Source: Leucoraja erinacea
Taxonomy: Eukaryota
Direction of reading: 5' to 3'
DNA: 64,000 bases
NCBI RefSeq assembly: GCF_028641065.1
Contig: NC_073410.1
Location: 1,364,001-1,428,000, forward strand
The position numbers and the translations under genes were made by a program. How positions within the stretch are numbered: position 1 is the first letter of the stretch; every line of letters begins with the position of its first letter. Shown one piece after another: positions 1 to 64,000 of the stretch. The notes below the pieces were generated by a model that saw only the letters and a program-made list of their open reading frames with translations, searched no databases and was not told where the DNA came from.

Positions 1-1957
1 GAAACTAGGAACTGAGCAAGGTGCAGCATAGGGAGATCAATGCTGGGAACTGGGCCAAAGTGGGCCCTTCTTTAAAAAAAAACAGTGCCCAGGCACAATG
101 GAACAAATAGACCTTTCTAGAACATAGAACATTTATCAGAGAAACAGTCCCTTTAGCTCAAGAGGTTTGTGCCGCCCATGGAGACAATTTAAACTGTACA
201 AGGCCTATATCATAAGTTATAGCTGCAGAATTAGGCCATTCAGCCCACCAAGTCTACACTGCCTGATCTATCTTCCCCTCTCAATCCCATTCTCCTGGGG
301 TTGGCGTATCCAATTGTAACTAAAGGCCTCCAGTCTTGCTTGCATCCAGGTGAATCCTCCCTGCACCATGCGTGGAGTTATATTGCAGACAGCAGGGCAG
401 CAAAGCTGAAGCTAATTACTTTCCCTTTTAACATTAAAAGTGGGAAGGAGATTGAATTGTGTACCAGTGCAAAAGTGCCCATCAGCATTGGAGGTGGATG
501 AAGAGGGGAAACAATATGTAAGGGGCATTTAAGGTGAGTGGGGCAAATGTGCAAGGAGTATCAGTGTGGAAATGATTATCATATTTCAGCTGGTATTGAA
601 AAAAGGACAAAATAGTAGTCTAAGGAAGTTCTAAATTGGGGCGAGGCCACTTTTATTTGGAATAGGAAGTTATTTAGAACAAGTGGAGCGGAACCTGTGA
701 CTTGGAGGTCAGCCTGTCTTGGAGGCCAGGGACATAATGAGGAAGAAATAAATTTAAAAGAATTGAGGATAAATGTTCCATCGCAACAAACAATGTTGGG
801 CTGCTAAATCTCGAACACCCCGGATGACAAGTGTCGGAGATGGAAAGATTGGCCAGGAAAGGAAAGTTTATGTCACATACTGAATGCACAATGCACGTCC
901 AAATGAGTTCTGAACTGTGGACAAAATTCATCGCTGAGTAAATGAACTACTCAGTGGAAAACAGGAGCTCAAATAACTGTGGTTAGTTTATTTTAAGCAA
1001 CTTTGTAGATAACGCAGTTGTGCAAAATGCACGTGGCCTGGATAAATTGTTTCACAAATACCACAAATGGGAGGTCATTCTGCAGAAAACCTGGATGAGT
1101 TTGGAGATGCAGGGATGAATTTTAAACCAAGATTATAAAACCAAACAATGGGCCTGAAAAAATACTTTCAATTTGACCCAGGTTGAAGAACAATGTCTTC
1201 TCAATAACCATCAGACTCTTGTACACCACACAACACCAACCTCAACTGTGAACCAGACATTTGGTTGCACAAAAGACTGTTTTTTGCACCAGTAATGCAC
1301 TGTTGGCATTATTAATTATAGATTTTTATTTATTATATATTATAGAAACATAGAAAAATAGGTGCTGGAGTAGGCCATTCGGCCCTTCGAACCAGCACTG
1401 CCATTCAATATGATCATGGCTGATCATCTAAAATAAGTACCCCGTTCCTGTTTTTTTCACAAGGAACTGCAGATGCTGGAATCCTGAGTAAAACACAAAG
1501 TGCTGGAGTAACTGGGAGAATCAGGCAGCATCTGTGGAGCATCGCCACTTTGTGTTTTGCAGATGTGATCGTACCCGGGAGAGAATTACTCCCAAAGGAA
1601 TCACTCAGAAAGAAATATACACCAGTTTACATCTGACTTACAATTCATCTGCTCCTCCAAAGCAGCCCCTAGTTTCACTTCTGTTTCCGGGATATATTTT
1701 TGCAACCATCACCTTATTTTGACAACAACATGTAGGAGGAACTAAAGAGCTTTGTTCCTTTTTAAATTCCCCGTGGATCCAATCGATTTGCACCAGAGGT
1801 TGCACAAAAGCATTACAACTGATGCATTTCCACATCATCAGGCAATTATTTTACATCCTATCCACCTCATTCCACAGAAAAGGCACCAGTTGTCACCTAC
1901 AGACATGATCCTGTCAGGCAGCCCTGGCCAGTTGAACCCTATGTTAGGTTTCAATTT

Positions 1958-2270
1958 TTAGAGATACAGCATGGAAACAGGCCCTTAAACCCACCAAGTC
2001 CACACTGACCATCACACTAGTTCTGTTATTCCACTCACTCATCCAGTCATTGCACACACACACACTAAGGGCAATTTACAGAGGACCAATTAACCGACGA
2101 ACCCGCACGTCTTTGGGATGCGAGAGGAAACCGGAGCACCCGGAGGAAACCCACGTGATCACAGTGAGAACGTGTGAACTTCACACAGACAGCACCCGAG
2201 GAGAGGACCGAACCAGGGTCTCTGGTACTGTGTGACAGGAACTCTACCAGCTGTGCTGATGTGTTGCCCG
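1958..2270 (-). mobile_element. HE1-like SINE
   Basis: Reverse-complement SINE consensus. Further copies at about 4786-5049, 25590-25875, 26995-27255, 38600-38840, 39350-39525, 49140-49400. Confidence 0.75.
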
Positions 2271-2474
2271 CACAGTGTTTGGAGTAGTGCTACACATTAT
2301 GTAGATCTAGAGCAGCAAGAACTCATTGAGAGTATTACAGATAGGCTCTACCTCAGCTTTCTGATCCTCTTATATTGTGTAGAGTGTCATAATCTTTCCC
2401 AATTTCATCAACTCCTTTTGAACAATGATTCATGTTTAATGCCTGATTGATGCATGGCCATTGCTAATAAAAAG

Positions 2475-2608
2475 NNNNNNNNNNNNNNNNNNNNNNNNNN
2501 NNNNNNNNNNNNNNNNNNNNNNNNNNNNNNNNNNNNNNNNNNNNNNNNNNNNNNNNNNNNNNNNNNNNNNNNNNNNNNNNNNNNNNNNNNNNNNNNNNNN
2601 NNNNNNNN
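2475..2608. other. Assembly gap
   Basis: Run of N. Confidence 1.
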
Positions 2609-3613
2609 AAATTACACCAAAACGATACACGATAACGCTAAAAATGTTTGCACCACCTTACTCACCATTCTCTCTAGAGACGCTGCCTGTCCCCACTGAG
2701 TTACTCCATTGTCCTGTGGTGGTCTGTTCAGATTGATGTTATATTTTACAAGTTATTCATAATTTTTAACTTTAGAAATTCAAGTTTAAGACAAATTTAG
2801 CAGCTAAAATCCTTGCTGGCCCAGCTTGCGACAAAGTTGCAATCGAGGGACACTCAGTCCTTTCAGCAACCTTTTAGCTGAACAGGAAGGGGCAATTGCA
2901 TTATTTTTTAAAGTCCTTGAAGCAAGAGGAGGTAAGAGGCGGTGGGTGAGGGGTAGGGGGTAGTGCTGGGGGGTATGCCCCTGCACAGTTGGGGGCTATG
3001 GGTGAGTGGTGGAATATGGGGAGACACAAAATGCTGGAGTAACTCAGTGGGGACAGGCAGCGTCTCTGGAGAGAAGGAATGGGTGACGTTTCGGGTCGAG
3101 ACCCTTCTTCACATTACGTGGGATGAAAGACCCCTTTGCAAACTGGACAAGGGTTTCGGCTTGAAACGTTGCCTATTCCCTTCGCTCCATAGATGCTGCT
3201 GCACCCGCTGAGTTTCTCCAGCATTTTTGTCCACCTTCGATTTTCCAGCATCTGCACAGTTCCTTCTTAAACACTAATAACTTGAGTCACCACCTGGAGC
3301 AGGGTGTGTCCATTCCCCCCCACAGATGCTGCCTGTCCCACTGAGTTACTCCAGCACTTTGTGTTTGGCTCCAGATTGCAGCATCTGCAGGGTGAGGTTG
3401 GCATTGTTGTGTGTGTGTGTGTGGGGCTTGTGACTGTGGCAGAGAAACACTGCTGGTTGCAGCCTCTAGTCTTGTCTAGTCTGTGGCCCGGGATTAGTTT
3501 CAATTCTCCGCCCGACCGAGTGCTGATTATCGCGGTCACTGTTTGCGGATCATCTGCTCCGTGCAGCGGAGAGGGGAGAGGAGAGGAGAGGAGAGGGGTG
3601 TTGTCCGGGTCCG

Positions 3614-3749
3614 ATGCAGCCGCCACCTCCCCACCCTCACCCCCACCCCGGCCCGGGAGCCGCCGGCCTGGCCCAGGCGTTGCGGAGCGGAGACACGCAT
3701 CAGTGCGGCCGCTGTCTACAGCGGGACCCCAGCCTGCTACATGCCCGAG
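3614..3749 (+). CDS. Ank-DHHC exon 1 (MQPPPPHPHPHPGPG...SLLHAR)
   Basis: ATG in a GC/CpG-rich region; donor G|GTAGGA in phase 1 joins exon 2 (G|GT TGG). Confidence 0.75.
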
Positions 3750-6700
3750 GTAGGACACGGGCACCCGGCCCCCCCCACACTGCCCACTCCCCTACACTCC
3801 CCCCCCCCCCCCTCCCACACACTCCTCCCCTACACTCCCCCCTACACCCCCCCACTCCCCCCTCCCTAAACTGCCCCCGCCCGAGTATCCCCTACACTCC
3901 CCCCCCTCCCATCCCTGTCCCCCGGGGGAACGCTACCGTGCCCAAATCCCCTCTTTCTCCCCCCCCCCCCCCCATCCCCATCCTCTCTCCCCCCCTACAC
4001 TATCCCCCCCCTTCCACTCTCCCCCACCATCCCCTCCACTCTCCCCCCCCCCCCATCCTCTCCACTCGCCCCCCACTCTCCACCCTCTCCTCTCTCCCCT
4101 ACACCATCCCCCACACTCACCTCTTCCCCCTCCCCCCACTCTCTCCTCCCCTCTCCACCTCTCCCCCCCCTACACTATCCCCCCGCACTGTCACCCCTCC
4201 CCCCCTGACTCTCCCCCCCTTCTCCCCCTCCCCTCCCCCCCCCTTCTCCCTCCACTCCTCCACTCTCTCCCCCCCCCCTCCCCCCCCCCCCCCCACTCTC
4301 TCCTCCCCCCACTCTCTCCCCCCACCCCCCTCCTCCCCGTTTCTGTCGTTCTATGGAAAGGGGACATTAGTTGCCATTGTTCTTCATCCGATGAGGAAGG
4401 CCAGATGTTGTACCCACCCAACAAGATAAGCTGTGTGTGGAAACAAGGAACTGCAGGTGCTGGTTTATACTGAAGATAAACACAAAAGTGCTGGAGTAAC
4501 TCAGCGGGTCAGGCAGCATCTCTGGTGAACATGGATAGATGATGTTTCGGATCGGGACTGAAGAAGGACCCTAACCTGAAACGTCACCTATCCATGTTCT
4601 CCACAGATGCTGCCTGACCCACTGAGTTACTCCAGCACTCTGTGTCCATCTGTCTCTAGCATATTGTTTCCACCTGATTGGCCTTTACCCGCCCCCATTT
4701 CTAGTTGGGGGACGTCAACAATCGATGAATTAGCTGACCTTGACTCTGCCCTTTGACCTCGCGCTCCTTGTAATTGGTTGGGGGTCAGTTTCAGTTTAGT
4801 GATACAGCACGGAAACAGACCCTTCGACCCACCGAGTCCGCACTGACCAGTGATTCCCCCACACTGATATTACCCTACACACACACTAGGGATAATTTTA
4901 CACCAAGCCAATTAACCTACAAACCTGCACGCCTTTGGAGTGTGGGAGGAATCTGAAGATCTTGGAGAAAACCCACGGGGAGAATGTACAAACTCCGTAC
5001 AGACGGCACCCGTTGTCAGGATGGAACCTGATCCTCTGGTGCTGTGAGGCCCAAGCCAGTTGGTCACTCACTCACTGTCGGAGCAGTGGCCAAGAGTTTG
5101 CTACTTCCCACTCTGTGCACTCATTGTTCTTTGTGTTGATATCCTCCTAAGGTTGGAATGGTTTCACACCGCTGCACCACGCTGCACTATGTGGCCACAT
5201 GGACTTGGCCTATCTACTGCTGGACCTTGGGGCAGACACCAACCTCCCGAATGATGCTGGAGAGACACCCTTTCACTTTGCCTGCAGGTGAGTCAGCAAA
5301 CTCCCAAATTGCTGTAGTGACTCAGCGAGTCAGGCAGCCTCACTCACTGGACCACATGGACAGGCGATGTTGACACGTGGACAGGCGATGTAGACACAGA
5401 ACTGCAGATGTTGTTTATACCAAAGATAGAGTGGACACGAAGTGCTGGAGTTGTTCAACTGGTCAGGCAGCATCTCTGGAGAACATGGATAGGTGACGTT
5501 TCACATAGTGCTGGAGTAACTCAGCGGGTCAGACAGCATCTGTGGAGAACATGGATAGGTAATGTTTTGGGTTAGGACCCTTTTGAAAGATCCCTTTTAA
5601 AAAAATGTCACCTATCCATGTTCTCCATAGATGCTGCCTGACCCGCTGAGTTACTCCAGCACTCTGTGGGCCTATCCCAAATCCCTCTGTTGTATCTGGG
5701 TTCACCACCACCTCGGGCACCCACCGCCCTCTGTATAAAAATAAAATCTTGCTCCATACATCTCTTTTAACTCTGCCCACTGACCTTAAAGCTACACCCC
5801 ATAGTTTAGTTTAGTCCAGAGATACAGTGTGGAAACATGCCCTTCGGTCCACCGAATCTGCGGCAGCCAGCCATCACCCCGTACACTGGGAACAATTTAT
5901 TTAAGAAGGAACTGCAGATGATGGAAAATCGAAGGTTACAAAAAAATGCTGGAAAAACTCAGCGGGTGCAGCAGCATCTATGGAGCGAAGGAAATAGGCA
6001 ACGTTTCGGGCCGAAATCCTTCTTCAGACTGAAGAAAGGTTTGGGCCCGAAACGTTGCCCATTTCCTTCGCTCCATAGATGCTGCTGCACCCGCTGAGTT
6101 TCTCCAGCTTTTTTATATACCCACTGGGAACAATTTACAATTTTATGGAGGCCAACTAACCTACCTGCACGTCTTTGGGATGTTGGTGGAAACCTGAGCA
6201 TCTGGAGGACACCCACGTGGTCACAGGAAGAAGGTACAAACTCCAAGTTGGACCGAAGGGTGTGTTCAAGAGTGAAGTCATGAGTTTAATTGTTATATAT
6301 ATGCACCAACAATGGAAGAATGAATTGTGAACAGGCCTGTAACACAACACGTACAGGTTATATGTAAGCAACAACATCCAATAAATTAATAACTCCAAAA
6401 CTACTGCAAAAAAACCAAAGTCCTTACCACAAACAAAGCCTGATTCTGTTCTGTACAACACTGTGATGTCGCCCTCTTCCCTCTCGAGCCCCACCCTTTC
6501 CCAGGGCCTGGCTTCCCACAGTAATCTTCCATAGCTTTTTTAGGAAGGAACTGGTTTACACTGTAGATGCAAAATGCTGGAGTGACTCAGCGGGACAGGC
6601 AGCATCTCTGGAGAGAAGGAATTGGTGACATTTCGGGTCTGAAGAAGGGTCTCTCCAGCATTTTGGGTCTTATCTGATTCTTTAGGAAGGTGTAGTGAAT

Positions 6701-9700
6701 CCCCCTCCCTCCCACACACTGGGAATGCCTCCCAACATCACCATTGATGAATCAACATGTTATTAATAGGCTTTAATTCTCTTTGTCCCAGCAGAAGCGG
6801 TCTATCTGCGCTGATCCCACATGTGTCTTCCATTATATGTGTGACTAACGCCAGTGTCTTTCCTTGTTTAACTACTCCAGACGTGGGGATGTCTACATAA
6901 TGGACCGGATGGTGAAGAATGGAGCAGATGTGATGTTGCTGGATCATCGAGGGAAGACAGCGCTGCATCAGGCAGTGTCTGGTGGCTGCATGTACGTGAG
7001 CATTGGGGCAGTGTGGTGTGGTTTGTGTGGTCTAACGTGGCTTGGTGCAACGACCCTTGGCAGCAAAACGCTCCATGACTCGGGCCAGCTTGTCATTCTG
7101 CTGCCTCTTATCTCCAGAGCCTCCATCCGCTACCTGGAGGAGATGGGTCACTTCAGCTTCCTCGACTCGGACAAGTTCCTGCAAACACCGCTGCACATCG
7201 CCACTTCCATCGGCAACGAGGATGTGGTGAAATATTTGTTGAGAGGAATGGTGAGTGACCTTTAGATAAGAAGAGGGTTCCTCGACACAGAAGCTAGAGG
7301 TCCAGAACGAAAGGTGGAGGTGCCTCTTGCTCCGACACTTGGTCCTGTACATGAGACGGAGAGAGAATGAAGAATCAAAGACACTGTACTAACACTATAC
7401 TCTGACTCACTTCAACTTGAAGAAGAGTCTTGACCAGAAACGTTGCCCATCCAAGCCCATCATTTTCTACAGATAGATATAGATATGCCATTTATTGTCA
7501 CTATACATGTACAGTGAAACTGAAAGCTGCTCGTACTCAGTGCATACATACAATTTAGCGCAAAAAAAAAAAGAAACAGAAAAAACAAAAAACAGAAGGG
7601 AGATGGGGGGGGGGGGGGGAATAGGTGCACAAATTCTGCGGCGCTATATACATATATACAGATGGAAGTCCGTGTTGGGCGGTGTAGTCAGTGCATGTGT
7701 GAATTTGAATTTATAGTAGTTATAATTCTCGGAAAGCAACTATTCCTGAGTCAGGTACATGGATAGGGAATGTTTGGAGGGATTTGGGCCAAACATGTGC
7801 TGGTGGGACGTGTAGATGGGGCATTTTGCTCGGCATGGGCATTAGGTCCAAGGGCATGTTTTGGTGCTTCATGGCTATGACTCCATCCATGTCCTCCAGA
7901 GATGCTGCCAGACCTGTGAGTTACTCAAGCACTTTGTAGTGTACGCAAGACTCCAGCATATGTAGTTTTTATTTGTGATAGGAGTAGAATTAGGCCATTC
8001 AGCCCATCAAATCTACTCTTCCCTTCTACCCCTATTCTCCTGCCTTCTCCCCATAACCCCTGACACACGTACTAATAAAGAATCTTTCTACCCATTGACG
8101 GCCTCCAATGAATTCCCCATATTCGCCACCCTCTGACTAAAGAAATTCCTCCTCATCTCCTACTTAAAAGAACAGCCTTTTATACTGAGGCTGTGACATC
8201 TAGTTCTAAGCTGTCCCACCAGTGGAAACATCTTCTTCACATTCACTCTATCCAGGTCCTTTTTGGTAAGTTTCAATGAGGACCCCCCCCCACCTCGTCC
8301 TTCTAAACTCCAGCGAGTGCAGGCCCAGCTCCGTCAAACGCTCATCATTAGTTGACCGACTCTTTAAGGGATAATTCTCGTAAACCTCCTGTGGACCCCC
8401 TCCAGAGCCAGCACATCCTTCCTCAGATATGAGGGGCAGAATTGCTCGCAATACTCCAAATGCACTCTGACCAGCGCCTGTGACCTGAAGCCTCAGCGTT
8501 ACATCCCCTGTGTTTTGTTTTCCAGTCCCCGTAATAAATGCTAGTATTGTTGCTTGTGTGGGCACGGCACCAACACTGTGTGTTTGTTTACAGAGGTGCA
8601 GTGCGGCTGAGATTGACACCTGGGGAATGACCCCCTTGCACGTAGCAGCTCACACTGGTTCGGTGGCCATCTGCTGGCTGCTGCTGGCCAAGACTGGGAC
8701 CTCCAACCTGCAGCTACAAAACAAAGATGGACTCACCCCCCTGGACTTGGCCAAGCGAGGGAAAACACACAGGTTCACCTGCAGTTTTGGTTTATATTAG
8801 TTATTTAATGTAGAACTTGAGGTTGCAATCCCTGTAGTAAGTTGGCCCTCTTGATATTGACGTGGTTAAAGGTAGGGTAGGTACGTCATCGAGGTCTTCA
8901 GGTGGACATCCTCCTTCTTTGACGTTTCATTGATAAGCCCACAGCGTCTACAGAGGGCTCAACGGTGATACCTGGCATCCCAGGTACACCCCCCTCAGTT
9001 CCACACCTTCCTTGCAACCCAATTCTTGCAACTCAATCTTGCAACCCAATTGTTGTCACTCCTTTGATCCAAAGCCAATTGCTGCTTTTGTTCTGCTGAA
9101 TTTGACAATGATTTGATTGCTTGTTTGAGGAAGTGACTCCTCACCCCCATTTCCTTCAATGGACTGGTCGTAGCTGTAGCAACAAATCCCCTGCACCCCA
9201 CTTCTACAGGGTCTTCCGCCCATTCTGGGCAGCTTCAGTTGTCAGTTCAGAGTACTTGGTCTTTTTCTCTCTCATAAGCTTCTTCAACACCATCTTCCCA
9301 TGGAAGTGTCACTTCCACAACCTATGCCAACTTGGCTGTTGTGGACCACAGGACCATGTTTGGCCGGAGTGTTATAGTCACAATGTCTGGGGGAAACACA
9401 AGGTTCTTTTAGAAAATAGGTGCAGGAGTAGGCCATTCGGCCCTTCGAGCCAGCACCACCATTCAACATGATCATGGCTGATCATCCCCAATCAGTACCA
9501 TGTTCCTGCTTTCTCCCCATAGTAAGTAAGTAAGTAAGTTTATTGGCCAAGTATTCACATACAAGGAATTTGCCTTGGTGCTCCGCCCACAATGATATGT
9601 AACACCATGACATACAGTGACAGTTACGAATGACTCAGAAAACACTAAACATTAATAATAATAAAACATTAATGATAAAACACCATTGATCAAGCATGTG

Positions 9701-12700
9701 AACCAACAAAATACCAGATCAAAGGGAGGCTACAGATTTTTGAATGAGTAGAGCAACTACTCGTGGATAAAAACTGTTTATGCCCTTGATTCCATTAGCT
9801 CTAAGAGCTAAATCTAACTCTCTCTTGAAAACATCCAGTGAATTGGCCTCCACTGCCTCCTGTGGCAGGGAATTCCACAGATTCACAACTCTCTGGGTGA
9901 AAACTTTTTCCAGGGGTGCATGGGGTGTGTCAGCTCCAATTCCTAGACTCATAGAAATGAGAAACTCCCTCACACTGTTATTGCTACTGTTCCATGGTTA
10001 TTATCTGCTTCTTACAGACACCAGGAAGTTGCAAAGACTTTGACTGAATATAATAAGAAAGGACAGAATGGGAAGCCCAAAGAGCCAACTGGTAATTGTT
10101 TTAAGTCTTTATCGACATGTTTGTTCTAAGTCTTTACTAAAAGATTCAATTGATAAATTGTTTTAGGACTTTAGTAACAGATGCATAAATGCTTTGTTTG
10201 TTGGAAGTTATCTGCTTTGTGAATTATGCTGGCCAGTAATAACAATTTCTGTGTATCTATTTTGTACGTAGTCATTGGTCGCTGCTGACCAGTAAGGCAG
10301 CGTTTCAAGTTGAAGGTGGACTCTGATTCTTATTCTCGTCACTTTCTTATTAGCCATTCAATCCACACCGTACATGAGGATGTCAGAGGTTTATGGGGAG
10401 ACGGGGTAGAGAGGGGAAGATAGATCAGCCATGAATGAAAGGCGGAGTAGACTTGATTGGACCGAATTACCTTATTCTGCACCAAGAACTAACGAAGTCT
10501 GATTTCAACCCAGCCTTACACAAGCACAACGTAGAGAAAAGAGGAAAAAAACAACCAAGTGAAGAATATAGTATTACAGTTGCTGAAAGTGCAGGAATAA
10601 AGTACAAAGGCTGCAATGAGTTGGGTTGGAAGGTCAGAACTACATCCTTAACTTGTGAGAGGTCCATTCAATTGTCTGAAAACAATGGGGAAGAGGTTGT
10701 TCCTCAATCTGGAGCTACGTGCCTTCAAGCTTTTGTACCGTTTGCCCAGCAATAGATGCGGGGAGGGAGTGACCAGGGTCTTCTTCTTGCGTAAGGGGTG
10801 CACAGCCTAAAGTTCTTAGATCTTATTTGATTGTGCATGCCGGGTTGATTGCATTTGTCGAAACAGGGCGGACCACGTGAAGGTTGCAATCTTCCCACCT
10901 CAGTGACCAGGATGAAAATGGTGCTTCATTACGTTGACTGCTCTCCAGAGACAGCATGGTGTAGATGGATGGAGTCAATGGGGAGGGGGGCTGGCTTGTG
11001 TGATGGGACTGTGTGCCTTCCACAACTATTCATCATAAATGCAAGAGTAACTACATAAGATATAATCTGAATCATTCTGGAACTTGTCTGGCCCTGAAAC
11101 ATCTTATACAAATGACTTGTGTGAGGAATCATAGAACATAGAACAGTACAGCACAAGAACAGGCCCTTCGGCCCACAATGCCTGTGCTATCATGATGCCA
11201 ACTATCATCTACTGCACATAATCCATAAAGGCTCTTTGTATTTTTAGGTCTGTACTATGGCACCTTGTTTTACCCAGCGATTCTGAGCTCGATCATTTTC
11301 GTTATCGCCAGCTACCTGGGGGAATATGGGGGTATTTTCAGCGTAGTTGCTTTTGCTGTTCTCATCAGGTTCACCTTCTTCCAATACCACCGGATCTCCC
11401 ATTACTCCAGGTAAGGTGATTCCCACCAGCGTCACTACTCTTCCCGCCTGCTATCACAGCCTTCCTCTGAGTAAAAGACTCCGTATATTCTGGTCTACAC
11501 AACACAGCGGGGAATCAAGAATTGGAGGGCAAACGTTTAAACTGAGAGGGGAAAGATTTGATAGGAACCTGAAGGGCAACATTTTCACTCAGAGGGTGGT
11601 AGGTGTATGGAACCAGCTGCTAGAGGAAGTAGTTGCGGCAGGGACTGTAATAATATTTAAAAGATAATTGGACAGGTACATGGATAGAAAAGGTTTAGAG
11701 TGATATGGGCCAAAAGGGCCAAATAGGACTAGCTGAGATGGGGTGTCTTGTGGGCATGGTTACGTTGGGTGAAGGGCCTGTTTTCATGCTGTACGACTAA
11801 ATAGGACTAGCTGAGATGGGACATCATGGACGAGATGGGCCGAAGGTTGTTCCTGATGTTGGGGAAGTCCAGAACAAGGGGTCACAGTTTCAGGATAAGG
11901 GGGAATTTTTTTAGGACCGAGATGAGGAAAACATTTTTCACACAGAGAGTGGTGAATCTGTGGAATTCTCTGCCACAGAAGGTAGTTGAGGTCAGTTCAT
12001 TGGCTATATTTAAGAGGGAGTTAGATGTGGCCCTTGTGGCTAAAGGGATCAGGGGGTATGGAGAGAAGGCAGGTACGGGATACTGAGTTGGATGATCAGC
12101 CATGATCATATTGAATGGCGGTGCTGGCTCGAAGGGCCAAATGGCCTACTCCTGCACCTAATTTCTATGTTTCTATGTCTATGTTTCCCTGCCATACGAC
12201 TCGATGACAAGTCAACGTTTGGAAACACTGAACAGACCATTGTGACGAATAATGCATGATTTCCTAATGAATCAACTCCATATGCCTCCGTGCTTCGAAG
12301 TGGGACCGCCCCGCGAGGCCATAAGCCTCAAGCAACCACGTTTGGTTGCGCTGGACGCATGCAATCGCATGCTGGTGGGACATGCCCTTAACACTCTGCT
12401 TTATCATCCCCACAGGTGGCCCAACCCAGTGTACCTTGGCACATTTGCTGCGGGAATCCTTCATTCTTTGTACTGTTTCTACAGCAAGATCCTACCCGAT
12501 ATCCTTTACCTGAATTGTTGCATTTAACAAACATTAAGATACTGATCCACAATAGTTAGAGGTGGACGATTATTCCCTACCAATATCCATGGCCCAAGGT
12601 ACCTCTGAGGTAGAGAATGCAAAAGAAAATATTCCTTTCTACGGAAGCTTTCACCTTCTTTACAATATATGCCAACATGCTCCAGAGCCATTATTATCAC

Positions 12701-15700
12701 TGACCACTGATGCCAGTTTGGGGAGTCTGCACCCCGGGGGCATGAACATCGACTTCTCCCAATTCTGTTAGTCCTTGCTGTCTCCTCCCCTTCCTCAGCT
12801 CCCCTGCTGTCTCCTCCCACCCTCCAGCCTTCCGGCTACTCCTCCTTTTCCCTTTCTTGTCCCCACCCCTGATCAGTCTGAAGAAGGGTTTCGGCCCGAA
12901 ACGTTGCCTATTTCCTTCGCTCCATAGATGCTGCTGCACCCGCTGAGTTTCTCCAGCTTTTCTGTGTAACCTTCGATTCTCCAGCATCTGCAGTTCCCTC
13001 TTTAACACTGATGCCAGGATGCTTTCAATTAGATTTGGATAAATGGTCCGATGTTTCCCCATGCCCCTATACATGTTAAAGTATTTTGAACACTACTATT
13101 TGGTGGCGCAGTAGTAAAGCTTCTGCCTCTCAGCGCCGGAGAACCCGGTTCGATCCTGACCTTGGCTGCTGTCTGTGTGGTGTTTGCACGTTCTTCCCGT
13201 GACCGTGCGGGTTTCCTCCCACATCCCAAATAAAGATGTGTGGGTTTGTAGGGTAATTGACCTCCGTAGATTGCCCTTATGGCGTAGGGAGTGGATGAGA
13301 AAGTGGGGTAACATGGAACCGGTGTATGGCAGGTCGACATCGACTAGGCCGAAAAGCCTGTTTCCACACTGCATCTCTAATCCAATCTAAAAACATCGAA
13401 CTGCTCTGACTCCTTTTCGATGATTCAGCTCCAATAACGACCATTCACTGTGTCAAAGGAAACTTTCCCTCGTCTTTTGGTTCTGTTTCCTTTCATCCAC
13501 CCAGTGTAGGTGGGACATGTTGGTCAGCATGGGCAAGTTGGGTCGAAGGGCCTGTTTCCACACCATGATTGTGAACAACCCATCAAATCTCCCCGCATGT
13601 TTGCCCTCAGTCTTGCTCTTTGGATTTACCTTCTCCCATTCTCGATGATAGCCACCTGGGCTTGCGGGCTATAGTTGAAGGGAGAAGTCGGGCAGGCTGG
13701 GACTTTTGCCTTTGGAGCCCAGGGGGCTTAGGGGTGACATTACTGAGATGTAAATGATAACGAGGGGCATAGATAAGGTGAATGCTCATAGTCGTTTTGC
13801 CCAGAAGTGGGGATTCTAAAACTAAAGGGCAGACGATTCAGAGTGGAGAGATTTAACCAGTAGCTCAGAGGCAACATTTTCACTCGGAGGGAAGTCCCTA
13901 ACTGCAATGAAGAAGCGGATACAATTACGTGACGTGTACACGTATAGGGAAAGGAAGGGTTTAGAGGGCAATGGGCCAAATGCAGGCAAATGGGACTAGT
14001 CTAGAAGGCCAATTTGGTTAGCATGCACAGGGTGGGCTGAAGGGCCTGTTTCAATACTGTGCGGCTCTGTGATGGAGCCTTGTATCATGTCCTTGCCTGA
14101 TGCTGTACAGTGGGGACTGCATTCCCTATAATTCCTATCCAACTCCACTGCCTCTCCAGCTCCGATTGTAGGGATCCAATTCCTCTGCAACTTCCTTGTC
14201 AGTTATTTTCTGTAGATAATATGGTCACACGCCGACTCCCACTCAGAGAATGAGTTGGGTCTTGAGCGTGAGCTACAGGATACGTGTTCACATCAACACT
14301 AGTGGCTTTTAATGAGGTAGATATTGACAATTGGCAGCTGAGCCCACAAAGGGTGATATTTGTCCTTGACCACTGCACCTCTTTGGCCAGCGAAGCCACT
14401 GCTGTGTTTCATGACGCTGCTGGCTACTGTGTTGTTCTGGATGTTCATGAAACTGCTGACCAAGGACCCTGGGAATCTGCACAAGTCTGACTTTGAGACC
14501 AAGAGTTTGACCCTCACTCACCTGATACGAACCAAGCAGAGTCCATCTTGTTTCTGCATCTACTGTGAGGTACGGGCCACTGCTGTGCGAGCGGGCAGCT
14601 TGTTCGTGTGCTTGCTCAGCGCTGTTAGAAAAGCACCAGATATGTTTGGAGAGAAGGAATGGGTGACCCTTTGCGACCCTTCTTCAGAACGTCACCCATT
14701 CCTTCTATCCGGAGATGCTACCTGTCCCGCTGAGTTACTCCAGCTTCTTGTGTCTATCTTCGGTTTAAACCAGCATCTGCAGTTCCTTAATAGTCAATAG
14801 TCAATTTTATTCGTAACATGCACTCAAAGGTGCAGTGAAATGAATTTGCCAGCAGCGATACAATAAAAAAGAACACACAATGCACAATAAGATTTAACAC
14901 AAACATCCACCACAACATTCCTCCTGATGGAAGGCACAAAGTTCAGTCAGTCCTCCACCTTGTTCACCCGTGGTTGGGGCCATTAAACCCTCCGCAGTCG
15001 CCGCTACCCAGTTTAGCTTCCTAAACAGTTTAGTTTAAGAAGGAACTACAGATGCTAGTTTGATTTCTCCAGAAGTGTGTAATTTGGGGATACAAAAGTT
15101 GATCCATCTCATACAGAGGGTGGTGGGTCTCTGGGACATTGCAGAATGCATTGACCTTGTCTATGTTAACCCTGAACCTGCCCCATTATATAATACTAAC
15201 ATTTGTCCATTTTAGCATCTTCAACTTATTAGAGTTAAGCCATTTATTTTGTGCAGATCCGTTAATAACATCTGAAAGAAATTCGGACAGGTGCATGGAT
15301 AGGAAAGGTTTAGAGGGATATGGGCCAAACGCGTGCAGGTGGGACTACTGTAGATGGGGCATGTTGGTCAGCATGGGCAAGTTTGGCCGAAGAGCCTGTT
15401 TACATGCTGTATGACTCTGGTCAGCATGGACAGGTTGGATCGAAGGGCCTGTTTCCGTGCTGCATGTCTATATACCGTCTCGGGCTGCAAACAACTCTAA
15501 ACATGGGGAAAAAAACAGAAAATGCATCTGCAGAGAGAAAAACACATAGTGCCGGAGGAACTCACAGGGTCAGCAGCATCCGTGGAGGGAATAGACAGGT
15601 GATGTTTCAGGTTTGGTACCCTACCATGCCCTCCACAGATGCTGCCTGACCCGTTGAGTTTCACCAGCACTTTATGCTTTGCTCAATATTCCAGCATCTG

Positions 15701-16601
15701 CGGTGCGTTGTGTGTCGAGCTAATAAAGAACACACCAAGTAACGGTCCAACAGGTTTATTAGCACAAACTTACACTGCAACTGGTCACCACCCTGGCTAC
15801 ATCCCGACTAACGGCTAGTGGCTGAAAACGTTAGTGACATATGATGACTCTAAGGTAAGACCCGGACTGGATTATGGATTTGAGTGATGTATAACGTATG
15901 TGTGTTAGTATTGGGTAGAGCAGGTCTACATTGTGTCATCATGTTCTCATTTCTTCAAGTTAATAGTTGCAAGAACGTTGGGCATTGCAAACAGTGTTTG
16001 ACTGGGCAAGATGATGGGAGGTTATGCAGGTACATGTCTAGTGGCTAACAATATTATGGAATATGCAGTGTATGATTTGGAGAATGGTGTGTTTGGAATC
16101 TATCTTATTTAACTTTATCCCAATTTATTTATTTAGATTGTTCAGCCAAAAGGAACGAAGCACTGCAGACTCTGCAACAGTTGCATGGAAAACTTTGATC
16201 ACCACTGCCTCTTCCTCATGAAGTGTGTGGCAAAGAATAACCAGAGACTCTTCATTCTGTTCCTGCTGGAGATCATTGTCTGCCACTTGACCTTCATATT
16301 GTCAGCTCTGTACGTCGTCCACCTTCAGTATGACCTGAACCTTGAGGTGTTCCTCAAGGTTGTTGGTTGCCAGCCTTGGGTGATGGGCTTGGCCCTGATG
16401 AACATGGCCACTGTGCTGTGGGAGGCTGTAGTGCTGAAGGCCCAGATGATGGCCATCTCCACCAACACCGCTACCTCCCGCAAGGACAGAGCATGCGTAG
16501 CGGACTTCACCTGGAGCCACTTTGTGAAAAGCGTGGTGGTGTTTCTCATCTTTGGCCAGAGGATCCAAAACAGCCACGGAAATCTCTCAAACCACCTTTA
16601 A
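3614..16601 (+). CDS. Ankyrin-repeat DHHC protein S-acyltransferase (ZDHHC13/17/Akr1-like architecture), 10 coding exons, 556 aa
   Basis: Exons 3614-3749, 5152-5287, 6881-6991, 7118-7250, 8594-8772, 10018-10091, 11248-11410, 12416-12498, 14379-14569, 16137-16601 sum to 1671 nt with all phases compatible. About 7 ankyrin repeats (GFTPLHHAA, GETPFHFAC, GKTALHQAV, LQTPLHIAT, GMTPLHVAA, GLTPLDLA), about 6 hydrophobic TM segments, a DPG motif, and the CRD CIYCE-IVQPKGTKHCRLCNSCMENFDHHCLFLMKCVAKNN. Confidence 0.9.
3768..4338. repeat. C-rich low-complexity tract in Ank-DHHC intron 1
   Basis: About 570 nt of C runs with CT/CA spacers. Confidence 0.9.
5152..5287 (+). CDS. Ank-DHHC exon 2 (ankyrin repeats)
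   Basis: ctcctaag| then GWNGFTPLHHAALCGHMDLAYLLLDLGADTNLPNDAGETPFHFACR, then |gtgagt. Confidence 0.92.
6881..6991 (+). CDS. Ank-DHHC exon 3 (ankyrin)
   Basis: actccag| RGDVYIMDRMVKNGADVMLLDHRGKTALHQAVSGGC |gtacgt. Confidence 0.9.
7118..7250 (+). CDS. Ank-DHHC exon 4 (ankyrin)
   Basis: tctccag| ASIRYLEEMGHFSFLDSDKFLQTPLHIATSIGNEDVVKYLLRGM |gtgagt. Confidence 0.9.
7975..8548 (-). mobile_element. Degenerate CR1 LINE fragment
   Basis: DERLTELGLHSLEFRRTR...LIETY and a CR1 3' UTR. Confidence 0.8.
8594..8772 (+). CDS. Ank-DHHC exon 5 (ankyrin)
   Basis: tttacag| RCSAAEIDTWGMTPLHVAAHTG...NKDGLTPLDLAKRGKTH |gttcac (weak donor, phase fits exon 6). Confidence 0.88.
8800..9392 (-). mobile_element. Non-LTR retrotransposon with restriction-like endonuclease (HERO/R2-group) 3' fragment
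   Basis: Minus strand reads LRPNMVLWS...VEVTLPWEDGVEEAYERKKTKY...PVEVGCRGF (with stops and frameshifts), the REL domain signature. Confidence 0.75.
10018..10091 (+). CDS. Ank-DHHC exon 6 (linker)
   Basis: cttcttacag| HQEVAKTLTEYNKKGQNGKPKEPT |gtaatt; phase 2 in, phase 1 out. Confidence 0.8.
11248..11410 (+). CDS. Ank-DHHC exon 7 (two TM helices)
   Basis: tttttag| LYYGTLFYPAILSSIIFVIASYLGEYGGIFSVVAFAVLIRFTFFQYHRISHYS |gtaagg. Confidence 0.88.
11843..12185 (+). mobile_element. CR1 LINE 3' fragment
   Basis: KSRTRGHSFRIRG...[14 protein letters not shown] plus tail; near-identical to copies at 30690-30940, 40012-40320, 41776-41951, 50345-50514. Confidence 0.9.
12416..12498 (+). CDS. Ank-DHHC exon 8 (TM), ends at a U12 donor
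   Basis: cccacag| WPNPVYLGTFAAGILHSLYCFYSKILP |ATATCCTTT. Confidence 0.88.
12717..13005 (+). mobile_element. Penelope-like element 3' end (GIY-YIG C-terminus and tail with minimal hammerhead)
   Basis: LGSLHPGGMNIDFSQFC*; CTGAAGA-GGG/CCC stem-GAAACGTT; 12-bp TSD CACTGATGCCAG on both sides. Confidence 0.8.
13101..13390 (+). mobile_element. HE1-like SINE inside the U12 intron
   Basis: ggtggcgcagtagtaaag...ggttcgatcc...CR1 tail. Confidence 0.8.
14379..14569 (+). CDS. Ank-DHHC exon 9 (TM, DPG motif, start of CRD)
   Basis: LWPAKPLLCFMTLLATVLFWMFMKLLTKDPGNL...SCFCIYCE |gtacgg. Confidence 0.9.
15713..15930 (-). mobile_element. Solo LTR (218 bp)
   Basis: TGTCGA...TCTACA termini, 5-bp TSD TTGTG on both sides, AATAAA on the minus strand. 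Confidence 0.75.
16137..16601 (+). CDS. Ank-DHHC exon 10 (DHHC catalytic motif, last two TMs, stop)
   Basis: tttatttag| IVQPKGTKHCRLCNSCMENFDHHCLFLMKCVAKNNQRLFILFL...GNLSNHL*. Confidence 0.93.
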   Translation: MVQPKGTKHCRLCNSCMENFDHHCLFLMKCVAKNNQRLFILFLLEIIVCHLTFILSALYVVHLQYDLNLEVFLKVVGCQPWVMGLALMNMATVLWEAVVLKAQMMAISTNTATSRKDRACVADFTWSHFVKSVVVFLIFGQRIQNSHGNLSNHL

Positions 16602-17229
16602 ACAGCAAAGCTAACAAGAGCTAGAACCCCCCGCCAATATTAAGTTGCTGAGAAGGGGGAGAGCTGACAACAGAATGGTTGTCAGTGATAGGATGGAGAC
16701 TACGACTGAAAGTGGAAACACAAGCTGATACAACAGCAAAATAGACATATGTTATGCTTGCCTTCAGCAGTGGGGGCATTGAGTATAAGAGTCAGGAAAT
16801 GATGCAGCTTTATAAGACTTTGGTGAGGCTGCATTTGATGTATTAGAGTCATAGTCATACAGTGTGGAAACTGGGCCAGGAAACAGCGTTTGGATACTGG
16901 GATTGGATGCGTGTATAGGCCAGGTGTTGCTATAATGGGATGGTGCTGTGGGAAGGGGTGGGGAGGTGATGTTGGTGAGGATGCAAGAGTGACCCTGAGC
17001 TTCAGGGAGGGACCAGTCCCTTTAGAGTTCTGAGAGGGGGGGGGGTTACGTGTTTTAAGTGAGTCTCTTCAGGCTGGCGAGGTGTAACTAGAGCAGTTTC
17101 CTCAAGGTAGACATAAGGTAGGAACTCAGCGGGTGCAGCAGCATCTGTGGAGCGAAGGAAATAGGCAATGTTTCGGGCCGAAACCCTTCTTCAGACTCCT
17201 CAAGTTTCCTCAAGGTTAATTCTTCCCCA

Positions 17230-17525
17230 CAATTATATGGTGGCATCGATCCGTCTGCGGGAGACGATGGTGCAGCTTTGACCTGGTCCTGTTTGTAGAG
17301 GGGAATGTTTCATCTGTGGTTGCATCTCCTGACGTGGCTGACTAGACCCGTCCCTGGCTGGCAGGCAGACCATTCCACAGTGTCCACAGGTGAAGTTGTC
17401 TCTGGCCGTTGGATCGGGGAGTGTTTTGCTGTTGCCATTGATCATTTAGTGGTGTTGGCTGCCCGGGTCTTGGACCACATGCTATTGTGGTGCTTCATAC
17501 CCACCTGGAGGTCCTTTCTCCACCT
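17230..17525 (-). mobile_element. RTE-clade LINE 3' end
   Basis: C-terminal Zn-knuckle remnant FTCGHCG...GLVSHVRRC and tail ccatcgtctcccgcagacggatcgatgcc. Confidence 0.6.
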
Positions 17526-18879
17526 CCTCACCTGCAACTTCCCAATGGTCAGAGCCAATGTTAACATTTGTCCTATCTCTTGTAATTGTATGCTTGTAGC
17601 ATTTACTGTATTGGGGAGGTGGAAGGTGCGGAATGCAAGTGTCTAAGTATGTTTTGATGACTAGTAGGTGGGAGGGCGCACTATGGTAATGATATTAGGA
17701 CTCTGCATGGGTTGAGTGAGGGGGACAAATGCAGTTTATTGTAGGTTAGGGTGAGATGTACCTAACTAGGAGGTTCCAAGACTAATATCTAACCTGCGAG
17801 ATTGCAAATGTGAGAAGTACAGAGATTGTTGAGCGGGCAACAAAATTCAAAATTCAGGGGTACCAAGTAGGAAAACAAATGGCAATAATAACCTTTGAAA
17901 ATGGGAACCATTGTTGCAATTGTACATGGTCGATGAGGCCCCATTGGATGGTTTACGTCCCTTATTTAAGGAAGGCCATGCAGGGAAAAAGACACAAAGT
18001 GTCGGAGTCTCTCAGTGGGACAGAACCTCCACATTTGTCAGATTTGAGAACCTGTCCCGACAACAGAGAAATATCAGACCTCATGTAGCGAAACATATCT
18101 GAGGCTATCATAGTAATTCAATATAAACCATCCATGATACTCTGCTTCACTGCCTCCATTGTTTTCATTGTGAGTTGTTTTTCTGTGTCACTCCTTGATA
18201 GCTATGTTGCTATATGGGACATAGGACAATAAAACACTCCTGACTGTCTCTAAAACTTGCAGCTTGCAGCTTTGTATTTGGAGGGAGTATTGCATCCTAC
18301 AGGCAAGGCACTGCTTCCCTCTGATGGCCTCTTGCAAACACAAAGATAGACACAGTGCTGGAGTTATTCAGCGGGGTTAGGCCACATCTCTGGAGAACAC
18401 GGATCAGTGACATTTCAAGTGACTGCATAAGAAAACGTGGGGTTGAGAGCCTACTAACAAAAACAGTCCATGCTTTGCCCAGAGACTGTGGATGAACCAA
18501 GTTCAGAGTCTGCTGAAGGTGAGATATGTGGTATTTAGGGCTGTACAAGTCCCGGTGTGACCTCCTTAAGGCCACCTCAATGCAGAGACAATTCAGCAAT
18601 AAGCCAGAATCAGGCTGGTCGGAGAATTAGGATGGGGGGAGGAGGGGTGGGTGGTGTAGAGACAGAGAGCGAGGGGGGTGGAAAGCAAGGGTTACTTGAA
18701 GTTGAGAAGTTACTCCTAATCAAAGATCCTATAGGGAGGTTGCACGGCAGTCGAGGCCACTCTTACTGTTGGCACGCAACGCCAACTGGAGTACACGCGG
18801 TGAACTGCAAGCAAGTACTTACCATGGCTTCCAGTGTAACGGGCCTGTCTTCTGTCCCAGCATCCGCACTCCACGCTGA

Positions 18880-20480
18880 CTGGTTCCGCAATCGCGGACC
18901 CCGGGCCATCTATCCCAGGGAGGGTGGGGGATGATTGGGGCATGGTGGGGGAGGGGAAGGTGGTTGGGTGGGTAAGGTGATGTGGGTGTGGGACTGGACG
19001 GGACAGGACGTGGTCGGGTGGGTGGTTGGGGTGCCGGTGCAGCGCAGTCAGTGACTCTGGGTGGGCGGAGGGACCAGACCGTCCCCAACTGTGCTGCAGC
19101 TGACGGGGACATTGCCGGGTTTATGTCCTCGTGTGTGTGGGTGACCGCTGCCCGGAGCTGCGGCCCCGTGTGTGTGTGGGCACTGCTGACCCACAGCCCA
19201 TGACAGTGCGGCCACACAGGGGGAGACGGGGTGGAGGCTGGCCGTGGCTGGACAGCGCTGACCCCAGGGGGGGAAGAGTGGGGGCTGCCCTGAGGGATGC
19301 GCACCTTTGGCCACCTACACCTTGCTGCTCGGGTTCATAGGGCTGTCACCCGCCACAATTATTCCCCGCCGCACAGGTAAGAAAGTACGCGCTCCGTGTG
19401 TTAACAGTGTATGCTGGAGGCTGCCCTGTCCTCCAGAAGGATGGAGCTGCTCCCTGCAAGCATCTTAATGGTGAGTTGGGCTGTACCGCGACCTCCTGCC
19501 GTCAAGTGGGACAGGGTTGGCGGCCGCTGCCCTTCTCCCGTAAAGTGTGGCGCTGTAAAGTGTGGCCATGGCGGCGGCGGTGTCGCTGCTCCTCCTGTGG
19601 CCGCTGTTGCTGCTCCTGGCGGCGGCGGGGGCGGCGGGAGAGGCCGAGGCTGCGGCCCGGGGACAGGCCCGGGGACAGGCCGGCGTGTTCCAGCCCGCGT
19701 CCGCGCTCACACAGTTCCAGTTCGGGGCGGCGGCGGCAGCGGCGGCGGCAGCGGCGGCGTCCGGGGCCCAGCGTGAGGACGGGCGGGGAACGGTGGCCGG
19801 AACCGGGGGAGAGGTCCAGCGAGAGGCCGAGGCCCAGCGAGAGGCCGAGGCCCAGCGTGAAGGAGCGGGGCCTGGGCCTCGGGTAGAGCCCCAGCCCCAG
19901 CGTGAGGGCCCAAGCCCCGGGGTAGAGGCCGAGGGAGGGAGGCCTGGGCCTGGGGTAGAGGCTGAGCCCCAGGGTGAGGGCCCCAGCCCCGGGGTGGACG
20001 TGCTGGAGCCCCCGCTGCTGCTGTGGTGGAGCGGGCAGCTGTTCCCGCACCTTCCCCGCCGCACACAGCGCATCGATTGCCGGGCCGGGCCGTGTGTGTC
20101 GAGCCGCCGCCGCCGCCACCAGGGCCGCGCCGCCGCCATCATCGTGTACGGCACCGAGCTCCGCGCCTACGAGGCTCCGCTGCCTCGGGCCGCCCGCCAG
20201 GCCTGGGCCCTCTTCCACGAGGAGTCGCCCATGAACAACTACCTGCTGGCCCACGCCGCCGCCATCCGCCTCTTCAACTACACGGCCACCTTCCGCAGGC
20301 ATTCCGACTACCCGCTGTCCCTGCAGTGGCTGCCCGGCCTACCCTACCTCTGCCACCCGCCAACACTCTCCCTCGGGCACAAGCAACAGGCCCGCAGCCG
20401 CGGCCTTGCCCCCGTCCTCTACATGCAGTCACACTGCCAGGTGGCCGCCGACCGCGACCGCTATGTCCAGCAGCTCATGC
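18880..20480. promoter_or_regulatory. CpG island, FUT11 promoter and exon 1
   Basis: Visibly high GC and CpG density against an AT-rich background, overlapping the start codon. Confidence 0.7.
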
Positions 20481-20491
20481 AACACCTACAG
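19568..20491 (+). CDS. FUT11: FUT11 exon 1
   Basis: 308 codons in a CpG island; first donor CAG|GTAGGC, phase 0. Confidence 0.9.
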
Positions 20492-23400
20492 GTAGGCTCA
20501 TCTCAGTTGATTCAGCACCTACAGGTAAGCTCATCTCAGTTGATTCAGCACCTACAGGTAAGCTCATCTCAGTTGATGCAGCACCTACAGGTAGGCTCAT
20601 CTCATTTGATTCAGCACCTGCAGGTAGACTCATCTCAGTTGATTCAGCACCTACAGGTAGACTCACCTCAGTTGATTCAGCACCTACAGGTAGACTCACC
20701 TCAGTTGATTCAGCACCTACAGATAGACTCAACTCAGTTGATTCAGCACCTACAGGTAGACTCATCTCAGTTGATTCAGCACCTACTATTAAACTTGGCT
20801 CGGACAAAACTCTGAACAGTAATAGCCCATTATCTGCTATTTGCACTTTATCCGTTTATTTATTTATTAAGAAGGAACTGCAGATGCTGGAGAAACTCAG
20901 CGGGTGCAGCAGCATCTATGGAGCGAAGGAAACGCCAATTCTCTGGATGTTTTCAAGAGAGAGTTAGATTTAGCTCTAAGGGCTAAAGGAATCAAGGGAT
21001 ATGGGGAAAAAGCAGGAACCGGGTACGGATTCTGGATGATCAGTCATGATCGTATTGAATGGTGGTGCTGGCTCGAAGGGCCGAATAGCCTACTCCTGCA
21101 CCTATTTTCTATGTTTCTAAAATGTCAAAATCCAATCCAGTATATTTACAAAGTGGGGACAAAGAGGAGTGAACAAATGCCTTAGATTAGTGCAAAATAT
21201 AGCTCTAGGTGTGACAGCAGAGGGCAGTGTAGGTCCATGGGAATGCAGAAAGCAGGAACACTGTCACAGAATTGAGCCAACAGCAGATACAGTCTGCTGC
21301 TGATGCCCAGCATTGCACTGGAAATATTGCTCACATTATTGCTGCTGAAGAAACTATTAATGGTGTCAAGAGTTTCCTTTGAACTTCAAATTCCTTTACT
21401 GATTTACTTACACAACCCTAATCTTACCTCAACCCACGCACCCCTATTCCTGCCTCTACACGAGAACATTCAGCCCAACCCCGGCACCATTCTGGACTTG
21501 TTTTATTTCTAATTGCTGTTTTGCAAGAATGTCCTGTTCACGCTGCATTGCATGAAGAAGGCACCAACATTGTCAAAAACACCTTTCCTTCTGCTCCCTT
21601 CTACCTTCTTGGAGAAGAAACGGAAGCTTGAAAGCCCGGATGTCTGAAAATAAAAATTAATGTACATGGGTGGGACAGGTTTAGAGGGAAATGGGCCATA
21701 AATGTTTTAAATTTCATGTGCGATGCTCCACTATTCACTGGGAAACGTCTTTTCATTTTGCACTGTACAACTGTTGCTTGCAAGATGACAATAAAGGTTG
21801 ATTGATTGATTGATAAGCAGGCAGGTGTTGTTCAAGATGGGCTGAAGGGCCTGTTTCCATGCTCTATGACTCTACAACCCCTTTGGCTATCAGACTCCTG
21901 AACCAATCATCTCTTTCACACCCTCTTGCCGAGATGTTGCCACATAATCTTAACTCAACCTCATTCATTTATTCCGTTGTTGCACTTTAGTTCGATCATC
22001 TTCAGATTGCATGACAATATTTGCACCATTCTGCTGTTTTGGATTCATTGTTCACTGTATAATTACCATATACAGTTTCCTTGGTGAACTACATGCAAAC
22101 AAGGAATTTCATAACACCCTGGTGTATATGATAATAAACTACCCCGAATCTGAACTATTTCTTCATGTACCCCTTGTTTTCAACTTCCCTGGCACTGGTT
22201 TTAAAGACAGCCAGAGTTGTTATCCCTGATGCCCTCGACAATATTTTTTACCCTCACTCAGTAGCCCTGATGGTTATCATGCACTTGTTTGTGGGAGCTA
22301 GTGTAAAAATTGGCTTCCCCATTTTCTACCTCTTTTCTGATTGCTGTGTTAGGAATCTGAATGGGTTAAAATCTAAAGAAACATTTTGACATTTACAGTC
22401 ATTTTGTTTGCAGCTTTGTAAAGGACTAAGGTCAATTGTTTCAAATTAGCTGTGGCTTCTGCACAAATGGTGAGCAAATTGAGTCCTGTAATGCAGCTGA
22501 GTTGATTGCCATGTTTATGCTGCTATGTGGTGGCACGTTATATGCCATCATTTAAATTGTTGCTTGCCCTTAAATTGCAGCTTGTCCTCGAATTGCCTCA
22601 ATCTCTCATCTAAAATAAAAATAAAATAAGCAGTATTCTTTTTATCCTGTCCTGCCATTAACATTTTCTTAAAATCTGCCTAGCAGTTTGCATCTTTGGC
22701 CAGGTAACGCAACTGACTGTTCTTAAGCTTCTACCAAGACAGACTTTGAGCAGTGTTTAATTTTATGTTTCTTCTCTCTCTCTCACCTCCAGATTGACTC
22801 CTATGGCCAGTGCCTGCAGAACAAGGAGCTGCCCAATCAGCGGCTGGTGGACACTCTGACAGCGACCACAGAAGATCCAGAGTTCATGGAATTCATCAGC
22901 AAGTACAAGTTTCACCTTGCCATGGAGAATGCGATCTGTGATGACTACATGACTGAGAAACTGTGGCGGCCCATGCACTTGGGAGTGGTGCCGATATACC
23001 GCGGGTCCCCTGTGGTGCAGGACTGGTTGCCCAATTCCCACTCTGTAATTCTGATCGACGACTTCCAATCTCCCAAAGACCTGGCAGACTATATCAATTA
23101 CTTGGATCAGAATGACGAGGAATACATGAAGTATCTGGAGTATAAAAAGCCAGGTGGCATCACTAACACTGTACTGGTGGAGAGTTTGGAGAAGCGGGAG
23201 TGGGGCGTGAATGACTTTAACAAGCCCAACTATTTGAACGGATTTGAATGCTATGTTTGCGATCAGGAGAACATGCGCCTGCAGGCAGAGAAGGCTCACC
23301 AGGAGCAACCTGATAAATTCCCCCCACCAGCCCCCAAGATGGCTGCGTATAATCACTTGGGATGCCCCGTCCCAGAGCCTGGGTTTGGAAGCTTCGATGA

Positions 23401-26400
23401 CATCCCTGACGATGACAGGTACGTCACCGGCATTCTCTCAAGGGTAGTTGAGTTTATTGTCATGTGTACTGAGGTGCGATGAAATGCTTTTGATGCTTGC
23501 TAACCTGCCAGTGGACAGACTGTACATGATTACAATCGAGCCGCTCACAGTGTACAGTTACAGGATAAAGGGAATAACGTTTAATGCAAGATAAAATCCA
23601 GTAATGTCTCATTAAAGATATGAAGGAAAGAACTGCAAATGCTGGTTTCAATCGAAGATAGACACAAAATGCTGGAGTAACTCAGGCACAGGCAGCATCC
23701 CTAGAGAGAAGGAATGGGTGATATTTTAGGTCGAGACCCTTCTTCAGACTGATGGATATTTTGGGTTGAGACCCTTCTGAATGATTAAAGATAGTCTGAG
23801 AGTCTCCAATGAGGTAGATGGGCGCACACATGCCTACTATGTTCTGTTGTGCTGAAGCAAAGCAAGAATTTCATTGCCCTATCAGGGACACATGACAATA
23901 AACTCACTTGAATCTTGAGTCTCTAGTTGATAGAATGGTTCAGTTGCCAGATAACAGCTGGGAAGAAACTGTTTCTGAATCAGGAGGTGTGCGTTTTCAG
24001 ACTTCTGTACCTCCAGTCTGATGGGAGAGGGGGGAATGTCCTTGATTATGCTAGTGGCCTTGCCAAGGCAACGTGAGGTGTGTCAATGCAAGTCAATGTA
24101 AGTAGTTTATTATTGCCACGTGTACCAAGGTACAGTAAAAATCTTGTGTCTGCATGCTATATAGTCAAAATAAAGACATTGCATGAGTACAGTCAAGTCG
24201 TGCACAGGTGTACATGTGTCCCAAGTTAATATTCCCTGCAACCTGAGCATGCGGCTAATGCTACATTTGAAAATCGCAACTTTTTTCCACTGTGTATCAT
24301 GTCATTTTGTTTCTGCATCTTTGTGAGCAGTAACCTGTGTGGAGTTGTTTGCTGCTACATACCAGGTGTGAGACAGCCACAGTGCATCATCCTATTTTAT
24401 TGAGTAATTAGATTCTGTATTCAGATTGAGTTCAATGTGAAAAATATACAGGCTTAGAGACTGGGTCACATTGCACCATTTTTCTACTATGTGGCCATCA
24501 AAAATAGCAAAATGACTTGCAGGAAGTCTGCACAGACATCAAACTGAAAGATGTAAAGATTATTGTGTTGAGCAAAGCCCATCGTACATAGGCTAAAACT
24601 TGGTCAGTCTTCAATGCAACAAATTGACATGGAGTACTGTGAGATGCAACACTGATGTTGCACTTAGTATAAGGTGAATAACCCAGCAACATTTCACTGC
24701 TAGTCAACCCCCTTCAATGGTGTACCAGACTAAAGTGTAGAATTACAAATGCTTCTCAAACCAAAGACCTAAAGCATTCCATGTTTTTCACATGCTTGAT
24801 TAAAGCAATACCCAAACTGCAAAAGTAGCTTGGAAATGCAGGGAGGAAAGGAATTGATCGATTCTGTGTATCATAATTGTGGCCAGCTACTGTTTAGGGT
24901 TGTAACTAAAGGTCACTAAATTGGAAACTAGCCCAGAACTGTTCAAATGCCATAAGTGGAACATTTGCGTTGAATAATGGTCAAAGATGAAATTGGCAGA
25001 CTGCAAGTAACTGAGCTCTCCGATGATCCATCGGCACGTCAGATTTATAGTAAAAGTTAAAGAGGATAAAGGGTTTCAGTAAAGTATCCTCAAGATCAAT
25101 GCTCAGTTGTCGTCACTGTAACCTTCAGAAGCCTAGTTGTAGGCCCCGAGTGTAGGAAAATACCAACGTTTTAAAGCCGAGCCGGTTTATGTTATATCAA
25201 GAAGATGTGAGAATTAAGCTTGAAAGTGTATTGATTTTGGCCAGAAGGGATGAACGAGGGGTATGGGTTGAATAGTTGTGAAATACTGTATTTGATCATT
25301 GATAGCGATACACTGAGCAGAGTATGTTTTGCTGCAGGCTGACCAATCTACTCAACATTTGTATTTGTTCTCTGCCTCTGACGTACTGTTTGGAATTATT
25401 TTACTTAGAGAGCTACCTTTATACATCCTATTTCTTTCACAAAGCATCATATAAATCCAAGTCTTTGTGAATGTAGGGGTTTAATTTAAAAAACGCCAAG
25501 ATATATATAAAAGGAAGATGAGGTGCTGGTAGATTTTTCTATTATCAATAAAGTAGCTAATGCTATGACTGTAAAAATATGTAAGTCAGAGAACTGCACA
25601 GCATATAAACAGGCACTTCAGCCCACTGAGTTCATGCCAACCAGCAATTCCCACACATTAACACTATCCTACACAGACTAGGAACAATTACATTTGTACT
25701 AAGCCAATTAACCAACAAACCTGTACGTTTTTGGAGTGCGTGGGGGTGGGGGGAAACCGCAGATCTCGGTCACGGGGAGACGTACAAACTCCGTACAGCC
25801 AGCACCTGTAGTCGGGATGGAACCCGGGTCCCTGGCGCTGTGAGGCAGCAACTCTACCTATGCTCCAGTGTGCCATCCTATTGTCATTTGCCTGCATTTG
25901 GTCCATCGCCCTCAAAACCATTTCCATCTATCTATCTGACCAAATGTCCTTCAATAATACTGGAAGGTAGACAAAAATGCTGGAGAAACTCAGCGTGTGA
26001 GGCAGCATCTATGGAGCGAAGGAATAGGTGACATCTGGTTGAGACCCTTCAGACTGATGTGGGGGTGGGGGGGGGACAGGAAGAAGATAGGAAGAGGCAG
26101 AGACAGTTGGCTGTGGGAGAGCTGGGAAGGGGAGGAGAAGGAGGGAGAAAGCAAGGACTACCTGCAATTGGAGAAGTCAATGTTCATACCGCTGGGGTGT
26201 AAACTACCCAAGCGAAATATGAGGTGCTGCTCCTCCAATTTGCGGTGGGACTCACTCTGGCCATGGAGGAGGCCCAGGACAGAAAGGTCGGATTCAGATT
26301 GGGAGCGGGATTTGAAGTGCTAAGCCAACATTTCTCCAGCATTTTTGTGTACCTTCAATTTTTCCAGCATCTGCAGTTCTTTCTTAAACATTTAATAATA

Positions 26401-29400
26401 TTGGAATGCTGTAGAATTAACTGTATGTAGAAAGTTTTTTCTTTTGATTAAACATTAGTGATTTCTTCATTAAAATGTATTGCCAAACAAGGTTATCTGT
26501 ATTTAAGAAGGAACTGCAGATGCTGGAGAACAGGCTTACAGCTGATAATTTTGGAATTCTGATCCCCAACATTCAGACTCCCATGGATCGACCCATCATT
26601 TAAGCCAGCCACATTTCATTTCTTTAAAATGGCCATTAAATAAATTGTTCTTTCCGTCTAATAATATAAAGTACATTCCGCGCTTAATATTTCCTTTCTC
26701 TGTTCAGTTTCTGAAGCCTCTCTTTTATCATGATTCAAGGATACATTCACTTTGCCTTTCTCCAACACAATTGTGTGGCTGTGTAGTGTTTTCTAAAGGA
26801 GACTTAACAGAATTAAAGTCAGAACTAATTTCCATCTTTCTTTGTGCAGCCATTGTGCAGATTTTACTGTAAGTAGAGACAACAACCTGGCTGCTCAACA
26901 CCCAGCTTGAGATCTAACTATTCCTTTGGTTTATGTTTCATTCGCAAGAAGAAGAAGACTGTAGGTACATCAAATCTTTGATTGAAATAATTGAAAGATA
27001 CAGCATGGATACAGGCCCTTTGGCCCACCGACTCCATGCTGACCATTGATCATCTGTGCAAATGAGTTCTATGTTATCCCACTTTCACATCCACTCCGTA
27101 CATTCTAGGGGCAATTTGCACAAGCCAATTAACCTACAAACCTGCACATGGACACCGGGAGAATGTGCAAACTCCACACAGACAGCACCCAAGGTCAGGA
27201 TCAAACCCGGGTCTCTGGCACTGAGGCAGCAGCTCTACCGGCTGTGCCACTGTGCAGAACGTAACTAGGCAGCTAGGCTATGAAGCATGAAGACAATATT
27301 TGGGGATATGGGTAGTAAATCAGTCTCAAAGTGACATTCTGCAAGGATTGTTGATGGGATCATTGTCATTTTCCATTTATTGTGAATAGCACTAAATTGA
27401 AGGGGTAGATAATTTTGAGGAAGTCCAATAAGGTACAAGAAGATATTGATCACTTGCAGAATTGATGGCTAATTGGCAAATAAAATTTGATAACATGGGT
27501 ATGAGGTTATACGTTTTCAACAAGAGTATGGAATATATACATGAATATAGAAAATCCATGAGACACGTCTTGAGCCAGAGATTGGTGAACTCACTAATGG
27601 AAGTGAGAAGCTCGAAATTAGAATAGAATAGTTTCTTTATTGTCATTGTAACATGAACCATGTACAACAAAATTTAAAAATGTCAGCCAGTCAGTGCACC
27701 ATTCAAACATTTCTAAAAGCTAACGATACATATAAGATAAAATATTAAAAGATAAACAACTAAAATAAATATCATGAAAATAGCACGCATAAACACCCAA
27801 CCCTCCATCCTTCTGTCGATTTCCAGTGTACCACAGTCCCTTAGTATGTATCGCCCCTGCGTTCCTTGGCAGCTACATTTAGTGCTTTTATAGCAGTGGG
27901 GTAAAAACTGTTTATTAGTCAGTTCGTCCTTGTCCTTGTAGATCTGTACCGTCTGCCTGACGGCAACAGTTCAAACAGGGAGTGTCCGGGGTGGGAAATG
28001 TCCTTTATAATACTCTGGGATTTTTTGATGCAGCGGGAACTGTGTAAGCCCTCCAAGGTAAGGAGAGGGCAGCCGACAATCCTCTGGGTGAAATCATTGA
28101 ATAAGAAGCTGCATAAACACACGCGAGAAGGAAATAGACGGAATACCTTTTGGATTAGATGGACAAGAGTTAGCTTGTAAGAAATATAAACACTGACATA
28201 AAATAGATGGGCTGATTGGCCCATAACCATGCTGCACATTCTGCGTACTACATTGTTTAAGAAGGAACTGCAGATGCTGGAAAATCGAAGGTAAACAAAA
28301 GTGCTGGGGAAACTCAGCGGGTGCAGCAGCATCTATGGAGCGAAGGAAATAGGCAACGTGTCGTCCCGAAACGTTGCCTATTTCCTTCGCTCCATAGATG
28401 CTGCTGCACCCGCTGAGTTTCTCCAGCACTTTTGTCTACCTGTGTATTACATTGTTCAACCCTCTTCCTGTCTATTTTGCAGCTCTACCACTCAGTGACT
28501 TACTCCGATTAAAAAGCTAATTAACTAAATTGTCTTGACTGGCGCAATTTAATTAAATCATACCTTCAGTCTTCATTAGAGGTCCCTAAAGGGTGCTTCT
28601 TTCAACGGAAATGAATTCTGTGTCATACGCCATAGAATGGTGACTGAGTCACTGTGTCTTTGAAAGATGGATTTCACATGCTGTAATATAATTAGGAAGC
28701 AGAACTAGATTATTCAAGGACATTGTTTAGATTCTTCATAATGCACTACCCTTGCATTCATCTCAATAAAAGCAAAACATTTCACCCTTTTTGATTATCC
28801 ATTCTCAAAACTATGAATCAGTTTTCCAGTTGGTCTCCCTGGAGATAATTTACTATTCCGACAGAGCAGGTGTCATGTATTTTAAGTGATATAAAAATTA
28901 TAACTTCTACAAAACAAAATATTGGGGCATTAAATCATCTCAGAATGGGCAAGTGTTGCTAAGATATCCCCACCAACATACGTGAAGGTCATTTGGACTA
29001 TTGAGTCAACATAATTTCTCAAACATTTCCATTCATCTCTCTTTCCCCCCTCCCACCCCAACCGCTGATTATTCTACCGTTATACACTTGGGAAAATGTA
29101 CAGTTAACCAACCAGCATGACTTTGGCATGTGAGAGGATACCAGAGTTCCCGGGGGAAAATCACAGAGAGAACAAAGAGCATCCGTGAACAAGATTGAAC
29201 CCGGCTTAGTAGAAACAAGGAATTGCAGACGCTGGTTTACAAAAATGACACACAGTGCTGGAGTAACTAAGCAGGTCAGGCAGCATCTCCAGAGAACATG
29301 GACAGGTGACCTATCATGTTCTCCAGAGGCACTGGTTGACTCACTGAATTACTCCATCAATTTGTGTCATTTATTGAACCTAGGTTGTTGGATCTGTGCA

Positions 29401-32400
29401 GACACAGCATTAACTGTGCTGGGGCAGGAGCTGCAACCTTCAATGGTCCGCCCTGTTTCGACTAATACAATCAACCCGGCGTGCTCAATCAAAGAAGATC
29501 AAATAGAACAAGTTGTCCTACAACTTTAGGCTGTGCACGCCATAGGCAAGAAGAAGAGACCCTGGTCACTCCCTCTTCCCGCATCTATTGCTGGGCAAAT
29601 GGTACAAAAGCTTGAAGGCACATTCCTCCAGATTTGTGCCGATCAAGATGCCCCATCTAAGCCAGTCCCACTTGCCTGCATTTGGTCCATGTCCCATTGA
29701 ACCTAGTGTGAAGTATTGCATGACAGGATTAAGAATGAGAATAGGAACTAAGAAACCTTCCATACTAGCAAAGTACACCAAGATGCCTCATAGGAGCACG
29801 GTTTGACACTAAACCATGCAAGGAGATATTTAGATGGGAAACTAAAAGCTTGTCAGATTAATAGATTACAAGAAGCTTTTTAAAGCAGGTGCGGGAAAAA
29901 TGCACCATAGGACTTGGCAGCTGAAGACATGACCACTAATGATGGAGCAATTATAATCAAGGCTGAACAAATCCAATGGGTAAGATGTAAAAGGAGCAGA
30001 GGGAAAGTGCCCATATATACAGTTTGCTCAGCTAACTCTAAATAGGGCTGCAGTCTGAAGAAGGGTTTTGAACGAAAGCTTTGCCATTCATGCATGCTCT
30101 TGGCGGATTCCGCCTGACCCGTTGAGTTACTCAAGCATTTTGTGTCTTTCCTTGGTAAACCAGCATCTGCAGTAGGTTTCCTACGAACAGGGCTATTTCA
30201 CATTAAAAAAATTAAAGTCAAACTTTGGTGTCAAAGATCATTGAGAGCACCAACACTAATGACTTCTTCCCACTTTTGATAGATGATTTGTTTCTGTCAA
30301 CCATCCCCGTCATAAATGCTGACTGGTGTCACCGAAGCTTGGTTATACTGAAACTGGTGACAGAATGCACGATATACAAACATTGGCTTCTTCAGGGACT
30401 GCAGTCAAAGTATGTCATTTATCTTTTAGTTGAAGGTTTTGTCCCATGTTTTTGCAGTCAAGGTGAACTCTTTAGTGAGCACTGTAATAATACTGAATGG
30501 ATCAGTAGAACACTGGGGTGGAAGATTGCAACCTTCACGTGGTCCACCCTGTTTCGACTAATGCAATCAACTAGACGTGCACAAACAGAAGATCAAATAG
30601 AACAAGTTGTCCTACAACTTTAAGCTGTGCACGCCACACGAAAGAAGAAGAAGAGTAGAACACTCATGTTTCTTTGGGTAATATGGTCTTAGAAACATAG
30701 AAAATAGGTGCAGGAGTAGGCCATTCAGCCCTTCGAGCCTGCACCGCCATTCAATATGATCATGGCTGATCATCCAACTCAGTATCCTGTACCTGCCTTC
30801 TCTCCATACCCCCTGATCCCTTTAGCCACAAGGGCCACATCTAACTCCCTCTTAAATATAGCCAATGAACTGGCCTCAACTACCTTTTGTGGCAGAGAAT
30901 TCCAGAGATTCACCACTCTCTGTGTGAAAAATGTTTTCCTCACTTTGCACTTCCTCTTGTTTGCACTTTGTCAGTATCTCTTGTGACATTTAAAATTAAA
31001 GCATTTTTTATACAGAATTGCAATTGATTCCGACCTTGACGGTGGGTGTTTACAAGTGAACTGTCCAGCAACTTATTCTAACTTCCCACCATTGTCATGG
31101 TGAAATGGCCCAAACAGGGAACAAAACATCATTTATCTGATTGTAATTGAAGTCAGGAGCAGGCTGAAATCTGTGATGTTTAGGGTCGAGACTAGAGTCC
31201 CCCTAGTCCTCACCTTTCACCCCACCAGCCGTCACATACAAAAGGTAATCCTCCGTCAGCTTCGCCACCTCCAACGTGACCCCACCACTCGCCACATCTT
31301 CCCATCTCCCCCCATATCTGCCTCCGCAAAGACCGCTCCCTCCATAACTCCCTTGTCAATTCTTCCCTTCCCTCTCGTACCACCCCCTCCCCGGGCACTT
31401 TCCCTTGCAACCGCAAGAGATGCAACACTTGTCCCTTTACCTCCCCCCTCGAGATATTGAATGGCCGAAGGGCCGAATGGCCTACTCCTGCACCTATTTT
31501 TCGATGTTGTTTTCTACGTTCTCCCCTCAACCTTAGACAGTCAGTGGGAGGTGCAGGTAGATGGGTGGAAGGATAAGGACATGAGTAATTGAAACTAATC
31601 ACTATTCTTGTAGGAGATGTGTCTTTGTAACAAGACCATTATCATTGCACAATACGTCTTTTTGAAGTAATTGATCACAATGTCATACTTGTTTACAAAA
31701 AGCCATCCTTGTCCAAGTTTGAAACTAATGTACATTTTCATTAAATGTAATAAAGCGGATGATTCACATTTCTAAATCTCAAATCTCTACCGCCCACTTC
31801 AGTAAGTTGCTGGTTGGCATTCGAATCTTTTCTGGAGATTTAAGTGTACAATTCATTGTTTAATCATCGAAGAATCTAAGTGGCTTTAAATTCATCCCAT
31901 TATATCTATATTAGCTTTATTATTATTATTATTATTGTTAATTAAGTCATGACTTAATTCCCACACTGACCTTTCTGTCCTGGGCCCCCTCCATTGCCAG
32001 AGTGAGGCCACACACGCAAACTGGAGGAACAGCACCTCGTATTCTGCTTGGGTAGCTTTAACGGAATGATCATTGAATTATGCAACTGTAGGCAACCAAC
32101 CTACAAACCAATGTCAGAATTGCTGGAGGTTTAAGGTAGCTCTACAGATGTGCACAGACGTGCCATCCCTCAATGTTTAGTTGAACATTGGATATTCACT
32201 ATGTAACTTGCGATTGCTTTTGCGGGATCAATAATTCTTGTTCATCCTCTCCCATTTACTGGCCAATTGCTAATATTGTTTAATTTTTTTTTTTTTTTGG
32301 AACAGTTGGAAACAAATGTGGCAGCAAGACTACTGGCAGAGTGCCGACCAAGCTGAAGCATTGGCTACTATGATTCTCCGCAATGAATCCGATGCCAGTA

Positions 32401-32450
32401 AACTGTGGGATTACGTCCATCAATTGATGATGAAGAGGAGCAAACACTAA
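19568..32450 (+). CDS. FUT11: Fucosyltransferase 11 (GT10 family; protein O-fucosyltransferase POFUT4), 3 exons, 564 aa
   Basis: Exons 19568-20491, 22793-23418, 32306-32450 (1695 nt). Kozak GCCATGG and an N-terminal hydrophobic anchor. Motifs [29 protein letters not shown], the GT10 motif [23 protein letters not shown] and the C-terminal [12 protein letters not shown]. Adjacent to CHCHD1 as in human. Confidence 0.95.
20471..20786 (+). repeat. 33-bp minisatellite (about 9.5 copies) spanning the FUT11 exon 1/intron 1 junction
   Basis: Unit CAGTTGATTCAGCACCTACAG|GTAGRCTCATCT; junctions at 20492, 20525, 20558, 20591, 20624, 20657, 20690, 20723 (AT), 20756. Confidence 0.95.
22793..23418 (+). CDS. 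FUT11: FUT11 exon 2
   Basis: Polypyrimidine tract ...cacctccag| [14 protein letters not shown]...FDDIPDDD |gtacgt. Confidence 0.95.
25962..26390 (-). mobile_element. Penelope-like element 3' region with inverted terminus
   Basis: Minus strand encodes GIY-YIG C-terminus ([24 protein letters not shown]); ends are in inverted orientation. Confidence 0.75.
27617..28090 (-). mobile_element. Rex1/Babar-like LINE 3' end
   Basis: [55 protein letters not shown]; microsatellite tail. Confidence 0.75.
30515..30653 (+). mobile_element. Unclassified ~135-bp SINE-like element with (AAG)n tail
   Basis: 11-bp TSD AGTAGAACACT; further copies at 10780-10901(-), 29421-29556(+), 41188-41615(-), 48325-48449(-). 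Confidence 0.8.
31190..31450 (+). mobile_element. Penelope-like element fragment (RT-to-endonuclease linker)
   Basis: [40 protein letters not shown]. Confidence 0.75.
32306..32450 (+). CDS. FUT11: FUT11 exon 3
   Basis: Poly-T tract, aacag| (S)[47 protein letters not shown]. Confidence 0.93.
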
Positions 32451-32997
32451 CGCTGGGATTAAAGCTATTTGCAAATCCTACTTAAAAATCATGCCAGCAA
32501 AGGACATACACTGCCCATCATGTGTGACTGGACGATCATGTTGACATATATAGATCCATTTTCATTGAGAACAATTTCTTACGATTTTATATATTTCTAA
32601 AAAGCATCTTGTATTCAATATGTTTATAATTGTACAAAAGTAGCAGCTTTTTATACTGTTACGTGTTTCATCGTCTATTTTGTAATACAGAAGTCAGATC
32701 AGAGGTCAGATTCGGTGCACTTTTAATGTATCTCCACTCACGCTGACTTCTGTTCTGCCAGCTGACCTGTGAAGTCAGGACCAAGTGTAATCTCAGACGA
32801 ACCAGGATAAGAAATCTAATGGCTAGATAAACCAAAACGCACATATATGATGTAATCCTCATAAAAACACAAAGTGCTGGAGTAGCTCAGTGCGTGAGCC
32901 AGCATTGCTGGAGAACATGGATAGGCGACGTTTTGGGTCTGTATAAATGTTTCGATCAGGACCCTTCTGACTCAAACCTACGTCACCATAGATCCAC

Positions 32998-33332
32998 TGT
33001 GAGTTACTCCAGCACTCTGTGAAACTCACCTATCCTGTTCTCCCAGGTGCTGAGTTACTCCAGCACTCTGTGAAACGTCACCTATCCATGTTCTCCACAG
33101 ATGCTGCCTGACCCGCTGAGTTACTCCAGCACTCTGTGAAACGTCACCTATCCATGTTCTCCACAGATGCTGCCTGACCCGCTGAGTTACTCCAGCACTC
33201 TGTGAAACGGCACCTATCCATGTTCTCCACAGATGCTGCCTGACCCGCTGAATTTCTCCAGCACTCTGTGAAACGTCACCTATCCATGTTCTCCACAGAT
33301 GCTGCCTGACCCGCTGAGTTACTCCAGCACTT
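32998..33332. repeat. 64-bp tandem array derived from a Penelope terminus
   Basis: Unit ctgtgaaacgtcacctatccatgttctccacagatgctgcctgacccgctgagttactccagcact, about 5 copies. Related arrays at about 41700-42345, 53935-54165 and 63320-63710. Confidence 0.9.
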
Positions 33333-36300
33333 TGAGTCTTTTTTGTGCTGAGGATAAACCTGCAGCATCCCAGAGACAACAACCTTCAAATCCACTGCTT
33401 ATTCGTTCATCTCAGCCAGGATAAATAATATATCTGTGTAGGAACTGCAGATGCTGGTTTACACCGAAATGCTGGAGTAACTCAGCGGGACAGGTCGCAT
33501 CCCTGGATAGAAGGAATGGGTGATGTCTCGGGTCGAGCCCCTTCAGACTAAGTCAGGGGAGAGGGAGCAATGGAAGGGTGAGGTGTGAAAACGAGACATC
33601 AAAGGGGATGAAGCTTAAGGAAAATGTAGAATAAATCATTGTTAGCGGGGGGGAAAGATGACAACGAAGCATTCAAAGATAAGAATTTAATCAGGAGGAC
33701 AGTCATACTGGTGGGAGAACTAGGATGGGGGAGGGATGGAGAGAGAGTGAAAGTAATGGCTACTTGAAGTTAGAGAAGTCAATATTCATACCACTGGATT
33801 GTAAGCCGCCCAATAATATATCTGACTCGTACACTCTCATTTAGAAGTAAGGCATGGAAGGAGATTATAAAATATATGCAGAGAGATAGTTTGAAGGAAT
33901 GGCATCTGTCTCAGTACTTCAGGGACTACCTTTGCTGAGGATTCATTATGTGTAACCTATAGTTGCTGCGTCTGTCTTTTCAAGGTTACTTGTTCATTTA
34001 TCTTTTGGTCAGGGGAGGTTCAGTGCCTCAAGTATCCTTGCCTGTTTCCCAGTGAGTGACAGCGGTGATGGCGAAGCAGAGTTAATTGATGCCTGAGGGA
34101 GACCAAAGCTCTGCTGCAATACTGCCAGGAGCTCAATTACCTTAACGTTTACAGTCCGTACCAAAGCTTCACCCAGCTCCTAGGCAGCACCAAGCGTACA
34201 CGTGAGGTATGGTTTTTATTAACCACATAAATCACTAAGGTACATTGTTGATTTTAGCTATTTTTGGCAAAAATGCAAGTCTTTTATCCTGGACTAGCAG
34301 GGAAAGCATCTGGAGGATAGCAGACCGGATCATTTAAGATGCGATGTTATATGGGTGTGGGAAGTATTTAAATCACTAAACGTGCCCCTGCCTGACTTGT
34401 GCACAGGGATGAGATTTACAGCACATTATTAACTTGGCATCCGTTATTTCTTTTGCAGTCGGTACAGTTGAGCTCAAAACACTACACAGGGTTATTTTAC
34501 AGAGGATGTCAGTCCCTAGATGGAGTCTCTCCATGGTCAAAGTGGCAGTCTGACCTTTCATTGTTTGCAATTTGCACAACATTTATAGATTCTACAATGG
34601 GAAAATATAGCGTCTCAAATTCACATGAAGTAATCTGTACATTCACTGTTCCCCTATGCTTCCTAAGTGTTGGTTGTGTGGGATGTAGCCATTGATTGCA
34701 GCATGGATCCGAGTTGCCATCCAGCAGCTTTACCAGTAGGGTCAATATAGCAGTGCAAATTTTCTGTACTTCTCCCAACATCTGGACGAATGCCACTCAT
34801 TCTTTGTGCCTTCAGTGCAATTCAGAAATGTCCATTATTACTTTGGTTCAAAACAGATGCATGAGGATTCTTTAAAATTGTCTCCTTGGTCCTTTGTAAT
34901 TGTCGGCATTGGTTATTTTTTGAGCATCATGTGCTTTTCAACTTTAGGAGGTTAAAGTGGGAGATGTGGAGTTTTGTTGTGTGCTATCCTGCACATTAGT
35001 CGGGCTCAGCTGCCTCCAGAGAGTGCTGTTTACACAATCTGCTGCTGAAAACCAAAAAGGAGTTTATTGTTACATGTGTCTTTAGTATTTATCATTATGT
35101 TGTAAGGGCTGATTACCCAATCCAAACCTGACAGAATTTGATTATGTGTGTGCTATTTGGCTTGCCTGCACATTCCGATTAAAAAAAAAACAGTATTTGT
35201 GTCATGCCAAGCCACGCCAGCCCGGTTCTGTATTTTATCCAGGTCAGGATGATTTCCTCAGTATTACTGCACACATTCCCTACTCTTAATCAATGTCTGG
35301 TAAATCCACAGTGCTCGGGCTGAGTGTGGCTAGTTGGTGGTTGTGTGGAGTTTGGGTCAGGTGTAGTTACATATCTGCATGGTCTGCCCTATATTGGGGC
35401 ATTGTGGTCAGCATAGGCAAGAAGGGCCAAAGGGCCTGTTTCTGTATATCAACTCAGTATTGTTATTTCTGTAATGCACATCTCCAATAACAATATCTAG
35501 GTTTAGTGCAGGAGATTAAAATAGTTGCTAATCTAGAACCTTGCTCTATAGAACTGCAGTGCAAGTGTTACCAGTTCACAGGTGAATTGGGAATCTATGT
35601 GGGATGGGGGTGGACAAATTCCATTAACAGGTTGAGTCCAAAAGACATGAAATATCCACGATAGTAAGTCTTTTGGCCTCCTGTGTGGGATCTTTGAAAT
35701 AATTTAACAATTATTTATTTCTCCACTGCCCTGGAATTTCAGATGTGATTTTAATTACAATAAATCTGGATATTTCAAGTCGAGTCAAGTTTATTCGTCA
35801 CATACACATATACGAGATGTGCAGTGAAATGAAAAGAAGGGGATCGGTCACCATGAGACGTTGTAACAAACCTGAAACAAAACAAAACAAAATTATTAGC
35901 AGGTCTGGTAGTTTCTGCAAGAGAAACAGAGTTGACATTTCAGATCCAACGACTTGATCAGTTTTATTTTTACTCCTAACCCAATCGTGTTATGGATCCT
36001 TAACTGCCTTCTCAGAGTCGGAACAATTATGGGTCGCTTGTGATGTCCACACCCTGTCAACAAATAAGTAAGTAAAGTGTTTTATGCCTTTATGTAATAG
36101 GACCATTCTTCAGATAATCAGCCTGTTATCCTCTATTTAAGTCCAACTAATTTCAAACAGACACTGGATAGCTGTTAAATGAAGTGGAACCACCAATGAT
36201 TCATGAATTGCCAACTTCACATCAAAGAGCTGACTTCGGAAAAAAATAATTCTTCCACAGTTGTGAAATTCCTTCAAAAAAATGTTGTGCCCGGGTTTAT

Positions 36301-37029
36301 AAATGTAAACATAGGATGTAAGGCCCACCGCATCTGTGGGGCAGAAATAGAAGAAAGATCTAACCATTCTCATTAAGTATTCTGCAGTTTGTATGATTAT
36401 AATTATATTTTCTCAAATGCAATGCAAATATTATTTGAGACTTATTGCACCGATATAAATAAAGCAGTATTATTAGGAGAAATCAGAAGGACTACAATGT
36501 TTTGACATTAGTCTGGTTCATTTATTTTGTATTTTTGTCTGTCCTATTTTTCACTTGACTTCTCTATATATTTGGGTATAACTTCCTTGTTCTGAACTTG
36601 TGGGAAGCATCATCAAAATCAGGATCACGTTCCCAGTGGCCTGAGGACAGTATTACTTCTGTCACATTATATCAGCTAAAAGAGAGTTGTTATTTCCCAA
36701 ATGCAGATAATACTGAATACAAGATCAATAAAATGATAATTCAAAAAAATGAGTTCATTACATGTTACTGTAGTAGATTATTTGCTATCATTGCTATCAG
36801 TTAGAATGATAATATTCTCAATTATTTCCCATACTTATTCCTCCTGAATTTTGAATAAGTTATCCTATACAGCCACCTTCTGGGTAAATTCCAATTATAA
36901 GATTACCATAGAAAAACTGGGTAGGAATTCTTGGGAGATATTGTTCAATTGAGGATCACATTGCCAAGTTGAGTGGTTAAGGCAAATTGTACAAACAGAT
37001 TTATATAGATGTCATTTAAAGTTAGAAGG

Positions 37030-37326
37030 GTGGGGTAGTGCAGCTAAGACAATGCCTCACAGCGCCAGAGACCTGGGTTTGATCCTGACTACGGGTGCTG
37101 TCTGTACGGAGTTTGTACGTTCTCCATGTGACCTCATGAGTTTTCTTCAGGTGCTCCAGTTTCTTCCCACACTCCAAAGATGTACAGGTTTGTAGCCTAA
37201 TTGGCTTTGGTAAAATTGTAAATTATTCCGATTGTGTAGACTAGTGCTAGTGTACGGGTGATGGCTAGTCGGCGCAGACTTAGTGGGCCGAAGGGCCTGT
37301 CTCCACACTATCTCTAAAGTCTAAAG
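37030..37326 (+). mobile_element. HE1-like SINE
   Basis: Same consensus as 60432-60718. Confidence 0.8.
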
Positions 37327-38164
37327 AAGGGAGAATAGGATAGATTATGTCAACAGGATTGAACAGATTAGGAATGGAAAAGGTGCATTTTGATTTTACC
37401 CACATGTTCTGTGCTTTAGAAGTGTACAGACATTTCTGTGCTTTAGAAAAAAACTATTGTACTCAGATAATTGTACTCTATGAATTAGCGGTTTCAAACT
37501 GTGCGTCGATACTTTTCCTTCAACTTTAAACAATATCAATTGAAAGCCCAGCTGGCCTATTGTCAGCGATTAATATATATGAAAGTAGTTGGCGTAGTGG
37601 GATATTTCAAAGGAATATAAGTTTCTCAAAAAATGGAGCCTTTCAAAACCTAATTTAACTAGGTTTGTTGGCTGCCCTGAAGGTGAAGGGCCTGTTTCCA
37701 TATCGTATCTTGCAATCAAAAAAAGATAGTATGAGAAATGTTGGCCCCTGAAACTATCAAGTGGTCAATTAAAAATAAGTCTCCAATGGCATTAAGGGAA
37801 GGAAATCAGTTCTTTATGTCTCCTGACCGATAATAATGAAGTTGGAAACTCAACTATCCACTGAGATAGTTACAAGACAATATATGTCGGCCTTCCCAGC
37901 AATGCCCACACCACACGTTGTTATAACTCCTGCATTAAGGTGAAGTGTAAAATGGACCGTTGTGAACAGCCTGTGTACTCATCTCCTGCACCTTCGGCGA
38001 GCGGCCTAATGTTCCACGATCGGTTCGGGAAGCAGAACATGGCGATCTTGGCGCATGGAAGTGGAGGGGCAGCTGCTGGAGGCGATGTACGGAAGGTGAG
38101 TTTGCGGTGGCCGTGGGGACGGACGGTGCTGCTGGCGGTGGTCCACCCCTACTTCACCCATCCA

Positions 38165-38455
38165 GTGTCGACACACCTGGCCGACAAATCTGGCCGGCAC
38201 GACACTGGTCGACACGACACCTGGCAGACACACCTGCCCGACACGATATCCGACACGACGACACCTGGCCGACACCACACCTGGCCGACACACCTGGCTG
38301 ACACGACACCTGCCCGACACACCTGGCTGACACGACACCTGCCCGACACACCTGGCAGACACACCTGGCCATCACGACACCTGGCCGACACCACACCTGG
38401 CAGACACACCTGGCCATCACGGCTGTCACACCTGGCCATCACGACACCTGGCCAT
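38165..38455. repeat. GACAC(GAC)ACCTGGCC minisatellite
   Basis: Repeated 13-18-bp units of gacacacctggcc / gacacgacacctgg. Confidence 0.85.
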
Positions 38456-40840
38456 AGCTTGAGGTAATAAACAACTGCAGATCTCCGTGGGACACGATTG
38501 GACTTTTAAATGGCTTTGTAAGTAGGTGACAGAACATGACAACTCTCTGTGTGCTGTTCTAGATGAGGATCTATTGTAGCCATTCGTTGTACAGAGGACA
38601 GCGGTAGAGTTGCTGCCTTACAGCGCCAGAGTTCTTGACTATGGGTGTTGTTTGTACGTTCTCCCCATCACCTGCATGGGTTTGCTCCACACACTCCAGT
38701 TTCCTCCCACACTCCAAAGACGTGTAAGTTAATTGGCTTGGTATAATTGTAAATTGTCGCTAGTGTGTGTAGGGTAGTGTTAGTGTGCGGGGATCGCTGG
38801 AACAAAGGGCCCATTCCCGTGCTGTATCTCTGAACTAAAACTGGTGGAGAGTGTGATTTGAGTGGATTGCAAGCAGCACAAGTATTTCACTCTATCTTTG
38901 CACAAGTGCCAATTAGTAAACCAACCCAACATTGTTTCTTTTGGAAGAGATAAAATTGGAACTGAAATGGTAGAGATAAAACATATTTCAACGTTCAGTT
39001 AGAAATAATCAATAGTGTTAGCTCTAATTTGGGATTAAAAAATTGCACTCAAGTGGAGTGCTGAGTGTTTTAGTTCAGATATGAATCAAACGTGTGAAGA
39101 AACAGCTGAAGCTGTTGAAGAAAGTTGCTTTAATTAGCCAACTAATTTAAGATACATGGTTGGAATCCATTTAAAAGTGCCTCAGTTAGGTCATGTTACT
39201 TGGTTAGAATTCCTGCCAACTTGGAACTGAGCCATACAAATTAATGTCCAACGGATTGAAATATATTTATTGAGTTAAAAAGCAATCTCTCCCCCTCTCC
39301 CTCCCTCTCCCCCTCTCCCTCTCTCCCTCCCCCTCTGTCATTTACTAGGGCAGCACGGTGGGGCAGCTGCCTTACAGCGCCGGAGACGCGGGTTCGATCC
39401 TGACTACGGGTGCTGTTTGGACACACTCCCCGTGACCTATGTGGGTTTTCTCCAGTGCTGTGGCTTCCACCCACATTCCAAAGACGTGCAGGTTTGTAGA
39501 TTAATTGGATTCTGTGAATTGTCTTGTCTTGTACCCACAGAATGGTCACACTGTTTTAGCAACATTCCCAATCTGTCTGAAATACTTAGCATCAAAGTCT
39601 GTACATTCAACTTGAAGCGATTTGAAAATAATCGGTCTTGTGCAATCCACAATGGATTGATTGTCACCAGATCTTTAACTTAAATTAATTGGGAAATTTC
39701 GCTGAATAAAATCAGCCATTCTCAAATCAGGAGTTTCAGTTTAGTTTATTGTCACGTGTACCAAGGTACAGTGGAAATACTTTGTGGCGTGGTATCCAGC
39801 CAATGGAAAGACAATACATGATTACAATCGAGCCATTCACAGTGGAATAATGATTAGACATAGAAACACAGAAGTGCATGATTAGGCCAGTAAAGGTCTG
39901 ATCAAAGATAGTCAGAAGCTCCCCGATGTTATTATAATGGCGATTAACTAAAGTATATGTGGGATATTTTTGTTAATACTGTATAACTGAACCACCTTCC
40001 AAAACATGGCCCTCCAGGACAAGGGGTCACAGCTTAAGGATAAGGGGGAAATCCTTTAAAACCGAGATGAGAAGAACTTTTTTCACACAGAGAGTGGTGA
40101 ATCTCTGGAACTCTCTGCCACAGAGGGTAGTTGAGGCCAGTTCATTGGCTATATTTAAGAGGGAGTTAGATGTGGCCCCTTGTGGCTAAGGGGATCAGAG
40201 GGTATGGAGAGAAGGCAGGTACGGGATACTGAGTTGGATGATCAACCATGATCATATTGAATGGCGGTGCAGGCTCGAAGGGCCGAATGGCCTACTCCTG
40301 CACCTAGTTTCTATGTTTCTAACATGATACCTTTCATTTTTGTTGGGCCTTTGTAACTTTAACTGTGTGTGTCTACAGAAAGTAAAAAAACTCACATGCA
40401 GGGAAACGTTTCCAAACGTTGAAGGCTTCAATGAGCTGAACATTGTACAATTTTCCAACTGTGCGCGTATAAAGGGCGTGACCTCCACAAGCCACCCAGC
40501 CGCTAGTTACTGTGGAGACTTGATTTGTTCAGAAAACACAAAGAAAGTTTGATATGATGAGGAGAGGGTGGAGGTTGTGGGGCAGGGCAGAGATCTGTCT
40601 TACATCTCCTCATTCACTCTCACAACGTTTCCTTCATTGTTTATTTTTGCTCCTGTTTCAATAAAAAACTTTTTCCGCCCCTTTTTTCTATGTTTGTTAA
40701 GTGTCCTGACAAATCAGAGGTCAATTGAGTTATGACTCAGCTGTGGAGTAAACATACCTGGCACAGAAATATAACGCCTATTAAACTCTGTCTCGATTTC
40801 ATCATTTACAGCCTTATTCTTTATAATTATTCATTTGTCA

Positions 40841-40977
40841 GGAGGTGGGTGTTGATGATTAGGCCAGTAAAGGTCCAATCTAAGATAGTCAGAAGCTCCC
40901 CGATGTTATTCTAATGGCAATTAACTAAAGTATATGTGGGATATTTTTGTTAATACTGTACAACTGAACCCACCTCC
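40841..40977 (+). ncRNA. Candidate box C/D snoRNA-like structure (tentative)
   Basis: 10-bp terminal stem GGAGGTGGGT/ACCCACCTCC flanking TGATGA (40853-58) and CTGA (40964-67). The body is a duplicate of partly repeat-derived 39878-39996. Confidence 0.25.
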
Positions 40978-41206
40978 CTTTGCCCTTGAGAAGATGGTGA
41001 GAAGCTTAATTGGTTTACAAAGAAAAGACACAGAGTGTTAGACTAACTCAGCAGGTTAGACAGCATCTCTGGAGAACATGGATGGGTGATGTTTGGAGTC
41101 GCCACCTATCCATGTTCATAGAGTGTTACAGTGTGGAAACCGGCCCATCATGCCAACACTGGCCAACATGTCCCATCTACACTAGTCCTTCTTCTTCTTG
41201 CATATG

Positions 41207-41494
41207 GGCCGTGTTAGCAGACCACCAGACAGATATGGCAAGTATGTTTAACTCCGTGGCATGGGTGCCCTTACACACTTAATCCCAAGGGGGGAGGATG
41301 TAGATTGATGGTGCATGTGAACCAATCACACATAAGCCAGCATCACTAACTCCACCCCACTATAACACTTATACTAACACTCATTCCCGGCCCTGCCAGT
41401 TCGAGCAGCTAGGATGCACTGGCAACTTGTAGACCTCAACGCTGCTCATTAAATATGTGTTTAAATCACACACTGTCTCTGGCTCTTGTTTACA
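41207..41494 (+). mobile_element. Gypsy-like LTR retrotransposon 3' fragment (pol end, PPT, 3' LTR)
   Basis: GRVSRPPDRYGKYV*; PPT AAGGGGGGAGGA at 41287-41298; LTR TGTA...TACA at 41299-41494. Confidence 0.7.
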
Positions 41495-44400
41495 GCGTGC
41501 ACAGCATAAAGTTGTAGGACAACTTGTTCTATTTCATCTTATTTGATTGTGCACGGCAGGTTGATTGCATTAGTCGTAACAGGGCGGACCAGGTGAAGGT
41601 TGCAATCTCCCACTCCACTAGTCCCACCTGCCTGCATTTGGCCCATATCCCTCTAAACCTGTCCTAACCATGTACCTGTCCAAATGTTTCTTAAAACATT
41701 CTCCAGTGATGTTGCCTGACCCGCTGAGTTACTCCAGCACGCTGTGAAACGGCACCTATCCATGTTCTCCATAGATGCTATATTTAAGAGGGAGTTAGAT
41801 GTGGCCCTTGTGGCTAAGGGGATCAGGGGGTATGGAGAGAAGGCAGGTACGGGATACTGAGTTGGATGATCAGCCATGATCATATTGAATGGCGGTGCAG
41901 GCTCGAAGGGCCGAATGGCCTACTCCTGCACCTAATTTCTATGTTTCTATGCTGCCTGACCCGCTGAGTTACTCCAGCACTCTGTGAAACGTCACCTATC
42001 CATGTTCTCCACAGATGCTGCCTGACCCACTGAGTTACTCCAGCACTCTGTGAAACGTCACCTATCCATGTTCTCCACAGATGCTGCCTGGCCCGCTGAG
42101 TTATGGTGCAGCAGCATCTATGGAGTGAAGGAAATAGGCAACGTTTCGGGCCAAAACCCTTCTGGAAATAGGCAACGTTTCGGGCTGAAACCCGGAAGGG
42201 TTTCGACCCGAAACGTTACCTATTTCCTTAGCTCCATAGATGCTGCTGCACCCGCTGAGTTACTCCAGCACTCTGTGAAACGTCACCTATCCATGTTCTT
42301 CACAGATGCTGCCTGACCTGCATAGTTACTCCAGGACTCTGTGTCCAGCCGATTGGAACTTTAGTGCAGCATGCCAGTAGGATTCTGTAGCCTAAATATA
42401 GTGCTTGCACAGTCTAGACATGGACCGGGATTAATTGCAGCTCTCTGTGAAATTCCCATTCTGATTATCAAATTGATTGCCACGACTTTAAATAGAATAC
42501 ACCAGACCCTAACATTACATAACACAGACGAGAAATTAAGTTAAAATGTTTTGGTGCTTTGGTATTCTGCAGCAATAAGCGGATAGAAACTGCAAGATAA
42601 GCTTATACAGAATGAGTATAATTCCTGCAGGCTTTTACATGATGAGATTGTTCTCTCCCTCTCCTTCTCCCCCTCCCCCTCCCCCTCTCTCTCCCCCTCC
42701 CCCTCTCTCTCTCCCCTGTCCGTCTCTCCCTGTCTGTTTCCCTCCCTGTCTGTCTGTCTCCCTGTCTGTCTCGCTCTCTCTCTGTCTGTCTCTTCAATTC
42801 TCAACATTATTTTAATGGTTGCTACCTTTCCCTGTAATGCTTCCTTCAGAAAGCTATGATGTAATGAAGGTCTGATAACAAAGATGCTTTGTAGAATATT
42901 CACACAGGGTGTATGGAACGAGTTTCCAGAGGAGGTAGTTGAGGCAGGTACTATAGCAACCTTAAAACACCAATTTGACAGGTACGTGGATAGGAAAGGT
43001 TTGGAGGGACGTGGGCAGATGGGACTAGTATAGATGGGGCATCTTGGTCGGTATGGAAATGTTGGGCTGAAGGGCCTGTTTCCGTGCTGAATGACTATGA
43101 TTGTAATTTATTGGTGTTTAAGAAAGAACTGCAGATGCTGGAAAAATCGAAGGTAGACAAAATTGCTGGAGAAACTCAGCGGGTGAGGCAGCATCTATGG
43201 AGCGAAGGAATAGGTGAATTTTCGGGTCCCTTGTAATTTATTGGTGTATCAGTCAGAGGCCATTATATCAGAGGGTGGTCACTGGAGTGGTTCCAGGACA
43301 CCGTGATCATTTCTGGGGTCACTAACACCTGCTACTTTGGCCAATCTTTTGGTCAGCTCGCCTCATGGTTGAGTTTGTTATTGTCCTGTCCACCAAGGTA
43401 GTAAAAACACTTGTTTTGCAAGCTATCCAGCAGACAACACCACACATGCGAATAATTATACCATGGATAAGTATATCAGGTAGTGCCAAAATCCAGGCCA
43501 TGGCCATTATCCCACCCACTTCTCTTTTCCAGCTTTCTCACTGAAGAAGGATCCCAGCCCAAAACATTGTCTATCCATTTCTCTCCACAGATGCTGCCTG
43601 ACCTGGACTTCCTCCTCCAGCACGTTTGTGTTTTTCAGGAACATCTGCTGATTAGCAGGACAATGGATTCAAATATCAATTGTTGCTTTAGCCAATCAAG
43701 ATAGATAGTCTAAATGAAGACTGGAATAGTCCTTGTATTTCTGAGGTCAGGCTAGTACCTGGTTTTACTTTATCTCAATGTGTATGACATCGGGCTCTAC
43801 AGCAGCGAATCAGGCCCTTCAGCCCACCTTGTCTACTAGGCTAGTCCCATTTGCCTGTGTTTGCCTCACATGCCTCCAAACCCTTCCATATATCTGTCCA
43901 AATGTCCTTTGATAATACATGAATGCGATAAAATTAATTGCGTGAAGAAAGGTTTTTTTTTTCTTTGGATTAAATATTTGTGTTTATCCTGGTATCTGTC
44001 CAAATGCCCTTTAAAAGTCGTAACTGTATCCACCTACAGTTTTCTCTGGCAACTCATGCCAGAAATATTTCTGGTTATCTGATCTTGCCCATGTCGATAG
44101 AAACGTGCTGAGTCTTCAACTCACTCATTCTGATCTCCAGGCCAAAAGGTTGTGCCTTGCGCAAAGAGACTTGGAACCATGACAGAAGCTGGCATTCCAG
44201 AGAGCTACGCAGGAGTTCAGTCTTGCCAGAGGTGCTGTCATTTGGATGAGACAACATGCATATGCTCCGTGAGATGAAATAGTTTCAAGGCCAGGCAAGA
44301 TTTCTAATTGGAACACTAGACCCCATTACTGATTGTGGGAGTTTGCTATGCACACATCGTACCCATTTATCACCATTCAAATGTTCTTCCTTAGTTGTGA

Positions 44401-44624
44401 AATACCATAACTTTTTAATGTCATGGTAACGACAACAGTATTTTCCCCTACACGATGTTGAGATTAATACCCTGGACAATAAACTAAACTGAAGTAAATA
44501 AGGAACTACAGATGCCGGTTTACACAAAAAGACACACAAAGTGCTGGAGTAACTCAGCGGGTCAGGCAGCATCTCTGGAGAACATGATGGACAACTTTGT
44601 GAGTTGGGACCCTCAGAGAGAGAG

Positions 44625-45060
44625 ATTCATTCAGCACAGAAACAGGCCCATCAGCCCAAGTTGTCCAAGATCCTCCATCTAAGCTAGTTCCATTTCCATG
44701 CATCACTCGACACCATTCCTATCCATGTCCCCATGCAGGTGTCTTATAAATGTTGTTATAGTTCCCCCCTCAACTACACCCTCTGCCAGCTCGTTCCATA
44801 CACCCATACATCTGAATAAAAAAGCTGCCCCTCGGGTTCCTATTAAATCTTTTCCTGCTCATCTTAAATCTATGTTTTCTGGTCCTTGATTCCTTTACTC
44901 TGGGTAAAAGACACTGTGCATTCACCCGATCTATTCCCCTGGTGATTGTGTACATCTTTATACGATAGTCCCTCATCCACCTGTGCACTAAGGAATGGAG
45001 TCCTAGCCTGCCCAACCTCTCACTGTAGCTCAGGCCCTCAAGTCCTGGCAACACCCTTGT
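44625..45060 (-). mobile_element. CR1 LINE 3' fragment (second subfamily)
   Basis: FTRVLPGLEGLSYSERLGRLGLHSL...ESRTRKHRFK. Confidence 0.85.
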
Positions 45061-46897
45061 AAAAGAATCCTTCATCAAACTCATTATAGTAGGGTTAATA
45101 CTCTATCCGAGGCAGTCAGTTTTTGCTGCAATGCCTTTGACTAATCCATGCAATGATGAATGGGTTTATGAAGCATTGGCTCTTTGATATCTTGTAATAG
45201 CCTGCTGTCAAAAGTTGATGTAATGCCAGTTCGTGCCTGAAATACCAATCTGTTCTCAATCTCCGAGTCACACTTAATAGCACTCGTTTGAAATCTTACG
45301 AAAGATCAGTTGTCCATTAATAAAAGCATATTTCTTAAGTATATATTAGCAAGGTGGAGACTAGTTTGAGTTCCTCCACCCTTCTGTGCAAATCCTAACA
45401 AGTAACTCAGAGGTTCATAAGTGATAGTAGAAGAATTACGCCATTCGGCCCATCATGTCTACTCCGCCATTCAATCGTGGCTGCTCTATCTTTCCCTCTC
45501 AATGCCATTCTCCTGCCTTCTCCCGATAACCACTGACACCCGTACTAATCAAGAATCTATCAATCTCCACCTTAAATATATCCTCTGACTTGGCCTCCAC
45601 AGCCTTCTGTGGCAGTGAATTCCACAGATTCACCACCCTCTGACGAAAGGAATTCCTCCTCGTCTCCTTTCTAAAGTTAATTATTCTGAGGCTGTGGTCT
45701 CTGGTCCTAGACTCTCCCAACTGGCTTTAAGTATTGGAAAAACCTTTAATTATTTGTTAAAACAAAGAACTGAAGATACACAAAAATGCTGGAGAAACTC
45801 AGCGGGTGCAGCATCATCTATGGAGTGAAGGAAATAGGCAAAGTTTCAGCCCAAAACGCTGCCTATTTCCTTTGCCCCATAGATGCTGCTGCACCCGCTG
45901 AGTTTCTCCAGCATTTTTGTGTACCTTCGATTTTCCAGCATCTGCAGTTCCTTCTTAAACAAAAAACTGCAGGTGATGGTTTATACCTAAGATAGATACA
46001 AAGCACTGAAGTAATTTAGCAGGTCAGGCAGGCAGGAACTCTGGAGAAAAAGGATGGATACATTTGTGGTCAGGGCCCTTCTTCAGATAGATTGAGATTT
46101 GAAGTGAGTTGGATGTGGACAGGTAGCAGACGTACATGTCAGCACGAAGGTTTCATTCAATTAGTATTCTGACACGTTCCAACTCCTATTAATAGGATTG
46201 GAAACAAGCCTGGAGCTCCCAGCAAGCTGTGTGTGGCAGCTCTAATCATGCAATAATCCGACATCCTACTCAGTCTTCAACTGAGTGGTCGCAGGGCTGA
46301 GAATTCACCCGGGGGTCTGGGATGTACCGGGGGCCGTATGACACAGAGGTGGAGTTGCTGCCTTACAATGCCAGACACCCGGTTCGATCCTGACTCCAGG
46401 TGCTCACGTTCATGTTACAATGAGTAGAATTAGGCCATTCGGCCCATCGTGTCTACCCCGCCACTCTATCGTGGCTGATCTCTGCCTTCTCATCCCATTT
46501 TCCTGCCTTCTCCCCATAACCCTTGACACCCGTTCAAATCACAAATTTGTCTATCTCTGCCTTAACAATGTGCTGTCTGTATGGACTTTGTACGTTCTCC
46601 CTGTGACCACGTCGCAAGCTACAATGAGCGGTGCAGAGAGGCAGCCCAGGCATGCCTGGAAGTTTTGAGGAAGAAAATTAGCATCCGAAGCATTCATATT
46701 ACCTGCACACTCTACCTTAGCTTGTCTCTTGCCTGCCGACACTATAATTGGAGACTAACTTATTCTCCAGAAGCCAAAAGCAATTCATTTTTAATCACAA
46801 TGTCATGGCTTGCTAGAGCTACAGATTTTTCTCCAATACTATTAATATTAAACAGGAGTTTGATCATGTCAGAATACTAATTTAATTAAATCTCAAA

Positions 46898-47502
46898 TCT
46901 GAGTATAGGAGTAAAGAGGTCCTTCTGCAGTTGTACAGGGCCCCGGTGAGACCACAACTGGAGTATTGTGTGCAGTTTTGGTTTCCTAATTTGAGGAAAG
47001 ACATCCTTGCTATTGAGTCAGTGCAGCGTAGGTTCACCAGGTTAATCCTCGGGATGGCGGGACTGTCATATGAGGCCAGACTGGGCTTGTATTCACTGGG
47101 ATTTATAAGGATGAGAGGGGATCTTAAAGAAACATATAAAATTATAAAAGGACTGGACAAGCTAGATGCAGGAAAAATGTTCCCAATGTTGGGGCAGTCC
47201 AGAACCAGGGGCCACAGTTTAAGAATAAAGGGGAAGCCATTTAAAACTGAGATGAGAAAAAAACTTTTTCACCCAGAGAGTTGTGAATTTATGGAATTCT
47301 CTGCCACAGAGGGCAGTCGAGGCCTATTTACTGGATGAATTTAAAAGAGTTAGATAGAGCTCTAGGGGCTAGAGAAATCAAGGGATATGGGGAGAAGGTA
47401 GGCACGGGTTACTGATTGTGGATGATCAGCCATGATCACAATGAATGGCTGTGCTGGCTCAAAGGGCCAAATGGCCTCCTCCTGCAGCTATTTTCTATGT
47501 TT
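46898..47502 (+). mobile_element. CR1 LINE 3' fragment
   Basis: VRPQLEYCVQFWFPNLRKDILAIESVQRRFTRLI...; CR1 3' UTR and tail. Confidence 0.9.
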
Positions 47503-48129
47503 CAACGCTGACGTGTTCGATTAAGCTCAGCTCAATTAGTTAATGGCGTGGTACTCCAGGAGAAAATTCACATTCAATGTCATACTCTCAGCTTTAAAGA
47601 TGCTTCTTGCGAAAATCAATTTTGTAAAAAGTCTACGTCTAGCCAAAGTGTCCTGAAGTGATAAATTATGAGTGGTATCTCACTGGTATTTTTCTTGTTT
47701 ATTTCTCTTGTCACTGTTGGATAATGGGGTCTCAGTCTGAAACCTGTATGACGTCTAACCATGAGCCTTCCAATTTCATGCAAGCAGTTCCTTGTCTCCA
47801 CTCAATAATTCTCCTTTGGATCACTTTCTCCTTTAGACAATGTACAGTTTCATCTTCTTGCTAAACCACAATCAAACACTGCATCACCTGAGGTAGATCA
47901 CAAAATGCTGGAGTAACTCAGCGGGACAGGCAGCATCTCTGAATGGGCGACATTTCGGGTCGATACCCTTCTTCAGACTGATGTTGGGGGGGGGGGGGAC
48001 ACTGTCCCTGTTACGAATGTAGGGGTCGGAAGTATGTATTCGGAGACAGTAAGACCAATGGGAGAACTGGGAAGGGGGAGAGGATGGAGAGAGAGAGAAA
48101 GCAAGGATTACTTGAAGTTGGGGAAGTCA

Positions 48130-48747
48130 ATGTTTATACCGCTGGGGTTCCCTAAAGAATGAGGACATTTCTGATGCCCTGGTATGGAACGCCTCATCCT
48201 GGTCGCAGATGCGGTGTAGACGGAGGAATTGGGAGTCCTTACAGGAAGCAGGGTAGGAAGAAATGTAGTCTAGATAGCAATGGGAGTCAGTAGGTTTGTA
48301 GTAGATATCGGCCAATAGTCTGTCGTGTGGCGTGCACAGCCTAAAGTTGTAGGATAACTTGTTCTCTTTGATCTTCCATTTGTGCACGTCGAGTTGATTG
48401 CATTAGTCAAAACAAGGCGGACCACGTGAAGGTTGCAATCTTCCACCCCGTCTGTCTCCTGTGATGGAGACGGTGAGATCCAGAAATGGTAGGGAGATGT
48501 TGGAGGTGGTCCAGGTGAATTTGAGTGCAGGATGGAAATTAGTCGTGAAGTTGAAGTCAGTGAGTTCTGCATGGGTGCAGGAGGTAGCACCAATGCAGTC
48601 GTCAATGTAGTGGAGGTAGAGTTCGGGGAAAGGGCCAGTGTACGCCTGGCACTGTGATTGTTCGAGGTACCTTACATAGAGGCAGGCATAACTGGGCCCC
48701 ATGCTTGTGCCCATAGCTACGCCTTGGACTTGGAGGAAATTGGACAT
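48130..48747 (-). mobile_element. Penelope-like element reverse transcriptase fragment
   Basis: QVQGVAMGTSMGPSYACLY...YIDD...HPALKFT...LPFLD and DIYYKPTDSHCYLDY; interrupted by a short SINE. Confidence 0.85.
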
Positions 48748-49535
48748 CGCCTGATGTCTCTTCTGATAGGAAACGATGGTATCCCCAAACCAGAGAGGCC
48801 GTCAGGCAGCTGTTTGACATTCTTTCCATTTTGACGTTGGTAAAATTAAATAGGGAATGTCTGATGATGAGATCAGATTAGATCTCATGAGTGTTGGCAT
48901 CTGTTAAATGTTACAATACTTCTAAATTAAGCTATTCAATGCTGTGCATTCATCAGCATTATTAATTGTAATATTTGGCAGTAACCATCTTGGTAAAAGT
49001 CCAGCATTGACAAATACAAAGTCCTCCACTGCCTTATTTACAATTCTCAGCCTTAAAGACATGAGAAACATGCAATGCCACAGGTTCAACAACATTTTTA
49101 GACATTAAATGACTAATAAACTAAATAACTTCACTTTACTTTAGACTTTAGAGATGCAGCATGGAAACAGGCCCTTCGGCCCACAAAATCCATGCTGACC
49201 AGAGATTACCCTGTACAGTAGCACTAACCTACACCATAGGGACAATTTTACAGAAGCCTATTAACCAACAATCCTGGAAGTCTTTGGAGTGCCGGAGGAA
49301 ACAGACGCAGTCACAGGGCGAACTCGACACACACAGCATCCGAGTTCAGGATCAACCCCTGGTCTATGGTGCTGTGACTCTACCGCTGTACCACCCCCAC
49401 TTGTACCCACCAGAGCTTGGATCTCCATGTGTTGTCAATAGTTTTAGTTTTGGCCTGACGACAAGATGCTGGAAGTGCTGGAGGAACTCAGCAGGTCAGG
49501 CAGCATCTGTGGAGGGAATGGACAGTTGATCTAAA

Positions 49536-50295
49536 TTATCTAAATGGTGGCCGATTGGGAAAGGGGGAGAGGCAGCGAGACCTGGGTGTCATGGTACACC
49601 AGTCATTGAAGGTAGGCATGCAGGTGCAGCAGGCAGTAAAGAAAGCGAATGGTATGTTAGCTTTCATTGCCAAAGGATTTGAGTATAGGAGCAGAGAGGT
49701 TCTACTGCAGTTGTACAGGGTCTTGGTGAGACCACACCTGAGTATTGCGTACACAGTTTTGGTCTCCAAATCTGAGGAAGGACTTATTGCCATAGAGGGA
49801 GTGCAGAGACGGTTCACCCAGACTGATTCCTGGGATGTCAGGACTGTCTTATGAAGAAAGACTGGATAGACTTGGTTTATACTCTCTAGAATTTAGAAGA
49901 TTGAGAGGGGATCTTATAGAAACTTAAAAATTCTTAGGGGTTGGACAGGCTAGATGCAGGAAGATTGTTCCCGATGTTAGGGAAGTCCAGGACAAGGGGT
50001 CACAGCTTGAGGATAAAGGGGAAATCCTTTAAAACCGAGATGAGAAGAACTTTTTTCACGCAGAGAGTGGTGAATCTCTGGAACTCTCTGCCACAGAGGG
50101 TAGTTGAGGCCACTTCATTGGCTATATTTAAGAGGGAGTTAGATGTGGCCCTTGTGGCTAAGGGGATCAGGGGGTATGGAGAGAAGGCAAGTACGGGATA
50201 CTGAGTTGGATGATCAGCCATGATCATATTGAATGGCGGTGCAGGCTCGAAGGGCCGAATGGCCTACTCCTGCACCTAATTTCTATGTTTCTATG
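49536..50295 (+). mobile_element. CR1 (HER1-type) LINE 3' fragment
   Basis: RDLGVMVHQSLKVGMQVQQAVKKANGMLAFI...LQLYRVLVRPHL...[14 protein letters not shown], with a (TTTCTATG)n tail. Confidence 0.92.
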
Positions 50296-50861
50296 TTGAT
50301 GTTTTGGGTCGGGACCCTTCAAACTGATCACCTGTAGAAACATTGAAACATAGAAAATAGGTGCAGCAGTAGAGGCCATTCGGCCCTTCGAGCCTGCACC
50401 GCCATTCAATATGATCATGGCTGATCATCCAACTCAGTATCCTGTACCTGCCTTCTCTCCATACCCCCTGATCCCTTTAGCCACAAGGGCCACATCTAAC
50501 TCCCTCTTAAATATTGGGACTCTTCCCAATGAGAAGAGTCCCAACCTGAAGCCTCATCTGGCCATGACCTCCACAGATGCTGCCTTACCATCTGAGAAGG
50601 TAACTTCACACTCTGTATTCTGAGCTGCCCTGAAAGACTCTCCTCCTCCCTTGATCCTGCTTTGACATTCAGAATTATAATCCAATGTTGTAATCCATGT
50701 GGCAATAAATCACTCTTGAGGTTATGGGGAGAAGGCAGGAGAATGGGGTTAGGGGGGAGAGATAGATCAGCCATGATGGGAATGGTGGAGTGGAGTAGAG
50801 TGGACCTGATGGGCTGAATGGCCTCATTCATCTCCTATCCCTTATGACCTTGGCTCTTGGC

Positions 50862-51345
50862 AACTGTGTGTTTTGCGGCGGTGTGGTGAACGCGCTGCTT
50901 TACGGCAGTGGGGCAGGCGGGGCGGGCGGCAATGCTTTACGGCAGTGTGGCGAGTCAGTGCGCTGTGTTTTACGGCGGTGTGGTGAACGCGCTGCTTTAC
51001 GGCAGTGGGGCAGGTGTGGTGAACGCGCTGCTTTACGGCAGTGGGGCAGTGTGGCAGGTGGGGCGGGCGATGCTACTTTACGGCAGTGTGGCGAGTCAGT
51101 GCGCTGTGTTTTGCGGCGGTGTGGTGATCGTGGTGCTTTACGGCAGTGGGGCAGGCGGGGCGGGCGGGGCTGCTTTACGGCAGTGTGGCGAGTCAGTGCA
51201 CTGTGTTTTACGGCGGTGTGGTGAACGCGCTGCTTTACGGCAGTGTGGCAGGCGGGGCGGGCGGGGCTACTTACGGCAGTGTGGCGGCGGCGGGCGGCGG
51301 TGGGGGCGGGGCCTACACGGTTCTCCCCTCTCCTGTACTCGGGGC
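50862..51345 (+). promoter_or_regulatory. CHCHD1 promoter CpG island made of a compound minisatellite (TTTACGGC x10, GC boxes)
   Basis: Ten exact TTTACGGC plus three variants, and several GGGGCGGG boxes directly upstream of the ATG. Confidence 0.7.
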
Positions 51346-51347
51346 CG

Positions 51348-51484
51348 ATGGCGGGCGGCGGGAACGCGCTGCGGGCGCGGCTGGGCCTGGGCCCGGGGGC
51401 TGGCGAGCGGGAGGTCGGTGCTCAGGCCCAGCCGGCCCCTGGTGCTGGCCGACAGGGTGGCGAACCGCAGGAGGCGGCTGGGCG
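51348..51484 (+). CDS. CHCHD1: CHCHD1 exon 1
   Basis: [18 protein letters not shown] matches the conserved CHCHD1 N-terminal segment; donor GTGAGT; the ATG frame is offset by 1 nt. Confidence 0.8.
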
Positions 51485-54400
51485 GTGAGTGGACGGGGGG
51501 AGGGCCCGGGGTGCATGTGTGTGTGTGTGGGGTATACATGTGTGTGTGTGTGTGTGTGGGAATACATGTATTGTGTGTGTGTGTGGTATACAGGCGTGGT
51601 GGGTGTGGGAATACATGTGTGTGGTGTGGGGGTGTACGTGTGTGTGTGTGTGTGGGGTATACATGTGTGTGTGGGGTATACATGTGTGTGTGTGTGTGGG
51701 GTATACATGTGTGTGTGTGTGTGGGGTATACATGTGTGTGTGTGTGGGGTATACATGTGTGTGTGTGGGGTATACATGTGTGTGTGGGTGTGTGGAATAC
51801 ATGTGTGTGGGTGTGGGGTGTACGTGTGTGTGTGTGTGTGGGGTATACATGTGTGTGTGGGGGATACATGTGTGTGTGTGTGTGGGGTATACATGTGTGT
51901 GTGTGTGTTGTGTATAAATGTGTGTGGGTGTGGGGTATACATGTGTGTGTGTGTGGGGTATACATGTGTGTGTGGGTGTGTGGAATACATGTGTGTGGGT
52001 GTACATGTGTGTGTGTGTGGGGTGTACATAATACATGTACAATACAATACAAATTTATTATCATTTGAGCCCCAGTGAGACTCAAACGAAATGTTGTTTC
52101 CACAGCCATACAAACAAAGACACTGTCTTACAGACATACACAAAATTAAATTCACACAAACATCCATCACAGTGAAGCCACTGTGATGGAAGGCAAGTCT
52201 TTTCTCTCCCCTGTTCTCCGTGTCTCTCCCGATGTCCAAGCCCCATGTGTGTGTGTGTGTGTGGGTGTATACATGTGTGTGTGTGTGTGTATGTGTGTGT
52301 GTATATGTGTGTGGTGTGTGTATACATGTGNNNNNNNNNNNNNNNNNNNNNNNNNNNNNNNNNNNNNNNNNNNNNNNNNNNNNNNNNNNNNNNNNNNNNN
52401 NNNNNNNNNNNNNNNNNNNNNNNNNNNNNNNNNNNNNNNNNNNNNNNNNNNNNNNNNNNNNNNNNNNNNNNNNNNNNNNNNNNNNNNNNNNNNNNNNNNN
52501 NNNNNNNNNNNNNNNNNNNNNNNNNNNNNNNNNNNNNNNNNNNNNNNNNNNNNNNNNNNNNNNNNNNNNNNNNNNNNNNNNNNNNNNNNNNNNNNNNNNN
52601 NNNNNNNNNNNNNNNNNNNNNNNNNNNNNNNNNNNNNNNNNNNNNNNNNNNNNNNNNNNNNNNNNNNNNNNNNNNNNNNNNNNNNNNNNNNNNNNNNNNN
52701 NNNNNNNNNNNNNNNNNNNNNNNNNNNNNNNNNNNNNNNNNNNNNNNNNNNNNNNNNNNNNNNNNNNNNNNNNNNNNNNNNNNNNNNNNNNNNNNNNNNN
52801 NNNNNNTATATACATGTGTGTGTGTGTGGTGTATACATGTGTGTGGGTGTGTGGGGTATACATGTGTGTGTGTGTGGTGTATACATGTGTGTGTGTGTGG
52901 GGTATACATGTGTGTGTGGTATACATGTGTGGGTATATATGTGTGTGTGTGTGGGGGTATACATGTGTGTGTGTGTGGGGTATACATGTGTGTGTGTGGG
53001 GTATACATGTGTGTGTGGGGTATACATGTGTGTGTGTGTGTGGGGTATACATGTGTGTGTGTGTGTGGAATACATGTGTGTGGGGATGGGGTGTACATGT
53101 GTGGGGATGGGGTATGTGTGTGTGTGTGTGTGGGGTATACATGTGTGTGGGTGTGGGGTATACATGTGTGTGTGTGTGTGGGGTATACATGTGTGTGTGG
53201 GGGTGTATACATGTGTGTGTGGTGTGGTGTGTGGTGTTATACATGTGTGTGTGTGTGTGGGGTATACATGTGTGTGTGTGGGGTATACATGTGTGTGTGT
53301 GGGGAATACATGTGTGTGGGTGTGGGGTATACATGTGTGTGTGTGTGTGGGTATACATGTGTGTGTGTGTGGGAATACATGTGTGTGTGTGTGTGGTGTG
53401 GTGTGTGTGTGTATATTTGTGGAGGATGGTGCATACATGGGGTGGTGTGTACATGAGTGGGGGGGTGGGGGGTGGGGTACATGTGTGTGGGGGGGGGGGG
53501 GGGGGTATATGTGTGGGGGGGGGGGTGTGACCCATGAAACAACTCACCAACAACACTTTATTCCCTACGTGAATAAGTGAGTGAGGCCCACCACAAATTG
53601 GAGGAACAGCACCTCATATTTTGCTTGGGCAGCTTATTACACCCTAGTGGTTTGAACATTGACTTCTCTAACTTCAAGTAATCCTTGCTTTCCCTCTCTC
53701 TCCACATCCCTCCCCCATCCTAGTTCTCTCACAAGTCTGACTGTCCCCCCTCATTACATTTTATCTCCATTTGCTTTGTTGTCACCTTCCCCCAGCTAAC
53801 AGTGTTCTATTCTACATTTTCATTGATCATTTGTTAACTTGTTTTCACACCTTTCCCTCCCATATCTCTGTCCCTTGACTCTCAGTCTGAAGAAGGGTCT
53901 CGACCCGAAACGTCACCCATTCCTTCTCTCCAGAGATGCTGCCTGTCCCATTGAGTTACTCCAGCACTCTATGAAACATCACCTATCCATGTTCTCCAGA
54001 GATGCTGCCTGACCCGCTGAGTTACTCCAGCACTCTGTGAAACGTCACCTATCCATGTTCGCCACAGATGCTGCCTGACCCGCTGAGCTACTCCAGCACT
54101 CTGTGAAACGTCACCTATCCATGTTCTCCAGAGATACTGCCTGACCCGCTGAGTTACTCCAGCATTTTGTGTTTTATTTTCTGTATAAATACAAGATTGC
54201 TTGTTCATTATCTGTCTAATTAATCTTCCAACGTTCACCAGAAGGCACCATTTGATGATCGCCTTCAACGCTTAAATGTCTATCGATTAAAAATAATCTA
54301 CAGTTTTGCATTTTTCCTGTATATTAATTTTCAGTGACAGTATGTGTTAATAATCCACAGAGGCAACATGCATAACAGAGATGACTGTGATGATGTCCTG

Positions 54401-57105
54401 CTGGAAACAGAACAGTTTCAATGAGGCAGCTTGTAGTGAAGAGATCCGGGCGTTCTATACCTGCGCAGACAAAGCAGAGGTAATGTTCATTTAAACATTA
54501 AGCTGGAGACAGAGAAAAGGATGCTCTGTGTAGTGAAAGACAAATATGCTGAGGATACGCTTGGGTAGCTTGCAACCCAATGGTATGAACATTGAATCCT
54601 CCACTTCCAGCTAACTAACCTACAAACAACCCCTCCCCCCCCCCCACCTTTTTCCTCCTCTCCTCATTGTGCCCCACCCAGAAATACAAACATTCCTTCC
54701 TCCCCTTGCACCCTCATCCCCAACACATATTCCTTCCCCAGCTTCCTATTTCATGCATCTTCTATCCCTAGCTCGCTCTTTTGGTCTTTTCAGTTCTGGT
54801 CTTTGTCCACCCATCTGCCAATCTAAAGCACCCCATCGCCTGTATTACTTGCCGATTCCTCCAACCTCCCAGCCAGCTTTCTCCCCATACCACAACCAGC
54901 CTGAAGAAGTTCCCAAAATGTCACCTCTCCATGTCCTCCAGAGATGCAGCCCGGCCCGTTGAGTTACTGCAGCACTTTGTTTTTTGTGTGTGCTGTGGAT
55001 AAGGGTGTGCATTATTCTGACTTCACTGGAATATCCAGAGTAAGGGCAGTGAGAGAAATGCGTTAGATTCAGATTTGCTCCAATTAATTCTTGAGGAAAC
55101 TGCTCTAAGCAGCAGAGATATTGACAACTTGTAGCGTGACACCGCACCAGCTGTGGACTTCGGCTTTGGTGGGAATTAAATGCAACTCGTGTGTGAAAAG
55201 CTGACATTTACTGGGTAGTGTTTGATGTTATTCCCTTTCTATTTGTAGGAGTGCATGTTGTCTTTCCTATTGTTTTTAAGTAGCATGCAGAGTCCAATGT
55301 GATATAAATACACAAAAGCCTGTACCTTACACCAATGGAACTAATGTGTATTCTATGCAGCCTGATCCATTGATTGATTGAAACCTGCAAGTTATTTGTA
55401 TATATCACGGTAACTCAATAGACTGATGAAAGGACGTGATCCTTTATGTGCAGCCTTGTAATATTAATTGTGTAATGACTGAAAGCAATTTATAAAAGTC
55501 CTTTTATTTATTTCACGGGGATTTGGGTGGAAACCGTTGAGAAGATTTCCAATAATAAACAGTATAGGTATAATAAGCAATATAAGGTCATAGTTGATAG
55601 GAGCAGAACTAGGCCATTCAGCCAATCAAGTCTACTCCGCCATATAACCATGGCTGATCTATCTCTCCTAATCCCATTCTCCTGCCTTCTCCCCATAACT
55701 CTGACACCCGTACTAATCAAGAACCTATCTATCTCTGCCTTAAAAATATCTGTTGACTTGGCCTCCACAGCCTTCTGTGGCAAAGAATTCCACAGATTCA
55801 CCACCCTCTGACTAAAAAAATCCCTCTTCATCCCCTTGCTAATGGAACGTCCTTTAATTCTGAGGCTGTGACCTCTAGTCCTAGACTCTCCCACCAGTGG
55901 AAACATCCTCTCCACATCCACTCTATCCAAGCTTTTCACTATTCGGTACTTCTCAATGAGGTCCCCCCTCATTCTTCTAAACTCCAGCGAGTATAAGCCC
56001 AGAGCTGTCAAACGCTCATCATATGTTAACCCACCCATTCCTGGGATTATTTTTATAAACCTCCTCTGGACCCTCTCCAGAGCCAGCACATCCACCCTTG
56101 GAAATGGTGCCCAGAATTGCTCACAATATTCCAAATGCGGCCTGACCCACTCCTTATAGAGTCTCAGCATTATATCCCTGTTTTATATTCTATCCCTCTT
56201 GAAACAAATGCTGGCATTGCGTAGGTTTCTAGCAGAGGCACACTTTCCTCACCCATTGAACTTTGCAGGGAATATCAACGCTTCAGATGTTCATTTCAAG
56301 ATGGCTAGCTTTTACTGAGGTTTTAGATTTTAAAGATTGATATGAAACTGGTTTTCACGATGTAGATGCAAGGAACTGCAGATGTTGGTTTACTAACCTT
56401 TACCCTAATGCAGATGTTGGTTTCCCAAAAAAAGTGCTGGAGTAAGTCAGTGGATTAGGCAGCATCTTTATAGAGGTGACGCTTTGGGTCAGAACCCTTC
56501 TTCAAAACTGCCTACTTCAGATAATGAAGAAGGGTCTTGACTAAAAACATTGCCTATTTGTGTCTTCCGTAGATACTGCCTGACCCGTTGAGTCACTCCA
56601 TCAGTTTGTGTCTTTAACTTCCACAATGTGCCTTGTACCAGTTGATGGTTCCAATGTTGGACATATTGGCACAATTTAGTTACACAGAGTGAAAAGCCCT
56701 TCAGCCCACTGGGTCAAAACTGACCATCGATCATCAAACATTTTTGGGTCCTACACATGATGGACAATTTACAGAAGCCAATTAACCTACAAACCTGCAC
56801 TGTAGATCTCTGGCAGCTGCCAGGCAGCAACTCGACCACTCTACCATGTGATGCCCTCTTACATGTCCAGGACTTTGTTTAGCATTCCAGCAATAAGCAA
56901 TGGTTGAGATATTATCCCTGGCAGTTTGCTGTACCGGACAAGGCTCTCAATGTGGTAACCTCGGTGTCTAATGGTAATATCTGTCTTGCAGGCTGAAAGG
57001 AAAGCAAAAGCAAGTGCGGATGGTGTGACACAGACTGGGTTTTTGACGCCTAAACAAGCCACAAAGTTGCTGCAGAGATATCCAAACAAAACACATGTCA
57101 CCTAG
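51348..57105 (+). CDS. CHCHD1: CHCHD1 / mitoribosomal small-subunit protein mS37 (twin CX9C), 3 exons, about 122 aa, with an apparent +1 frameshift in exon 1
   Basis: Exon 1 51348-51484 ([12 protein letters not shown].../...[23 protein letters not shown] |gtgagt). Exon 2 54361-54479 ([40 protein letters not shown]). Exon 3 56992-57105 (AERKAK...[20 protein letters not shown]). Confidence 0.93.
51511..53530. repeat. (GT)n-GGGGTATACAT minisatellite in CHCHD1 intron 1, interrupted by a retroelement tail and an N gap
   Basis: Units of about 20-23 bp, GTGTGTGTGTGGGGTATACAT. Confidence 0.95.
52331..52806. other. Assembly gap
   Basis: Run of N. Confidence 1.
53578..53968 (+). mobile_element. Penelope-like element 3' region with hammerhead motif
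   Basis: [14 protein letters not shown]...; CTGAAGAAGGGTCTCGACCCGAAACGTC at 53887-53914. Confidence 0.75.
54361..54479 (+). CDS. CHCHD1: CHCHD1 exon 2 (CHCH domain)
   Basis: C-x9-C-x10-C-x9-C; ccacag| ... |gtaatg. Confidence 0.95.
55595..56220 (-). mobile_element. CR1 LINE 3' fragment in CHCHD1 intron 2
   Basis: [14 protein letters not shown]...LERVQRRF...[15 protein letters not shown]...[14 protein letters not shown]. Confidence 0.92.
56992..57105 (+). CDS. CHCHD1: CHCHD1 exon 3
   Basis: tcttgcag| ...KLLQRYPN... TAG. Confidence 0.93.
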   Translation, partial: AERKAKASADGVTQTGFLTPKQATKLLQRYPNKTHVT

Positions 57106-57704
57106 TATTCTGCGGGGATTTAAAAGGCTGCTGCACTCTTGTCTTTGACATTTGGGAATGTCACGAACACCCCGACTATGTCTTCATGCCGCAGGTGATG
57201 AACGAGGTCTGGGGATGTCCTCAGCTGGATCTCCTCACTGTCTAATGTACAAACATTCAATGATTGCCACTGGTTGAATGGAAGATGAATGTATTGCGTT
57301 TTGTGAACAAGTTAAACGATCTCAAATCTGTTGACTCTGTTTATTGCATAAGAAGATTATTTATAATTATCTTCACAGTTTAATGTGAGAATTGGATTAC
57401 ATTTTTATCAAACTTCAAGAATAATTTCGATTTATGCAGATAACCTTTCTCCCTTGCCTCTCTCTTTATGTTTGTGTGTAAAGGTAAATAAGAATGATCT
57501 GTAGACACAAGGAACTGCAAGTGCTGGTTTACAAAGAAGGGCACAGAGTGCTGGATTAACTCAGCAGGACAGGCAGCTTCTCTGGAGAATATGGATAGGA
57601 GACGTTTAGGGTCGGCACCCTTCGTTAGACAGATGTTGATGGATCCCAACCTGAGACATCACCTTTCCATGTTTGCTGCCTTAGCCGCTGAGTTACTCCA
57701 GCAC

Positions 57705-58006
57705 TTAGTTTAGAGATACAGCACGGAACAGGCCCTTCGGCCCACCGAGTTTGCACTGACCAGCAATCCCCGCACAGTAACACAACCATACACACTAGGG
57801 ATAATTTACACAAACACCAAGCCAACTCCCCTGTATGTCTTTGGAGTGTGGGAGGAAATTGAAGATCTCTGAGAAAACTCACGTGGTCACGGGGAGAACA
57901 TACAAACTCCGTACAGACAGCACCTGAAGTCGGGATGGAACTCGCGTCTCCGGCGCTGCAAATGCTGTAAAGCAGCAACTCTACCGCTGCACCACCGTGG
58001 CTGCCC
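57705..58006 (-). mobile_element. HE1-like SINE
   Basis: Reverse complement of the same SINE consensus. Confidence 0.85.
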
Positions 58007-59351
58007 CTTTGTGTCTACCAGATGCCAGTTTTATTGGTTCACTGATATTCAATTGGTCCAGTCTGCTTGTGCTTCAACCCGACAGAATATATTTGTCTGC
58101 TTTGTAAAATGCCTGGCCACGGGATTGAGCTCAGGGGAGAGACAGTCATTGTTAGTCTTTTGCCAAGCTTTCTTCCTGGCAGCAAATTTAGAAACAAAAT
58201 GTATGCTTCTAAATAATTGAATTTGTCAAAGATAAATGTTCCACATGTTGAGTAAAGTGTTCTGTACTTGTGAAAGGAACTGTTTTGCAAGTTATATTTT
58301 CCATGGTCATCAGAGATGGACCGTTATCTATTAAGACTGAGGGCAGTGGAGTAGTTATGGAAATAATTCCCCGTTAAGTTTGTTTTCAGTATTCTTGATG
58401 GTTTAAACCAGCATCTTCAGTTCCTTCCTACACTCTGTACCTGTGGCCTGTGTTCTATTGCCTCAGTGCATTCCGCTCATTAAATAAATTGATATTTAAT
58501 TCTGATACTAGCACTTGGTCTTTCCTAATCAATTAGTAGAAGTCTTGATTTGGTTCTAAATGGGGGAACATTTTGTCCACATTCATTACAATAATATTGT
58601 TTTGTGTTACCACTTGTTAATGCAGAAGATTCATAATATCTATCTCTTAAAACTGCATTAAATGTCAGACATGAATGTTGGGCAGCCAAGATTCCCTTTC
58701 CTCCTTCATGATCAATGGATTTAGTAGATTATGCCGCTAGTTGTATCTTTAAATAATAACGGAAGGTGTTGCTTTAGCCCACTCCACAAGAGGGACAAAT
58801 GCTCTAATCTTCAGCTATTGAGGTCACGTAAAAAGGTCGAGATGTTTCCTTCGAAGGTAGACGCAAAATGCTGGAGTAACTCAGCGGGACAGGCAGCATC
58901 TCTGGAGAGAAGGAATGGGTGACGTTTCGGGTCGAGACCCTTCTTCAGGCTCTCCAGCATTAAACCAGCATCTACAGTTCTTTCCTACACAAGAGGTTTC
59001 CTTCCATCCGAGACCGCATCACATAAGCACATTCTTTCACGTAGAAATACATAAAAGCTGTTTAAAAACATTTTATTCACTCCTAAGTTGCTGTCCACCA
59101 AGAGAATCGATGATCAGCGTTATGAGCAGAAAATGCAGCTGAAGCTGTGAAGCCACTAATAGAGGCAACTTCTCAGCTGCATGTCAGGGTCTTCCATCAA
59201 AGCTCTGCTTCCTGATGTTAGGAAAAACGGTGGCCATCAAGGGTGAGGGTACCACACATCTGGACAAATAGAAGGTGATTGGAAGCAGGCAACGCACACT
59301 TCAACAGGGGCATCGTGCTAAGCGGAAGCAGTAATAGTATTAAGTTGGCCA

Positions 59352-60321
59352 GATACAATACAATACAATACAAATTTATTATCATTTGAGCCCCAGTGAG
59401 ACTCAAACGAAATGTTGTTTCCACAGCCATACAAACAAAGATACTGTCTTACAGACATACACATAATTAAATTCACACAAACATCCATCACAGTGAAGCC
59501 ACTGTGATGGAAGGCAAGTCTTTTCTCTCCCCTGTTCTCCGTGTCTCTCCCGATGTCCAAGTCCCAGGCGGGCGATGATGAGTCCCACGGCCATTTTAGG
59601 CCGCGCGGGGCGATGTACGGCCCCGCTCCCGGTCTGAAAGTCACAATGTTGGAGCCCCCGGCGGGCGCTGGAATGTCCCACGGCCATGAAGCCGTGCCAG
59701 GCGATGTACGGCCCCGCTCCCGGTCTGAAAGTCCAAGGTTGGAACCCCCACGGGCGATGGTGAGTCCCACGGCCATGAAGCCGTGCCGGGTGATGTACTG
59801 TCCCGGTCCGGGTTGTTCCAACCCCGTGACACCGGCTGGAGAAGTCGCGTTGCGGGAGCTCCGGGAAGCGGTCTCTCTCTCTCCTCCCAGACCCGCGAGC
59901 TCCCGATGTCACAGTCCACCGGACCTGCGGCTGCGTTGCTGGAGCCTCCGAGCCCCAGGAGTCGAGTCGCAGCAGCGAGTCACCGCCGCTCCCCACGCTC
60001 CGAGGCCGGCCAGCCCCACGATGGTGAGTAGTCCGCAGATCCGCAGCTCCGCAGTCTCCCGAGCCCCCGGGTCGTTCAGGCTGGAGGCCGCTCCACGGTG
60101 CTAGGCCCCAACGACAGCCGAGACCCGACAGGGAAAAAGTCGGGTCTCCCAGACAGGGAAGAGATTTAAATAGTTTCCCCCCCCCCCCCCCCCGCCCCCC
60201 ACATTTACACATTTAAAGATACTATTAAAAAACAGCAAACACTACATTTAACTAGACAAAAAATAAAAAAAAAAGACAGACAGGCTGTAGGGGCCGCTGC
60301 AACGGGTGAGTCGCGCCGCCT
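59352..60321 (-). mobile_element. About 970-bp GC-rich non-autonomous retroelement with internal ~110-bp repeats and (TTGTA)n tail
   Basis: The 3' ~210 bp is near-identical to 52035-52243; aataaa and a microsatellite tail; three internal tandem copies of ggcgatgtacggccccgctcccggtctgaaagtc-like units. Confidence 0.65.
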
Positions 60322-60431
60322 GACACAGATGCAATGTATGTGGACTTTAATCGAGATTGGAGGGTGTAGATTTGTTATTTGATCTGTCCTCCGCACTTTC
60401 AAACTTAGACTGAAGTTCCAAACATGAACCA

Positions 60432-60718
60432 GTGGTGCAGTGGTAGAGTTGCTGCCTCACAGCGCCGGAGACCCAGGTTCGATCCCAACTACGGGTGCTG
60501 TCAGTACGGAGTTTGCACGTTCTCCCCGTGACCGCGTGAGTTTTCTCTGAGATCTTCAGTTTCCTCCCACACTCCAAAGACGTGCAGGTTTGTAGGTTAA
60601 TTGGCTTGGTGTACGTGTAAAATTGTCCCTAGTGTGTGTAGGATAGTGTTAATGTGCGGGGATCGCTGGTCGGCACGGTCCGGTGGCCGAAGGGCCTGTT
60701 TTTAAACTAAATAAACTA
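60432..60718 (+). mobile_element. HE1-like tRNA-derived SINE
   Basis: Box A TGGTGCAGTGG, box B GGTTCGATCC, central cccacactccaaagacgtgcagg core, CR1-derived tail. Confidence 0.85.
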
Positions 60719-61930
60719 TTTTTTAATAAACAGCTCATCAAGTAAAGCTTGCATTGAGTATCCTCAAGATCTTGCCCTTGCATTCATCTTGGGGTTATCA
60801 ATAAACTTGTGGATCATCATTTTATTTTGAACTCTCGCCTGTGGACAGGTTGCCTGCTCCAGCTGTATGTAAACATTTAATTTATTTTAAAATTATTCTG
60901 AGCCAACAGGAACTTTTTGTGACTCCTGCAAACTGAAGGATTTGTTTCTGGAAACATGTGTTCAAATCTTTTGGTTGCCTATGTAAAATAATCCCAATTG
61001 TTAAGCTCGTAACTGTGAACATTAACTGGTCGGGGGCACAGCCAGTCAAATCTATGCCATTAGTGTCACAGGATATTCAGGGCAGAAAACGTTCCTGAAT
61101 CTTGTCCCATCTCGTCCCATGCTGAGAAAGATGCCCACTGGAGTGCGTCCCATTTGCCTGCATGGTACCCATTTCTCTCTGAACCTTTCCTATCCATATA
61201 CCTGTCCAAATGTCTTCTATACATAATAGTACCTGCCTCTACCACTTCCTCTGGCAGCTCTTTCCAGATACCCACCACCCTCTGTGTAAGACGGGACCCC
61301 TTAAAAGTATATAACATTCACAGGCAGCTCGAACACTGTGACAATGTGCAAACTCCACACAGACAGTACCCGAGGTCAGGATTGAACCCTGATCTCTGGT
61401 GCTGTGATGGGGTGCTTTAGATTGGCAGATGGGTGGACAAAGCCTCAGTCACACACCTCCTACAAGTAGAAATACTTTAATTAAAATACATAAATAAAGT
61501 TGGACATGTTGTTTAGATGCACTCCCATCCTGTGTTGGATGAATTTAGCATTGAAATGAGAGGATGCAATTAGCAAGTGTGGAAACAGAAATACATCAGG
61601 ATGTTTGATGAGAATCTATACTATATATAGGTGTGGGGAAAATGCACACTTTAGTCTTGTTTGTGTTTGACTGGACAGATTTCCTCTCCATCTGAGCCCA
61701 CGGGCTAGTTTAATGTAGGTGTTTTTACATTGTTCTGAGGTTCATTAAATATTCAGTCCTTTTGCAGGTTTTATTATCTTTGTTCCCAACATTAATTCGT
61801 GGTCCCCAAGAGTCGAGAGTGTTTTATTGTCATAAGTCCTGAAACGGAACAATGAAATTCTTACTTGCAGCAGAACAACAGATATGTAAAACCCATGATA
61901 AACCACAACAAGCAAGTTCAGTGCAGGAAG

Positions 61931-62117
61931 GTTACACAGAAAAGCTGGAGAAACTCAGCGGGTGCAGCAGCATCTATGGAGCGAAGGAAATAGGCAACGT
62001 TTCGGCCCGAAACGTTGCCTATTTCCTTCGCTCCATAGATGCTGCTGCACCCGCTGAGTTTCTCCAGCTTTTCTGTGTAACCTTCGATTCTCCAGCATCT
62101 GCAGTTCCCTCTTAAAC
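61931..62117. mobile_element. Palindromic non-autonomous Penelope-end insertion
   Basis: 79-bp perfect inverted arms; flanking duplication TCAGTGCAGGAAGG. Similar hairpins at 5900-6120, 28255-28440, 45775-45960. Confidence 0.8.
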
Positions 62118-62317
62118 TCAGTGCAGGAAGGAACTGCAGAAGCTGGCTTACACTGAAAATAGACACAAATATCTGGAGTAACTCAGCGGATGAGGCAGCA
62201 TCTCTGGACAAAAGGAATGGGTGACGTTTCAGGTTGATACACTTCTTTAGACAGTCAGGGGAGAGGGAACCGAGAGATATGAATCGAACAAATTAATGAG
62301 AGGTATGCATCTGACAC

Positions 62318-62660
62318 TGATTCAGATTCAGATGCAACTTTCATTGTCATTGTCAGTGTACAGTACAGAGACAACGACATGCAGTTAGCATCTCCCTGGA
62401 AGAGCGACATAGAATATGATTTCAATAAATAAATCTATTTACATGCATGCAGTCATAGTGTTTTTCCTGTGGGAGGAGTGTCCGGGGGGGGGGTGGTGAT
62501 TGGCAGTCACCGAGGTACATTGTTGAGTAGAATGACAGCCGCAGGGAAGAAGCTGTTCCTGGACCTGCTGGTCCGGCAACGGAGAGACCTGTAGCGCCTC
62601 CCGGATGGTAGGAGGGTAAACAGTCCATGGTTGGGGTGAGAGCAGTCCTTGGCGACTGGA
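62318..62660 (-). mobile_element. Rex1/Babar-like LINE 3' end
   Basis: Minus strand reads [36 protein letters not shown]; (TCTGAA)n tail. Confidence 0.7.
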
Positions 62661-64000
62661 GCAGGCACTGGACAGAAACATCAGTGTGGGAATGGGAAGG
62701 GGAGTTCAAGTGTTTGGCAACTTAGGCTAAGGCGGACAGAACGAAGGTGTTCAGCAAAAGCTCAGTATATATTTAAAAAATAAATAGACAATAATAGTGC
62801 AAAGTGAAAAATAATGTCGCCAAGTCTATATATATATATATATATATATAGTTTGGATCCTATTGTGAGGTTGCAGTGGCTGCTGCACTGACACAGTCTG
62901 AAGCAGCAACGGACTGGAATGTGGTCTATCAACCTCCTGCAGATGGTCACTCCCATGTGCTCTTGTCTTCACTAATGACTGAAAAGAGGAGATTGGGGCT
63001 GATCTGAAGGAAATGTTTAAAATTATAGCATTACAATAGGGTGAGCAGAGTGATGGCAAAGAGCAGAAGTCAAAGCTATTGAGAAGGTGGTCACCCAAAC
63101 ACTGGGGTGGGGACATGGAGTTGTGCCACAGGGAGTGGAAGAGGAGATGCATTGAAGCTGAACCTGGAGGAGCAGCAACAGTCAAAACCAACAACTATTT
63201 CCTTCGCTCTATAGATGCTGCTGCACCCGCTGAGTTTCTCCAGCACTTGTGTGTACCTTCGATTTTCCAGCATCTGCAGTTCCTTCTTGAACACAAATCC
63301 AACAACTTGACTGAAGATAGACACAGAGTGCTGGAGTAACTCAGCGGGGCAGGCAGAATCTGTGGAGAACATGGATAGGTGACGTTTCACAGAGTGCTGG
63401 AGTAACTCAGCGGGTGCAGCAGCATCTATGGAGCTAAGGAAATAGGTAACGTTTCGGGTCGAAACCCTTCCGGGTTTCGGCCCGAAACGTTGCCTATTTC
63501 CAGAAGGTTTCGGCCCGAAACGTTTCCCTATTTCGGCTCCATAGATGCTGCTGCCCCATAACTCAGTGGGTCAGGCAGCATCTGTGGAGAACGTGGCCTA
63601 GGTGACGTTTCACAGAGTGCTGGGGTAAACTCAGTTGGTCAGGCAGCATCTGTGGAGAACATGGATAGGTGACGTTTCACAGAGTGCTGGAGTAACTCAG
63701 CGGGTCAGGGGGCCGAATGGCCTGTTACAATACTGTACAACTCCGTGAGTCTACATGGTTAACACTGATATATATATACAGGTTAGGAGTAATGACAAAC
63801 CACGCAAATCCTGGCGGGGCGCAACTGCTAGAATTCCCCTTTCCCCTGACTCTCGAAGACGCGAATGGTCACCCATTCCTTCTCCCCAGATATGCTGCCT
63901 GTCCCGCTGAGTTACTCCAGCATGTTGTGTCTACCTTCGGTGTAAACCTGCATCTGCAGTTCCCTCCCACACATGAGGCAGCAGTTGTAAATTGATAGGA

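Follow-up and report, generated by a model that had tools for sequence, protein, structure and literature searches.

A tandem array of in-frame donors at the FUT11 exon 1 boundary of a skate, and the use of its first copy

A minisatellite lies at the start of intron 1 of the skate FUT11 gene, with its first unit across the exon 1/intron 1 boundary, and seven further GT donors are repeated within the intron after the native one. We hold it to be likely that the first donor of this minisatellite is the one used, and that the later copies are most likely silent intron. In all four RNA-like contig sets that are informative, which come from four studies of organisms A and B, donor 1 is joined to exon 2. 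Normal splicing goes through this most upstream donor as far as contigs can show, rare forms being lost from them. The array most likely does no harm, and human genes have repeats of the same kind.

The gene and its array

The window is the whole stretch of DNA analysed, 64 kb long. Pfam matches to Glyco_tran_10_N in exon 1 and to Glyco_transf_10 in exon 2, together with closest matches named FUT11, identify the gene as FUT11/POFUT4. As described in the accessible part of the source, FUT11 is a protein O-fucosyltransferase acting on EMI domains, with a C-terminal GDP-fucose-binding Rossmann-like domain (PMC11949838). Exon 2 is 100% identical to that of Amblyraja radiata FUT11 (as rounded by the tool) and 88-90% to those of other rays. 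The first-pass annotation had placed the exon 1 boundary at 20491, in phase 0, and the acceptor at 22793, and both are confirmed by spliced contigs. The features are as follows:

19568 to 20491, plus strand: coding exon 1 of FUT11/POFUT4 (ATG at 19568, 924 nt, 308 codons, phase-0 end), containing Glyco_tran_10_N and the beginning of the C-terminal domain
20471 to 20503, plus strand: unit 1, made up of the final 21 exon nt, the donor in use, CAG/GTAGGC (cut after 20491), and the first 12 intron nt
20504 to 20602, plus strand: units 2 to 4, whose donors match the native one in strength or exceed it slightly (cut sites after 20524, 20557 and 20590) and are not seen in use
20603 to 20767, plus strand: units 5 to 9, with weaker GTAGAC donors (20623, 20656, 20689 and 20755) and the GT of unit 8 (20722) lost
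20768 to 20786, plus strand: partial tenth unit, running up to the LINE fragment
20786 to 20867, plus strand: fragment of a putative LINE 3' end, about 95% like other copies (best 40 of 882 candidates scored)
22793 to 23418, plus strand: exon 2, beginning IDSYG, with a strong acceptor (pyrimidine share 0.94)
32306 to 32450, plus strand: last coding exon; the exons give a donor-1 protein of 564 aa

TRF reports the intron 1 array at 20483-20786, with a period of 33, 9.2 copies, 94% matches and a score of 517. Read in register from 20471, each 33-bp unit is made of 21 nt from the end of exon 1 and 12 nt from the start of intron 1, in agreement with the nine or so copies first described. GT is found at the donors of copies 1-7 and 9, and copy 8 (20722) reads CAG/ATAGAC. 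The eight GT donors of the first-pass annotation are indeed present, in frame and stop-free, but their spacing is uneven and not exactly 33 nt throughout, the last one lying 66 nt past the seventh. Inserts of (n-1) x 11 residues would likewise stay in frame, but use of the eighth GT donor would add 88 residues and not 77. The distal copies had also been seen as mimicking the spliced continuation QHLQ-IDS; this likeness is a by-product, and the IDS copy is the very one whose GT has decayed to AT.

Copies 2 and 3 are identical, as are copies 6 and 7; between copy 1 and the other copies, 3-7 of the 33 positions differ. The unit is confined to one genomic locus; a dispersed repeat was considered as its origin and rejected, given the single match in G000. 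The reading frame remains open through the array, up to a first stop at 20813-20815. This in-frame, stop-free state is no more than chance would give, since the period is divisible by 3 in 7 of the 12 minisatellites of the window and the observed substitution set would keep the unit stop-free 79% of the time.

The fragment at 20786-20867 corresponds to the end of a reverse-transcriptase-like ORF and the 3' tail region of a putative LINE, as judged by eye from the translated ORF pieces L005, L007 and L009. The stop at 20813-20815 belongs to this fragment and is in frame with the array, and any read-through of the intron would terminate there. The junction between array and LINE is bridged in the relatives by none of the contig pieces listed.

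Exon 1 has a repeat zone of its own: its stem region (19654-19995) is a coding tandem-repeat zone with TRF periods of 12, 18, 20 and 72 bp. The protein encoded in the window has 564 aa and that of A. radiata 611 aa, with the difference sitting in this zone, and FUT11 is about 430-490 aa long in sharks and other rays. Real length variation of skate FUT11 is that of the stem repeat zone and not of the donor array.

Neighbouring sequences

Upstream of FUT11, at 6849-16601, lie parts of a gene that encodes ankyrin repeats and a DHHC palmitoyltransferase domain. The exons of CHCHD1 (mS37) are at 51397-57102, with GC-rich tandem arrays directly upstream (50880-51286) and TG-rich arrays from the end of the first exon (51514-53529). 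FUT11 is joined to CHCHD1 sequence in some ray and marsupial models (P0134, P0078). A related unit of 66-68 bp, SINE-derived in appearance when judged by eye, forms five arrays (5441-5567, 33049-33331, 41949-42103, 53907-54171 and 63559-63709), and short segments have often been amplified in tandem in this region.

Donor strength and donor use

Donor strength was taken as pairing with the U1 5' end from the same genome, expressed as duplex energy. Donors 2 and 3 form 8 Watson-Crick pairs with U1 (-11.0 kcal/mol) and deviate from the consensus only at +6, while donors 1 and 4 form 7 Watson-Crick pairs plus a wobble (-10.7 kcal/mol). The first-pass annotation was right to rank donors 2 and 3 (CAG/GTAAGC) above the native CAG/GTAGGC, and the gap between them is small. 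Donors 5-7 and 9, at -8.0 kcal/mol, are weaker than the native donor. The sequence of the latter has a consensus value of 89 in the scoring given in the available part of PMC1557585, so that donor 1 is strong in its own right. Predicted RNA accessibility is alike for donors 1-4 (mean unpaired 0.27-0.36), and RNA structure was rejected as the cause of donor 1 choice because accessibility shows no difference across them.

Eight of the 24 sequencing runs listed were compared with the window, five of them RNA or RNA-like. X1, X3, X4 and X15 were classed as RNA-like solely because their contigs join exons, no run being on record as RNA. The exon 1 stretch 20000-20491 is partly covered by RNA-like contigs. 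X1, X3 and X4 (organism A, three studies) each have one contig joining 20491 to 22793, with GT..AG. Their depth is zero at 20575-20689, and at 20460-20574 it is fully accounted for by the spliced contig. X15 (organism B) has a single 1706-nt record of depth 114, which departs at 20491 and continues into the first 30 nt of exon 2.

Among the joints listed, no later donor is joined to the acceptor in any of these four contig sets, and contigs drop rare forms; by our estimate, at the depths of 9-14 in X1, X3 and X4 a form below roughly 10-15% could be missed. The junction count proposed in the first-pass annotation thus gives donor 1 to 22793 in every informative set and, with the same reserve about rare forms, nothing from the donors that follow. 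In the raw-read RNA run X22, none of 7.3 million records (about 6% of the run) fell on exons 1 and 2, and only repeats were matched. On the protein side, no skate or ray FUT11 with an insert was found among 7992 scored candidates or the cluster members examined, and the closest protein, A. radiata FUT11, is a single model free of insert. The repeat after the donor is likewise absent from seven exon-1 read-through ORFs taken from other contigs.

Variant alleles in the copies, pooled from the window copies and from the substitutions of relatives among the rows listed, number 16, of which 4 are synonymous against 4.3 expected (synonymous p 0.71). Coding selection had also been considered from a third-position excess (8 of 14 variable places), and this was rejected when the excess disappeared against a base-matched null (p 0.22). 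Array copies drift with no sign of coding constraint. With the array missing from the spliced contigs and synonymous alleles not in excess, this is not the pattern of a coding VNTR.

The array in related species

The first-pass annotation had suggested looking for the array in other individuals and species. It is also found in DNA-like contigs of two related species, organisms C and D, which run from exon 1 into the array and carry their own variants. X16 contributes a 195-nt contig that covers 20465-20659 and shows 18 differences from the window, X17 a contig spanning 20200-20526, and X20 a contig spanning 20200-20512, with 55 records placed, 35 of which fit two places. Unit sequences vary between runs. 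In organism C, X17 has A at +4 of donor 1 itself, and X16 has G at +4 of donor 2 and GTAGAC as donor 3. The stronger-than-native donors 2 and 3 are not retained in the relatives.

Summed over the array, X20 has a much greater depth than X16 and X17, which hints at a longer array, though contig depth is not copy number. Copy numbers derived from that depth (7.6, 12.9 and 108.9 for X16, X17 and X20) were discarded as inflated by contig overlaps.

Organism A is probably the window's species or its sister, since its samples segregate for window alleles at several exon positions. From their relatedness, organisms A and B should also carry the array; for organism A, this is suggested by the occurrence of the array both in the window and in C and D, which are less closely related. 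One organism A sample (X4) has a cluster of exon-1 differences at 20323-20355, mostly common to C and D, while another is window-like there; these are either deep haplotypes or a label covering two species.

How the array may have formed and how its donor may be chosen

A 33-nt segment would have been duplicated in a skate ancestor, and the array would then have expanded and contracted through slippage or unequal exchange. Since neighbouring copies are identical and the exon copy is the outlier, tandem turnover seems to have gone on with the true exon held apart.

For donor choice, the model is the human F7 gene. The first-pass annotation proposed the skate array as a natural test of how a donor is selected; this is a fair reading, but not a new one, as the same anatomy was dissected in F7 in 2006 with 50 minigenes, in which the upstream site wins (PMC1557585, as far as its accessible text goes). 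According to the same text, only the most upstream donor of the 37-bp VNTR in F7 intron 7 (IVS7) is used, and its inactivation activates the next one. A +4 G-to-A gain downstream left the upstream site in exclusive use, perfect-consensus downstream sites took about 70-90% of splicing, and adding or removing units was without effect on donor choice (PMC1557585).

By analogy with F7, the most upstream of the closely spaced skate donors would be chosen first, scanning being the mechanism assumed here. The one-base +4 gain at donors 2 and 3 would be insufficient for takeover, and the later donors would act merely as fallbacks upon damage to donor 1. As donors 2 and 3 are intermediate between the competing and the non-competing F7 constructs, there may be room for a leak.

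Alternative explanations

Such a leak would make the array an in-frame ladder of the IFI6/CBS type: donor 1 would be dominant, donors 2 and 3 would be used in a few to tens of percent, and POFUT4 would gain 11 or 22 residues in a surface loop. Downstream repeat donors are in use at IFI6 (6-16) intron 2 and CBS intron 13, where the accessible parts of the reports describe two of them beside the authentic one (PMC1557585, PMC4526556). In the skate, every donor is in frame, and U1 pairing is slightly stronger at donors 2 and 3. The protein might also accommodate the residues. The AlphaFold model of A. radiata FUT11, whose pTM of 0.49 is pulled down by an extended disordered stem, places the exon 1/exon 2 junction after helix 342-351 and before strand 356-359, at a predicted loop-to-strand boundary. 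A leak is predicted to insert 11 residues per unit in the loop that links the DRDRY helix to the IDSY strand, and the inserts would fall in the GDP-fucose-binding domain of this EMI-domain O-fucosyltransferase, as the domain is described in the available part of PMC11949838. A gecko RefSeq model bears one unit at the same junction, and the insert is looped out of its predicted structure (see below).

Against this, a later-donor junction occurs in none of the four contig sets, one of them at depth 114, even if contigs drop rare forms; skate and ray proteins with an insert are absent from the candidates and cluster members examined; the copies show no coding constraint; and the strong donors 2-3 are lost in organism C. 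The junction itself is conserved: of 194 FUT11 proteins examined, 170 could be scored and 24 could not, and 168 of the 170 keep the spacing unchanged; the alignment to human FUT9 has no gap. The ladder of length isoforms put forward in the first-pass annotation is therefore unsupported, and a leak of the IFI6/CBS type seems unlikely.

It is highly improbable that the intron is removed by recursive splicing, in which donor 1 would join the AG of a CAG/GT in one of the units, a donor would be restored there, and a second step would yield the normal mRNA. An AG does stand beside the GT in every unit, units 4-9 are 99-264 nt from donor 1, and the mature product would equal the observed one. However, the pyrimidine share ahead of the inner AGs is 0.47-0.59, as compared to 0.94 at the true acceptor, and no inner-AG joint is present among the joints listed. 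Recursive splice sites are known mostly from very long introns, and intron 1 has only 2.3 kb. Finally, an assembly artefact is scarcely credible: the exact copy number is that of the assembly, but the contigs of C and D enter the array from exon 1 with variants of their own, the 195-nt one over 20465-20659, and the window copies differ among themselves in an ordered way.

A possible parallel in a gecko

Both outliers to the conserved junction spacing are from Sphaerodactylus townsendi. The RefSeq model P0033 (XP_048359053.1) has one extra 8-residue unit, VSLMQHVQ, at the same junction, and the UniRef model P0034 (A0ACB8ET48) has eight such units. The gecko repeat consists of the end of exon 1 plus a V-S dipeptide, in frame. 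The leading V-S fits an intron start of the form GT(A/G)AG(C/T), and the insert is most likely an independent donor-spanning array, judging from the protein models; its unit has 8 residues, or presumably 24 nt, as against 11 residues in the skate. It looks like the RefSeq model uses an apparent donor 2, or else contains an annotation slip. Its cluster has one member, with no insert-free isoform on record. The predicted structure keeps the helix and the strand and loops the insert out, with moderate confidence (pLDDT about 60-73). In three other geckos (Euleptes, Paroedura and Eublepharis), FUT11 models lack the insert, and the end of Euleptes exon 1 resembles the first copy of the gecko repeat. 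When the gecko repeat region was used as the query, 5 matches came up, with no further insert-bearing FUT11 protein among them.

The first units of minisatellites cover 0.5-1.2% of the 64-kb window, so that by rough reasoning chance alone could plausibly have placed another array at this donor, given many lineages. Detection through in-frame protein models makes the recurrence less expected, and a mild hotspot is possible. That the skate and gecko cases are both in frame is an ascertainment effect.

A broader reading would make the exon 1 donor a recurrent site of in-frame amplification, used independently by skates (33 nt) and by the dwarf gecko (24 nt). The gecko would splice mainly at donor 2 and produce a functional POFUT4 with 8 residues inserted in a loop, and those skates that have long arrays would leak likewise. 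We regard this whole as decidedly unlikely. If true, donor-spanning repeats would be a way by which loops can repeatedly be inserted into the conserved core of an enzyme, and skate and gecko would form a natural contrast between first-donor and second-donor choice. If the second donor of the gecko is really used, the same junction would have opposite outcomes, and the rule of donor choice would become testable in one gene.

Comparison with known boundary-spanning repeats

The IFI6 repeat unit is in frame. Among the titles listed, none was of a paper on the skate FUT11 donor array, in a literature searched mostly without subscription papers, and a separate search for an example in UPF3A had no result. 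Where known repeats are described in the accessible text of PMC1557585, LMNB2 and PDGF use the first donor only. In amphioxus, the "mirages" of Adh3 and of the globins BflGb6 and BflGb9 are minisatellite-like duplications of exon-intron boundaries (PMC3087553, from its available part).

The skate array has three features of the F7 and mirage type: a first unit spanning the boundary, a repeated donor and use of the upstream donor (contigs dropping rare forms). As in F7, where the available parts of PMC1557585 and PMC6627357 describe 5-9 donor copies that follow, the first unit lies across the exon-intron boundary and the most upstream donor is used. In the same sources, F7 units are 37 nt long and out of frame, take 4 nt from the exon and carry identical donors, whereas those of skate FUT11 are 33 nt long, in frame, with 21 exon nt and graded donors, and they follow a first exon. 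Skate donors 2 and 3, consensus except at +6, have a strength outside the range of the F7 constructs in the text available. As in IFI6 and CBS, the donor is repeated many times; unlike there, going by the accessible accounts of both genes, downstream use is not seen in the skate contigs, which drop rare forms. What those accounts describe for IFI6 and CBS is a ladder of the kind proposed in the first-pass annotation. Mirages are also boundary duplications, which are length-unstable, evolve in concert within a cluster and, in the part of PMC3087553 available, have no reported effect on regular splicing. They differ from the skate array in being cephalochordate, in having units of 10-160 bp and in affecting both donor and acceptor sides (PMC3087553, same part).

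As it stands, the skate array belongs to a repeat type that has been known since the 1990s, and its outcome, use of the first donor, is the usual one. What it adds is a natural case in which the downstream donors are one base nearer to the U1 consensus, between the competing and non-competing F7 constructs, together with a cross-species series (the window and organisms C and D) in which donor strengths differ.
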